NCBI RefSeq assembly: GCF_006345805.1
Contig: NC_043021.1
Coordinates: 9,920,001-9,984,000, forward strand
Direction of reading: 5' to 3'
Source: Octopus sinensis
Lineage: Eukaryota
DNA: 64,000 nucleotides
Under the pieces are notes generated by a model. The model saw only the letters and a list, made by a program, of their open reading frames with translations, made no database searches and was not told where the DNA came from. The translations under genes were made by a program, and so were the position numbers. Below, one piece after another: positions 1 to 64,000 of this stretch. Numbering within the stretch: the stretch's first letter is position 1; every line of letters begins with the position of its first letter.

Positions 1-819
1 GGAATATTGGAAATAAACGACACTGATTGTCATTGACAAATGACAACCATTCTACAACTATCTCATGACATCAAGATAAGGAGATACAAACATACACACA
101 CCCTCACTCTCTCTCTCACACACACACTACTAAGTTACGGGGATGTAAACAAACCAAGATCGGTTGTCAAGCGATGGTAGAGGGACAAACATAGACACAA
201 ACACACAAATATATACATATATATATATATATATATATGACAGGCTTCTTTCAGTTTTCGTCTACCAAGTCTACTCAGAAGGCTTTGGTTGGCCTGAGGT
301 TATAGTAGAAGACACTTGCCCAAGGTGCCATGCAGTGGAACTGAACCTAGAACCATGTAGTTAGTAAGCAAGCTTCTTACTACACAGCCATGCCTGTGCC
401 CAAACTTTTAGGCTTGTTTTGTTTGTGACGTTGATGGAGAAACAAAGGATCCAATTCTCTATATTTGCTGTGTTGTCTGAATGTCCTTTTTTGAATAAGT
501 ACTTTTTTTATAAGTACTGTTTTGTAGCTATAAGTTATTTCTGTTTGCCATCATCCCTGTGAAGCGACCAACTATGAGGGTGTGCGTGCGCACCTCCACA
601 TTCATTAAATCAGACTTGTTCTTTTAAAATAATACCGTTTTTTCCTTTTATTTATGGTTATATGAATGCTGTGTTTCTCACACAAATATTAAGGTTGTTA
701 CAGACACCTTTCACAGAATTTTAATCTCAAAAACTACTTCAAGCAGAAACAAAATCTGAAATATAAATTGACTTAAATTTTGTTTAAATATCAACACATA
801 AAATGGATTATTAGTTGAT

Positions 820-820
820 A

Positions 821-852
<32 letters not shown>

Positions 853-1114
853 AATATGAGGGAAAATTATTCCAAACTTACAGGGAAAAATTCAATTTAG
901 AAATACTAAATCAAATTTCACAAAATATAATATATATATAAATTAGAAAAAAACACTTTTATCAATTCAATAATGAAAAATTAAATTATACCATCTAGAG
1001 AATTACAAATTATAGAAAGATTAGATATAAGATAAAGCACATAACGATGATTAAGTAATGTGCAAAATAATAAATAAAACGTATATATTTGGTAGAATAA
1101 CGACATGTGTTATA

Positions 1115-1146
<32 letters not shown>

Positions 1147-1432
1147 AATATGAGGGAAAATTATTCCAAACTTACAGGGAAAAATTCAATTTAGAAATAC
1201 TAAATCAAATTTCACAAAATATAATATATATATAAATTAGAAAAAAACACCTTTTATCAATTCAATAATGAAAAATTAAATTATACCATCTAGAGAATTA
1301 CAAATTATAGAAAGATTAGATATAAGATAAAGCACATAACGATGATTAAGTAATGTGCAAAATAATAAATAAAACGTATATATTTGGTAGAATAACGACA
1401 TGTGTTATATATATATATATATATATATATAT
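820..1432. repeat. About 294-bp tandem duplication bounded by (TA)n
   Basis: ATGAGGGAAAATT at 856 and 1150; the units are essentially identical (one extra C). Confidence 0.95.
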
Positions 1433-1728
1433 AGCTTACTAAAAGCCCTTTATTATATTTGTGGCAAAAATAATCTAAACTTGTTCAGGATGTGAAGTTT
1501 GGCATACATCTGATTGCTTGTTTGTTAATGTGTATAGTCTAATAGAATCACTTAAATTTCTCTCTGATTGGTATTGTTTTATATGAAGTAGGTTTTATTA
1601 ATATGCATTATTTTAGAAAATACTTTCTAATAATTTTAGTAAGTTGTTTTGTCAGAGAAATAGTTGCTGTTCATTTTATAGGGAACTGTAGCACCTGAAC
1701 CACTACTTGCCAGAAACCAGGATCTTAA

Positions 1729-1981
1729 CATCATCATCATCATCGTTTAGTGTCCATTTTCCATGCTAGCATGGGTTGGACGGTTCAACTGGGGTCTGGG
1801 AAGCCAGAAGGCTGCGCCAGGCCCAGTCTGATCTGGCAGTGTTTCTACAGCTGGATGCCCTTCCTAATGCCAACCACTCCGTGAGTGAAGTGGGTGCTTT
1901 TTATGTGCCACCTGCACAGGTGCCAGACGAGGCTGGCAAACGGCCACGATCGGATGGTGCTTTTTACGTGCCACCGGCACT
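1729..1981 (-). mobile_element. RTE-tailed SINE-like repeat (family C)
   Basis: (CAT)n tail, CAGCTGGATGCCCTTCCTAA.GCCAACCAC, internal GGTGCTTTTTA.GTGCCACC repeats. Confidence 0.85.
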
Positions 1982-3328
1982 GGTATCACAGCTACAATTT
2001 CCATTGATGTTGATCGATTTCGAACATTATATTTACATGATGCAGTTTGCTTCCCTGGGATATTTCTGGAGGAAAATGGCACTATCTATGCTATCAAATA
2101 TGGTAATAATGTCCTTTCTACTACAGGCACAATGTCAGAAATTTTGTTGGGGGGGGGGGATTAGTCGATTACACCAACCTCATTACTCAACTATGATAGT
2201 TATTTTATCGATCCTGAAAGGATGAAAGCAAAGTCAACCCGGTTGAATGTGAACCCAGAATGTAACGAGTTAGAGGAGATGCTACTAAGCATTTTGTCTG
2301 ATGTGCTAATGATTCTGCCACATTGCCACTTAATAATATAAATGTTTTTAACCTTTTTGCATTAACAGGACATATCTGGCCCAAATAGTCTACCTGTTTT
2401 ATATCCAAACTGTTCAGATCTAGCTTCTCACACCTATCCTACAATGTCACATTAAAACTAAACAATTACATCAAAATTACAATCTCAAAGCTATGAGATA
2501 ATGTATGATTCATTCCAAGCAATGTAAATAAATAAGCATTGCATTTGACGAAGTAATCTTAATGCTAAAGGGCTAATAATATCACCAGTAGCTGTGTGAT
2601 AAGTAGCTTGCTTACCAACCACATGGTTCCGGGTTCAGTCCCACTGCGTGGCACCTTGGGCAAGTGTCTTCTACTATAGTCTTGGGCTGACCAAAGCATT
2701 GTGAGTGGATTTGGTAGACGGAAACTGAAAGAAACCCGTTGTATATATGTATATGTATACATGTGTGTGTGTGTGTCTGTGTTTGTCCCTGGTGCACTAA
2801 CCGTTCTGCCAGCACGCCACAGAGAGCATTTCTGGTTACTTTTGGGTTCCCTCTCGTATGTATGTATGTATGTATGTATGTGTGCATGTAGCTATGTATG
2901 TGTGTATGTATGCATGTATGTATGTATGATTGTATGTAGTTATGTATGTATGTATATATTCTGGACAAGTGGAACTGCCTACTTATGGAAATAAAGAAAG
3001 AGGGCTTAAGTATTCTGCAGACACTTATATCCTAAATGCTGTCATAATGTGACACCAAGTGTGACAGTTTCCACTCTTGAATTTCAGCTGCTGTCCATCT
3101 GATGGCTTACATACAATAAGGAAAAGGAAAGGCTAACAAAATATATAACTGGTTGTTGTTGTTGTATACCCTTTGTTGTTATCAAGCAGGCCTATGATCA
3201 AAATCCTTCTGAGCATGATCAAAGCATCTTTTTCTTTATCAAATGCAACATTGTCTAATGTGTCTTTCTTTATCTAATCTTTTTGATACCAACCCACCCA
3301 AGACCACCTCTACTTTTATGATACATGT

Positions 3329-3557
3329 TTAACCCTTTTGTTACCAACCCGGCTGAAACCAGCTCTGGCTCTGGGTACAAATGTTTTGTTTTCATAAGTT
3401 TTGAATCAAAATCTTCCACCAAAACCTTAGTCACAATTTATGTTCCTAACACTAGCTGAATGATAAACTAAGCTATTTTACTAAATTCTTTGTTATATTT
3501 AAAATTAATTGAAAGAAACACAGCATCTCAAAATAAATAGGGTAACGAAAGGGTTAA
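3329..3557 (+). mobile_element. piggyBac-type MITE (P2) nested in an older related MITE (P3, about 3275-3705)
   Basis: TTAA-CCCTTTTGTTACC...GGTAACGAAAGGG-TTAA. The flanks rejoin into the uninterrupted P3 seen at about 49575-49788. Confidence 0.85.
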
Positions 3558-4481
3558 AGTGATCTACATTAAAACCTTCTTTTGAAATTTCATGTTGATT
3601 TATGTTCCAAACACCAAGTTAATAATGGCAGTTACTTTACTAAATTCTTCATCATTTTCAAAATTAATTAAAACAAAGGCAGAAATATGGTAATAAAAGG
3701 GTTAAAAACCCTTTTGCATTCACATTTGGCCCTAATATTCTCCTTGTTTTATGTTCATGCTGTCCATGTCTGGCCTCTCATATGTACCCTACAATAACAC
3801 TCTATAAACTAAAAATAAACTATCACATCATTAAATTCTTGAAGCTATGAGATAATGCATGATTAATTTGAAAGCATGCGAATAAATGATTTCAAATTTT
3901 GGCACAAGGCCAGTAGTTTAGGTGGACGGCGTAAGTTGATAACATCGACCCCAGTGTTCAACTGTTACTTATTTTATCGACCCTGAAAATATATTTCTTT
4001 ATTGCCCACAAGGAGCTAAACACAGAGGGGACAAACAAGGGCAGACAAAGGGATCCCAGTGCATAACTGGTACTTTATTTATCGACCCTGAAAATAATGA
4101 AAGACAAAGTTGAGCTCAGCGAAATTTGAACTCAGAACAGAAAAAAATGGTGAAATGCCGCTAAGCAGAACTTTCATTTATTGTCTACAACAGGAGAGTC
4201 CACTATTTAAACACACACACACACACACACATGAAAAAGCAAATACAAAAAACAGCAAACGTACAAGAAATATTCATAATCAAGGCCATTAGTTTTATGA
4301 TGCTCTAGGAAAAATGGAAAGAGTTAAGAGAAAAGTCCAGGAGAAACTGGGAAGAGATAGAAAAAGAAAGAGAAAGGGAACAAAAGAAGAAAGTCAAGAA
4401 GAAAATGCATGTGGGATCTGTTTACATGTTAGACCCACATTTTTTTCTCGGACTATTCTTTTCCTTCTCTTAGATCTTTCC

Positions 4482-4515
4482 TCATTCTGATGAAAAGCCA
4501 TGCTCGAAACCTCGC
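4482..4515 (+). ncRNA. Degenerate hammerhead ribozyme motif
   Basis: CTGATGA-a-aAGC-cat-GCTC-GAAA-CcTC; core intact but stems I and III broken. Confidence 0.45.
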
Positions 4516-5380
4516 ACTCTTTTTTCAATCTTAAACTCAGCGTTAACCTAATACATTCACTGTGTATCTTGTTTTGACTTTTGTTTTGTTTCCCAACCTC
4601 ATGGTTCTGGGTTCAGTCCCACTGCGTGGCACCTTGGGCAAGTGCCTTCTACTGAAGCCTTGGGCCGACCAAAGCCTTGTGAGTGGATTTGGTACATGGA
4701 AACTCAAAGAAGCCCGTCAGTCTTCTATTCTTTTACTTGTTTCAGTTGACTGCGGCCATACTGGAGCACCGCCTTTATTTGAACAAATTGACCCCAGGAC
4801 TTATTCTTTGTAAGCCTAGTACTTATTCTATCGGTCTCTTTTGCTGAACTAGTAACATACAGGGACATAAACACACCAGCATCGATTGTCAAGTGATGGT
4901 GTGTGTGTGTGTGGGTGGGTGGGGGTGGGGACAAATATAGACACAGAAACATACACAAACACACACACACACACGATGGGCTTCTTTCAGTTTCCATCTA
5001 CTAAATCCACTCACGAGGCTTTGGTTGACCTGAGGCTATAGTACAAGACACTTGCAGTGGGACTGAACCCAGAACCATGTGGTTGGTAAGCAAGCTACTT
5101 AACCACACAGCCACTCCAGCACATATATATAAGGTATTAATTTGAAAAAGACAAGTTCCAAGGTCAATAATGCTCCTCATCAAAGCCGATACATATGTAA
5201 ACACAGAGGGCATATAGAAGCCATTATAAGCATGCAAATGCATAACATATAAAAACATATATACATTTAATAGTGTAATTCTGTGCCCAAATCCAAGTCA
5301 GATAAGTAATTGCATAAATACAAATAAATTAAGAAGTCCAAGCTGATGAGATAACAGTTTACAATAGTCCAAAAAGGGAA

Positions 5381-6150
5381 GTCCTCAAATGAATCCTGTT
5401 CTACTCTAGGCAGAAGGCCCGAAATTTTTTGGGTGGGGGACAGTCAATTAGATCGACCCCAGTACGCAACTGGTACTTAATTTATCGACCCTGAAAGGAT
5501 GAAATGCGAAGTTGAGCTCGGCAGAATTTGAACTCAGAACGTAAAGACAGATGAAATATCACTAAGCAGTTTGCCCAGCTCACTGCCTTATATTCTTTTC
5601 TACTCTAGACACAAAACCCGAAATTTTGGGGGAGGGGCCAGTTGATTAGATCGACCTCAGTATGCAACTGGTACTTAATTTATTGACCCCGAAAGGATGA
5701 ACAGCAAAGTCGACCTCGGCGGAATTTAAACATAAAGACAAACAAAATACCTATTTCTTTACTGCCTACAAGGGGCTAAACACAGAGAGGACAAACAAGG
5801 ACAGACAAAGGGATTAAGTCGATTACATCGATCCCAGTGCGTAACTGGTACTTAATTTATCGACCCCGAAAAGATGAAAGGCAAAGTCGACCTCGGCGGA
5901 ATTTGAACTCAGAACGTAACGGCAGACGAAATACCTATTTCTTTATTACCCACAAGGGGCTAAACACAGAGAGGACAAACAAGGACAGACAAAGGGATTA
6001 AGTCGAATACATCGACCCCAGTGCGTAACTGGTACTTAATTTATCGACCCCGAAAGGATGAAAGGCAAAGTCGACCTCGGCGGAATTTGAACTCAGAACG
6101 TAACGGCAGACGAAATACGGCTACGCATTTCACCCGGCGTGCTAACGGGC
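5381..6150 (-). mobile_element. Cluster of four family-A SINE units, including a 184-bp tandem pair
   Basis: Units 5751-5934 and 5935-6118 are near-identical and share one head at 6119-6150; two older units at 5381-5750. Other copies at about 2110-2320(-), 3895-4160(-), 59100-59230(+). Confidence 0.85.
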
Positions 6151-7174
6151 GCCATCCTTCCCACTCTGACTAAGAAATGGTCACATTACGCAGTGTCTTT
6201 TTTTCTTTTCTGAAAAGGCATGGTGCAATTTGAGGAAGATTTGGCTGTTATTTCGAGCAACTTGTCGTAAATACCAGTTATAAGCTGAGTTCGATAAATT
6301 AATCGATAACGATCCTCCTTTCTCCCGTTCAGCAGTTTGTTCTTGTGTCTGGGAAACAGAAATCAATATTCCTTAGACAATGCGTTGTTTGTGAATGCAC
6401 ACTTGCCATTCTTACCTCAGATACAAGTCGACACAGCACCTTTGCCAATTAACATATATGTAAACGGGACGTCGAGAGAGGGAGGGAGAGAGGTTTTATG
6501 TTGTCTACGAGCAACACAAAGCCCCTCTCTCCCTTCCTCCATAAACACAACAGCCAAATTACCTTTAAAATACAGCCTACCGTCTTAAAAAAGAAAAAAA
6601 AAATCCAGAGTCAAGGAGGTCTTTATGTGGTCGCTCAATCTGCTAAAAATAGCAGCCAAATCTCTCTTAAATCGCATCTTACTGTTTTAAAGAAAAGGAC
6701 ACGTAAAATGCACTTCTGGGTCCTGTCTCTGTACGTTGGAAAAGGGAGGAGGATATGACTGGAATGCTTTTGATCATAGATCTGCCCGATCAGGGCTGTT
6801 CTCGGGTTAGACAATAGCAGAAACATTGATAAAGGAGATAGGTATGTTTATATTCGGCAATGAAGTGTAGTAGTTATAGATACATGATGTTTAGAATAAT
6901 AAATAAGAGAAAAAAAAAAGGCCTGGACAGTTACGGTTGGAACGCTTTTTGTTTGTAGGTTTATTCAATAAGGAACTAAATAAAAATGCATTGACGAACC
7001 AACAAAGGAGCCTCTACGTGTTCGACTTGCTGGAAATAGCAGCTAAATCCTCGTCAAATTATACGCAATCATTAAAAAAAAAGAGGGCACAAATTAGAGA
7101 TACATCCCCATGGTCTTAGTAAGAATACCTATTGTTGGGTTTTCAATCTGTATGGACCTAAATGAAACAACAAA

Positions 7175-7191
7175 TCTATCTATCTATCCAT

Positions 7192-7244
<53 letters not shown>

Positions 7245-7288
7245 CATCTATGTATCTATCTATCTATCTTTCCAGCTATCCATCTATG

Positions 7289-7372
<84 letters not shown>

Positions 7373-7390
7373 CATCTATCTATCTATGTC
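7175..7390 (+). repeat. (ATCT)n microsatellite
   Basis: Long, nearly pure ATCT array. Confidence 0.95.
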
Positions 7391-7635
7391 TGTCTGTCTG
7401 CAAAAAAGATATGAAATTGCGTGTGGGGATGTTTATTTGTTCATGTTCAGAACAACAATAGTAGTTAAATAGATTTATCAACATGTTCTGAGTGGGTCTA
7501 CATGCGTGAATGATGCGTGTTCAGACAAATAAAATAGCATCCACTTGTAATCAAAATCTATATCGGTCACCCTTATAGTAATAATCACACCTTAAGAGAG
7601 AGAGAGAGAGTGGTAACGACGAGAAAAAAGGAGAA

Positions 7636-7666
<31 letters not shown>

Positions 7667-7706
7667 AGTGGTAACGGCGAGAAAAAAGGAGAAAGAGAGA
7701 GAGAGG

Positions 7707-7738
<32 letters not shown>

Positions 7739-7926
7739 TAAATACACACGCATACATTTGTGTATGTATATATGTACATGTGTGTGTGTGTGTGTGTGTG
7801 TGCTTAACTTCTGCCGATTATTAAATAAAAAATATATATAAACTCATATTTTGAGTTCTTTTTTTCTGTTTGCATCACCAAACCTACAATATATATATAT
7901 ATATATATATATAGATAAATGAGAGA

Positions 7927-7961
<35 letters not shown>

Positions 7962-8766
7962 CATATATATTATATAATATACATTATAATGTACATAATA
8001 TAACAATTATAGATAGATAAATAGACAGGTACAGAAAGACACACGCACACACACACACAGACAAGACGGAGAGAGAGCGAAAGAGAAAGAAAAAGAGATG
8101 AGGCAGGAAGGGAGTGGGAGTAAAAATACTGATCAGGAGTAGGTGTAACCTAGTATGTTTACTGCAAAAATCTGCAGTTTTTAATCTATTATTTTGGTGT
8201 CAAGAGTCTACTCGTAATAAATATGTTGGCGATGCCTCCGTCAGAAGCTAAGCCGACGCAGAGACCAAAATAATTGTTCACTTGCGCTACGTACCCTGTA
8301 ACCCGCATATGCCAATAATTAATGTCCAAAATTGTTTCGTCTCCCTCTCCCTTGCTCCTCAGCCAAATCTTGTCATAATCAAATTTTCAGTCGGTTTCAG
8401 TTCATTTGTTTAACAACAGTTGTTAGATAAGGTCAAATTCAACTGAACGGTTGATGTTCGATTAGAGAGAGAGAGAGAGAAAGTACAGTGGCAGGTATGG
8501 AGAAAGAGAGACATGTTATGAAATGACGGTGTTAAGAAAGAGATAAACATAGGTAAAAAGAAATATGATTGAGAGAGAGAGAGAGAGAGAGGAGAAACAA
8601 AGTGACAGAGAAAAAGATAGAGAAAATTTTGAGCAAGGAGAGAGCGAGAGAGAGAGAGAGAGAAGATGAAAGTTAGAGAGAGGAACAGTTCGGCTGAGAT
8701 GAAAAAGAGATAAGGTGAGAACATTCACATTACAATAGGGGACCGTTATACAGAAGATGAGGCATA

Positions 8767-8821
<55 letters not shown>

Positions 8822-8899
8822 TAAAGAAATGTGTGTCAAAATCTTTCAAAAGTGCCCGCTTATGGATTTTATCTGTATCTCGTTTCTTGGACTGGAAAC

Positions 8900-9700
8900 T
8901 CCGTGTTAGATAGCGGCGTGTGCTGACTCTCGCTCTATGAACCCCGGTTTGCTTTTGTCCTCAGATTCTTCCACCTTATACATCAACGATCCACTTGCCG
9001 CTTTCTGTAATAACGCCCTCTCATATGTAGATCATGCCACCATTTATTCCTCCTTAACCTTCCATACCCAAGCAACCTAGATACTGCACACTACGTCAAC
9101 ATTGATTCCCTGAACAGGCCTTGAAAACAACCTTCCATAGGCTGGGGGTTGCAGGTCACGCTAATCAAGTCTCCTTCAATAGCAGACACAATCACTGCAT
9201 ATATCAAGAAAACATCGCAGAGCATGTCTCCTAGCGAACGCACATCCTCATCATAGCAAAAGCAGCCCCACAAAAACTGGCTTTTTTCCCCTTCAAATAC
9301 TTAGCCCTCAACACTATTAACTATTTGGAAAGCCCACGTGAAACCAACAACAGAGTTTTTCTCCCACATCTGAGACAGTGCTGCTGCTACACACAGACAG
9401 ACTAGACATCTAGAGAAAGGCCATTTAACTAATTGGCGTTAAGTCGCAGAGAAACACACTCCGGCATCTGGCTTGCAGACATTGTCTTTTATACTACTAC
9501 TACAGTGACCTCTGAGTTAGCTACTTTCTTACTACTCAGGGCTCCTGTGCACTTGTCTCTTATACTGAGTCCCCGTCCCATGGTCTGCCCTAACCACCTC
9601 ATTCAGTTATTTCTTCTCAGAACGCCGGTTCTCTTGGATTTATCCGCCTGCAGTGGTCGACCTGCATGGCATCAATCTCACTTGTCTAAGAAAGTTTATA
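8900..9700 (+). mobile_element. Decayed CR1/Jockey-group LINE RT fragment
   Basis: 8979 onward translates YINDPLAAFCNNALSYVDHATIYSS...SLNR..WG, similar to LYINDL...SYADDSTLHSS...SLNSDL..WG; later a YYY..SELA segment. Confidence 0.6.
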
Positions 9701-10718
9701 ATAATAATAATAATAATAATTGTGTACAGTGCTCAGGTGCACTACAACTATAGAGCCTATAGCCATCATAAACTATAGTATAGGCATAGACCCTGTCATC
9801 ATGCTAAAGAAAATAAGTAAACATCCATGTAAGTATAGAGAAATAAAAAGTGGGAAATATTGGAAAGCAAAAAAATGTAGGAGAGAGGGAGAGAAAGAGA
9901 GTAGATTTATATAGAGACACTTCAAAAATTCTAGGTAACACTTGATAGCCTTATAAAATCATTTTTCTGAATGTTAGAGTGGTGCATTGTAATAAATAAA
10001 TCGATAAAAAAGTAATCATTATTTCGCCATAGAAACGACCATTGTGCAGTAAAAGTTGTATTTTGAAATGATAATTGCTAATCTTTAACATCACTTTTCG
10101 CTTTTTTTTTGCAAAAATGAAGTTAGTCGGTTTTTAGGTTGTAGCTATACCAAGGAACATGTCTTCAGTAGCACCGGTATCCACCTAATTTTAGGAGAAA
10201 ACAATCACAGCTTGACTGGGTTGCCAAATCGAGGTCGCATTATATTGTAAAGCGCTTATTATACTGTTTACACATCGGTTTTGTTTTCTTGTGTTGCCAT
10301 TATTTGACCTCACTGCAACTGATCACTGATTGCAAGTATTGCCTATTAGGAAAATAGGATCTGGAAAGTAAAAAAAAAATCAAGAAACGCTATGAAAGGA
10401 AACGGTCTACAGGCACCGGTACGCACCTAATTTGAAGGAGTTGAAGAGAGAAAGGGGGGAAAGTAAAGGTAGAGAAAGGGAGGGAGGAAGAGAATAAGAA
10501 AATGATACAAAGGAAAAAAGAGGGGGAAAGAACAGTACAAACGAAAGAAAGGGTAGAAAAGAACGAAGCAGAGAGAAAGAGGAAGAGAAATAAGTAAGAG
10601 TGAAAGGAGAGGGAGAGAGAGAAAAGTAGAGGCAAGATAGATAGAGAGGGAGAAGGGGAGGGAATAGAGAAAAAAGAGAAGGCATGATTCAAAGAGAGAG
10701 AGAGAGAGAGAGTGAGAG

Positions 10719-11140
10719 AAAGGGGAGGAACACAGAAAATAAAGAGGCAAGATTCAGAGAGAGTGAGTGAGAGAGAGAGAGACAGACAGAAAAAAGAGAG
10801 AAAGGGGAGGAACACAGAAAATAAAGAGGCAAGATTCAGAGAGAGTGAGTGAGAGAGAGAGACATACATAAAAAAGAGAGAAAGGGGAGGAACACAGAAA
10901 ATAAGGAGGCAAGATTCAGAGAGAGTGAGTGAGAGAGAGACAGACAGATAGAAAAAAGAGAGAAAGGGGAGGAACACAGAAAATAAAGAGGCAAGATTCA
11001 GAGAGAGTGAGTGAGAGAGAGAGACATACATAAAAAAGAGAGAAAGGGGAGGAACACAGAAAATAAGGAGGCAAGATTCAGAGAGAGTGAGTGAGAGAGA
11101 GACAGACAGATAGAAAAAAGAGAGAAAGGGGAGGAACAGC
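10719..11140 (+). repeat. GA-rich minisatellite, 80/82-bp units with 162-bp higher-order period
   Basis: AAAGGGGAGGAAC recurs at 10719, 10801, 10881, 10963, 11043 and 11125. Confidence 0.95.
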
Positions 11141-11215
11141 AAAAAAAAAAAGGAGAAAGTAAGATTCAGTGAGAGAGAGAGAGAGGTGGATGAAAACGAG
11201 GTCGCGCTCTTGCAA

Positions 11216-11225
11216 ACGCCATTTT
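11216..11225 (+). promoter_or_regulatory. YY1-like motif (ACGCCATTTT), probable SF1 promoter/TSS neighbourhood
   Basis: Matches CGCCATNTT; lies in a CpG-containing unique segment about 270 nt before the first ATG. Confidence 0.45.
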
Positions 11226-11492
11226 CATAGTTGTTCTTTCTACATTCAACCAACTTGTTTTTGTTTCAGTTGATATTAATTCGTGATGAAGATCCGTTGG
11301 CAGTGAGCTTCCTATTTCCTACTTGCAATAAGCCGGTGGCTTTATTATTTTGCTTCGTAATTAATCTGACAGTGTTTTGTTTTCAACGGAGAATACCTTT
11401 TCCTATACTACAGATTTTTTTTTCTACCGCTTCTAGCACACTCTCTCTCTTAAGACATACATCTATCCCTTTACACACTTTAGAAGCTCAAA

Positions 11493-11532
11493 ATGCTTTC
11501 AGCTACTGGAACCAAGCGACACATGGAATTTG
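11493..11532 (+). CDS. SF1: SF1 putative first coding exon ([13 protein letters not shown] + G)
   Basis: caaaATG with in-frame TAG at 11481 upstream. Ends G|GTAAGT; the phase-1 end fits exon 2 (G+AT=Asp). SATGT resembles the vertebrate MATGA N-terminus. Short, so less certain. Confidence 0.75.
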
Positions 11533-12446
11533 GTAAGTGTTTTCTCTTCGTACTACTTTCTTTTAAAACCTCAAAAAAACCCCCAAAAACAAACTTTATA
11601 TGCCTCAGTTAAATACACACGTATACATGTCCTGGTGTCTTCAAGTACACACATACATGTGTATGTGTATATATATATATACACACATATATATGTCTGT
11701 CTGTATGTATATTTTATCTTTGAATTTGTCTCAATCGAAGCCGAGTTGTTTCAAATTTCAACACACGATAAAAATATGCAGAGTTCAATTTTTTTTTTTC
11801 AATTTAAAACTTCGATAATTGCAACACGCGCGCACACATGCATGTATACATAAACAATGTGGTTATGGAATTATATAGGCTATAGAAGTTCTTTTCTGTT
11901 ATATAATTGGTGTGTGTGTATATATATATATACAAAAAGAGACCGATAGAAGAAGTACTGGGCTTACAAAAGAATAAGTCCTGGGGTCGATTTGCTCGAC
12001 TAAAGGCGGTGCTCCAGCATGGCCATAGTCAAATGACTGAAACAAGTAAAAGAGTAAAGAGTATATATATATATGTATGTATGTAGTATCTATATAAAAC
12101 GCGTGTCTAATATATATGTATCATACATATGCATAATATATGTATAATATATATTCATGTACCTTCATGTACGTATATATACCGCAGGTAGATAGATGGG
12201 ATCTTCGTCGTTCGACAGTGGGGATTTAGTTTGATGAATTGGATTACCTGCTCCGGAATTAATATCGAAGCGGATGAGCATTCTGCAGACACGTGTACCC
12301 TTAACATAATCAAGATGAATTACATGTATACAAGATATACGTTACCACAAAGTTATCTCTGATAACATTAACGCAAGGTGCTTCGCAGTGTGTTTGAACA
12401 CTGGACCTTGAGGTTGCAAAGCGAACCTACATAAAGCACCTACATA

Positions 12447-12495
<49 letters not shown>

Positions 12496-14029
12496 AAAAA
12501 GGTGTTCAGAATGCTGGATGGTTGTAAAGATATATATTTATTTACATATCACATATTATTTCTTCATATTAGCGCTTTCAACTACTCCTGTAGTTTCATC
12601 AGAAATGTCCAATATATATAAATATATATATATGCATGCATGCATATATGTTTTTTGTGTCTGTTTTCCATTGTGACACAAGTTGGGTGGTTAGCTAGGA
12701 TCCAGTGGATTAGAGGACCACGTCGTGCTCCAGTGTTTCAGTTTTTGCCTGGTTTCTATGACTGGATGGCCTTCCTAACGCCAATCACATTACAATGTGT
12801 ACTAATGGCTTTTTTTTTTCCGTGGCATCAGCACCAGTGAGGTGTACTTTGTAAGTTGCAAGAGGAAAATAGCCTCCTTGAAAGGGAGAATAGCGATCGT
12901 TTTATGTGAGAAGTAGAGAGGTTAATATATGATGTGAGGAGCAGAGACTGGTTTGTCGAGGAGATTCATGGCTACTTTGCATTTTATTTGGGTGGGTGAA
13001 GATTTTTGGTGTGGTGCTGCAGAGAGATTAATGAGGTGGCAGTAAGTACCAGAACGTGTATTCAAGGCAACATGGTCCAGAAGGTGAATAGAAGAGTGCA
13101 TGGAGACAGGGTTCTCAGCAAGGGTTGGAAGAATGAGGTGAGAGTGAAGATGGTCAGATCTATAGACGAAGTGAATGATAGTGGAGGTGGTGATCGATGG
13201 GGATTATGAGTGGGAGGATAAATAGATGTCTATTGGGTGTAGATCAGAGAGGAGGGAGTGGTGACTGGCAGTACAGAAATGGTATGAAATGATTCCCGTA
13301 GTAACAGGTGCTAATTTTATGACGTACAGCAACAGAATAATAGAATGGATAGAAGAGTGATATCGGGAGATGAAGGGTAGGGTCAAAGCTTGTAAGAGTG
13401 GTGGTGGGGGGAGTGAGAGATGGCTAAAACAAGGGTAGGGGTGAACAGTGGGAGGAGGGAATTGGTAATTGATAGGGGTGACAATGGATTTAGGAGAGGG
13501 AACTTGTTTACCTGGGTTGAGGAAGGAGAAGAAAAATGCACACAGCTGAAGTAATGGAAATGTGAGTATGCATATGACAGTCTCTCATCCAGTGTCCTTG
13601 TCAAATCTGCAATATATGTGTAGCTAAAGCCCTCCTCCCCCTTACAATACGGCATCATTGGGTCAAATGAAATTTGTTGAGGCAGATATTCTGCAGTCGG
13701 ATGCTCTTTCTCTTTTGTCAAGCCTCACAGTTTCCAAGCAAGGTAATATTTCTCCATGGCTGAACAGGTTTTCACAGAATATTTGCCAACAAACAACACC
13801 ACTAGTTTGATGGTGATACTTGTTTACAACTATTGCATGATGTAAAAACATGGAAACACACACACACACACATTTATATGGACAAGCTCCTTTCTCTTTC
13901 TTGCTACCAAATCCATCCACAAGACTTTGATTGTCCCAGGGACTATACGAGATGACAGTTTCTTAAAGTGCTGTACAATGAGACAACCTGAAACATGGTT
14001 GGAAAATCAGCTTTTCAACTCCTGATGAA

Positions 14030-14096
<67 letters not shown>

Positions 14097-14920
14097 TTGT
14101 GTGAACGTGCACTTTGCAGTGTTTGCTGTTGTCATCTGAGCACATTGTGCCTTTGAATCCTTGTTAAAATGTGATCCCTCTCTTGAAAAACAGATAAGGG
14201 TTAACATCAGGGAAGTCATCCACTTATAAAACAATACCTTAAATGACATTTGGCCAGTCCATGCAAGCATGGAAAAACGAATGTAAAATGAACAAATATA
14301 TCTTTATATATATATATTATATTACATATAATATGTATAGGGTGTGTGATCCTGTTCGGTCATGAATGACTATGGGATTGCACCTAGAAAGTTACCCTCT
14401 GAGGCACAAGTCCAGGTAAGGTTGTTTATTGAAGACCAGCAGTCACCCATGCATACCAGCCTCCCCTCTCCATGCTGCTGATGATATCCAAGTGAAAGGC
14501 AAAGGCCCATACAACTTGGCACCTGTGACATTGCAACTCATTTCTACAGCTGAGTGAACTGGAGCAACGTGAAATAAAGCATCTTGCTCAAGAACACAGC
14601 ATGCAGTCCAGTCACTCTAACCACTGAGCCATACACTTTCACTATAATATATATTATATATATATATATAAAATTTGTATGCATATATCATTTGTATATA
14701 TTATTTTCTTATATTCTTTTACTTGTTATTAGCTTGCAGCCATGCTGTCGCACTACCTTGAAGAATTTTAGTTGAATAAATCAACCCCAGTACTTTACTT
14801 TTTTAAACCTGGTACTTTATTCTATCGATCTCTCTAGGTGAACTGCTAAGTTACGGGTGTATAAATACACCAACACCTGTTCACAAGCAGTGGTGGGGAA
14901 CAGACACACAGATATACACA

Positions 14921-14960
<40 letters not shown>

Positions 14961-17900
14961 TATATACATACATGATGGGTTTTTTTTGAGTTTCTGTTCA
15001 CCAAATCCATTCAAAAGGATTTGGTCAGCCTGAGGCTATAGTAGAAGGCATTTGCACAAGGTGCCATGCAGTGGGATTGAACCTGGAATTGTGCGGTTGG
15101 GAAGCATGTTTCTTACCACACAACTACTTTTGTGCTTTAATAATATAACATATAATATAATCCAGACACATTTTTTCCTTTCATTCCTTTGTCGTAAAGT
15201 GTTGGCTTAAAATATCTAAGACTTTTCCATTCTTCCTGACCATCAAGCTAATACACTTGCTTGTTGTTCCCTCACCTGTCTTTTGTTTTCTCTACATTTG
15301 GAACATATATATATATATATATATATAATATAAAGATCATATGTTATATAATGTAGGTGCAGGCATGGCTGTGTGGTAAGTAGCTTGCTTACCAACCACA
15401 TGGTTCTGGGTTCCCACTGCATGGCACCTTGGGCAAGTGTCTTTTACTATAGCCTCGGGCTGACCAAAGCCTTGTAAGTGGATTTGATAGATGGAAACTG
15501 AAAGAAGCCCATCGTGTGTGTGTTTGTGTGTCTGTGTTTGTTACTCCACCATTGCTTTACAGCCGATGATGGTGTATGTACGTCCCTGTAACTTAACGGT
15601 TCAGTAAAAGAGACTGATAGGATAAGTACTTGGCTTACAATGTCCTGGGGTCAACTTGTTTGACTAAAGGCGGTGCTCCAGCCTGGCCACAGTCAAGTGA
15701 CTGAAACAAATAAAAGAATATGATCTTTGATTTGTTTCAGTCATTAGACTGTAGCCATGCAAGGGCACACGACTTTGAAGAATTTTCGTCAAATGAATCG
15801 ACCCTAGTACTTTAATTTTCTTTAAGCTTGTTGCTTATATGTCTCTTTTACCAAACCGTTAAGTACAGGGATGTAAAGACACCAACACCAGTTGACAGGC
15901 AGTGGAGGTGGGGACAAGCACATGTACACACATATATGATGGGCATATATATATATATATAGGGAGAATTCACAAAAAAAAAAGCAAAAGGCGAAGACAG
16001 ATGGTGTAGACAACAAACAGATGTATTAGTTTAATGCTTGGGAAGTGAAAATGTCTTTAACATTTCGAGCCTACGCTCTTCCACAGAAAGAAACAAGGAG
16101 AGAAAATAATGTGTAGTGGCTAGCGGTGCTGTTATGACTGTATGGTAAGAAGTTTGCTTCCCAACCACATGGCCTTGGGTTCAGATCCACTATGTGGTGG
16201 CACCTTGGGCAAGTGTCTTCTACCATAGCCTCAGGCTGACCAAAGCCTTGTGAATGGATTTGGTAGGCAGAAACTGAAAGAAGCCTGTCGTGTGTGTATA
16301 TATATGTACACAAAAACTATTGAAATAACATCCTATAACCTACAATCACAAGTTCTAGCTACACGATTTCGATTAGGTCCATTATTAGTGTTAGTAATTA
16401 AAGCATTATTATTTCTATTACTATAAAAAATATCTAATTTGAATTAGATATTTTTTGTAGTAATAGAAATAATAATACTTATTAACACTATTCTATCATT
16501 TCCCTTTGCCAAACTGTTAAGTTTCACAATTTTGTAAATAATAATAATGGTATTTTTTATAAGCTTAAAGCAATCACTCTGCAAATGGCTATATATATAT
16601 ATATATTTATATATACATACACACAAACTTGAGGAATGACCACTAAAGTGGACACCTAATATGCATACAGAAAAGACATATATATATATGATGATGATGA
16701 TATATATATATATATATAAAAATAATATATATTGATGTGTCACTGTTTGCCCCCCCCCCACCACCACTTGACAACCAGTGTTGGTGCGTTTATGTTCTTG
16801 TAACTTAGCAGTTTGGCAAAAGAGACTGATAGAATAAGTACCAGATAAAAGATATATATATATATTACCCATGCCAGTGGCATGTAAAAAGCACCATCAG
16901 AACGTGGCTGATGCCAGCGCCACCTGACTGGCATCCGTGTCGGTGACATGTAAAAAGCACCAACTGATCGTGGCTGTTTGGCAGCCTCTTCTGGCCCCTG
17001 TGCCGGTGACACGTAAAAAGCACCCACTACACTCACGGAGTGGTTGGTGTTAGGAAGGGCATCCAGCTGTAGAAACACTGCCAGATCAGACTGGAGTCTC
17101 CTGGCTTCCCAGACCCTGGTCGAACCATCTAACCCATGCTAGCATGGAAAACGGACGTTAAACAATGATGATGATATATAGTATACATATCTACAATTAT
17201 AATTTTAAATAATGCATTTACTATGGACTTTTTTTGAGAAAAATGTGACGTGTGGTATGCCACCAATTTTTATCTGTGTATCAAATTTGATATAATTGTA
17301 ATTTATCCACACTGGAAGATATTTGTTGAAATTTTCATTTAAAAATACCCGTTTTTCTGAAGGTTATGAGGAAACAAATCTGACCTGTGTGAGTTTTCTG
17401 AATCTCCTGACCCGGAAATTTTTGTCACCACAAATTCATATAAAATCAGAATCTAGACTATTTGAAACATATTTGTAGAAAATTTCATTAAAAAATGTCC
17501 ATTTTTCTGGAAGTTATGAGGAAACAAAATCAGTGGGGCATGCAGTTGTGAGACTAAGATCACTTTCGACTGAGTGGGGCAAAGGTAGAGAGGGAGGTGG
17601 CTCTATGCTAGGATATCAGGAGTTCAGGTATGAAAGAAAGGGCCAGAACAGAACAGGTTTCTTGCTGTAGAGGAGCTACGTGGCTACTCATATAGAAGAG
17701 TAGCTGGGAGCAACTGAGGTCGAGGTGGAAAGAGATAAAAACAGTGTTGGTGGAAGTCAGTGGGGACCCTCAAGGTACAGGGGTCAGAAGAACAGGGTAT
17801 GTAACTGGATAGAAGTTGGAGAGTGAAGAGTAGTTAGAGCTAGGGAATAGTTGAGGGGTGAAATATAATGAATGAGAAGCAAAGCTTGTGGGATGGTTGA

Positions 17901-20900
17901 TGATAAATATACATTGGAGGCAAGATAAGTAAGAGTACTGGTGACTGTTGAGATTGGGTAGCATATAAATATTGTATATGCAATATATTATAAATATGTT
18001 ATACATGTAATATAGTAATCCCGTGCCATGTCGCGGTTCACCTATCGTTTATTATTTAAGCTAACATCGATTTCTGCGTGCTGTTGTTTTGCATTTATGA
18101 TAAAATAAATATATACAAATTATAAAAAGAATTTTAAAATATATACAGTACAGTACTGTTTCTACTTCGTGAGGTGGTTTTGGAACATAACATCTGTGAT
18201 AGTCAAGGGATTACTGTATATATTTGAGATATATATGTATGTATATATATATATATATGTATATACACACACATTCACTTGCTAGGAGTTACTTGTTCCG
18301 AGAATCTGAGTGAAACTATTTAGAATAATTTTCACAATATCATGTTTGTATGTGTTTATTAAAAGAGACATATGTATGTATTTATATATACATACATATA
18401 TATATATATTAATTTCTACATTTTCCTATCTTTGCTGATGTTATTTTATTAGTTTGAATCTATGTATCTCTCTCTCTTTCTCTCATGGACTACATACACA
18501 GACAGGGTAGCCCAATACAATTCCATACAAACATATTAAATGATGGTTTGAATTCTGAGCCATATACACACTCCTGCACAAGATAATTATTACAAGATAT
18601 TACAATTGTTTCAAGTTGACAACTTTTACGAAGTGCATTGTGTGAACTATGGTTGTAGATCTATGTTTTGTGATCATTAGTAAAAAGAAACCTACTGGAA
18701 GACCATATGCATTGTGTGCGTGTGTATCTTTTAGACTTTCTGTGACTCTAAAAATACTGGAATATTTAGTTACAGCCTTTGATGTTTTAATTTCAAAGCT
18801 TTACCTTTCACCCTCCCTGTTGACACAAAGTACAGGTCAAGTGCTGAGACCAATAAGGCATTCTACTGCCTTGATTCCTTTTGATACCAGCCTGTTTGAA
18901 ATCATCTTTGATTCCATGATACAAACTTTTGTTTTAAAATTATCTAAATTAAAATCTTGTATTGAAATTCCTTGTTAATTTATGTTCTAAATACCAAAGT
19001 TATAATGGCTTGTTATTTTATTAAATTCTTCATTATTTTCAAAATCAATTGAAACAGAGTCGGTGCTTTTCAACAGAAATATTGTGACAAAGGGATTTAA
19101 AGAAAAATAATGTACTAGATACATAGTCTGAATAAGATGGGTTGATCACAGCAGGAATGCTTTTGATCATAGGTGTATACTGTTTGAGCTGACCTTGGAC
19201 TAACCAGATCAGCACAAATGTTTTATAAAGTGGTTGTGCTCTTGGTGAAGGCATCTCTATCAGAAGTTTTTGGTACATGAGATGTTTAAGCAACCCATCT
19301 GTAAAAATTGTCTTCTTGAACTGCCCTATGAACCCAGGTGTTCTAGCCATGTCTGACTATCCCTTAGTTTTGTGATATCCAGAACTGCATTGTCCAATGT
19401 CGTTTGATGTAATTTAGTCCCAGGTTTTCCCTGACTGTACAGACCTCTTATCAAAGGTGTTCTTGTTATCACTCCACATCTTGTTTTTAAGATTTGTGAT
19501 TTAAAAAACTGATTTGAGGAAGTTTTGTCTTCCCACTACCTTTAGCAGGTTGTGTAGGCATGTAGGAATGGATAGCTGCTCCCTTGTTTTTTTCGATAGC
19601 TTATTAATGTGACAGAAAATTCAGTAACATAGCCATATCAGTGAACTAAAAACAATTACTGTTGTATATCAAGCATAATAGACTTTCACATCATGTCAAC
19701 ATACATAAATAATGAATGAATTAGAGCTGTGGAGATACTAAAGTTGTTATTTATGTCAGTGCTACTTAAACAGATTCATGATCAAAGGTGTTTCAACCGT
19801 TTCAATCTTTTTCTATTCTAGACATTGTATAATGTATATTAAACTACATTATCCAGTGTCTTTTTATTTATCACATTTTAAGACGGCAGTTGTGATGTTC
19901 AAGAGAGATTCGGTTCCCCTGTTTCTTGTATATTGAATCATTGCGGCCTTCTATCTAGTTATGTATTTGAGTATACACATGCATGCATGTCTCCTGCATT
20001 ATAAAAACATTGCTTTCCTAAAATCTTAAAACTTATTTTTCATGGAAATCAGTGCTATGGTGAAATTTCAGGAAAACTTGAGGGATGCATGTAAATATAG
20101 TGGATACACACATATTTTATCAGTGTGTCCTTTTTAAAAAAAAAAAAGATTGAAGGGGTTTTATTTAAATAAGATTTGGCTGCTACTTCTAATAGTTTGA
20201 GTGACCAGGTAGTAGAAGTTCCCTTGTTTAAAGGATAAGCAACTTTAAAAAACTTTCGTTGCCTTCAACATTTTAGTATTTGACCTCTGTCTCAAGGTAC
20301 CCATGTTACTATCGTCACACCACAAAATTGTTCTATTTAGATGTTTACAATATTTAATTGGAGCTCATTCCTTCCGTAGCTACTTTATTAGTAACTTAAT
20401 ATCCATTTCCCTTTGCTAATGACACTTCTCTAATTTTTTTCTTGCTGTAACCCATTTACAAAACTGTGTCTGATATTTTTTTTTCTCAAGGTTTGATTTT
20501 CCATTTTTTTTCTTTCCATTCTAAAATTCAAAATTACCATATTTGTTATATTAATATTTTACAGACATCTATGTTGTTGCTTATCTTTGAGTACTTACAT
20601 GCTGGTGGCACGTTAAAAGCACCATTCAAGTGTGGTTGATGCCAGTACCACCTGACTAGCCCTTGTGCCGGTGGCATGTAAAAACCATCCACTACACTCT
20701 GGATTGGTTGGCGTTAGGAAGGGCATCCAGCTGTAAAAACCTTGCCAGATCAGATTGGAACCTGGTACAGCCTTCTGGCTTGCCAGTCCTCAGTCAAACT
20801 GTTCAACCCATGCCAGCAATGGTGATGATGATACACAATCACAGAATAATGCTTATTCTGAACAAATGTTTAGAAAAAACCTTTGAAATGCTTAATTTAA

Positions 20901-23900
20901 TATGGGATCTACTTTCAAGATGTAGAAGATCTGGAAAAGGGACAATTTTGTTTTTTATATTTATAATTGAATAAGATCTGAATTGTAAGAAAGTTTACAT
21001 TTGAAATTGTTTTTATATTTTTATTATAAGTTGCTGGCTTTGTTCAGTTTTGTTGTTCATACTGTCTCTTCCTGGTCTAGTCACACTGGTTAGCCATATG
21101 TAGGGCATCCAGTTGTGAAAATATACAATAAAATCTATTACGCATTGTTAATAATGCAAAATATTGCCTTGCCTTCTACATTAAGAGGATTGCTGTGGCA
21201 GGTGTAGGGTCAGTACAAGTATCGTTGTCCTCTTTTGACAACCATCAAACAATTCCACCATCATTTTTTTTTTCTTTAGCTTTATTACATATATTTAATA
21301 ATGTAGTAGCAGGAGATGCATTAAAATATCAGCCGGTTAGATGAACAATAGTCATTTGACCTGCTAGAAATAGCTTTGAAATCAAAGTGGAAGAAGAAGT
21401 CCTGCTTGATCAGGGTTGAACTGCAGCCAAATAGTTTCAGATGATGAACTAAGAAGGGAGCCTGTACTTGTCTAGACTCTGCTAGAACCCCTTAAATCAG
21501 TAGTTCTCAACAACCATTTTTTGCCTGTGAACCCCTTTGATTCCTTTTTTACTCAGGTGGGCCCTCATAACCATTCTTTATTTAAAAAAGTCTTTCTCTT
21601 TTTATAATTATTAGCAGTATCGCCCGGCGTTGCTCAGGTTTGTTTCGACCCTTTAGAATTGGAATTTTTGAAAAGTAAAAAGTTTGCATTATGTAGCTTG
21701 TTATTCTCTTTAAGTGAACATTTTTCTGGTTGAAATACACCGAAAAATGGCGACACGGCAGTAAAAAAATCGTAAAAAATAGGGATTTTCATAGAAAAAA
21801 AGCACCTTTTTGATGTAAATAATTTTTGGTCTTAACATGGTCCGATTTGAATTTTGTCTTCTACAGAATGAAGAGCAAGCCTTCTATCATGCTCTCAATT
21901 TTGGTCAGCTTGCGCCACAGGGTCTCGAAGGAGATAGTGTTAGTTGAAGGCTACCAAACCTGCCATACACAGACAACTACAGCTTTATATATATAGAGAG
22001 ATTATTAGGAATTGTTAAAATATTTTATGTATTATAGAAATATATATAAATTTATTGCACATAAACTTTAACCACAAAACCTTTTATGAACCCCCAAGGG
22101 TCATATGAACCCTGATTGAGAACTATTGCCTTAAATTGTCCTATTGTTTTGAAAGGATTTGAAAAGACTGGAAAATCATGACTGGAATACCATTGATTAA
22201 AGATTATTTGCTCACTCTACAGGTTTCAATGGAGTTATAGTCTTTTTTTTTTATTAAATGTTTCCCAAGCTGATCTTTTTATTTGTTACAAGTAACCTAC
22301 TGAAATCTTATGTAAAAGTGCATAGACTTTTTTTTATGCATCTCTGATAAATTGTTGGAGTTATTTTAACATCCAATCAGTTTTATTTCAAGTCCTAAAT
22401 ATTTATTTAAATACTTATAAACTGTAATTTGCAAGTGTTAAAATTATAGTGCATGCATATTATCCTTAACACTTGCTTCTGCTAGCTAACCTCCTTATCT
22501 TGTATAGTCTTATATACACTCCTTTCTTCTCATGGGTGTAGTTAACTAAATTATTCAACAAAGCAGCTTTACTCTTACTTAAGCACTGAATTAAGTTGAA
22601 TCTTTGACTTTTTTCTGTGTATATCAGAAATATCTATTGTAAATTTAATGCTGAAAGCAGTTTTTTTTTTTATACCAATCTATCTTTTGTTGAAGAATAT
22701 CATCATCATCATCATTGTTTAACACCTGCTTTCCATGCTAGCATGGATTGGACGGTTCGACTGGGTCTGGGAAGCCAGGAGGCTGCACCAGGCCCAGTCT
22801 GATCTGGTAGTGTTTCTACAGCTGGATGCCCTTCCTAACGCCAACCACTCCGTGAGTGTAGTGGGTGCTTTTTACGTGCCACCGGCGCAGGTGCCAGGCG
22901 AGGCTGGCAACGGCCACGATTGGTTGGTGCTTTAACGTGCCCTGTTGCAATTGTGAAGTTTATTGAGGAAATGTGACTTGCAGAAAATACCAATTCAAAT
23001 TTTTGGTTGATGTTTAACATTATTACTGGAATAACTATGAAATTTTGCAGTGAAAGGGTTAGATATAATTACCGACCTTGGTAACTTGTTAAATTCATAT
23101 TTACTGAGTTAAGATTTGAACTTGGTTGGGTAGATTTTCATTTATTTATTTTTACTTATGTTGACTTAGAATTTTAAATTTAAACTTTTGCTCCAATATT
23201 TCATATTCTTTCTACTACTGGTGCCATGTAAAAAGTACCCAGTACACTCTGTGGAGTGGTTGGTGTTAAGAAAGGCATCCAGCTAAAGAAACTAGGCCAC
23301 TTGTCAGTCTGTCCAGCCAATGCCAACATGAAAAACGGACATTAAATATTGATAATGATTTGTTGTTTGATTGGGGCTATGTTGGGAAACTGTCTTCAGT
23401 GGAGTTAGTCCAATGCATCAATCTCACTACTTTGGTACTTGCTTTTTTAATCTTGTAAGGAACAAAAGGCAACCTTTGGTATAAAGGACAGAACTAAATA
23501 CTGTTAAGATATTTTCATTTGACTTATATATGCATCCATTGATGGGTAGACAATTTCCATTTGCAACATTTCACTTGAGAGTCTATGAATGACCTGAGGC
23601 TATGGAAAACACTTGCCCAAACTAGTGAATACTGGGACTGAATTGAGATCCAAGTAGTGAAATAGGTTTTTAGCTACAAGACCATATATACTGTATGAGA
23701 ATAGTTGCTTCTTGTTACCATTTTAAGATTCTGTTTCTGGGGGATCCAGACTATATGAACCAAAAGAAAATATCTATCAATAATTTAAAGCAGTGGTTCC
23801 CAAACTTTCTCGGGCTCCACCCACTTGACATTCCTAGTGCCCTCACCCAAACTAACCATCACAATCATAGACTTCTTTCTGAAGCAAATTCGAAGCAACT

Positions 23901-26490
23901 GCCTTTCACAAATAAAAATTAACCTAATGAATTGCCACTCCATTATTGCCCCACTTTTTACATGAATCACTAACCTATTATTGCCCTACTTTTCTACAAC
24001 ACTCCTTGGAACTTTCCACCACCACCCCTCTGGGGGAAGGAAGAGGCAATTTTGCTCACTTTGGGAACCACTGATTTACAGTATTGGCAGGGCTCTTATT
24101 TGTCAAATACTTACAAGTTCAAATCTACTGGCTGTTATCATTCTGACAGCATTTATGATATTTGATCATTAGTACTAGATAATTACATTTTGAAGTGTCT
24201 GAAGTATATACACTCCCCTGCAATGCTATTGATATTCCATCTAATACTGAATGAGCTTTTAATGAGACTTTTCATCTAGCAGGGGTCTTGTTTGAGGTGA
24301 CTTGATGTTTTTTTTTTTATACCACTGTGATAAGAAGCTTGCTTCCCAACCACATGGGTTTAGGTTCAGCCCTACTGTATGGCACCTTGAGCAAGTATCT
24401 TCTACTATAGCTCCCCACCAAGGCTTTGTGAGTGTATTTGATAGATGGAAACCAAAAGAAGCCTGTCGTATATACAGGGTTGGCCTAAAGTCACCCAACA
24501 GTAAATCAAAATTCAAGGTGTGGCTGTGTGGTAAGATGCTTACTTCACAATCACATTGGTTCTGGGTTCAGTCCCATTGCATGGCACCCTGGATAAGTGT
24601 CTTCTACTATAGCCTTGGGCTGACCAAAACCTTGTGAGTGGATGGTGGATGGAAACTGGAAGAAGCCCATCATATATACCTATGTATATATCAGTGTGTG
24701 TGTTTCTGTGTTCCTATTTGTCTCCCACCACTACTAGGCAATTGGTGTTGGTGTATTTACGTCCCTGTGACATAGCAGTTCAGCAAAAGAGACCTATAGA
24801 ATAAGTACTAGGCTTAAAAAAAAATGTCTAGTGGTCGATTTGTTCAATAAAACACTTCAAGGCTGTGCCCTAGCATGGCCAGAGTCAAAATGCCTGAAAC
24901 AAGTAAAAGCTTAAAGATAATGAAGAAAGGATAGGAGATGTTAGCAAAGTTTGTGTTTGGACAAGTTTTGGAAAAGCTCATCTACATGGTATATATATAT
25001 ATATATATACATACATTGCTGTTCGGAAAAAGTCCTGAGAGTGGGAATGGAAATAGAAATTGCCAGAATGAATGCATACAGTTCTTGAGAACAAAGCAAG
25101 CTTTGCACTGTTTCAGCAGCAAAACCTCTCAATATTTGTTCAATCACTAGAATCTGTTCAGACGAACACATGCATTACAGGGAGAGAGCAAAAATGCCAC
25201 CCCACCCCAACTAACCATCACAAATATAGACTTCTTTCTGAAGCAAATTCAAAGCAACTGTATTTCATAAATAAAACATAACCTTATGAACGCATCATTT
25301 TGTTGTTTTTACATAAATCGCTATCCTATTATCGCCCCACTTCAACACCTCCTTGGAATTTTCCACCGACCCCAAGGGGGCAATACTGCCCACTTTGGGA
25401 ACCACTGGTTTAAAACAATGTGAATAAATAAGCATTACTTTAACCCTTTAGTATTTAAACCGGCCATATCTGGCCAAAATAGCTAATCTGTTTTATGTTC
25501 AAACTGACCAGATCCAGGCCCTCACACCTACCCTACAATGTTATTCTACATGAAGTAATTGCACCATCAAGATCTTGAAGATATGAGACAATGCATGATT
25601 AATTCAAATCAATGTGAATCAATAAGCGTTATGTTTGATAGAATAATCTGAACACTAAAGGGTTAAACAGAGTAATCAGAATGCTACAGGGCTATAGTGT
25701 GCTGTGCATAAAAAAAGGTTGGGGAAATCTGTGGTGGAGCTGGTTGCTTCAAAGTACAACAAAGACCTCTGCCAAATCTTCAGAATTTTTGAAACTTGTG
25801 CCAACTTTACTTCTATTTCTATTTTGGATTTGCACTGTTAAGTCTGTTAGGATCCTTATTCACCTTTAACAAGACGTTGCTTAGTTCTGGGTTAGCAGTG
25901 ATTGAGTAGATTGCATGGTCAATCAGAAACATAGCTGTGACTATCACAGACATTTGTATGTAATGTGAGAGTTGAGGGAAAATGGGTTGCTGTTTCTACC
26001 AGTCTGAGCTATTTGTGTACAATCTCCCCATTTGCTGTGACGATAGACTCTCCTTCCCATCTTTGCTTGGCAAGTAGTCTTCCCTCCCCCACTTGGGCGG
26101 TTGGGTTCTTCCCTTTCTGGTTCAATCTGTGTTTCTCCCCTTGGGTATAATACATTTAGTTTGCTGAATACTAAACGTGCTTTTGTTTTTAGGTCTTGTA
26201 ATGTTTTCTTATCTTTTTGGGTTTTGCTGTAGATTGGAATGCTGAGAGGCGGAAACAGAAGAAACGTAGTCGTTGGGGTAATGAAGAAACAGATAAAACC
26301 ATCATTCCTGGAATGCCAACTGTTATTCCTGCTAACCTTTCTGGTGATCAGGAGAAACAATATTTAGGTAGGTTTGCTTGGAAAAACTTTTTGAACTTTG
26401 GTAGAAAACAGTAATAAGGAAAATCCAGATTGTGTGTTTGTATATAAGTGTAGATGTATGCATTTGGGCATGTGTTGATGTATTTATATT

Positions 26491-26522
<32 letters not shown>

Positions 26523-26958
26523 CATACACATACATGGCTGTGTGTATGGGCATATATATGTATATATAAATATTTGCATGTGTATGTATGAGCATCTGTT
26601 TGTGTGTAATTGTGTGTGTGTGTGTATATATATATGTAAGTATGTATGCACATACACATATACACAAATGTCTAATATACTTTTATAAATGTGTATATAA
26701 TGCATATATATGAGGGTACATAAATACATGTTAGTGAGTGTGTATAATAAAGATTTATGCAAGTGTATATATTGTGTATTCAAACGTGAGTAAAACATAG
26801 ATTTATGTGTGTATATATGTATGCAATAATTCTCATACATAAATTTCTTTATATTTAATGGAGCTATATTTTTTAGTTAGTTGGAATAAATATTGAGGTA
26901 CTGGTAAGTTTGTCTGTCATATGGTGTTGTAGTTGCTTCCCTTTCAGAGTCTTGTAAG

Positions 26959-26989
<31 letters not shown>

Positions 26990-29900
26990 AAATATATATA
27001 TGTATGTATATATATATGTGTATATATATTTATATATATGTATGTATATATATATGTGTATATGTATATATGTATATGTATGTATATACATGCACTGTAC
27101 ATTGTTATTTACAATTTCATTTCTAATGCTACTATTTTGAATGGTGTATATTGTGTTAATTTATCCTTGCAAAAAGACAAAACAAAAATGGAGGGTTAAA
27201 CCAAAATGCTATGTTTTCAGATGTCTTTTTTTTATAATTATTATTATTATTATTTTCTTAAGTTAATAATTTATAAAATGTTTTTTAAATCGTTTTGTTT
27301 TTTAACAATCTAGCAATATTTTTAGTCCTGCTCAAATCGACTTTATTCAAGTTAATAATATTAAAACTTGTGTTAAAGACTATACGAATATAATTAATTT
27401 TCAGGTGATTTTCTTAACAGTAAATTTTAAAATCAGATTTTTCAGCCTTATTCCTTAAGGTAAGATGTAATTGGTGTTGTTTGCAGAGGACTGAAGCTGT
27501 TTGCTAGGACTAGGTGATCAATATAGCTTAAATTGTTATTCAGGCCAGTTTGAGGTCCAACCGAGGCTAGCTCTAGTTTTTCTTTTATTTAATATACATA
27601 CAAATATATATGTATATATTATATATATATATATGTATGTATGTAGTTTGTTAGATTTTAGAAAAGTAAAGTATTTTAAAATCTAAACACACGTAGAATG
27701 TCTGTAAACATTAAAATGCTTGATTATGGTAAATAGTAATAAATGTGTAGAGGTAGGGCATTTTATGCACATCATTTTAGGCAATTAACTTATTTATTTG
27801 CATCAACCACTCCTTGGTGAAGCTAGAATTCAAGCTATTTTTTTAAGTGTTTTGAGACTATTATTCATGATACATCTTTGATATAGTGTTTAAAGTAATG
27901 GATTTAGTAAACATTGAACATTTTAATTTTCATTCTAAACTTCAGGATGTATATTTAAAGTAAGCATTAAAAAGTCTTTTGCTGAGACCTAAACTAGTCT
28001 GATCAGTTTTCAAATGGTCTTAGATCACAAGGGAGTTGAAAAATACTCAACAACCCAGTTGTTATTAGGGGTACGGTTTTTTGAAACTTTATGAAAGCTA
28101 TTAAGAAAAGTAGATATAAACAGTGACAGATGTACAAGTTTTGTCATAAGATATTTTCTTTCTGTAGCTTGATACAACTTCAAACTGCAGTTTTCAAAAT
28201 TAAATACAAGAGCTGCTCACATACAATATGTTCTTTTTCGATTTCAGTTGGGGACTATGGTCAGTGTGGAGCATTTTCTTAAGGGTTTTAGTTGATTATA
28301 TTCACCATCTTTCTATATTTTATCTAATTGTTAAGTTTGATCTATAACACATTAACCAGTTTTTAGTCACACACATCTATATACACATATATACGCCTCC
28401 ACCCCGTATGGTGGGCTTCTACACAGTTTTTGTCTACCAAATTCCATTTTCCCAGTTTTGGTGAGTCAATCTACTCTAGAACTAATTTGTCCAAGATGCC
28501 ATAAACTAGCTTCAAACTTAGGTTGTAAAGTGAATGTCAAAGGATGTACAATGATTTGTGTGTGTGTGTGGAGGCGCATGGCCTAGTGGTTAAGGTGTTG
28601 TACTGATGATTGCAAGGTTTTGCTTTCAATTCCCAGACCGGTGCTGTGTTGTGTTTTTGAGCAAAACACTTCATTTCATGTTGCTCCAGTCCACTCAGAT
28701 ACAAATAGGCAATCCTACAACAGATTGTTGTTTTGAGAGGGAATGTTAACCTGCCCATTTAGCTAGCTGGGTAGCATCATTCGAAAGCTACAAGAATGCG
28801 AGGAAGTGGATTGTAACTTCCAATAGTTCTGGTCAATACAGGGATGTGCATTATATCTGAAACAAGAATCTTACAGAAACTTGTCAATGAGAAATAAAAT
28901 GAAGTTGCTTGGTTTATACTTTAAAAAGCAATCCTTTTAGACTCCATTTATGTAGCTTTGGCTATTGTTAATTTTACAGGAAATTTATAGGCTTCATAAA
29001 CTTAATGTTTGTTTTGATTGCCAGTTCCTGTCAAGCCGCTCAACCCATGCCAGCATGGAAAGCGGACGTTAAATGATGATGATGATTCCACTTTAGAAAC
29101 CAAGCTCCTTTCAAACTGTCCAATAAATGACACCTTTGAAAGAGGATGTTGAGTGATGACCATAGAATGAATTAACGATGATGATGATTAAAACAGTCGA
29201 AGTAGTGTAAATAAGTATTATGAAGATACAATAGCTAATAATCTGGGAAATAAATCTAATTACTCTCAAACATTTAGGCATTTTATATGGTATCTTTATG
29301 AACTGTCTTGTATCTTTTACTTGTTTCAGTCATTAGACTATGGCCATGCTGGGGCACTGCCTTGAAGAATATTTAGTTGAATGAATTGGCCTCATTACTT
29401 ATTTTCTTTTTTTATCCTGGTTCTTATTCTGTTGGTCTCTTTTGCTGAATTGCTAACTTACAGGGATGTAACCACACCGATAAATTATGAGGGAGGGGAC
29501 AGACACACATACGTAATGGGCTTCTTTTAGTTTCCACCTACCAAATCCACTCGCAAGGCTTTGGTAGGCCCGAGGCTATAGTAAAAGACACTTAACCAAG
29601 GTGCCACACAGTAGGATTGAACCCAGAACCATGTGGTTGGGAAGCAAGCTTCATACCACATAGCCATGCCTGTGCCTATGAACTAATGAAAAGTTCTTCC
29701 AGAATCATGTAACGCAGGCCCAGTAGTCCAGTACTCACTCAGGTCATCATTTTCCAGTTTTGGTTATAATTACCAGTAGCTATTTATATTTTAGTTGATC
29801 ACTTCCCTTCTAATTACGCATGCATTAATATAATGATTAGTACAACTCTTATGAGCGTAGTGTCTGTCAACCCAGGAAGACATATCTCTGTTACCGTCTG

Positions 29901-32900
29901 TCTATATCCTGCTTACTAGATTTGTTTTTTTTCTTTAGTAGGCACTTTAGTAGCAAATAGGACAGGTTATCATGAATGGTACCAACCAGTTACTCTAACA
30001 TTTCTCTGTTGCTACAAATAGTTACCTTTATCCTCTACAAATTTTTCCTCTTTCATTTCTGTCCCAGGTGAGATTTGTGTGTGTGTGTGATAATGTGGAT
30101 GTTAAATGATGATGATGATATATGTGTGTGTGTCTGTGTATATACACGTAAGTTAACAAACAGGAGATAGTGCTCAATAAACATAACAGTTTATTTATTT
30201 ACACAAGGGTGATGATTCACTGCAAATTATTGGGCAGATGCACCAAGTTAGAAACATAGAAAAGAAGCCAAGAAACCTCAATTTCAAACGCACACACACA
30301 CACACACACACACACATTCATTTATCTTCATTATTATTGTTCAAGAAAACAGTTGCTTCTTCAGCCATAACCATCATATGAAATAGGGATTCCTCCCATC
30401 TCCATTTGACTAGGTTATTTTAGGTCTAACTCCTTCAAGTCCTCCTCCACTAAGTAGACTCCCTTGCTCTAGAGTCCTATATGTTGTTGATACGGTTTAT
30501 CTTTTTAGGGTGAAGGCGTATAGCTTAGTGGTTAGGGTATTTGGTTCATAGTTGTAAGATCATGAGTTCAGTTCCCAGCGACATGTTGTGTCTTTAAGCA
30601 AGACACTTTATTTCACATTGCTCTAGCCCACTCAACTGGCAAAAATGGGTAGTATCTGTATTTCAAAAAAGGCCATCCTTGCTGCACTCTGTGTCATGCT
30701 GAATCTCCCTCAGAACTACGTCAAGGGTCCATGTGTCTGTGGAGTGCTCAGCCACTTGCATGTTAATTTCACAAGCTTTCTATAGCCTTGGGCTTGACCA
30801 TACCTTGTAAGTGAAAGTAATAGGAGGAAACTGAGCTGAAACCTGTCTTACATTGATAGCATTTGAAAAGACTCTTTGTTTCTGTCTCATAACTTAGTGG
30901 TTGTAGTGTGTACGTCTCCAAAATAAGACCGCTCTTAATATATACTTGGGTCAGTTAGAAATCCTTTAAGATGCTCCACTGATGCTGCAGTGTAATGACT
31001 GAAACTAGTAAAGGACTGTATAGTTAATTGCATATGAAAACTAAGTTAAGATATTAATTGCAAAGTTCACCTTTTTTCTCAAGAAATTGGGAATTTTTTT
31101 TCTATGTATAAGTATTGTAGTGGTGTTGATTTATTGTTTGGTTGTTATGAATTTATCTAAATTTAAGATTATAGATTATCAATTAGTTCAACTGTAGTTG
31201 GAAGGGTTTTTATTTATTTATTTATAAAGCCTCAAACTGGCCTCTATTGATGTTGTATCTCTTTAATTGATAATACTTGCTGCTATTATAACCACTTCAT
31301 TCCAGTGCACCTGCAAATCGAGGAGATAAGTCGTAGACTGCGAACAGGAGACCTGGGCATCCCACCTAACCCTGAAGACAGGTTTGATAGCGACCTGCTG
31401 CTGCTATTGAGCAGTAGTAACCTTATCATTGTTTTAACTTCTTTTTCAACAGCCAGGCATGCAAAGAGTCAGTGCAAGAAATCTCTTTCTCGCTCTCTCT
31501 TTTTCTCTCAAATTAAAAGTTGGATGCAACATTAAAGTTATATTTCCAAAAAAATGCACACATCTTCTGTAATGGTATCATTTCTTTTGATTTTTTTTGT
31601 GTTGATTTTTTTTTTAACTTTAAATAAACAATCAGTATTCCTTTCTGTATTTAAAGACACACAAAAAAAGGGAGATTTACCTTTAAGTTCAATAAACCCC
31701 TCCCCAATGACATCCAACTTTTTCAGAATTCCAATAATACATTTATTCTATTTTGTTTAAATACTTGTTCATTTTTCAGCTGGTTGTAGTTGGTGTAAAT
31801 CTTTGTTAAAGTCTAGCTGCTAGGGTATCTGTCTTAGAGATATCACCTGCTTTCTTTCTGGTACCATTTATTTGATCAGTTCACCCCTCCCCTTCTGTTC
31901 TTCCTTCTATGCCAATTATCACTGCTACTAAATCTAGTCACTATTTGTCTTCAACTAATATCTTTTATATTATTTATTTTGAGAACAGACTTATTTGTCC
32001 TATTAATGTTAAACTCAAGAATTTTAATACTTTTCATTATTCAGTGTTGTAAAAAAAATTACTGCTAAGATTTTATGCAACTCAGTTGATGGCTCTGGTT
32101 TTAGTCATTGCAAATCCTGCTCTTAGAAAAAGTCCTAAATCATAAACATCTGTGGTTCTATGTTAATTCTGCTGTTAACGTTACAGAAGGTTTACATTAG
32201 ATTCATTTTGTTGTCTTGGATAGTTTGTGATGTAATTTTCTTTTACTTCTGACATTTTCTTTACTCTCAACATTTCTTTCTAAGTGTTCTCATAACTGCT
32301 TGCTTTGCTTTTTCTTTCAAGTTTTCTGATTTTATTAGTCTTTACTCTCTTACGGTGCCATTACATCGATCAGGTCTTATATAACAAAACAATTTCGTTA
32401 TAAATGTTATTCCTTCAAGTGATTTAATTAGATCTTTTTAGAGATTAACTTGTCCCTGCACTTCTGCGTCCTCCAGTCAGACAATAATGTTGATAATCCT
32501 TACAGTAGATACCCTCATCCTATGTTCCATGGTATCCACAAGTGTCCCCTGAGACTAGAAAAATTATTACTTCTTTCTAATGTCATAGCTGCAGCTGGGC
32601 TATGGGGACAACCACAAAGTCCAATAACTTTTGACTGCTAGCTTTTTTCTCTTGTTTTATTCTGTCTTTGTCTAAGGTTTTCTGAGTCTTCAAAATGCTC
32701 TTAAAAACACAAGGAACTTATGGAATTCAAAGAGTGTTTCTGTGCATCCTCAGTTGTTTCTCCTGTATTATTGCACACCTGTTGCTCCAAGTGGTTTGAT
32801 TTTGTATAGGTTTTGATAACCTGAATATTTGTAAGAATTTTAAATATTTGGAGCAGCTGGTGTTGTTGTTTCACCCCCCCCCGCCACCCCAGGTCATCAC

Positions 32901-35900
32901 TTATCTGCCAGATATAGAATCAAAGATATTCCAACCTTGATCATCATGTCTTTCATTTAAACATTGCTCTGTCCCTCCCCATCCTCCTTTTTCTTTTTAT
33001 TACAGTAGAGGGGTGATTTGAGGGAGATTTATTTGGCTGCTATTTCTAGCCATTTGAACAACCTCATGGAGGCTCTCCTGTTGTTAACATAGATGGATGC
33101 TATTCACAACACCACCGACTAGAACTGGACCATTCCACTGTTCTTCGGGCAAGGTACTCAAAAGACAAGTATGATACTTTGTAATGCTTGCTGTACCATG
33201 CTCCTCTGAGTTGAACGTCAGTCTGTACTTCGGAAGAATATTTTCTTTTTAACGGATCGTAACATTCCAAATTAGTTGACTACATAAACCCTAATTCTAG
33301 CAGGAATAACTAAGTCATCATTTATGTAAAAACATTGATATAGAATTTATCCCTTTTCTCATTCAAGTCTTAATCATCTTTTTTCTTTTTTTAATCCGTG
33401 GAAATTCTTTTCAGCTGCACTTCAAGACTTAATAATTCGTATTTGTTTTTTTGTCATAATAAACAAAATTCTTTTTTTTCTAACTTATCTTGCACTGGCT
33501 CTTCAGCACCTTCAAAGTAATTCTTTAAAAAATTTTAATTATTATAATATATATATATCTTTAATTATAATATTAATTATTATTAATAATAATGTCATTA
33601 TATGATCTTTTTTGCTTTTTTTGTCTGTTGGGGGTTATATTTTCTTTTTTCCATTCTTAAAACAAATGAAACAAAATTTTAAGAATAAGAACAATGAAAA
33701 TTACTTCCCCTGGTCTTGCTTCTCAGAGTAATTTTTGTTATTTTGTTTTAGTTAAAAAAAAGATTTTTTTCTTCTTACATTACTATTTTAATCTGTTCAA
33801 CCAAAATAGTTTAATTAATGTAATTGAAAAAAAAAACAAACCAAAAAAAAAAAACTAATACATTCTTAGTTTAATATACTGTAAAAGTAAAAATGCAATT
33901 TTGTTATTGTTCTTGACTTTTGTAGGTACATATATATATGTGTATATAGGTATATGTTTATATACATGTATATATATGTATGTATATATGTGTATATAAA
34001 TGTGTGTATGTGTATCTATGTGTATATATGTATGTATATATTTGTATGTATATACATATAAATATGTTTGTGTGTATATATGATATATGCAAATATGGAA
34101 AAAGTTTGGTCTCTGACCACATGGTCTTAAGTTCAGTCCCACTGTGTGGTACCTTGGGCAAGTGTTTACTATAGCCCCAGGCCATCTAAAATCTTGAGTG
34201 GATTTGGTAGGTGGAAACTGGAAGAAGCCTGTCATATAAGTATGTATGTGTGCAAGCAGTGTTCTTCATTTCCAAACTTCCATGAAAACATGTCTGGTCA
34301 TGGAGAAATATTGGCTTATTTGGAAAGAGGTGAGGGTTGACAACAGGAAGGGTCTCAGGCTGTAGAAAATCTGCCTCAACAAATTATGCCCGATCCATGC
34401 AAGCACGGAAAAAGTTAACATTAAATGATGATGACATGTATGTAGTATGTATGTATATACATATATGTATGTATGTGTGTGTATATATGTATGTATGAAT
34501 GTATATATATATGTGTGTGCGTATGAATGTGTGTATCATCATTTTGTATGTGTGTGCATGTGTGTACGTATATCTCTATATGTATAAACTCTGTCCTAAC
34601 CATTTATGCCATTTCTTTCTCAAATGCACCACCCCATTAAAATTATTTTTTTCCTGGTATTTTAAAAATAATCTAAAATTATTTATTAAATATTTTTTAT
34701 ACTCATTAAACATTTTCTTTATATTGTACATGAGAATATTAATTTTTAAAAATTATTATTTCAACCTTTTTTTTTTCATTAGCTTTTCAGATAAATGTTT
34801 AATATATATATTTATATATATGTATAAATATATATATATATTCGTGTGTATAATATAAGGCCAATGGATATGGTCAAGGTAGTAAGGTGTTTAACTAGAT
34901 GCTTCACTGTATCTAGTTTGGTTTGTCATTGTTCTGCTTTCAAATAGTTTTTGGGTCAATTTCATATTTCTTCTTCCTTAAGGGCATCAATAATATACTG
35001 TGACAAATTTGACTCTACTACTATTATAACCATACAAATATCATTATGTAATCTGATTAAAATGTATCCATGTAGCTTTGATAATGCTGATTTAGAAGGT
35101 TCCCTTCATATTCTGATTTTTATTTCCTGCTTTTTGCAGACTTCTGATAGAAGTCAGCAATGCTATTGAACTTACATCTGAATATTTGAACCACAAATAG
35201 CTTTGAACATTTCTTTTACTCTGCTCTGCAAAGCAGCTGATGGTATCAAACTGTGTTGGTTTTGTGATTACAGTTGGGATAAGTGGTGTGTGATATGGTG
35301 CTGAAGGCTAGAGAAGAAAAATACTTCTGCAGTTATGATAATCCATAGCTATTAAGTAATGTCCCAACAATATCCAGCTACTTTCTGATGACCTGACCTG
35401 GCTCTCTTGAAATGAGGGGTGTTCTAGAATAGCATTTCCTTGCATGCTTGTTGGTAAGAGTCAGTACTCCTGTATAATTTTAACAAGTTTGTATTCGACT
35501 GACCAAGCAGTATTTAGCGACGAGGCATATAGTTTGATCTAAGAGGAAAATTAGTATGAGTATAGATTAACCAGGCTCTGTTATCTAATGTGGGGCCTTT
35601 AAGTGAAAGCTTGATTGTCGTATACTCTTTCAAGGAAGAATATAGTAGTGTCTCCCCCTATAAAGGTGAAACGATCAGGGATGTGGCACCACATGTTTAC
35701 TTGGTAGACTGAAAGACAAAGAAATCTTTTTTTCAATATCAGTAACTCTTCACCCTCATCATTGAAATAACTTGTCCTGCTACACTCTTTTAATCATATA
35801 GTCAGTACCAGTAATATACAGTGATGAATTTGATCTTGCAAATATCTTATGTGATCCACTTAAAATGCAGCTGTATAGTTTTATCAGTCTAATATTGGAT

Positions 35901-36961
35901 TAGTCAGATCCCTTTGGATTCTGTTTTTCATCTCCCATTTTCAATGAAGTGCTAATAACAGTGTCGAAAGACGATGAGCAAAAGTATTAGACTGTAAATT
36001 GTTCGAATTTAGATCATTGTTGCATTTAAAGGATAGTTAACTAATGAATAATTTTCGTGTCCATCTCAGATTTTTCATGTAAAAGCTTGTTTTCTCGGAC
36101 CATCCCAAAGTTGTTTAAGACAGCAGTTTTTATTCATGTAGAGCATTCGACAGATCAGTAAAAGTGCATCTGTGGTAGTCATCTGTGCAGCATGTTCTCC
36201 AACATGGTATATCCAAATATTTGATTTGTATTAAGTGATCACTCACCTTGGATGTTTCTCTATTAAATTAACTGTTGAATCTGATTAAGCTTGGATTTTG
36301 AGAGACTTTTTTTTCCAAATCCACACAATGAGTTGCTAGGTACTATACACTTTATTTAATGCAGTATCGGTGAGTTGTCAGCCTAGCAGACTGTGGCCCA
36401 CGAAAAAGATATAAATAAGTAGAGCAATGAAACTTAGACATGTCTTAGTTTCCCCTTTATGACTCCCTTTTATATGTGTATTTGGTTTCTTTCATCAGTA
36501 CAGACATTCAACTTCTGATGTGGCAGATGCTTGTAATGTTACAATTTAGCCCCTTTTGTGACATCCACATTTATTTTGAGGTTCTTTAAAGCTCTTTCTT
36601 ATTCATACAATAAAGTTGGTTGTGATACAGATATAGCATTGTGGTTTAGCCCTTCGACATTTAAACTGGCCTTCGAACCAGCTAGATCAGACCTCTCACA
36701 CCTATCCTACAATGTCATTCTGAAAATAAGCAATCACATCGTTGAAATCTCAAAGCTATAAAATAATCCATGATTAATTCACATCAATGTGAATAAATAA
36801 CCATTACAATTAACAGAGTAATCTATTCAACTACTTGGTTCTAGGTGTGACTCCACTGCAACACACTTTAGGCAAGCATCTTATATTCATAGCTTGCATT
36901 GATCAAAGAGATGTAATTGGAAGTTGGCAGACGGAAACACTGTGGAAGGCCGTTAGCTATG

Positions 36962-37008
<47 letters not shown>

Positions 37009-40000
37009 AACTGAGACTGCCAGCCGCCACTGACCATCAGGGCACTCCCAGATTCTCCCATCCCCCTTTCCCCACCAGCCTTCTTCCTCTACTACCCTTC
37101 CAAGAACTCACAACGACCTCCGACACACAAGTGCAAACAAGGGAGTCAGAGAAAGGCAGAATGCCACTTAAATCTGAACACTACTATAGAAATATTCTTT
37201 TAAAAAAACTTTTCTTCTAATTTTTCTAAATTTAATTATTTAATCGTTACAGTTGAAAAGGTCTCAAAATGACCGAAACCGGTACTGAAATGTTCACTAT
37301 AAAATTATCTTAGCATTTTCTATTTTTGACTTGTCTTTTCATATATATATATATATATATATATGGGCATGGCTGTGTGGTTAGGGAGCTTGCTTCCTAG
37401 CTACATGGTTTCGGGTTCAGTCCCACTGCGTGGCACTTTGGGTAGGTGTCTTTCACTATAGCCCCGAGCTGACCGGAGCTTTGTGATTGAATTCGGTAGG
37501 TGGAAGTTACTGCCGTGTGTGTATATGTGCGTGTAGGTGCTTGTGCCTCTCCGAAAGAGAGAGAGGGATATATATATATATATGTGTGTGTGTGTCTTTG
37601 TGTATTGGTATGGGGGTGAACAATTATTTTACTAGATTTACATCAAGGTCAAATTGCTTTTTGTCCCTTACAAGAGAAATAGAATAAATACCAGATTGAG
37701 AATTAGTTCGTAATCAACTAAACCTTTGAATAGTGTCGCAGCATTTTGCCTGGAGTGAAATGACTGAAATTAGTAGATTTTTGTGTGTGTGAGTGAGTGA
37801 GTTCATGCTTGGTTCAATTATACATGAGGGGGTGCTGAAAATTCCTGCTTTTTAAGGATATTGCAAAAGGCATAGTTTGTGGCCTAGCCTATAGAGTTCT
37901 TTTACAGGGCTCAGAAAAACTGAAGGACTTACTGCAATAAGCGTGTGAATCTGAGAGGGAAATATGTTGAATAAAATAAAAAGCTGATCCTCCTGTATTT
38001 TCTTTTACCCAAAGCCCTGAACTTTTCAGCACCCCTTTGTAGGTAACATGTTGGTGTCCCAATCAATGCTGGCTAAGTGTTGTTGTTAATACATTTATTA
38101 TACATTAGAGGTGTACTGATCCTATTGTAATTCATGTGTTGTTCATTCAGCTGTGTCTAATGTATATTACCAAGTCAGTTCATTTCTAGGTCATGTGCTG
38201 TTAGTATTTTACCAAATCATATTTGTATATAAGATTTTTTGATTGCATGCAATTCCTTTCTATTCAAATGTCTTCCTGTTATGAGTAAAGAAAAAGGAAG
38301 ATATGTTCTTAGATTTGAAAGAAGCCTCTAGCTAGCCATGATTCTGTTCTTCAGTAAGTTTATTAAGCAAAGAGCAGTACTATTATACTGTCTCTTTGCA
38401 CTGTCTTTTTGGCCTCTATTCTTCAAGAGAGATTGGTGTATCATAATAATAATAATAATAATAATAATGAAATTATTGTATACAGTGCTCAGGTGCACCA
38501 CAACTTGTCAGAAAGTGCATATAAAGTACATGCAGTAATGTAGAAATGTCTGGAAAGTGAACATGCTTGTGTGTGTATGGAGGGGAGAAAATCAAGTGTA
38601 GTGTTGGTGAATCTCAGGAAGCATGGAAGTCTTGAAGGATGCAGTGCTCCGACAACTAACAACCGATGCCGGCAGTTTGTTCCACGCTTCAGCAACTCTC
38701 AGCGTGAACTCAGCAACTCTCAGCGTCATACTTTGCATTTGCCAGTTCTTGGGCCCCTATCTGACCATAATGCTTCAATCATCTGTGTAGTGATCATGGT
38801 ATTGAATAGGTTTGAATGCCATGAGGAAATATGTGGTTCTAATATTACTTCTCAGAGCCTCAATGTGAATGTTCAACCTGTTAGAAATAGCAACCAAATG
38901 ACTCAATTCACACCCCACCATTTTAGAAAAGGATATGTTAATGTCATCCTGGGTTCCTTACACATAGGAAAGAGACAAGAGGTTCACAACTGGAATGCTT
39001 TCGGTCATTAGTCTACTTAAAACCAGGTGGAATCTGGTGCTAAATAACATAACAATTACATAAAGCTATTTTAGTGAACTTTGACTTTATTTCCAGATAT
39101 AAGGCTATTATGGTTTTCCTTAAACTCTGGTGGGTTTCAGTAAATGGTGATTGTGTATGAGTGCCTATTTATATGATGAGAAAATTGCAGAGACCTTCTG
39201 CTGGTTTAGCCACACTTGCTATGAAGTTCCTATAGTTATTTTCTGCATATCTCTGGGTCGTTTTCTATTTGTAAATTGTTTCTCCATACAAGCTCCATAT
39301 CTCCCTTTGATATTGCAGTTATAGGTGTCATGTACAGAGCAAGTTATTGTGAGATGACATTTTGAAATAAAAAAAAAAGAGAGATGGGGGAGAGACTGAT
39401 TTGACTGTAGTTGGGACGTTCTTCTTGTGACCTTCTATTTGTTGCTTGTAGTGAATTAACATGTGTTTGTGTATTTTCCTCACTATCTCTTCTGTGTGTA
39501 TAGAATTGTTAGATTGATAAATAAAAAAAAATAGGATTTAGAGATTATTGATTCAAAATAATGTATTGTTCAAAATATAAGGATTACTGTGTGTTTCAAT
39601 GACTTGTGGCCATATGTAGTTTTTCTATTGGAATACAGATTTCCTTCGGTCATTTTCTGCCTGTGTGGAGTGCAAAGCCATCTGTTGGTTCCTTGCTTGT
39701 TTGATGTGAAACTTGTAGTTACAGAACAATGGAACTTGAATAAAATATATGGGTATAAATGTGTAGAGTATATTCATGCCTATAAACATTCCTTTCTTTT
39801 TAAATAATGGGAAAAAAGTCTTTATTTTTTAATACAAGTCTTTTGATACATATGTAAACATAAATGTTTTCCTGGGTGCGTCTTTAGTTTGATTAAACCA
39901 TAAAGTTTATGGTGGTGAGTTTGTTAAAAGAACTGGTTTGTTAGTTTATGTAATCAAGATCTTGCTAGATGAAGGCTATTTAGAAAGAATAGGATAGAAG

Positions 40001-43000
40001 TTTCTATTACAAAGTGTACTGGTGTAATTTTTTTTGTATCAAGGATATCATAAAATGAAGATCCTAAACCATGGTACCATGTAAAAAGCATTAGTGTGGG
40101 TGCTGATACCATGTGAAAAGCACCCTCTGTAAAGTGGCTGGCATTAGGACGGGCATTCAGCTAAGGAAACCAAGCCTAAATGGACTGTGGAACCTGGTGC
40201 AGTCTCTGCATTGCCAGTTCCTGTCAAACAGTCCAACCCATGCCAGCATAGAAAATGGATGTTAAATGTTGATGATTGATAATAATCTGACACCTGTCCA
40301 CTACATCAGCAGTTTTCGTCTCCATTTCTCACCCTTGTTGATTAACCTTTTTTTCCTCTCTTTTACTTGCTGACTTTTTAGTGTCTAATGTAGACATACA
40401 AATACATATGCACTCACATACACACAAATAGTTGAAATTTTAGATCCATAACGTAAATCTCAGTTAAGCATATTTAATTTTTTTTTTTCAGATGTAATTA
40501 ACATTCAAAATCTTGTGTCAAAATGTTATTAGCCCTTATAAAGCTTTACTTAGAGGCAGCAAAGTGAGCAGACATCAAGTAACTGATGTGTTTAAGAAGT
40601 GCTATGTCAAAATAAGGTCTGCTATATAAAACTGAACAGTCTCTCAGACATCATGTTACATTGGATGTATTTTTAAAAACTACATTTGTAAATGATATAG
40701 AAAATATGCTGTAAACTAATTTCTACTTTTGTGCGTGTCTAGATATACAGACATGCGTGTCTTGATACATAAAGCAGTATCTGAATATTTTATGATAAAA
40801 TATATTGTGCATCTAGTCTGGTGGGTAGCAGAATCGGTTGGGTGTAGATGAAAATATGTTATTTGGTTACATTTTGAGTTCAATTATTACCTAAATCCAT
40901 TGTCTTGTCCTTCTCTGAGTTCAATATGATTCACTAACCCATGGGTGGGGTGATTTCCTTGTATGGGCTGCAATCCAATGACTGGAGTCTGTAAAAATGT
41001 ATGTCTTTACATGGATATAAAATAATACAGTGTAATACAATTTTTGTCCATGGGTAGAAACTGTTATTTCCTATTTGCTTACCCCTAGAAAGTATGAAAA
41101 ATGGTTGATATTTCCTTCAAACTTTGCTCTTATTACATTTATTCAAACCCCAAAGAATCCCTCTCAACACATGACTATAATGATCCCCTCATCATCAAAG
41201 ATGCACATATTGTCAGCCACTAAGGGACATGCTTAAGTGGTTAAGGTCAAGCAACTGACAAACAAATCAGTGGCATTGAGCAGAATATTTGCTATAATGA
41301 TATTTCTGCTTCAGCAACTCAACGCTGACTTTGTTTGAAATGTAGTGGAAAATGTATAAGTTTTAAAATATTGAAGTCCAGGTCAAAAAAGCAAAGTTTG
41401 AAGGAAATAGTAATCATTTCCAGATAGAAATGAATCGGAAATAACACTTACTGACTAAATACAAAAAAGATAAAAATTAAAATTTTGTTACATAGTGTAA
41501 CTGGTGATTTTTTTTTTTTTTTTTTTTTTTTCAAATGCATTGTGTTTCACCAAATATCTTGTACACAATTAGTGAGGTTTATTTCATATTGTGTTGGGGG
41601 GAAAACAAGAAAATCCCTTAGGTTTCACTGTTATGTTTATTTAATTGACTTCTATTTTTGAACAAGTTTTGAATTCCTTTGGGGGTGAACTTCTAATATA
41701 TTGACATGTTAGGAAAACAGGGTGGCAATGTAGACTCATATTACAGCAGTTTTCATGTAAGGCTAGACATTGTATATTTAACTTGAAGGGTAAAAGTTAC
41801 AGTCAGCAGCTATTTGAACTTTCTTGTGATTACATTTCTAAAGAGTAGACAGCTGCCTTTGTCGTCGTCATCATCATCATCGTCAGTCATTTAATGTTCA
41901 CTTTTCTGAGCTTGCATGAGTCGGATGGAGTTTATCTGAGGCAGATTTTCTCTGGCTGGATGCCCTTCCTGTTGCCAAGCAAAGTAATATTTCCCCCATT
42001 CTTGCAGAATATTGGAAATGAATGACGTTACTTGTTTGACAGGGACACACATTTACAACTATCATATGATGTCAACACACAAACACACACACTCTCTCTC
42101 TCTCTCTGTATAGACACACATACAATGGGTTTCTCTCAAGTTTTCATCTATTAAATCCATTCACAAGGCTTTGGTCGGCCCAGGGCTACGATAGAAGACT
42201 CTCCCCCAGGTTGCCACACAGTGGGACTGAATCCAGAACTATGTGATTGGGAAGCCATACACCTAGCCATACCTGTGCCTCTGTGGTTAATTAACTTTCA
42301 ATATAATAATGGGTTTAAACCAATTGGGGTGTATTTCGTTGTCATTGTTTTGCATTCACTTTTCCATGCTAGCATGAGTTGGCTGAGATTTCTTTAGACA
42401 GTATTCTTTATTTGGACAACTTTCTTGATGCCAATTTTTGTCTTCAAGTAACATGCTTTATTCCATTGTCCTTTGCATATAGAACTGCTGAGACATGGGA
42501 TTTAATGTTACTGCTACCTAAATAGTGTTAATGTGGAGATAGACAGGGCCCATATTATATACAATGGGCTTTTGTATAGTTTCATCTACCAAATTTCACT
42601 CACAAAGGTTTGGTCAGCCTAAGGCTATAGAAGGAAGAACTTGCCCAAGGCATCATGCATGGTTGTGCAATAATATTTAGGTATATATGTGTATATAGAT
42701 ATATGTATACACACAGAGAGCATCCAGTGAGCCACAGAGCTGTGCCAAACTCCAGTGTCAGTTTTGGCACTGTTGCCCTTTCTAATACAAACCACTGTAA
42801 ACGTGTATTGAGTGCGTTTTTTTTTCATGGCACTGGCACTAGTGAGGTCACCTGGTAAGTTGCAAGGCAGAAAATGAATGGAAAAAGGGGAAAAGCTTGG
42901 TGGTGCTGGTGGGTATTACAGAGTGGGAGGTAGCTTTATGCTGGTGTCTTGCTATAGGAAAAGTATGTGACTACAGTATATTATGTAATGCTGGGGAGAA

Positions 43001-46000
43001 GATAAAGTTGGTAGTGACGGGATGCCAGAACAAGCTGTCAAAATACAAAAAGGTATAAGAGAGGATATGGACAGCGGATCAGGTGTGTGTGGAGGGCAGT
43101 TTCATAAGAGTGTGAGGGGAGATCTGGGGGGTAGAGTGGTGAGCAGTGTAAGAGTGCACCTGATCATAAATATCAGTATGGAGAGGGGGTAAGGTGAGAA
43201 AGATAACATTGACTTAGGAAAGAGGGTAGATCAGAAGGTAGAGGGAGGATGTGCACGATGTAGGTGAGGGAGATGTCATGGTACATATGGATGTCTGTAG
43301 TGAGTAGGCAGATGTGACTGTAGCTATGGGAGAATGTTGGGGATGAAGGCAGATAAGTGTGGTGTTAGGATGGAGTATGGCAGAAGAGAAAGATATCTGA
43401 AGGCATAGGACATCGGTAAGAAGTGGGGATGGAAAGTTATGGCGAGGGGGTGTAACTTGTAGTGCAAAGGATTGTGGGTAGCAATATGTGATTACAGCTT
43501 CTGAGTAGTGCCATAGATAGAGGAGTGATGGAGGTTGGGTATTAGGGGAATACTTGACAGGACAGAATGGGTTACAAGCCTACACAGAATGCTTTTGGGA
43601 CATCATTTTTGCCCTTATAATCAGGTCACAGGGAATTGACAATCATCTCAGTCCTTTGTCATCTCCTCTGTAAGACTCAACATCTTGGGATCTGCTTTCA
43701 CTACCCCTTTCCATGTCTTCCTGGGCCTCTCTCGTTCACAAGTTCCATCCACTTTGTGTCGGGCATTTTATTCAGCTGTCCTCGTCCATATACTTCGCAT
43801 GACAAAACCAGCTCAATCTTCTCCTCTGTGCACTACATCTGATCCCTCTTGTTTCTAATTTTTCTTTCAATACCTTAGTACATTATTGGGCATGCCCACT
43901 AATATCGCACATCCGGCATTACATGCCAGCTTCATTTCTCTCTAGTTTTTACATGCCCTCTGCATTCAGGGCCCATGTCTCACTACCATGTAACATTGCT
44001 GTTTGCATATAAGCATCATACAGTCTACTTTTGACTCAGAGAGTCCTTTTTGTTAACAACAGCACTAATTGCTCTCTGAAGTTTCTGCTGTCTATTTTTA
44101 TTCTGGCAACTACACATGTAGAACATCCTCCTCTACTATTAATTAGGTAATCTATCTATCTAGCTAATTGAAATTATCTACTCTATCTCTAGGGACCCTC
44201 CAGGGCATTTGAAAAAAATTGTATTTCCCATGTGTCCTTAGAGTTTATTGCTTCAGCATATCTACATACAAACACTATTTTCTCCATTAATTTTCCTATA
44301 AATTCCTGCCTATACCTCTCCTACATACCGAGCAGGGCCATTTATCTGAGGGGAGTAGAATCCTGTCTTTTCCTGCTTACTAGAACTTGGGCGTTTGTCA
44401 AGTTACTTTTAAAGCCCTTTGATTTCAGGTTTTGCTTCCACATCTGGAATTTTTTTCTAATTCTACTATAGATTCTGCTATAAGAATAAGATCATCAGCA
44501 CGTAATAGTTCTGAAGGGCAGTCAGTCTTAAATTCCTCAGTTATAGCCTGGAAGACAATGGTGAATGAGAGGAGCCTGAGAACTGTGGCAAACTTTTGTG
44601 CTCTAAATTCATCACTGTACTCCTGGCTAACTTTCACTTTTCTGACAGTACCCCTGTACATGGCTTGTACGGCTTTCACAAGCCATTCATCTACCCTTAA
44701 TTTTCTCAGAGATCACCAGATCACAAAGCAAGGGACTCTATTGAAGGCTTTCTCCAGATCAACACATGCTGAGTATAAAGGTTTATTCCAGCTACATATG
44801 TCTGCAGATGTGTCCCTAGAAAGATGGCATCAGTAGTGGACAGTATGATCACCTCTGAGGACAGGGAGGAAATCAGAAGTGGTAGTGTTGTTCTCCTCTG
44901 TAGTGCTGCCCCAATATATTTTATAATTAATTACATAAATATAAAATATATACATGAATACACATATGCATGTTATAATGCTTTGTGTGAATTTGGTAGA
45001 AACTATAGGAAGCCTATTGTATGTGTGTGTGAATGTTGATATCCTATGGGTTCATTTGAGTAAAATGGTGATATGAACAAAATCCTTTATTTGTAAAACA
45101 GGTAACATTGGCAACAGGAAGAGCTCCTGGCTATAAAATCCTACCTTAAATACATCTGTCTCACTCATGCTGGCATGGAGAAACCAACATGAAATAAATG
45201 GATGAATATATATATATTAGCTATGTTGTGTTCAAGGTTGCTACCCATCTTTATTTGAGCATGAATGTCTTGACAAGTTACTAAAAATCGGAGATCTGCA
45301 CATATAGGAAAATGCCTTAATTTCCATTAAGTAGACATTTGATTCGTTAAAGTGTTAAATATTATACATAGAAAAAAAATAGTTATATTGTTTTAATAGC
45401 AACAATTTAATTAAGAGAATTAACTTCTTTTATGTCTGTAATTATCACGTGCTATTTCAGTTAACAAGCAAAATTAGTTTGTCAAGTAAAGAACTATAGC
45501 ATCACACATTGCCTGAATAGAACTAAAATTTCAGCCGGAACCTGTTTTTCCCATCAGCTGTTATAAAAATTTTAGTCATTTTCTGTGTAAACTAATAGTT
45601 CAAGGACGATTAATTTTATACAAATTATTTATAAAAATAAAGTTTTCCCACTTCATTTATTTTTAATCTGTTAATAGGTATTGTTCAACTTATTTTTGTG
45701 CTGAAATTTAAAACCCATTTTTATGTAAAATAAACAAAACTGTTGGTTTTAAGATTAAATTATGAAAGCATTATGTAGATGCCTTTAAAAAGGGACTTCA
45801 AATGATGGGAGTGGGTGTGTTCCAGTTTTGCTCAGTTTACAACTATGTTTCATTTAGCAGTGTAAATTCCTAAATTTGAGATTTTATAGCTGTTTATTTC
45901 CTAGCTGAAAGCTTAGTACCTATATCCCTTTTCAACTTTAAGTATTCCATTATTGAAATCAAGGCTAATTTTAACGGATATGATCTAAATAGTACTTGTG

Positions 46001-49000
46001 CTGTAATATAATACAGAATGCATTTTTCACATTCATTGAAGAAAAAGATAAATAAATCAAAGCCCTTGTTGCTTTAACCCTTTTGTTACCATATTTCTTT
46101 CGAAACACACTGCCTTTGTTTCAGTTGATTCTGAAAATAAAAGAATTTAATACAATAACTTTCTTAACCCTTTCATTACAGTATTTATTTTGAGATGCTC
46201 TGTGTTTCTTTCAATTACTTTAAATATAACAAAGAATTTAGTAAAATAACTTAGTTATCATTCAGCTAGTGTTAGGAACATAAATTGTGACTGAGGTTTG
46301 GTGGAAGATTTTAATTCAAAACTTATGAAAACACGACATTTGTACTCAGAGCCAGAGCTGGTTTCAGCCGGGTTGGTAACGAAAGGGTTAATATTAAATT
46401 ATAAAATTTTGAAGGAAAGTTTTAACTTACATCTTACATCACTTTAAAGGGGAAATTTGTATCAGAGAACTATGGTGGTCTCTGGCAGTTTGGTGTCAAA
46501 AGGGTTGAGAGACTGTATCATGAAAACATTTACTCATAATTTTAAACTTAACTTCTAATGACTAGGAAAAGCATTTTTATTATTTTTTTAATTTTTCAGT
46601 CAGTTCACAGCTATTATGAAGGTTCGTAACTTTCTGTTGTAGGAACTTGTAGGATATTTTCCAGCTTAATACCTAAACTTCAGTTTTTTTACTATTTTGT
46701 ATATATAATCACCGAAGCAAGAATTTGTAATTAATAACTAATAATTTATTCTCAATTTACTATTGAATTAATAATGCTCACCTGGAAACTAATGATCCTT
46801 AGGATTGTTTGTTACACACATTTTACCACCAGTAATTTGTTTAAATCAAATTGTGTTGTAAAACAAATTTCATTCAAAATTTTGCAGAAAATGTTATAAA
46901 TTGAATTATGTGTATTGTATTGGTGCTGTTGGTACATAATTTTACGTATGGTCCATAGTAAAACAATTGAAAATTTAAGGCAGGGATGTTATTTTTATAA
47001 ACTCATATGATGAGATCTCATTAGCCATTTACAAAATTCAGAAATTCTCTAATGGAAAATTCATAATGTTGGTTTATGTTTGAGTTGTTGGTATTTTTTT
47101 GAATTTATACTTACGGTTGAAAGTGAAAATAGGGTAACATAATTGATTTATGAACTTGTAACATCCCATTGAAAATTTCCCAAGTCAAAAACCCAGAGTA
47201 ATAATGAATGATAGCCTGGATTAGTTTTCTCTCCTAAAATTCCTTACTTCTTTAAAAATGAATGTATACAAAGTTAGTACAATTCTTGTGATGGTGTGTG
47301 TTTCATTGATGGCTAATTCAGTACTACCAAGCAGGTAGTTAATAAAAGTTACTTTACCAAAGTACAATATTAACTCCTGTTATTGTGTTTCTGTTAAATT
47401 TCACTTAGTTTCAATCAATTTTGAAAATATTGAATTCAAGTAATTTAGTTATTAAGCTGTTGTTTGGAACATAAAATGTGAGATTTAAATGGAAGGTTTC
47501 AGTTATGGTCACTCTAAACCAGAGATTTGTATCATAGAATCATGAGTGGTCTCAGGTGGGTTAGTATCAAAAGGGTTAATGCTACATTTGTATTAAATAT
47601 TATGTTTTCATTATTATGTTTCTTTTTAATCACTATTGAGATATATTGTTAAGCATTTAAAACTGAACTGATATCTTTTTTTTTTTTTCTGCATGTATTT
47701 GATTCATAAAACTTTTAAAATTGTTTTTCATCTTCTCAGAAGTATACATTCTATTACATATTGCCTTACGAATGAATCTGTTTACTAGTGTTGTGTTCCA
47801 TATTCTTTCATGTTCCTTTCATGGTTTCCATAAAAGTGTTAAATGCACAGATGATAGACAACAAGATGATGATTATTGGGCTAAGTTGTAACTGGAGCTA
47901 ATTTAATAATTATGAATAAAGTATAGGACCCACTGCAAACTAACAGTATACAATTCTATCACCAGGATTTGAATCTTGGTCTATAGAATACCAGTTCATA
48001 TGCTCTAACTATAGAAAAAAAAATTTAACATATGACAAACATAAGCATAATCCTTTAGTATATGGATTATGCTGTCATATGTCATGCTTACTCACATTGT
48101 TTTGAATTAATCACACATTATCTTGGAGATTTAGATGTGATTGTTTATTTCTAGAATGACATTATAGAGTAGGTGTGAAAAGCTGGTTAGTTTGAAATAT
48201 AAAACAAGTAGAATATTTGGGCTGGATATGGCCATTTTAAATGCTAATAGGTTCAGCATGCTTGCTATATAAATAAAATCCATTGTCATCATAAATTTGT
48301 AATGTACTTGGGAGAACAGTATTTAGATAACAGTAGGATAGGTCCCCTCTGCTAGGCAATGAATCTTTCCTTGTTGGTTATGATTGTTTTGTCAGAAATG
48401 AGTTTGGTTCAAGTGATTAACCTCCTTTCGTGCCACAGACCAATTCAAAATGAAAAGTTATTAAGAACATCGTTGCATGTGCAACATGTTGAGCCCAGCA
48501 AGGTATGATGCAATTAAGAACAAAACTTGGAAGTGCACCATGACCAGCAAGGTGAAGCAGCATATGGTAGTCTGGTCAATACAGTGATTACTTGTGCAGC
48601 AGATGGAGTGATATCAATGACAGGTTGTCATTTATTAATGAATTCATCTGTTTCTTGAAAAATACATTCTACCTGATGTATTTTATTGGTGCATCTGGTC
48701 ACTAAAAACTTATGTAGCAGCTGAAGCACTATTATCAGAACAGTAAATAATAGAATCATGCTCATATGTTTCTTCAGCTCTGCACTTTGAATAAAGCTTT
48801 CAAAGATTTATTGTTTGCACTCAGAAATTAGTTGGCTGATAACACTTTTGATGCCAACCCAAAAACTGCTCTTGGTTCTATGATACAAACTTTCTGTTTT
48901 AAAGTAATCTGAACTTAAACTTGACTTTAAGTTTCATGTTAAGTCCAGTTTCAAGCACCAGGTAAATAAGGGCAAAGTTCTTATTTTAAAGATGAATTGA

Positions 49001-52000
49001 TTTTAAAGATGAATTGAAACAAAGGCAGTGTATTTCAGCAGTAATATGGTATCAAAGGTGTTATAATAATGATAATAATGAAATTATTGTATACAGTGCT
49101 CAGGTGCACCACAACTTGTCAGAAAGTGCATATAAAGTACATGCAGTAATGTAAAAATGTCTGGAAAGCGAACAATGTATGAGTCAGATACATGCCCGTG
49201 TGTGTATGGAGGGGAGAAAATCAGGTGTAGTGTTGGCGAATCTCAGAAAGCATGGAAGTTTTGAAGGATGCAGTGCTCCGACAACTAACAACTGATGCCG
49301 GCAGTTTGTTTCATGCTTCAGCAACTCTCAGCTTGAAAAAATGTTTCCTGAAGTCATGGGAGCTGTGCTGTTTTCTGACTTTGTAAAGTGTTAGATAGAA
49401 ACTACCTGAGATGTTTTTATTAAGTTTTTCCAAATTCTTTAAATTCTTTTCTCTATGATAAACTCAGAAATGTGATATATTTATTTGGTTGGATGAAGTT
49501 ATTTTGCAACTGCAAAGAAATAAAGGTAATACTTTTTCAAAATAAATTGGCTCTCTCCAGATTTTTTTGCCTTGCCTTTTTGATACCAACCTACCTGAGA
49601 CCACCCCTCTGATACTAGCTTCCTGGTTTAAAGTGATCTAAATTAAAACTTTCATTCAAAATTTCATATCAATTTGTTTTAAACATAGTTCAATAATGAA
49701 ATTATTATACTAAATTCTTCATTGTTTTTAAAATTCATCGAAATAAAAATAGTTTACTTCAACAGAAATATGGTAACGAAAGGGTTGAGTTAGAGTTATT
49801 CAAACTTATGATTAACCTGCCACAGGCTCTTCTAGTTTCTGAATTTCTCTGAATTGCAGATGAGCCCAGTAGACAATGACCTTCAAATATATTGAGCATT
49901 ATGTCCACATGGGTGACGTCTGGCAGATTTCAGTCCCTTTAAATTACCAAACTGAGTAATTTTTAAGTATTGGAAATGAAACGGGAATGGTGAAGGAAGA
50001 ATTGATTTCTTTCATAATGATATTAGTTTGAAACCAAAGTTTAATTATACTCTTACAGTGATTTTTGGTTATAAAGACATTTTAAATCTCTACCCTGCAT
50101 TCTGAATCATAAAGATGTATTTTATTTTCCCAACATCATATTTAGTAGAGCAAGGTTTCAATTCTGTTAAGATATGGTGCATGTGTGTCCTTATATATAT
50201 ATATATATATAGGATACACATGCACCGTATTGTCTTATATATATAATCATTCAAAGCTAGGCTTGTGCAAGTTGTTCCTAGTTTCTGATCCTGAGGTGCT
50301 TAGAGACCGGAAACAAGAAACTCTAAGAAGTGACCCAGACAGGCTCGACTTGGAGTAAATTTTATTCCTATACCTAACAGTATTGAGTACATTTCTTTTT
50401 GTTAATTGCAATTCATTCCCATAACCTCCTGTGTCTTGTGTGTATAATCATGTCGATAGCAACCAATTACTCTATATATTGTCCTCTTGTTGACCAAATG
50501 AAATTTCATATTGTTAATTTTATGAGATATTGATCACGATTTTAAGCTCTAATATGTACACTTTATTAGCTACTAAAATAGTTAGTGCTGATAGGATGCA
50601 CTAGATGTGAAAGATAATGTGGGTTTTATGTTTATTGTTTAGCTTCCAGTTAGCTTTGATCAAGTAAATCTATGATCAGATATATTCCAGCTGTAATAAT
50701 CCTGTTTTGTGAAGAATATAACTAAGACTATCTAAACCTATCATCTTGTGCAAGAAAGGTGGTGGTAATTTTCAAATTCTCATGTACAGAACACAAATAT
50801 ACAAAGATTTTCTGAAAATTCCCCAAAATAAAAAAAGTTTCGAGTGGTTACATGGGGTGCCTAAAGCAGAATTTTTCTGGCTGGTTGAGTGTCCAAATAG
50901 TGATCACTTATATTTAAATGTCTGAGGTATGAACTCAAAACCAGTTATTCCTAAAACTTTATTTTGTTAAGGTTATTACTACAGATATTCTATAGAAATT
51001 ATTGTCAGCACTGATTTTCGCTACGTTTCGTATCAAGATGGTGCACCTGAGCACTGTATACAATAATTTCATTATTATTATTATTATATATAAGATGTCA
51101 GATGTAAACAATGAGCTTGAAGACAAAAACGGGTAATGAGTGTATATGCCATATTTCGGAGGGTTTTGCCCCTTCCTCAGCACCCATCTAACCCATTCTT
51201 GCCTCTGAACACATTGGTTATATAGTCACCGCATACAGCAGAGTTAAGTTAATGGATATCCCAATGTTATGAGATATTGATAATGATTTTTAGCTTTACA
51301 TATATACACTTATTTATCGGTTGCTAAAGTAGTTAATTAGTGTTGATAGGATGCACTGTGTGTGTACCTACGAATCATTAAAATTCTTAAAACTGGCCCA
51401 AGTCTATATGTATGCGTGGTGGAAATGCATTGAGAAATATAATTTATCTAGGTTAGGTTAGTCTCTGGCGTCTTTCATTCTATTATTCAGAGAAATAATT
51501 TTAAATATTGATATGGTTTATGTAGCACACTTATGTTATACGCACACACACACACACTTTCTACACCACTTACAGCTATATACACAAACACACATTATGT
51601 ATGTACATGGTGTGTAGGTATGTATATACCTGACAATGGCCAAGCAACTTTCTCTTGTGTTTATTGACCTAAATAAGTTCTTTTAACATACATCTGTGCT
51701 TTTCAATAGGAAAACAAACAGCTGTGAGTGAGAATTTGAGAATTAGCTGAGCTTTTATGAAGGAACTAAAAGTAGGACAAGTATTGTTCTATACAAGGAG
51801 TTTTTGGTCTTCATGTATGCTCATTAATGGTTCATTTTCTGTCCCTTTAACATCATCCTTTGACTAGCCCCCTACCCCAAAATTTTAGCTCTTATTCCTA
51901 TAGTAAGAATTTTTAGTTAATTCAGGAACTGTAGAATAAGGTATAGATTACGGTATCAGGCGAGGGAGTTACTTCTGCTGCTGACACAATAACTCTCTAA

Positions 52001-53833
52001 GAAGGTATAGAATAGGGGTTCTCTACCAGGGTCCATATAAAATTTTGTTGTTAAAATTTATCTGCTATAAATTGGTTATATTTCCACAGTACATAAAATA
52101 TTTAAACTTTTTTTTTTAAGAAGTTGTTCTTAATAATACTTAATTGTAAAAGTGTAATAGGATTTTCTAAACATCGAGAGACTATGAGGGTCCTGTTGAG
52201 TAAAATAGGAATCAAGGGCACAACGTGGTTGAGAACCACTGATGTAGGATGTACTTCATTTGGAAAGGCATGAGTTGAGTACGGCCAGATTGGATGTGAA
52301 GTATGAGATAAAGGAGAGTTTTGGTTGAGAGTGAGCTCAATAAATGACTGGTCAGTATATAGTAGAGTATATAGAAAGGCGGCGAGCTGGCAGAAACGTT
52401 AGCACGCCGGGCGAAATGCTTAGTGGTATTTCGTCTGCGTTACGTTGTGAGTTCAAATTCTGCCACGGTTGACTTTGCCTTTCATCCTTTTGGGGTCGAT
52501 AAATTAAGTACCAGTTACGCACTGGGGTCAGTGTAATCGACTTAATACCTATGTCTGTCCTTGTTTGTCCGCTCTGTGTTTAGCCCCTTGTGGGTAATAA
52601 AGAAATAAGTATATAGTAGAGAGGGAAGGTGATTTCATTTGTCATATGGATCATGATGAAATGTTTAGAAATGAGAATGGATGCGAGCCAAAGATGCTCT
52701 GGTATGTCTCAGGATGAGACAATCCACAGTTGAAGTGCTTGGTGACGACATAGCTGTTTCAAAAACCTATTTTTTCACAGTAAGAAAATGAGCATAAATT
52801 TAAGGATTTTATTTTAAATGTTACTTTAGTTAATATTTCTCTTGTTGTGACTGAACACTTTTATTTATTTATTTTTCCAAGGTTAATTTTGAGTTACGAC
52901 TAATTTGTTTATAACAATGGTTTTGTTCGTTAGTGGCGTTCTGAACCTAATTTCTTTTGTCTCCTTGTAGTTGAAAAACAGCATTTTACTGTTTTCAGTG
53001 TTTATTAATTGCAGCTGTACCTGATTAAAACATTGCTCGTTGTAGCTTCTGAAAATATTTCAGTGCAGATAAAGCAATGAATTAGCAAACAAAAATGTTA
53101 TAAAGATATAAATATACAGTAAAAGCGTAATTTATAAGGACTGCTAAATAGTATTGAATGTAGATGTGTACTTTATTTACAGAAAAACCCTGCAAAAAAC
53201 AAAAATCTTAGAAACATAAAAGATATTATAACATCCAGTACTGCATTCTTTTGCTTTTTGGGTGTTGCCAAATATTTTCATTCTATTTCTGTATTTTTAT
53301 TTTAGTAGCTGGATAGTACATAGTAGTGAGCTAACACAATGTTCAATATTTATGATGTTGAAATAATCATCATCATCATCGTTTAACGTCCGCTTTCCAT
53401 GCTAGCATATGTTGGACGATTTGACTGAGGACCGGCGAAGCAGATGGCTGCACCAGGCTCCAATCTGACCTGGCAGAGTTTCTACAGCTGGATGCTCTTC
53501 CTAACACCAATCATTCCGAGAGTGTAGTGGGTGCTTTTACATGACACTGGCACGAGGGCCAGTCAGGTGGTACTGGCAACGGTCACACTCAAATGGTGCT
53601 TTTTATGTGCCACCTGCACAGGAGCCAGTCCAGCGGCACTGGCAACGATCTTGTTCTAATGTTTTTTCACATGCCACCGGCACAAGTGCCAGTAAGGCGA
53701 CACTGGTGACAATCATGCTTGAATGATGGCATTACATGCCACCGGCAATGAAGGCAGTCAACTGCTCTGGTAACGATCATACTCGGGTGGTGCTCTTAGC
53801 GCTCTGAAGAAAATTGTAAGGTGACCACACATC

Positions 53834-53873
<40 letters not shown>

Positions 53874-55554
53874 GGTTGGCCAGAAGTCACCTGACAGTAA
53901 ATCAAAACCATTTAATTCCAAGATTTATTTATGTTTAACAACTGAATGAATTTGCTAAAAGCATCTAAATATGAAACATCATGAAAATCATTCAAACTGA
54001 AGTCCTTCTTGAGTGACATGTTTTTCCATTTGATTGAATTCAGAATTACAGATAGTATTTATGGAATTTTGATTTACCGTCAGGTGACTTTTGGCCAACA
54101 CTGCGTGTGTGTGTGTGTGTGTAGAAACCTTGCCAGATCAGATTGGAACCTGGTACAGCCTTCTGGCTTGCCATTCCTCAGTCAAACTGTCCAACCCATG
54201 CTAGCATGGAAAGCAGATATTAAATGATGATGAAGAAGATGTGTGTGTGGGTGTCTGTAACTTAGTGGTTTGGTAAAAGATAATGATAAAATAAGTACCA
54301 GGCTTAAAAAGGAAATAGATATTGGGGCCAATTAGTTTGACTAAAATTCCTCAAGGCGGTGCCCCAGCATGGCCACGGCCTGATGACTGAAACAAGTAAA
54401 AGATACATTTCCCAGTTTGAATTGTATGTCAATCCCTTCAGACAGAGTTCTGCTGTTCACAAATGTCCCTTTCCTTTTATGTCCTTAAAACATGGTTTAC
54501 TTTCGTGAGAACCGTATAGCTCTTGGTTGAGTGTCACTGTGCTAAACTATTATAATTAATTTAAAAGATTACCATATATCCGGCTTGTTAAAAATGCTTA
54601 TTACAACATAAACCATATGGAAATGACAGTTATAAAGATAATGTCATCATATGATTTGTTGTTATATATATATATATATATTTCCTCCTTCATTAAAATA
54701 AGATATTGTATTGCTGTTATTTTAATGTCAGAAGATAAAATTGCAGCAATTTTTGGCAGATAAAAAAATTCTTGGAATTATAAAGTAGAATTATCTCATG
54801 TATTACATTGTATAGACCTGTCTCTTAACAGTGCAGATTGCTCCAGTGTAGATTCTAATCTACGTATATATGGTAACTGGGATTAAGCCAATACTTAGAT
54901 GCTTAATATATCTAATTAGCTCATGATTGCTGCTTGGAAATGGTGATGTATAGTCACTGAAACTGAATATAGACTCCACTCACCCTGCATGTAGAGATTG
55001 CAATCAATTTGTTCTGTTAGAATTGCTTTTAATTTGCATTTAAAGTCAACTGTTGAGCTCTGTTGTATTAAACATCTGTTTACTTCTTAAGAACTGTTTA
55101 AATTATCTTAGAAAAACATTCTTATGTGGTTTATGACAGCTGTTTCAGAGTAACAGACCCCTGGAGCAGCCTAAATAAACTGTTACATTCTATTATGGCA
55201 TTGAGTACTTTTTTTCCCCCCTATACATTAAAGTGTGTGTGTGAGAGCGAGCGAGCATAAAGTCAGGTATGAATGGTGAAGATATTTATTTTTCTATTTG
55301 ACTTACATACATATAGTATTACATAACACTATACATATATCTAGGTATCTGAATGTAGGTTTGTGTATGTATTATATTTGCATGTGTATGTAAATATAAA
55401 CATATACATGTTTGGGGAGTGTGTACAAGTAATGACCCATTTCATTACCTTTATTCATGTATTAATTTCCATATGTTTGCATCAATGTGTATATTGAGCC
55501 ATATACAATATAATTGTATATTTACAAATTAATCCAAAGAAAGAATGCTGACTC

Positions 55555-55596
<42 letters not shown>

Positions 55597-57452
55597 ACAC
55601 AAAATTTCCTAACAACTTTATGTACTTTTAAATGATTTTTATCTCCATTTTGAATCAAGATGATTATTTCTGACAGGTGGGGTTAATGATTAAATTTAGA
55701 AAAGTTCAACTACAATTCTAGATTAAAACAAAATCCAAAAACTAAAACAGCTAATGATTTGACACTGTTAAGTGTAGATCACATGAGAGAAAGGTTAATT
55801 AGAAATTTCCTTGATGATTGAAAACTAATTTTCTACAAGCTGCTGCTGTTTAGCCCTAGGTTAGTCTTGATTAAACAGACCTGTGATCAAGTATTCAAGC
55901 TGTGATCATTCAGTTTTTTTTTCAAGTCAGTGTATCCAGAGCTACATTATTCTTGGCATGTATCATCTTCCCTTTTTTAAAAACAGTGGGGGAGATTTCA
56001 CTGCTATTTCTAGCAGATTGAGGTTGGTGTTTTTATCCTTAGGTCAACCCTGATCAAGCAGACCGATAATCAAGGACATTTCTGCTATAATAATCAATCT
56101 ATTTTAGTATGTACTATACAATTCAGTTTGTCTTTATTTAAGGTGTGGGAGGTGTAATTTAAGATAGGCTGATGTATTAAAGCAGTTGGTCTGTGGCACC
56201 TGTGTCTGATAATCCTGTAAATTCAATTCTACTACCTCCATGTTGCAAGTTTATAGTAATGAACTTGTATAATTCTGGCAAGTTGAGTGACAACAGAAAG
56301 GGCTCAAGCTGTGGTAGTTGCACTCGTGTACGTGATGTTACACCCCCATGGTGCTTGAATATTGTTTGGGTTTAGTACAGTGGTTTGTTTGTTTTGTTGT
56401 CATCTCTCACCTTATACTGAAGTGGTATCAAGTGTATAAAAAGCGCAGGAGGTAGGATGCAGCTGTTGAATGAAAACAGGCACTGGCTGCATTGTGTGTT
56501 TATTGCAAAAGCTGTTGTGCAGCTGCAATGTTGCTTCTGCAACTCTTATGGTGGGAGAGGAAAAAAAAAATGCAGAGACAAATATTGAAATTCTATGTTA
56601 ACTCTATTGTAGAGAGCAAGCAAAAATTTAAAAACAGAAACACGTAAGATGATAAAGCTAATGATGGCGTTCAACATTTTATGATTGATGAAGATATTCT
56701 TGATAATTAGGTTGTGTGTGATTGTTGTGTAGTCCCACCCCACCATTCCTGACCGAACAGACCAAAACGCATTCTGGCTATGGTCAGCTTGTCTCTTTAT
56801 TTTCTCATTTAAAATGATGTATTACAGCAGTTGGTCTGTAGCACCTGTGTCTGATAATCATGTAAATCCAATTCTACCTCCACGTTGCAAGTTTGTAGTA
56901 ATGAATTTGTATAATTCTAATATACATCTGTTTTTAATTTTATCATTTACTTAAGACATAGATATTAGATTCAACTTTTTTAAGCTTTCTGTCTACAAAT
57001 TTATAGACTTGGGAGGGCATTTATTTACTTTAAATTATTCTGCTATGGTGTTTGTTGTGGTTGGCGTTAGGAAGGGCATCCAGCTGTAGAAACATTGCCA
57101 GATAAAACTGGAGCCTGGTGCAGCCTTCTGGCTTCCCAGATCCCCGGTCGAACCGTCCAACCCATGCTAGCATGGAGAACGGACGTTAAACGATGATGAT
57201 GATGATGAGAACACATGTTATCTTAACTATGAAGTGAAATTGAAGGCATAATTTTTGTTCATTTATATAATATACTGTTAGGGTAAGATCAACAAAAAAG
57301 TACTCAATCCAGTGAGAGATAAATATCATTTAATGTACACAGTACAAGGATATGAGCTAATACTTTCTTGCTTGGAGACACAAGGCGTGTTATAAAAACC
57401 TGCCTATACCCACATCTCCAAGCAAAAAACTATTAGTAGCTCATCTGGATGG

Positions 57453-57495
<43 letters not shown>

Positions 57496-57537
57496 CGTCC
57501 AACCCATGCCAGCATGAAAAACGGATGTTAAATGATG

Positions 57538-57590
<53 letters not shown>

Positions 57591-60500
57591 TAATTGTAGT
57601 ACTAAAAAGTTTTGCAAATTGGATTTTCAACAGAATTTTAGTTTATATAAACAAAGGTGCACCATAAAGGGAAAATAGCATGAAATTTACCAAAAGTTTG
57701 AAGAAAATTACAAAATAAAATGAATTTGCAAATGTATCCATAAATAGCACACACACAAAGAAAAATTAAAAGATTAATATAATGAAGCAGACTTTGTAAC
57801 TACCCTACTGATTAAATTCAAATTTCAGCTAAATAAAATTTTTTGTAAAAATTGAAAACACAGTAAATTTTCAAATGAAATAATTTATAAAAGTAAAATC
57901 ACACACACACACAATCATTTCTTTCATGGAAAATTGTAAAACATCTTCTCTGCTTAATGCAGTCTTAAAGAATGCATGTGGGGAAAGTTGTTTAATTTGA
58001 TTGTCCACTTGGTGCTTTTCTTTACTGATGTTGGCATACTCCGCAGTCACTTGCAACCATCAGCTCTTTTTATGTAGATCTGTTGGATTCAGAGAGATAA
58101 TCCTTTAACAGGCTTTTGCCTTTCTTCTAAGTTGTTCTTATGAACAGCCCATCCTTAATTGCATTGCAAATAGTTGCATCCCCTGCGTCCCTGGCAATTT
58201 AGTGTACGAATTGCATAACGAGTTATTAATAACTTATCAAGTTGGTAGACTTGATAAGAAGAAAAGGTAACAAGTATGGGGGGGGGGACTATCCCAAAGA
58301 CAAATTTCCCAATATGCCATTACGAAATGTTGGATGATGTACATTTAGATATAGATATGTAATTTTACAAGTGGTAACTGGTAGGTTGGTAATGAAAGAC
58401 CATGGAAGTTTCCAGTGCTAGTGGCTGGGGAGGAAATAAAAAGGTTAATGAATTGTCAAATTAATACAATTTCCAGCTTTTACTCCTGGTTACTTTTCTG
58501 CTGAGTGGTATATAATACCAAATTGGATTTCCATTATGGCTTTAAAACCACACCATATTTTTCACTCTGTTGCATAATCAGTAATATAACTCTACACTTA
58601 TACAATTGTTTTCACACTTGTAGCAAAGAGGTGCCTATTTTTTTCATTATTATTATTATTAGTAGCAGTAGTAAACTTGTGAGAATTTTTTTAAAGACAA
58701 TAATAATCATTCCTCTCAATTTTTTTTTTTTTAAATTTGGGGGCATTTTTGCTGTTTTGATTACTATTTTTAATTGTTTGACATATTTTTGAAATAAATG
58801 TTCTGCTTAATGGTTATTATGATAATGCGTGTAATATATCTTTTAAAAATATCCTGTATGGAATACTGCTTGATAATACTGGTATTATATATCGTAATCT
58901 ATGATGATAAGCCAGATTTTACTTGGTGATAGAGCTGAGTGATAAAATGCCTTATTTCTTGGGTGTCAACCACCTCCCTAATTTTTTCAATTTTAGTCTT
59001 ATAGATCACATCTCAACTGATCGACCAACTAGCAGTGATATTTAATTCTGAATTGCTTGAAATAATGCAATTGCTTTTTATAGCCAAATGTTTCAATTCG
59101 CAGAATTGTCAGCATGCTACACAAACTGTTTAGCAGCATTTTGTCTTGTCTTTACGATCTGAGTTCAAAATCAGTCAAGGTCGACTTTTCAGGGTCGATA
59201 AAATAAGTACCAGTTGAAGTACCAACTATCCCTATCCACTGAAATTACAGGCCTTATTACCTATAATAGAGAGAATTATTTACTTTATTTTGTATCACAA
59301 CTGTCAAATAACCTGATAATACTTCCTGGTTGTCCCTTTCTTTTCTGTCTTTTGAATTTTCAGCTTTAGGATTACAGAAAATAACAGAAATTATAATTAT
59401 GTATAATTATAGTCTCCCACACATACATTTATATACATACACATATACTTGTGCAGTGTCTTTGTTGTGTGTATCGAGGTAACCAAGTGTATATATCAAG
59501 CAAATCTCAACACGATCTCAACTACATTGTGTTCCAATGAATGACTTTAAGCCATTATTGAGTTGAGCCCAGACTTGTGTGTGTGTATATGTGTATAGAT
59601 GTATGTGTATGTGTGTGTATATATTATACACACACTCTCTCATGCACTTAAACTAATATTCACTCATACACCTACTCTTATATACACAAGATGACTGTTT
59701 TAGGTACATTGCATAATTGCTAACTGATAGGATTTAATCTATCTCTTTGTAGTTTGTTGTAAACTTTAGTTTGTTTCTTCTATAGTAGATTTATTTCATT
59801 TGATTTCATCTTGGAGGTCTTTTCTTTTAACTCTTCTGATGGTCTTTTTGTGGTGGTTTAGTCTGCATCATGGTTGGTTACTAGGTTCGATAGACGGTCT
59901 TTTTGCTCAGTAAGGTGACTTCATTGCATTGGAATATATATCAAAGATTGGTTTTCGTTTGTAATTTACTTATTCTAGCAACTTGGACGTTTTTTTTTTT
60001 TTTTTTTGAAGACACAGAAAGTCCAATTGATTTACAGTTATCTACTACCCATATCAGGTTTAAATTCTGACTTGGCTGTCACCATCACTATCTGAAATAG
60101 TTGCTCTCTTGTCCATCCATACTTTATCATCACCATTCATAACTAGCTGTCACCACTACTCTCTCAAATGAATCACTGCTGTAGTCATCCATAGATTTCT
60201 GACACCATCACTGCATATAACTGTTACCTTAGTTTTCCAAATCTTGCTATCCCCACCACCTCAAATAGATGTCTTGCCATCCATACATTGCTTCTTTAAT
60301 CATCCATATATTGCTGTCTTAACTATCCTTACATTGCTGTCACCACCCTCTGAATTTCTGTCTTAGCCATCCACATATTGCTGTTTTAACCATCCATATA
60401 TTGCTGTCACTACCATGTTAAATAGTTATTTAAGCTTTTTGTCTCATATAGTTGCTTAGTCATCGATACACTGCCATTACAATAAGTTGGTGGTGATAAT

Positions 60501-63500
60501 GTATGAGATATTGACCGTCAGCTTAAGGACAGTAAAGACAGCAACTCTTTCAGATGGCTCTAATAGTAATGTATGGATGGCTAAGACGACAATATCATCT
60601 CAGATGGTGGGCTAGCAGTGTATGGATGACTAACTCAGCTTCGCAAATATTTGCATTAACCATCCATACAATGCTATCACTGTCTCAAATAGTTGCTGCC
60701 TTAATCATTCTTACTTTGTTCTCATCTTCTCACATAATTGCCGTGTTAGTCATCTGTACATTGACTGTCATCACCATCATAAATAGTTGCTGTCTTGGCT
60801 TATCATCTTTACTATCTCATTGTTCTTTTTAATCTTTACTGTCTCAACGTAGCCAGAGTGTCATTTTCTTGAGTTTGAGGATATTGAAAATATTTTAATT
60901 AAAGGAATTTAAATAAGTGTGGTAAATTATTATAATTACATTACCAGACATGATATTATCTTTTCTTTTTTTGGATAATTTAAATAAAAACTAAACAAAT
61001 TGGCAATTAAAAAGGAAGTTACTTTTTTTTTTTTATTTATTTATGAAAATCCTTAAGTTGCGATATCAAGCTTTCTCCTAAAATATTTTTGTTTAATTAA
61101 AATCTCCGACTTATGATTGTTGACATTCTTGTAATCTAGCCATATTCTTCTTGCAACCAGCATTTTTTCCCTTCTAAATTCGGTAATAAGTATTTTCCCC
61201 TGAAAGAATTTGCCTGGATTTTTTTTTCTTAAATGAAACCTCTTGTTGTAGAGATTATGCGATATCTACACTAACTTAATCTTGTCCTTAATTTCCTTTC
61301 TTTTTAACATGCACCTTAACATATTAAATCTCTTAAACATAAGTTCACAGAAAGTCATTATAGCTTTAGGAAAAAACCATTTCACAATTCTTTTGGCCAA
61401 TATTTTTTTTCCTTCTTAATCTGCTTAAATTGCTTTTGTTGTTATTTTAAAAAAATTTTTGCTGTAGTGTAAATTTAACAGATTTATTAATTTATTATTA
61501 CGAATCTCTCTAGATTTAATTCCCTTTTGTTAGCTTTTAACACCCTTTAGTGCCTTGACACCTGTTTAGAGGTTTTTTACCTTTTTGCCCTTCTTTGGAC
61601 TCTGACCATGTCGCTGTGTTTGTGCTGATTCATCCCTTTTATTCCACAGATCACCATCCCCTGAACCAATATATAATCATGAAGGGAAACGGTTAAACAC
61701 CAGAGATTATCGTACCAGGAAAAAACTGGAAGAAGATCGTCATCGGTTGATCCAACAGGCGTTTGAGTTGAATGCTGATTATAAACCCCCAGCAGATTAC
61801 AAGTAATAATCTGTTTGTCTTACTACAACTAATTAATTTTCCCATCCTGTAAAATAATTGGTGCTAGGAAGGGCAACCAGCCATAAAAATCCCTGCTAAA
61901 ATAGACGGAGCTCGGTGCAGTCCTCTGGCTTGCCAGCTCCTGCCAAGTTGTCTAACCTATGCCAGCATTGAAAATAGATGTTAAATGATGATGGTCTTCA
62001 TCCTCATAATGATTTACAATGTATATTCTCTGCACCACTTATTCTTAGCATTGTTTCCTTTCCAAAAGTTTTCAAAGAGTTGCAGGCATGACTGTGTGGT
62101 AAGAAGATTGCTTCCTGACCATAAGGTTCAGGTTTCAGTCCTAATATGTGGCACCTTGGGCAAGTGGTTTCTACTATAGCCCCGGTCTGACTGAAGCTTT
62201 TTGAGCGAATTTGGTAGATGGAAACTGGAAGAAACTTGTGTATGTATGTATATATATGTGTGTGTGTGTGGTTATATGACATTATGTAATAGTTGTAATT
62301 CATTTCCAACATTCTGTAAGAACATACCTAGCCATGGGAGAAATATTTCCTTGCTTGGAAACAGATGAGGGTTAGTGACAAGAAGGCCATCTGTCTCAGC
62401 ATTTGACAGGTTCTTTATTTCACTGACCCTAGAAAAATGAAAAGCAAAACCATGTCCTTCCTCTCATACTATTGTTTAAAAGAAAAAAAACAACACAAAA
62501 AGCATTGAGCATAGGTGCAGGTATGGCTGTGTGGTAAATATGGAAGAAATAAATATAAAACAGTAATATTATATTATCTATGAAGTAATTAATGTGTTAA
62601 GACTCTTATCTCCTAATTTGTTCTCTTTCTCATCCAGGCCACCAATTGTCCGAGTCAGTGATAAAGTGATGATACCACAAGAATTACATCCTGATATCAA
62701 TTTTGTTGGTTTGTTAATTGGACCTCGTGGAAACACTTTGAAAAATCTTGAAAAAGAGGTAATTTTGCTTTCTGGACGTCATGAATATGCTGCTTCTTGT
62801 CTACTAATACTGAAAAGTAACAATAAATAATGTAGTTTTACAACTTTATAATATCAGAACTTTGCGAAATAAGATCAAATGACATGGTTTCATAAGAAAG
62901 TTTAATCTCTTTGCCACAATTTCTTAAAGAGTTGAATAGCTATTAGTATTAATTAAGAAATCTTCTCCTTCACATTTGTATAAGTATTTTACTCCATGCT
63001 CTATTCATTCCATGAATAACTCTATTTTGTAGACTGGTGCCAAAATTATTATCCGTGGCAAAGGTTCAGTGAAAGAAGGTAAAATTGGAAGGAAAGATGG
63101 CCAACCCTTACCTGGAGAGGATGAACCTCTGCATGCCTATGTCACTGCACATAATCCAGAAAATGTTAAAAAGGCTGTTGAAAAGGTAAACTTTTTTCTT
63201 TTCTTTTTGCAAAGTTCTTTCTCTGTCTGATTGACACCTGTCCCTGTGTCTCTTTTTGCCTCTTACAGATCTTTGTCTTTTCTCACTTAGCCACCTCTAC
63301 TCTGTTTCCACTCTGTCCCTTTGCATCCTCTGCTCTGTCTCCCCTCTTGTCTCTCAACAATTTTTGTCCCCTGCTCTTTTGTTTTCTCTTCATCAACTCG
63401 ATTGTTGTTCTACTCAGTGTTGTAAGCCTGCTGAAGCAATATTAACTGTAGATTAACTCATCATCATCATTTAGCGTCCGCTTTCCATGCTAGCGTGGGT

Positions 63501-63897
63501 TGGACGGTTCAACTGGGGTCTGTGAAGCTGGAAGGCTTCATCAGGCCCAGTCAGATCTGGCAGTGTTTCTACGGCTGGATGCCCTTCCTAATGCCAACCA
63601 CTCCGTGAGTGTAGTGGGTGCTTTTTACGTGCCACCCGCACAGGTGCCAGACAGAGCTGGCAAACGGCCACGAACAGATGGTGCTTTTACGTGTCACCGG
63701 CACGGGGGCCAGGCGAATCTACAAAGACCTTTCTCGTCAAGTATTTTTATTATTTTTATTTTTCCAATTTATTTTCAGATCAAAGAAATAATCCGCCAAG
63801 GAATTGAAGTCCCTGAAGGACAGAATGACTTGAGACGACAACAGCTTAGGGAACTTGCTCTCCTCAATGGCACACTCCGGGAGAATGATGGTCTTGC
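11493..63897 (+). CDS. SF1: Splicing factor 1 / branch-point binding protein, 5'-partial multi-exon CDS: join(11493-11532,26233-26367,31306-31381,61650-61802,62638-62758,63033-63185,63779-63897), continues beyond window
   Basis: All six junctions are GT-AG and phase-compatible (1,1,2,2,0,0). The 797-nt join is open and contains the ULM KKRSRW, the RSPSPEP phospho-motif, the KH GPRG loop and QUA2 [13 protein letters not shown], all diagnostic of SF1/BBP. Confidence 0.97.
12494..12612 (-). mobile_element. Penelope-like element pseudo-LTR remnant
   Basis: On the minus strand, a hammerhead is followed by an AATAAA-containing tail; embedded between (TA)n tracts. Confidence 0.55.
12565..12607 (-). 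ncRNA. Minimal type I hammerhead ribozyme, intact core
   Basis: Minus strand reads CATTT-CTGATGA-AACTAC-agga-GTAGTT-GAAA-GCGC-TA|ATATG: perfect 6-bp stem II, palindromic stem III AGCGCT, stem I 4/5 bp. Confidence 0.8.
14345..14640 (-). mobile_element. Second CORE-type SINE family
   Basis: Minus strand: GGCTCAGTGGTTAGAG head, TGTGTTCTTGAGCAAGATGCTTTATTTCACGTTGCTCCAGTTCACTCAGC core. Related heads at 28571-28700(+) and 30510-30640(+) carry different tails. Confidence 0.7.
14715..15128 (-). mobile_element. CORE-type SINE (family B, tail 1), inverted relative to 15356-15720
   Basis: Reverse complement of the same head, CORE and tail. Confidence 0.8.
15356..15720 (+). mobile_element. CORE-type tRNA SINE (family B, tail 1)
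   Basis: tRNA-like head, CORE-like TGGCACCTTGGGCAAGTG, (TG)n, tail ending TGACTGAAACAA.TAAAAGA. Confidence 0.85.
15965..16110 (-). mobile_element. Penelope-like element remnant
   Basis: Hammerhead relic plus a tail (ctaatacatctgtttgttg...tgtctt) also seen decayed at about 15190-15300 and 4410-4590. Confidence 0.45.
16054..16091 (-). ncRNA. Minimal hammerhead ribozyme relic
   Basis: Minus strand reads TCTTT-CTGtGGA-a-GAGC-gtag-GCTC-GAAA-tG-TT|AAAGA. Confidence 0.6.
16865..17175 (+). mobile_element. Family C repeat
   Basis: Three internal GGCA/TGACATGTAAAAAGCACC units, then the RTE-like 3' end with (GAT)n. Confidence 0.85.
21498..22128. mobile_element. hAT-type MITE interrupted by a Helitron-like element
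   Basis: TIRs CAGTAGTTCTCAAC / GATTGAGAACTATTG; perfect 8-bp TSD CCTTAAAT at 21490-21497 and 22129-22136. Confidence 0.9.
21612..22002 (+). mobile_element. Non-autonomous Helitron/HINE-like element
   Basis: Starts TAGCAGTATCGCCCGGCGTTGCTC and ends CAGACAACTACAGCTTTATATATATAGAG(AGAT); no TSD; inserted in a TT/AT-rich site. Confidence 0.65.
22698..22945 (-). mobile_element. Family C repeat
   Basis: Same consensus as 1729-1981. Other copies at about 20580-20832(+), 23215-23360(+), 29020-29085(+), 40065-40278(+), 54123-54240(+), 57055-57210(+), 61855-61995(+). Confidence 0.85.
23791..24073. mobile_element. hAT-type MITE
   Basis: TIRs CAGTGGTTCCCAAA / TTTGGGAACCACTG; TSD ATTTAAAG vs ATTTACAG (7/8). 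A 5'-truncated sister copy lies at about 25195-25407. Confidence 0.9.
24517..24917 (+). mobile_element. CORE-type SINE (family B, tail 1)
   Basis: Full head-CORE-microsatellite-tail organisation. Confidence 0.85.
25440..25666 (+). mobile_element. piggyBac-type MITE (P1)
   Basis: TTAA-CCCTTTAGT...ACTAAAGGG-TTAA. Copies at about 2348-2576, 3706-3885, 36643-36828, 48050-48255(-). Confidence 0.85.
26233..26367 (+). CDS. SF1: SF1 exon 2 ([45 protein letters not shown])
   Basis: ctgtag| acceptor, |gtaggt donor, 135 nt; contains ULM and the IPGMPTVIP motif. Confidence 0.96.
   Translation: MGMLRGGNRRNVVVGVMKKQIKPSFLECQLLFLLTFLVIRRNNI
26430..27095. repeat. (TA/TG)n compound microsatellite after exon 2
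   Basis: Two mixed TA/TG/CA tracts; source of several spurious ORFs. Confidence 0.9.
29313..29677 (-). mobile_element. CORE-type SINE (family B, tail 1)
   Basis: Reverse complement of family B. Further copies at about 130-400(-), 2583-2790(+), 4590-4715(+), 4720-5125(-), 16135-16300(+), 37365-37720(+). Confidence 0.85.
31306..31381 (+). CDS. SF1: SF1 exon 3 ([26 protein letters not shown])
   Basis: ttccag| acceptor, weak |gtttga donor, 76 nt; [14 protein letters not shown] is typical of SF1. Confidence 0.97.
34100..34432 (+). mobile_element. CORE-type SINE with RTE-like tail (family B, tail 2)
   Basis: Same head and CORE, then a tail ending CAGGAAGGG..GCTGTAGAAAATCTGCC..GCAAGCA.GGAAAA..TTAAATGATGATGA. 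Copies at about 41870-42280(-), 62085-62400(+), 13690-13960(-). Confidence 0.75.
35200..35700 (-). mobile_element. Highly decayed RTE/RTEX-like LINE fragment
   Basis: Faint similarity to RTE C-terminal motifs (VESIL..GSETWTLT, RFAGHC) on the minus strand; many stops. Confidence 0.35.
37008..37340 (+). mobile_element. Penelope-like element remnant
   Basis: Carries the hammerhead relic GACCGAAACCGGTA; flanked on both sides by (TA)n. Confidence 0.55.
37250..37287 (+). ncRNA. Minimal hammerhead ribozyme relic, core mutated
   Basis: CAG-tTGAAaA-GGTC-tcaaaat-GACC-GAAA-CCGG-TA|CTG: stems perfect, palindromic ACCGGT, two transitions in CUGANGA. Confidence 0.7.
37823..38039 (+). mobile_element. mariner-derived MITE
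   Basis: TA-CATGAGGGGGTGCTGAAAA...TTTTCAGCACCCCTTTG-TA; internal [13 protein letters not shown] resembles the mariner transposase C-terminus. Confidence 0.85.
38443..38726 (-). mobile_element. CR1 LINE 3' fragment
   Basis: Minus strand [36 protein letters not shown] (CR1 ORF2 C-terminus), then 3'UTR and (ATT)n tail. Confidence 0.85.
43600..44841 (-). mobile_element. Decayed RTE-clade LINE, RT and C-terminal region
   Basis: Minus-strand translation gives [44 protein letters not shown] (YADD), [21 protein letters not shown] and later HGSETW- and RPRKTW-like segments, broken by frameshifts and stops. Confidence 0.9.
46164..46391 (-). mobile_element. piggyBac-type MITE (P2) nested in P3 (46074-46508)
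   Basis: TTAA-CCCTTTCATTAC...GGTAACGAAAGGG-TTAA; reverse complement of 3329-3557. Confidence 0.85.
49063..49350 (-). mobile_element. CR1 LINE 3' fragment, same family as 38443-38726
   Basis: [28 protein letters not shown]; near-identical 3'UTR and tail. Tail-only copies at about 9700-9750 and 51040-51090. Confidence 0.85.
49575..49788 (+). mobile_element. piggyBac-type MITE (P3), uninterrupted
   Basis: CCTTTTGATACCAACC...ATATGGTAACGAAAGGGTTGA. Other copies at about 18875-19100, 47370-47579(-), 48840-49065. Confidence 0.75.
51138..51185 (-). ncRNA. Type I hammerhead ribozyme variant, intact core
   Basis: Minus strand reads GGGTG-CTGAGGA-a-GGGG-caaaacc-CTCC-GAAA-TAT-ggc-ATA-TA|CACTC; all three stems pair (one G-U each in stems I and II). 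Confidence 0.75.
52013..52241. mobile_element. hAT-type MITE
   Basis: TAGGGGTTCTCTACC ... GGTTGAGAACCACTG; related to 21498-22128; TSD decayed. Confidence 0.65.
52378..52607 (+). mobile_element. Full-length tRNA-derived SINE (family A, Meta/MESC-like central domain)
   Basis: A-box-like TGGCAGAAACGTTAG, B-box GAGTTCAAATTC, central GACTTTGCCTTTCATCC..GGGGTCGATAAATTAAGTACC. 14-bp TSD AGTATATAGTAGAG at 52354-52367 and 52608-52621. Confidence 0.9.
53367..53805 (-). mobile_element. Family C repeat with expanded internal tandem units
   Basis: Four to five GGTGCTTTT.ACATG.CAC.GGCAC..GCCAGT..GGC..ACTGG.AAC units. Confidence 0.8.
53871..54103. mobile_element. Tc1/mariner-type MITE
   Basis: About 36-bp TIRs CAGGGTTGGCCAGAAGTCACCTGACAGTAAATCAAA / TTTGATTTACCGTCAGGTGACTTTTGGCCAACACTG; a truncated left end occurs at about 24476-24512. 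Confidence 0.8.
60070..60810. repeat. Degenerate minisatellite with an internally inverted block
   Basis: Units CATCCATA(C/T)ATTGCTGTC and TCAAATAGTTGCTG; the block at about 60489-60635 carries them reverse-complemented. Confidence 0.75.
61650..61802 (+). CDS. SF1: SF1 exon 4 ([51 protein letters not shown])
   Basis: tgctgat branch point, ccacag| acceptor, |gtaata donor, 153 nt. Confidence 0.98.
62638..62758 (+). CDS. SF1: SF1 exon 5 ([40 protein letters not shown]), KH N-half
   Basis: tcctaat branch point, atccag| acceptor, |gtaatt donor, 121 nt. Confidence 0.98.
63033..63185 (+). CDS. SF1: SF1 exon 6 ([51 protein letters not shown])
   Basis: ttgtag| acceptor, |gtaaac donor, 153 nt; RGKGS and EDEPLHA STAR/KH motifs. 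Below the ORF-track length cutoff. Confidence 0.98.
63459..63712 (-). mobile_element. Family C repeat in SF1 intron 6
   Basis: Near-consensus copy ending about 65 nt upstream of the exon 7 acceptor. Confidence 0.85.
63779..63897 (+). CDS. SF1: SF1 exon 7 ([40 protein letters not shown]), QUA2
   Basis: tttcag| acceptor, GC|gtaagt donor, 119 nt. Confidence 0.97.
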
Positions 63898-64000
63898 GTA
63901 AGTAAACATTTTTAACTCTGAATTGGTTCAGGATTTTTATTAATTGTTTGGAAAGAAGTTTGTTTCCTCTCACCTTTCATTTTGAGATATTGATTTACCT

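Follow-up and report, generated by a model that had tools for sequence, protein, structure and literature searches.

An upstream acceptor with a near-consensus branch site at octopus SF1 exon 2 is best read as a lineage-restricted cryptic site

The + strand of the 64-kb stretch of octopus DNA analyzed here (the window) carries the 5′ part of the cephalopod gene for SF1 (splicing factor 1), the branch-point-binding protein. At the 3′ end of its first intron, a sequence with every appearance of an acceptor lies exactly 40 nt upstream of the acceptor that produces SF1. We favor the reading that this upstream site is an ordinary, lineage-restricted cryptic acceptor or, at most, a minor alternative one. 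We give this reading about an even chance of being correct, and we prefer it to a regulated AS-NMD switch, the several forms of which remain distinctly less probable even when taken together. The preference rests on the appearance of productive junctions only, neutral-rate evolution of the upstream element, variable spacing between the two AGs, absence of the arrangement outside Octopus, the triviality of the premature stops that it would introduce, and the doubtful sign of the feedback that it would mediate. From these observations we infer that use of the upstream acceptor is low or unregulated; nothing indicates that the concentration of SF1 tunes the choice of AG.

SF1 exons were located by tblastn using a human SF1 query, and splice sites were then placed manually. 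Exons 1–7 lie inside the window, and the gene extends past its end. The coding part of exon 1 (11493–11532, + strand) provides 13 codons and the first base of codon 14 and is followed by the donor GTAAGT from position 11533. Intron 1 (11533–26232, +; 14,700 nt, phase 1) separates it from exon 2 (26233–26367, +; 135 nt), which encodes the RSRW motif, the part of SF1 that binds U2AF65, together with the start of the helix-hairpin domain. The remaining exons, all on the + strand, are exon 3 (31306–31381), exon 4 (61650–61802), exon 5 (62638–62758), exon 6 (63033–63185), and exon 7 (63779–63897). The spliced N-terminal 265 amino acids share 96% identity with a Logan transcript protein from another cephalopod and 78%–87% with mollusc SF1 proteins. 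The first 58 residues are 100% identical to UniRef A0A0L8FNC3 of O. bimaculoides, and RefSeq XP_014788302.1 from the same species starts with identical residues. Exon 1 has the same coding sequence at 10001–10040 of the corresponding locus in the O. bimaculoides reference (GCA_001194135.2), in which intron 1 measures 13,475 nt. With this shorter intron, and with exon 2 identical but its flanks diverged, that reference is distinct from the window, which therefore derives from a closely related Octopus genome.

The upstream site consists of the branch-site-like sequence TACTAAAC (26169–26176, +) and a pyrimidine tract with acceptor, GTGCTTTTGTTTTTAG (26177–26192, +), whose AG occupies 26191–26192 and is followed by G at +1. 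In its best register, TACTAAA, TACTAAAC agrees with UACUAAC at six of seven positions and retains C3, U4, and A6, the positions with the highest information content for SF1 binding (PMC3064769); an affinity value of SF1 for UACUAAA was not found in that study. No other acceptor of the gene within the window matches UACUAAC as well, the rest reaching 4–5/7. The putative branch A26174 lies 18 nt from G26192 of the upstream AG, and 8 of the 10 positions from −14 to −5 are pyrimidines. The site thereby matches the sequence definition of a U2-type 3′ splice site, with a branch-site consensus 18–40 nt from the AG and a pyrimidine tract leading into YAG without an AG between. By a heuristic score that considers only the pyrimidine tract and AG, the upstream AG obtains 4.4 vs 0.6 for the productive AG, and the two rank 16th and 96th among the 846 AGs of intron 1; by this measure, 15 other AGs of the intron score above the upstream one. 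The initial annotation of this DNA had reported TACTAAAC at 26169–26176, GTGCTTTTGTTTTTAG ending at 26192, a 40-nt extension, and three stops, all of which proved correct. Its description of a strong acceptor 40 nt upstream of the productive AG also holds in silico, since every U2-type consensus feature is present and the site outscores the productive one. The accompanying phrase "near-perfect SF1 binding site" refers to a 6/7 match that keeps the key positions; TACTAAAC is not UACUAAC itself.

We also considered how readily such a sequence arises by chance. The 8-mer TACTAAAC occurs once per strand in the 64-kb window, and the composite of TACTAA[N], pyrimidine tract, and YAG occurs three times per strand. 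For a composite motif to fall within 100 nt upstream of one of the gene's six acceptors, the chance expectation is ~0.03, a suggestive figure, although the pattern was chosen post hoc.

The segment between the two AGs (26193–26232, +; exactly 40 nt, with the productive AG at 26231–26232) serves the productive acceptor as its AG-free zone and contains that acceptor's own branch-site candidates along with a G-interrupted pyrimidine tract. The candidates are TTGTAAT (26196–26202, +), with A26201 positioned 31 nt from the productive AG, and TTCTTAT (26206–26212, +), with A26211 at 21 nt. Both match YNCURAY at six of seven positions, equal to the best candidates at the gene's other five acceptors, and the AG-free zone of 38 nt falls within the 34–76 nt range of the gene's acceptors. 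The tract, with 6/10 pyrimidines at −14 to −5, is the poorest among the gene's six genuine acceptors. Weakness of the productive branch site holds only relative to the upstream site; the branch site is typical for this gene, and the weak part is the pyrimidine tract. Overall, the productive acceptor is not abnormal for SF1. UCUU-type motifs are also present in the 40-nt segment.

Transcript-level evidence within reach comprised two gene models and one mRNA contig. Both O. bimaculoides models (A0A0L8FNC3 and XP_014788302.1) use the productive junction, as does the contig, which derives from another coleoid (Logan SRR8281671). In all three the joined sequence reads GAATTTG/ATTGGAATG, giving EF/D at the protein junction. 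A word-indexed protein search returned no octopus N-terminal SF1 variants among its matches, the octopus proteins all corresponding to the productive junction, and an exact look-up of the genomic ORF 26217–26414, intended to catch products containing the extension, found it not on record.

Between the window and O. bimaculoides, the upstream element changes at the rate of neutral intron. O. bimaculoides retains TACTAAAC and the upstream AG, with a linker between them, ATTGCTTTTGTTTTTTAG, that is 18 nt long vs 16 nt in the window. The two AGs are separated by 38 nt rather than 40, and the 38-nt extension is still frameshifting, with its stop supplied by the TAG of the productive acceptor. Identity across the region around both acceptors (26161–26232) is 85%–90%, compared with 85%–89% in flanking intron 1 and about 85%–93% in the flanks of exon 2. 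Within that region, the part from the branch site to the upstream AG (26169–26192) is the least conserved, at 73%–79%, and the 40-nt segment bearing the productive acceptor signals is the best-conserved intronic stretch, at 92%–97%; exon 2 is 100% identical. A deep-intronic look-alike motif that served as a control (19736–19759) is retained in O. bimaculoides at 24 of 24 positions. Because this look-alike is retained equally, retention of TACTAAAC between two Octopus species is uninformative as to function. Weak constraint is possible, two species being too few to exclude it.

Beyond Octopus, an exhaustive search of representative proteins yielded one genomic ORF spanning exon 2, from a more distant coleoid (locus L006). 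Its exon 2 shares 83% identity with the window and 90% with the coleoid mRNA contig; identity between exon 2 of the window and the two other coleoid sequences is 82%–83%. The productive AG of L006 has a good branch site of its own, TACTGAT, at 22 nt, and an AG-free zone of 50 nt; the next AG upstream is not accompanied by a TACTAA-type motif plus tract, so no decoy is present. MAFFT alignment of the octopus and L006 intron ends was ambiguous, and we claim no homology between them. The position of intron 1 is common to L006, the limpet Lottia, a second lophotrochozoan locus (L007), and the mammal Puma, and phase 1 was also found in Lottia, Puma, and L006. The upstream decoy arrangement is absent at the orthologous acceptor of all four. 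No further cephalopods were recovered by profile search, and a scan of JGI metagenome DNA gave 0 matches. As far as can be seen from these sequences, the decoy appears to be restricted to the genus Octopus. The conservation of motif and 40-nt spacing that the initial annotation had suggested checking in other cephalopods and molluscs thus extends, for the motif and upstream AG, to O. bimaculoides, but the spacing there is 38 nt and the arrangement is missing from L006 and Lottia. Purifying selection and conservation beyond close relatives, which would be expected of an autoregulatory AS-NMD poison site, are not seen at an element that changes at the neutral rate and is not found in L006, Lottia, L007, or Puma.

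If exon 1, which ends at 11532, is joined to 26193, the result is a 30-codon ORF with a 30-aa product, ending at the TGA at 26243–26245 (+). Under the exon-junction rule, which is the basis for NMD eligibility of such an mRNA, the transcript would be eligible because this TGA lies 122 nt, more than 50 nt, before the exon 2–3 junction. Stops are found in the three frames at 26199 (TAA), 26230 (TAG), and 26243 (TGA), which bears out the statement that the extension is closed in all three frames, but this closure is not special. Of the AGs in intron 1, 28% are followed by a 53-nt stretch with stops in every frame, and a premature stop would result from use of any of the 12 AGs located ≤300 nt upstream of exon 2. 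The "poison" property is therefore trivial, being common to every AG this close to the exon.

The 3′ end of intron 1 comprises a tandem pair of acceptor modules, each complete. In the reading we favor, the downstream one would be ancestral and productive, its position and phase being common to mammals through molluscs. The upstream module (TACTAAA, a U-run, and TAG/G at 26190–26193) would have arisen in the octopus lineage through ordinary drift in a T-rich intron. The choice of AG would be set by the choice of branch site: following the first-AG rule, branching at A26174 is predicted to lead to the AG at 26192 and branching at A26211 or A26201 to that at 26232. Transcripts using the upstream AG would carry a premature stop and, as noise from unproductive splicing, would probably be removed by NMD. 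Complete silence of the upstream site would be surprising given its better branch-site match, its tract, and the G at +1; were it used substantially, it could no longer be regarded as noise.

The best-surviving alternative is that the upstream acceptor is truly used and lowers SF1 output via NMD, under the control of something other than SF1 excess. We consider this unlikely, although less so than the readings discussed below. Its forms include constitutive use, a QKI/HOW-like STAR competitor, a PTB- or U2AF-like factor acting at the tract, and SF1 itself with the opposite sign, favoring the distal AG; the same low likelihood applies to these options jointly. The pairing of a strong upstream site with a weak productive tract is in keeping with such control, as are the UCUU-type motifs of the 40-nt segment. 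Competition between QKI and SF1 for ACUAA branch sites has been described in mammalian cells (PMC13004596), and AtSF1 favors distal AGs (PMC12746065). Against these points, the gene models and contig lend no transcript support, there is no conservation beyond Octopus, ACUAAA differs from the canonical QKI core ACUAAY, and the sequence alone names no regulator.

That SF1 limits its own synthesis was the proposal that drew attention to this site. Under this proposal, excess SF1 binds TACTAAAC and directs splicing to the AG at 26192, and NMD then destroys the frameshifted mRNA, closing a negative autoregulatory loop; we judge it improbable. The candidate site has in its favor the 6/7 match to the optimal SF1 site with C3, U4, and A6 retained, the complete acceptor followed by a premature stop that precedes the downstream junction by more than 50 nt, and the persistence of both motif and upstream AG in O. 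bimaculoides. AS-NMD is also a frequent mode of control among RNA-binding proteins, with U2AF1 and possibly U2AF2 as examples of 3′ splice site factors, and a poison site is known in RPS3 (PMC6547761). The expected junction, however, appears in none of the two models and one contig, and the element evolves at the neutral rate, with variable spacing, and is absent from the distant coleoid and all non-cephalopods examined. We found no literature report of self-regulation by SF1. The direction of the effect is a further difficulty. A high-affinity site saturates at low SF1, and additional SF1 would then favor the weaker productive branch site; in Arabidopsis with impaired SF1, ~85% of changed alternative 3′ splice site events shift to the upstream AG (PMC12746065), which is the opposite sign and would make the feedback positive, not negative. 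On both grounds, the direction assumed for the loop is doubtful. Negative autoregulation is thus unsupported rather than refuted.

A bolder form seems to us similarly improbable: octopus SF1 would sense its own concentration through branch-site choice, its optimal site marking a poison acceptor 40 nt ahead of a productive acceptor kept weak on purpose, such that the ratio of the two lariats, and with it that of NMD-targeted to productive mRNA, tracks free SF1. One possible variant is that the 30-codon ORF acts as a uORF, with re-initiation at the Met of GMPTVIP producing SF1 without RSRW.

It is equally improbable, in our estimation, that TACTAAAC is the true, though distal, branch point of the productive AG and the place where SF1 lands, with the AG at 26192 skipped in the second step. 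TACTAAAC is the best match near exon 2 and lies 58 nt from the productive AG, and lariat mapping in Arabidopsis shows that an AG beyond the first is used in 5,305 of 13,873 introns, which are enriched for SF1 binding (PMC12746065). Arguing against skipping, the upstream AG sits at the optimal 18 nt with a good tract and YAG/G, and no RNA structure masks it. In animals, the AG that comes first downstream of the branch site is selected as the spliceosome scans, and under this rule the upstream AG should be chosen. The productive AG, for its part, has adequate candidates at 21 and 31 nt and an AG-free zone of 38 nt that is normal for the gene (34–76 nt). The corollary, that SF1 bound at TACTAAAC would support productive splicing of its own pre-mRNA, we likewise think improbable.

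Several known systems resemble parts of this arrangement. Its geometry recalls that of Drosophila transformer (tra), in which SXL blocks U2AF at the upstream tract in a sex-specific, not autoregulatory, manner. In tra the strong upstream acceptor is the default and shortens the ORF, and functional protein comes from a weaker acceptor downstream; octopus SF1 would behave likewise, with recognition of tract and branch site deciding between the two. Unlike in tra, where SXL has this role, no blocker is known at octopus SF1. The plant precedent for choice between proximal and distal AGs is similar in that SF1 binding near the branch site influences which nearby AG is used (PMC12746065). It differs from a poison-site model for the octopus gene because AtSF1 favors the distal AG, with binding enriched in introns that use distal AGs, and because the plant protein has an extra RRM and action on its own gene was not shown (PMC12746065). 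Work on QKI and SF1 is pertinent insofar as a UACUAA-type branch site can be read by several STAR/KH proteins with opposite outcomes, but it concerns cassette exons in mammalian cells, and we found in it no link to the SF1 gene itself (PMC13004596).

The closest regulated parallels are the poison 5′ splice site of RPS3, exons 3a/3b of U2AF1, the candidate poison exon of U2AF2, and the SRSF7 and PTBP1 cases, in which, as would occur here, a frameshift brings in a premature stop, making the mRNA an NMD substrate, and the alternative site bears a motif matching the encoded protein (PMC6547761). In cases of the RPS3/U2AF1 type, however, the isoform has been seen, its level changes when NMD is blocked and with the amount of its own protein, and it is usually conserved, whereas conservation at octopus SF1 ends at the genus. 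The upstream site is otherwise much like ordinary cryptic 3′ splice sites in long introns, being lineage-restricted, evolving at the neutral rate, unproductive if used, and one of many high-scoring AGs in a T-rich intron. It departs from the usual cryptic site in its unusually good branch-site match and its unusual proximity, at 40 nt, to a real acceptor.

For SF1, unlike most early 3′ splice site factors, we found no report of a homeostatic splicing loop. If such a loop did operate here, it would be the first autoregulatory loop described for a branch-point-binding protein, and a lineage-specific one; built on the protein's own optimal branch site, it would constitute an elegant and easily testable sensor. 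If the site is only cryptic, it would indicate that the T-rich introns of cephalopods hold many consensus-grade pseudo-acceptors, any of which is automatically "poison" when near an exon. Because of this, a good motif together with a premature stop does not by itself argue for regulation; conservation and supporting reads are needed as well.

Other explanations were set aside more readily. A recursive splice site is contradicted by AG/GTCTTG at 26191–26192 and beyond, which matches GTRAGT at 2/6 positions and lies only 40 nt from the exon. NAGNAG or other short in-frame tandem acceptors do not fit spacings of 40 nt and, in O. bimaculoides, 38 nt, both of which shift the frame. RNA structure that hides or presents either AG was rejected on folding energy (MFE −20.8 kcal/mol, z = 0.16). 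A transposon origin of the decoy was rejected since 25700–26232 is single copy in the window and in loci L005 and L006, and no known RNA family is involved, the whole window giving no Rfam match. One point that speaks against the cryptic-site reading is the tract of the productive acceptor, the weakest among the gene's acceptors in this DNA, a feature often seen at regulated sites.

Two SF1 gene models from Octopus bimaculoides depart from the exon series present in the window. In the UniRef model A0A0L8FNC3 (P0001), exon 2 is spliced straight onto exon 4. The exon passed over, exon 3 (31306-31381), is 76 nt long, such that leaving it out shifts the reading frame, and its donor (GACAG|GTTTGA) is poor. 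If this skipping is real, and not a model error, it would represent another candidate unproductive SF1 isoform. The RefSeq model XP_014788302.1 (P0122) contains KPPADYNVIKEII, and exons 5 and 6, which encode part of the KH domain, are therefore missing from it. The window holds these two exons in intact form (62638-63185), and their omission from the RefSeq model probably reflects a gene-model or assembly problem.

Two independent Logan transcript contigs, L002 (SRR4181789) and L003 (SRR11939892), encode an SF1 with 90% amino acid identity, apparently that of another mollusc. Each carries, within positions 1-260, ATTCCAGCATGCC in place of the ATTCCTGGCATGCC found in relatives. The former is one base shorter, the difference falling within a conserved stretch of 10 codons, and the called ORFs consequently begin at MPTVIP. 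The shortening could mark a paralogue or pseudogene, or stem from an editing or assembly artefact; alternatively, the contigs could represent a genuine isoform with a shifted frame.

L006 (10001-10423), a genomic contig from a more distant coleoid that spans SF1 exon 2, was reached through an ORF in which TGA had been translated as Trp (MSAISYWWWCC…). Evidently the metagenome assembly ENA ERZ21867824 handled this contig as prokaryotic, and it is therefore host cephalopod DNA within a metagenome.

The SF1 introns and the upstream region contain at least 10 copies, 70-90% identical, of an interspersed, SINE-like repeat of approximately 250 nt. Six of these lie at 1734-1983, 16928-17174 (minus strand), 22706-22939, 53370-53628, 57057-57202 (minus strand), and 63458-63712, with further copies elsewhere in the window; one copy stops approximately 65 nt upstream of exon 7. 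Immediately upstream of exon 1, a CT/AG-rich, tandemly repeated low-complexity block (10390-11253) gives rise to a spurious 287-aa "SLSLSL" ORF on the minus strand. Long TA/TG/CA microsatellite blocks additionally occur directly downstream of both exon 1 (11610-11700) and exon 2 (26440-26680); these are largely common to the window and O. bimaculoides, and differ in length.
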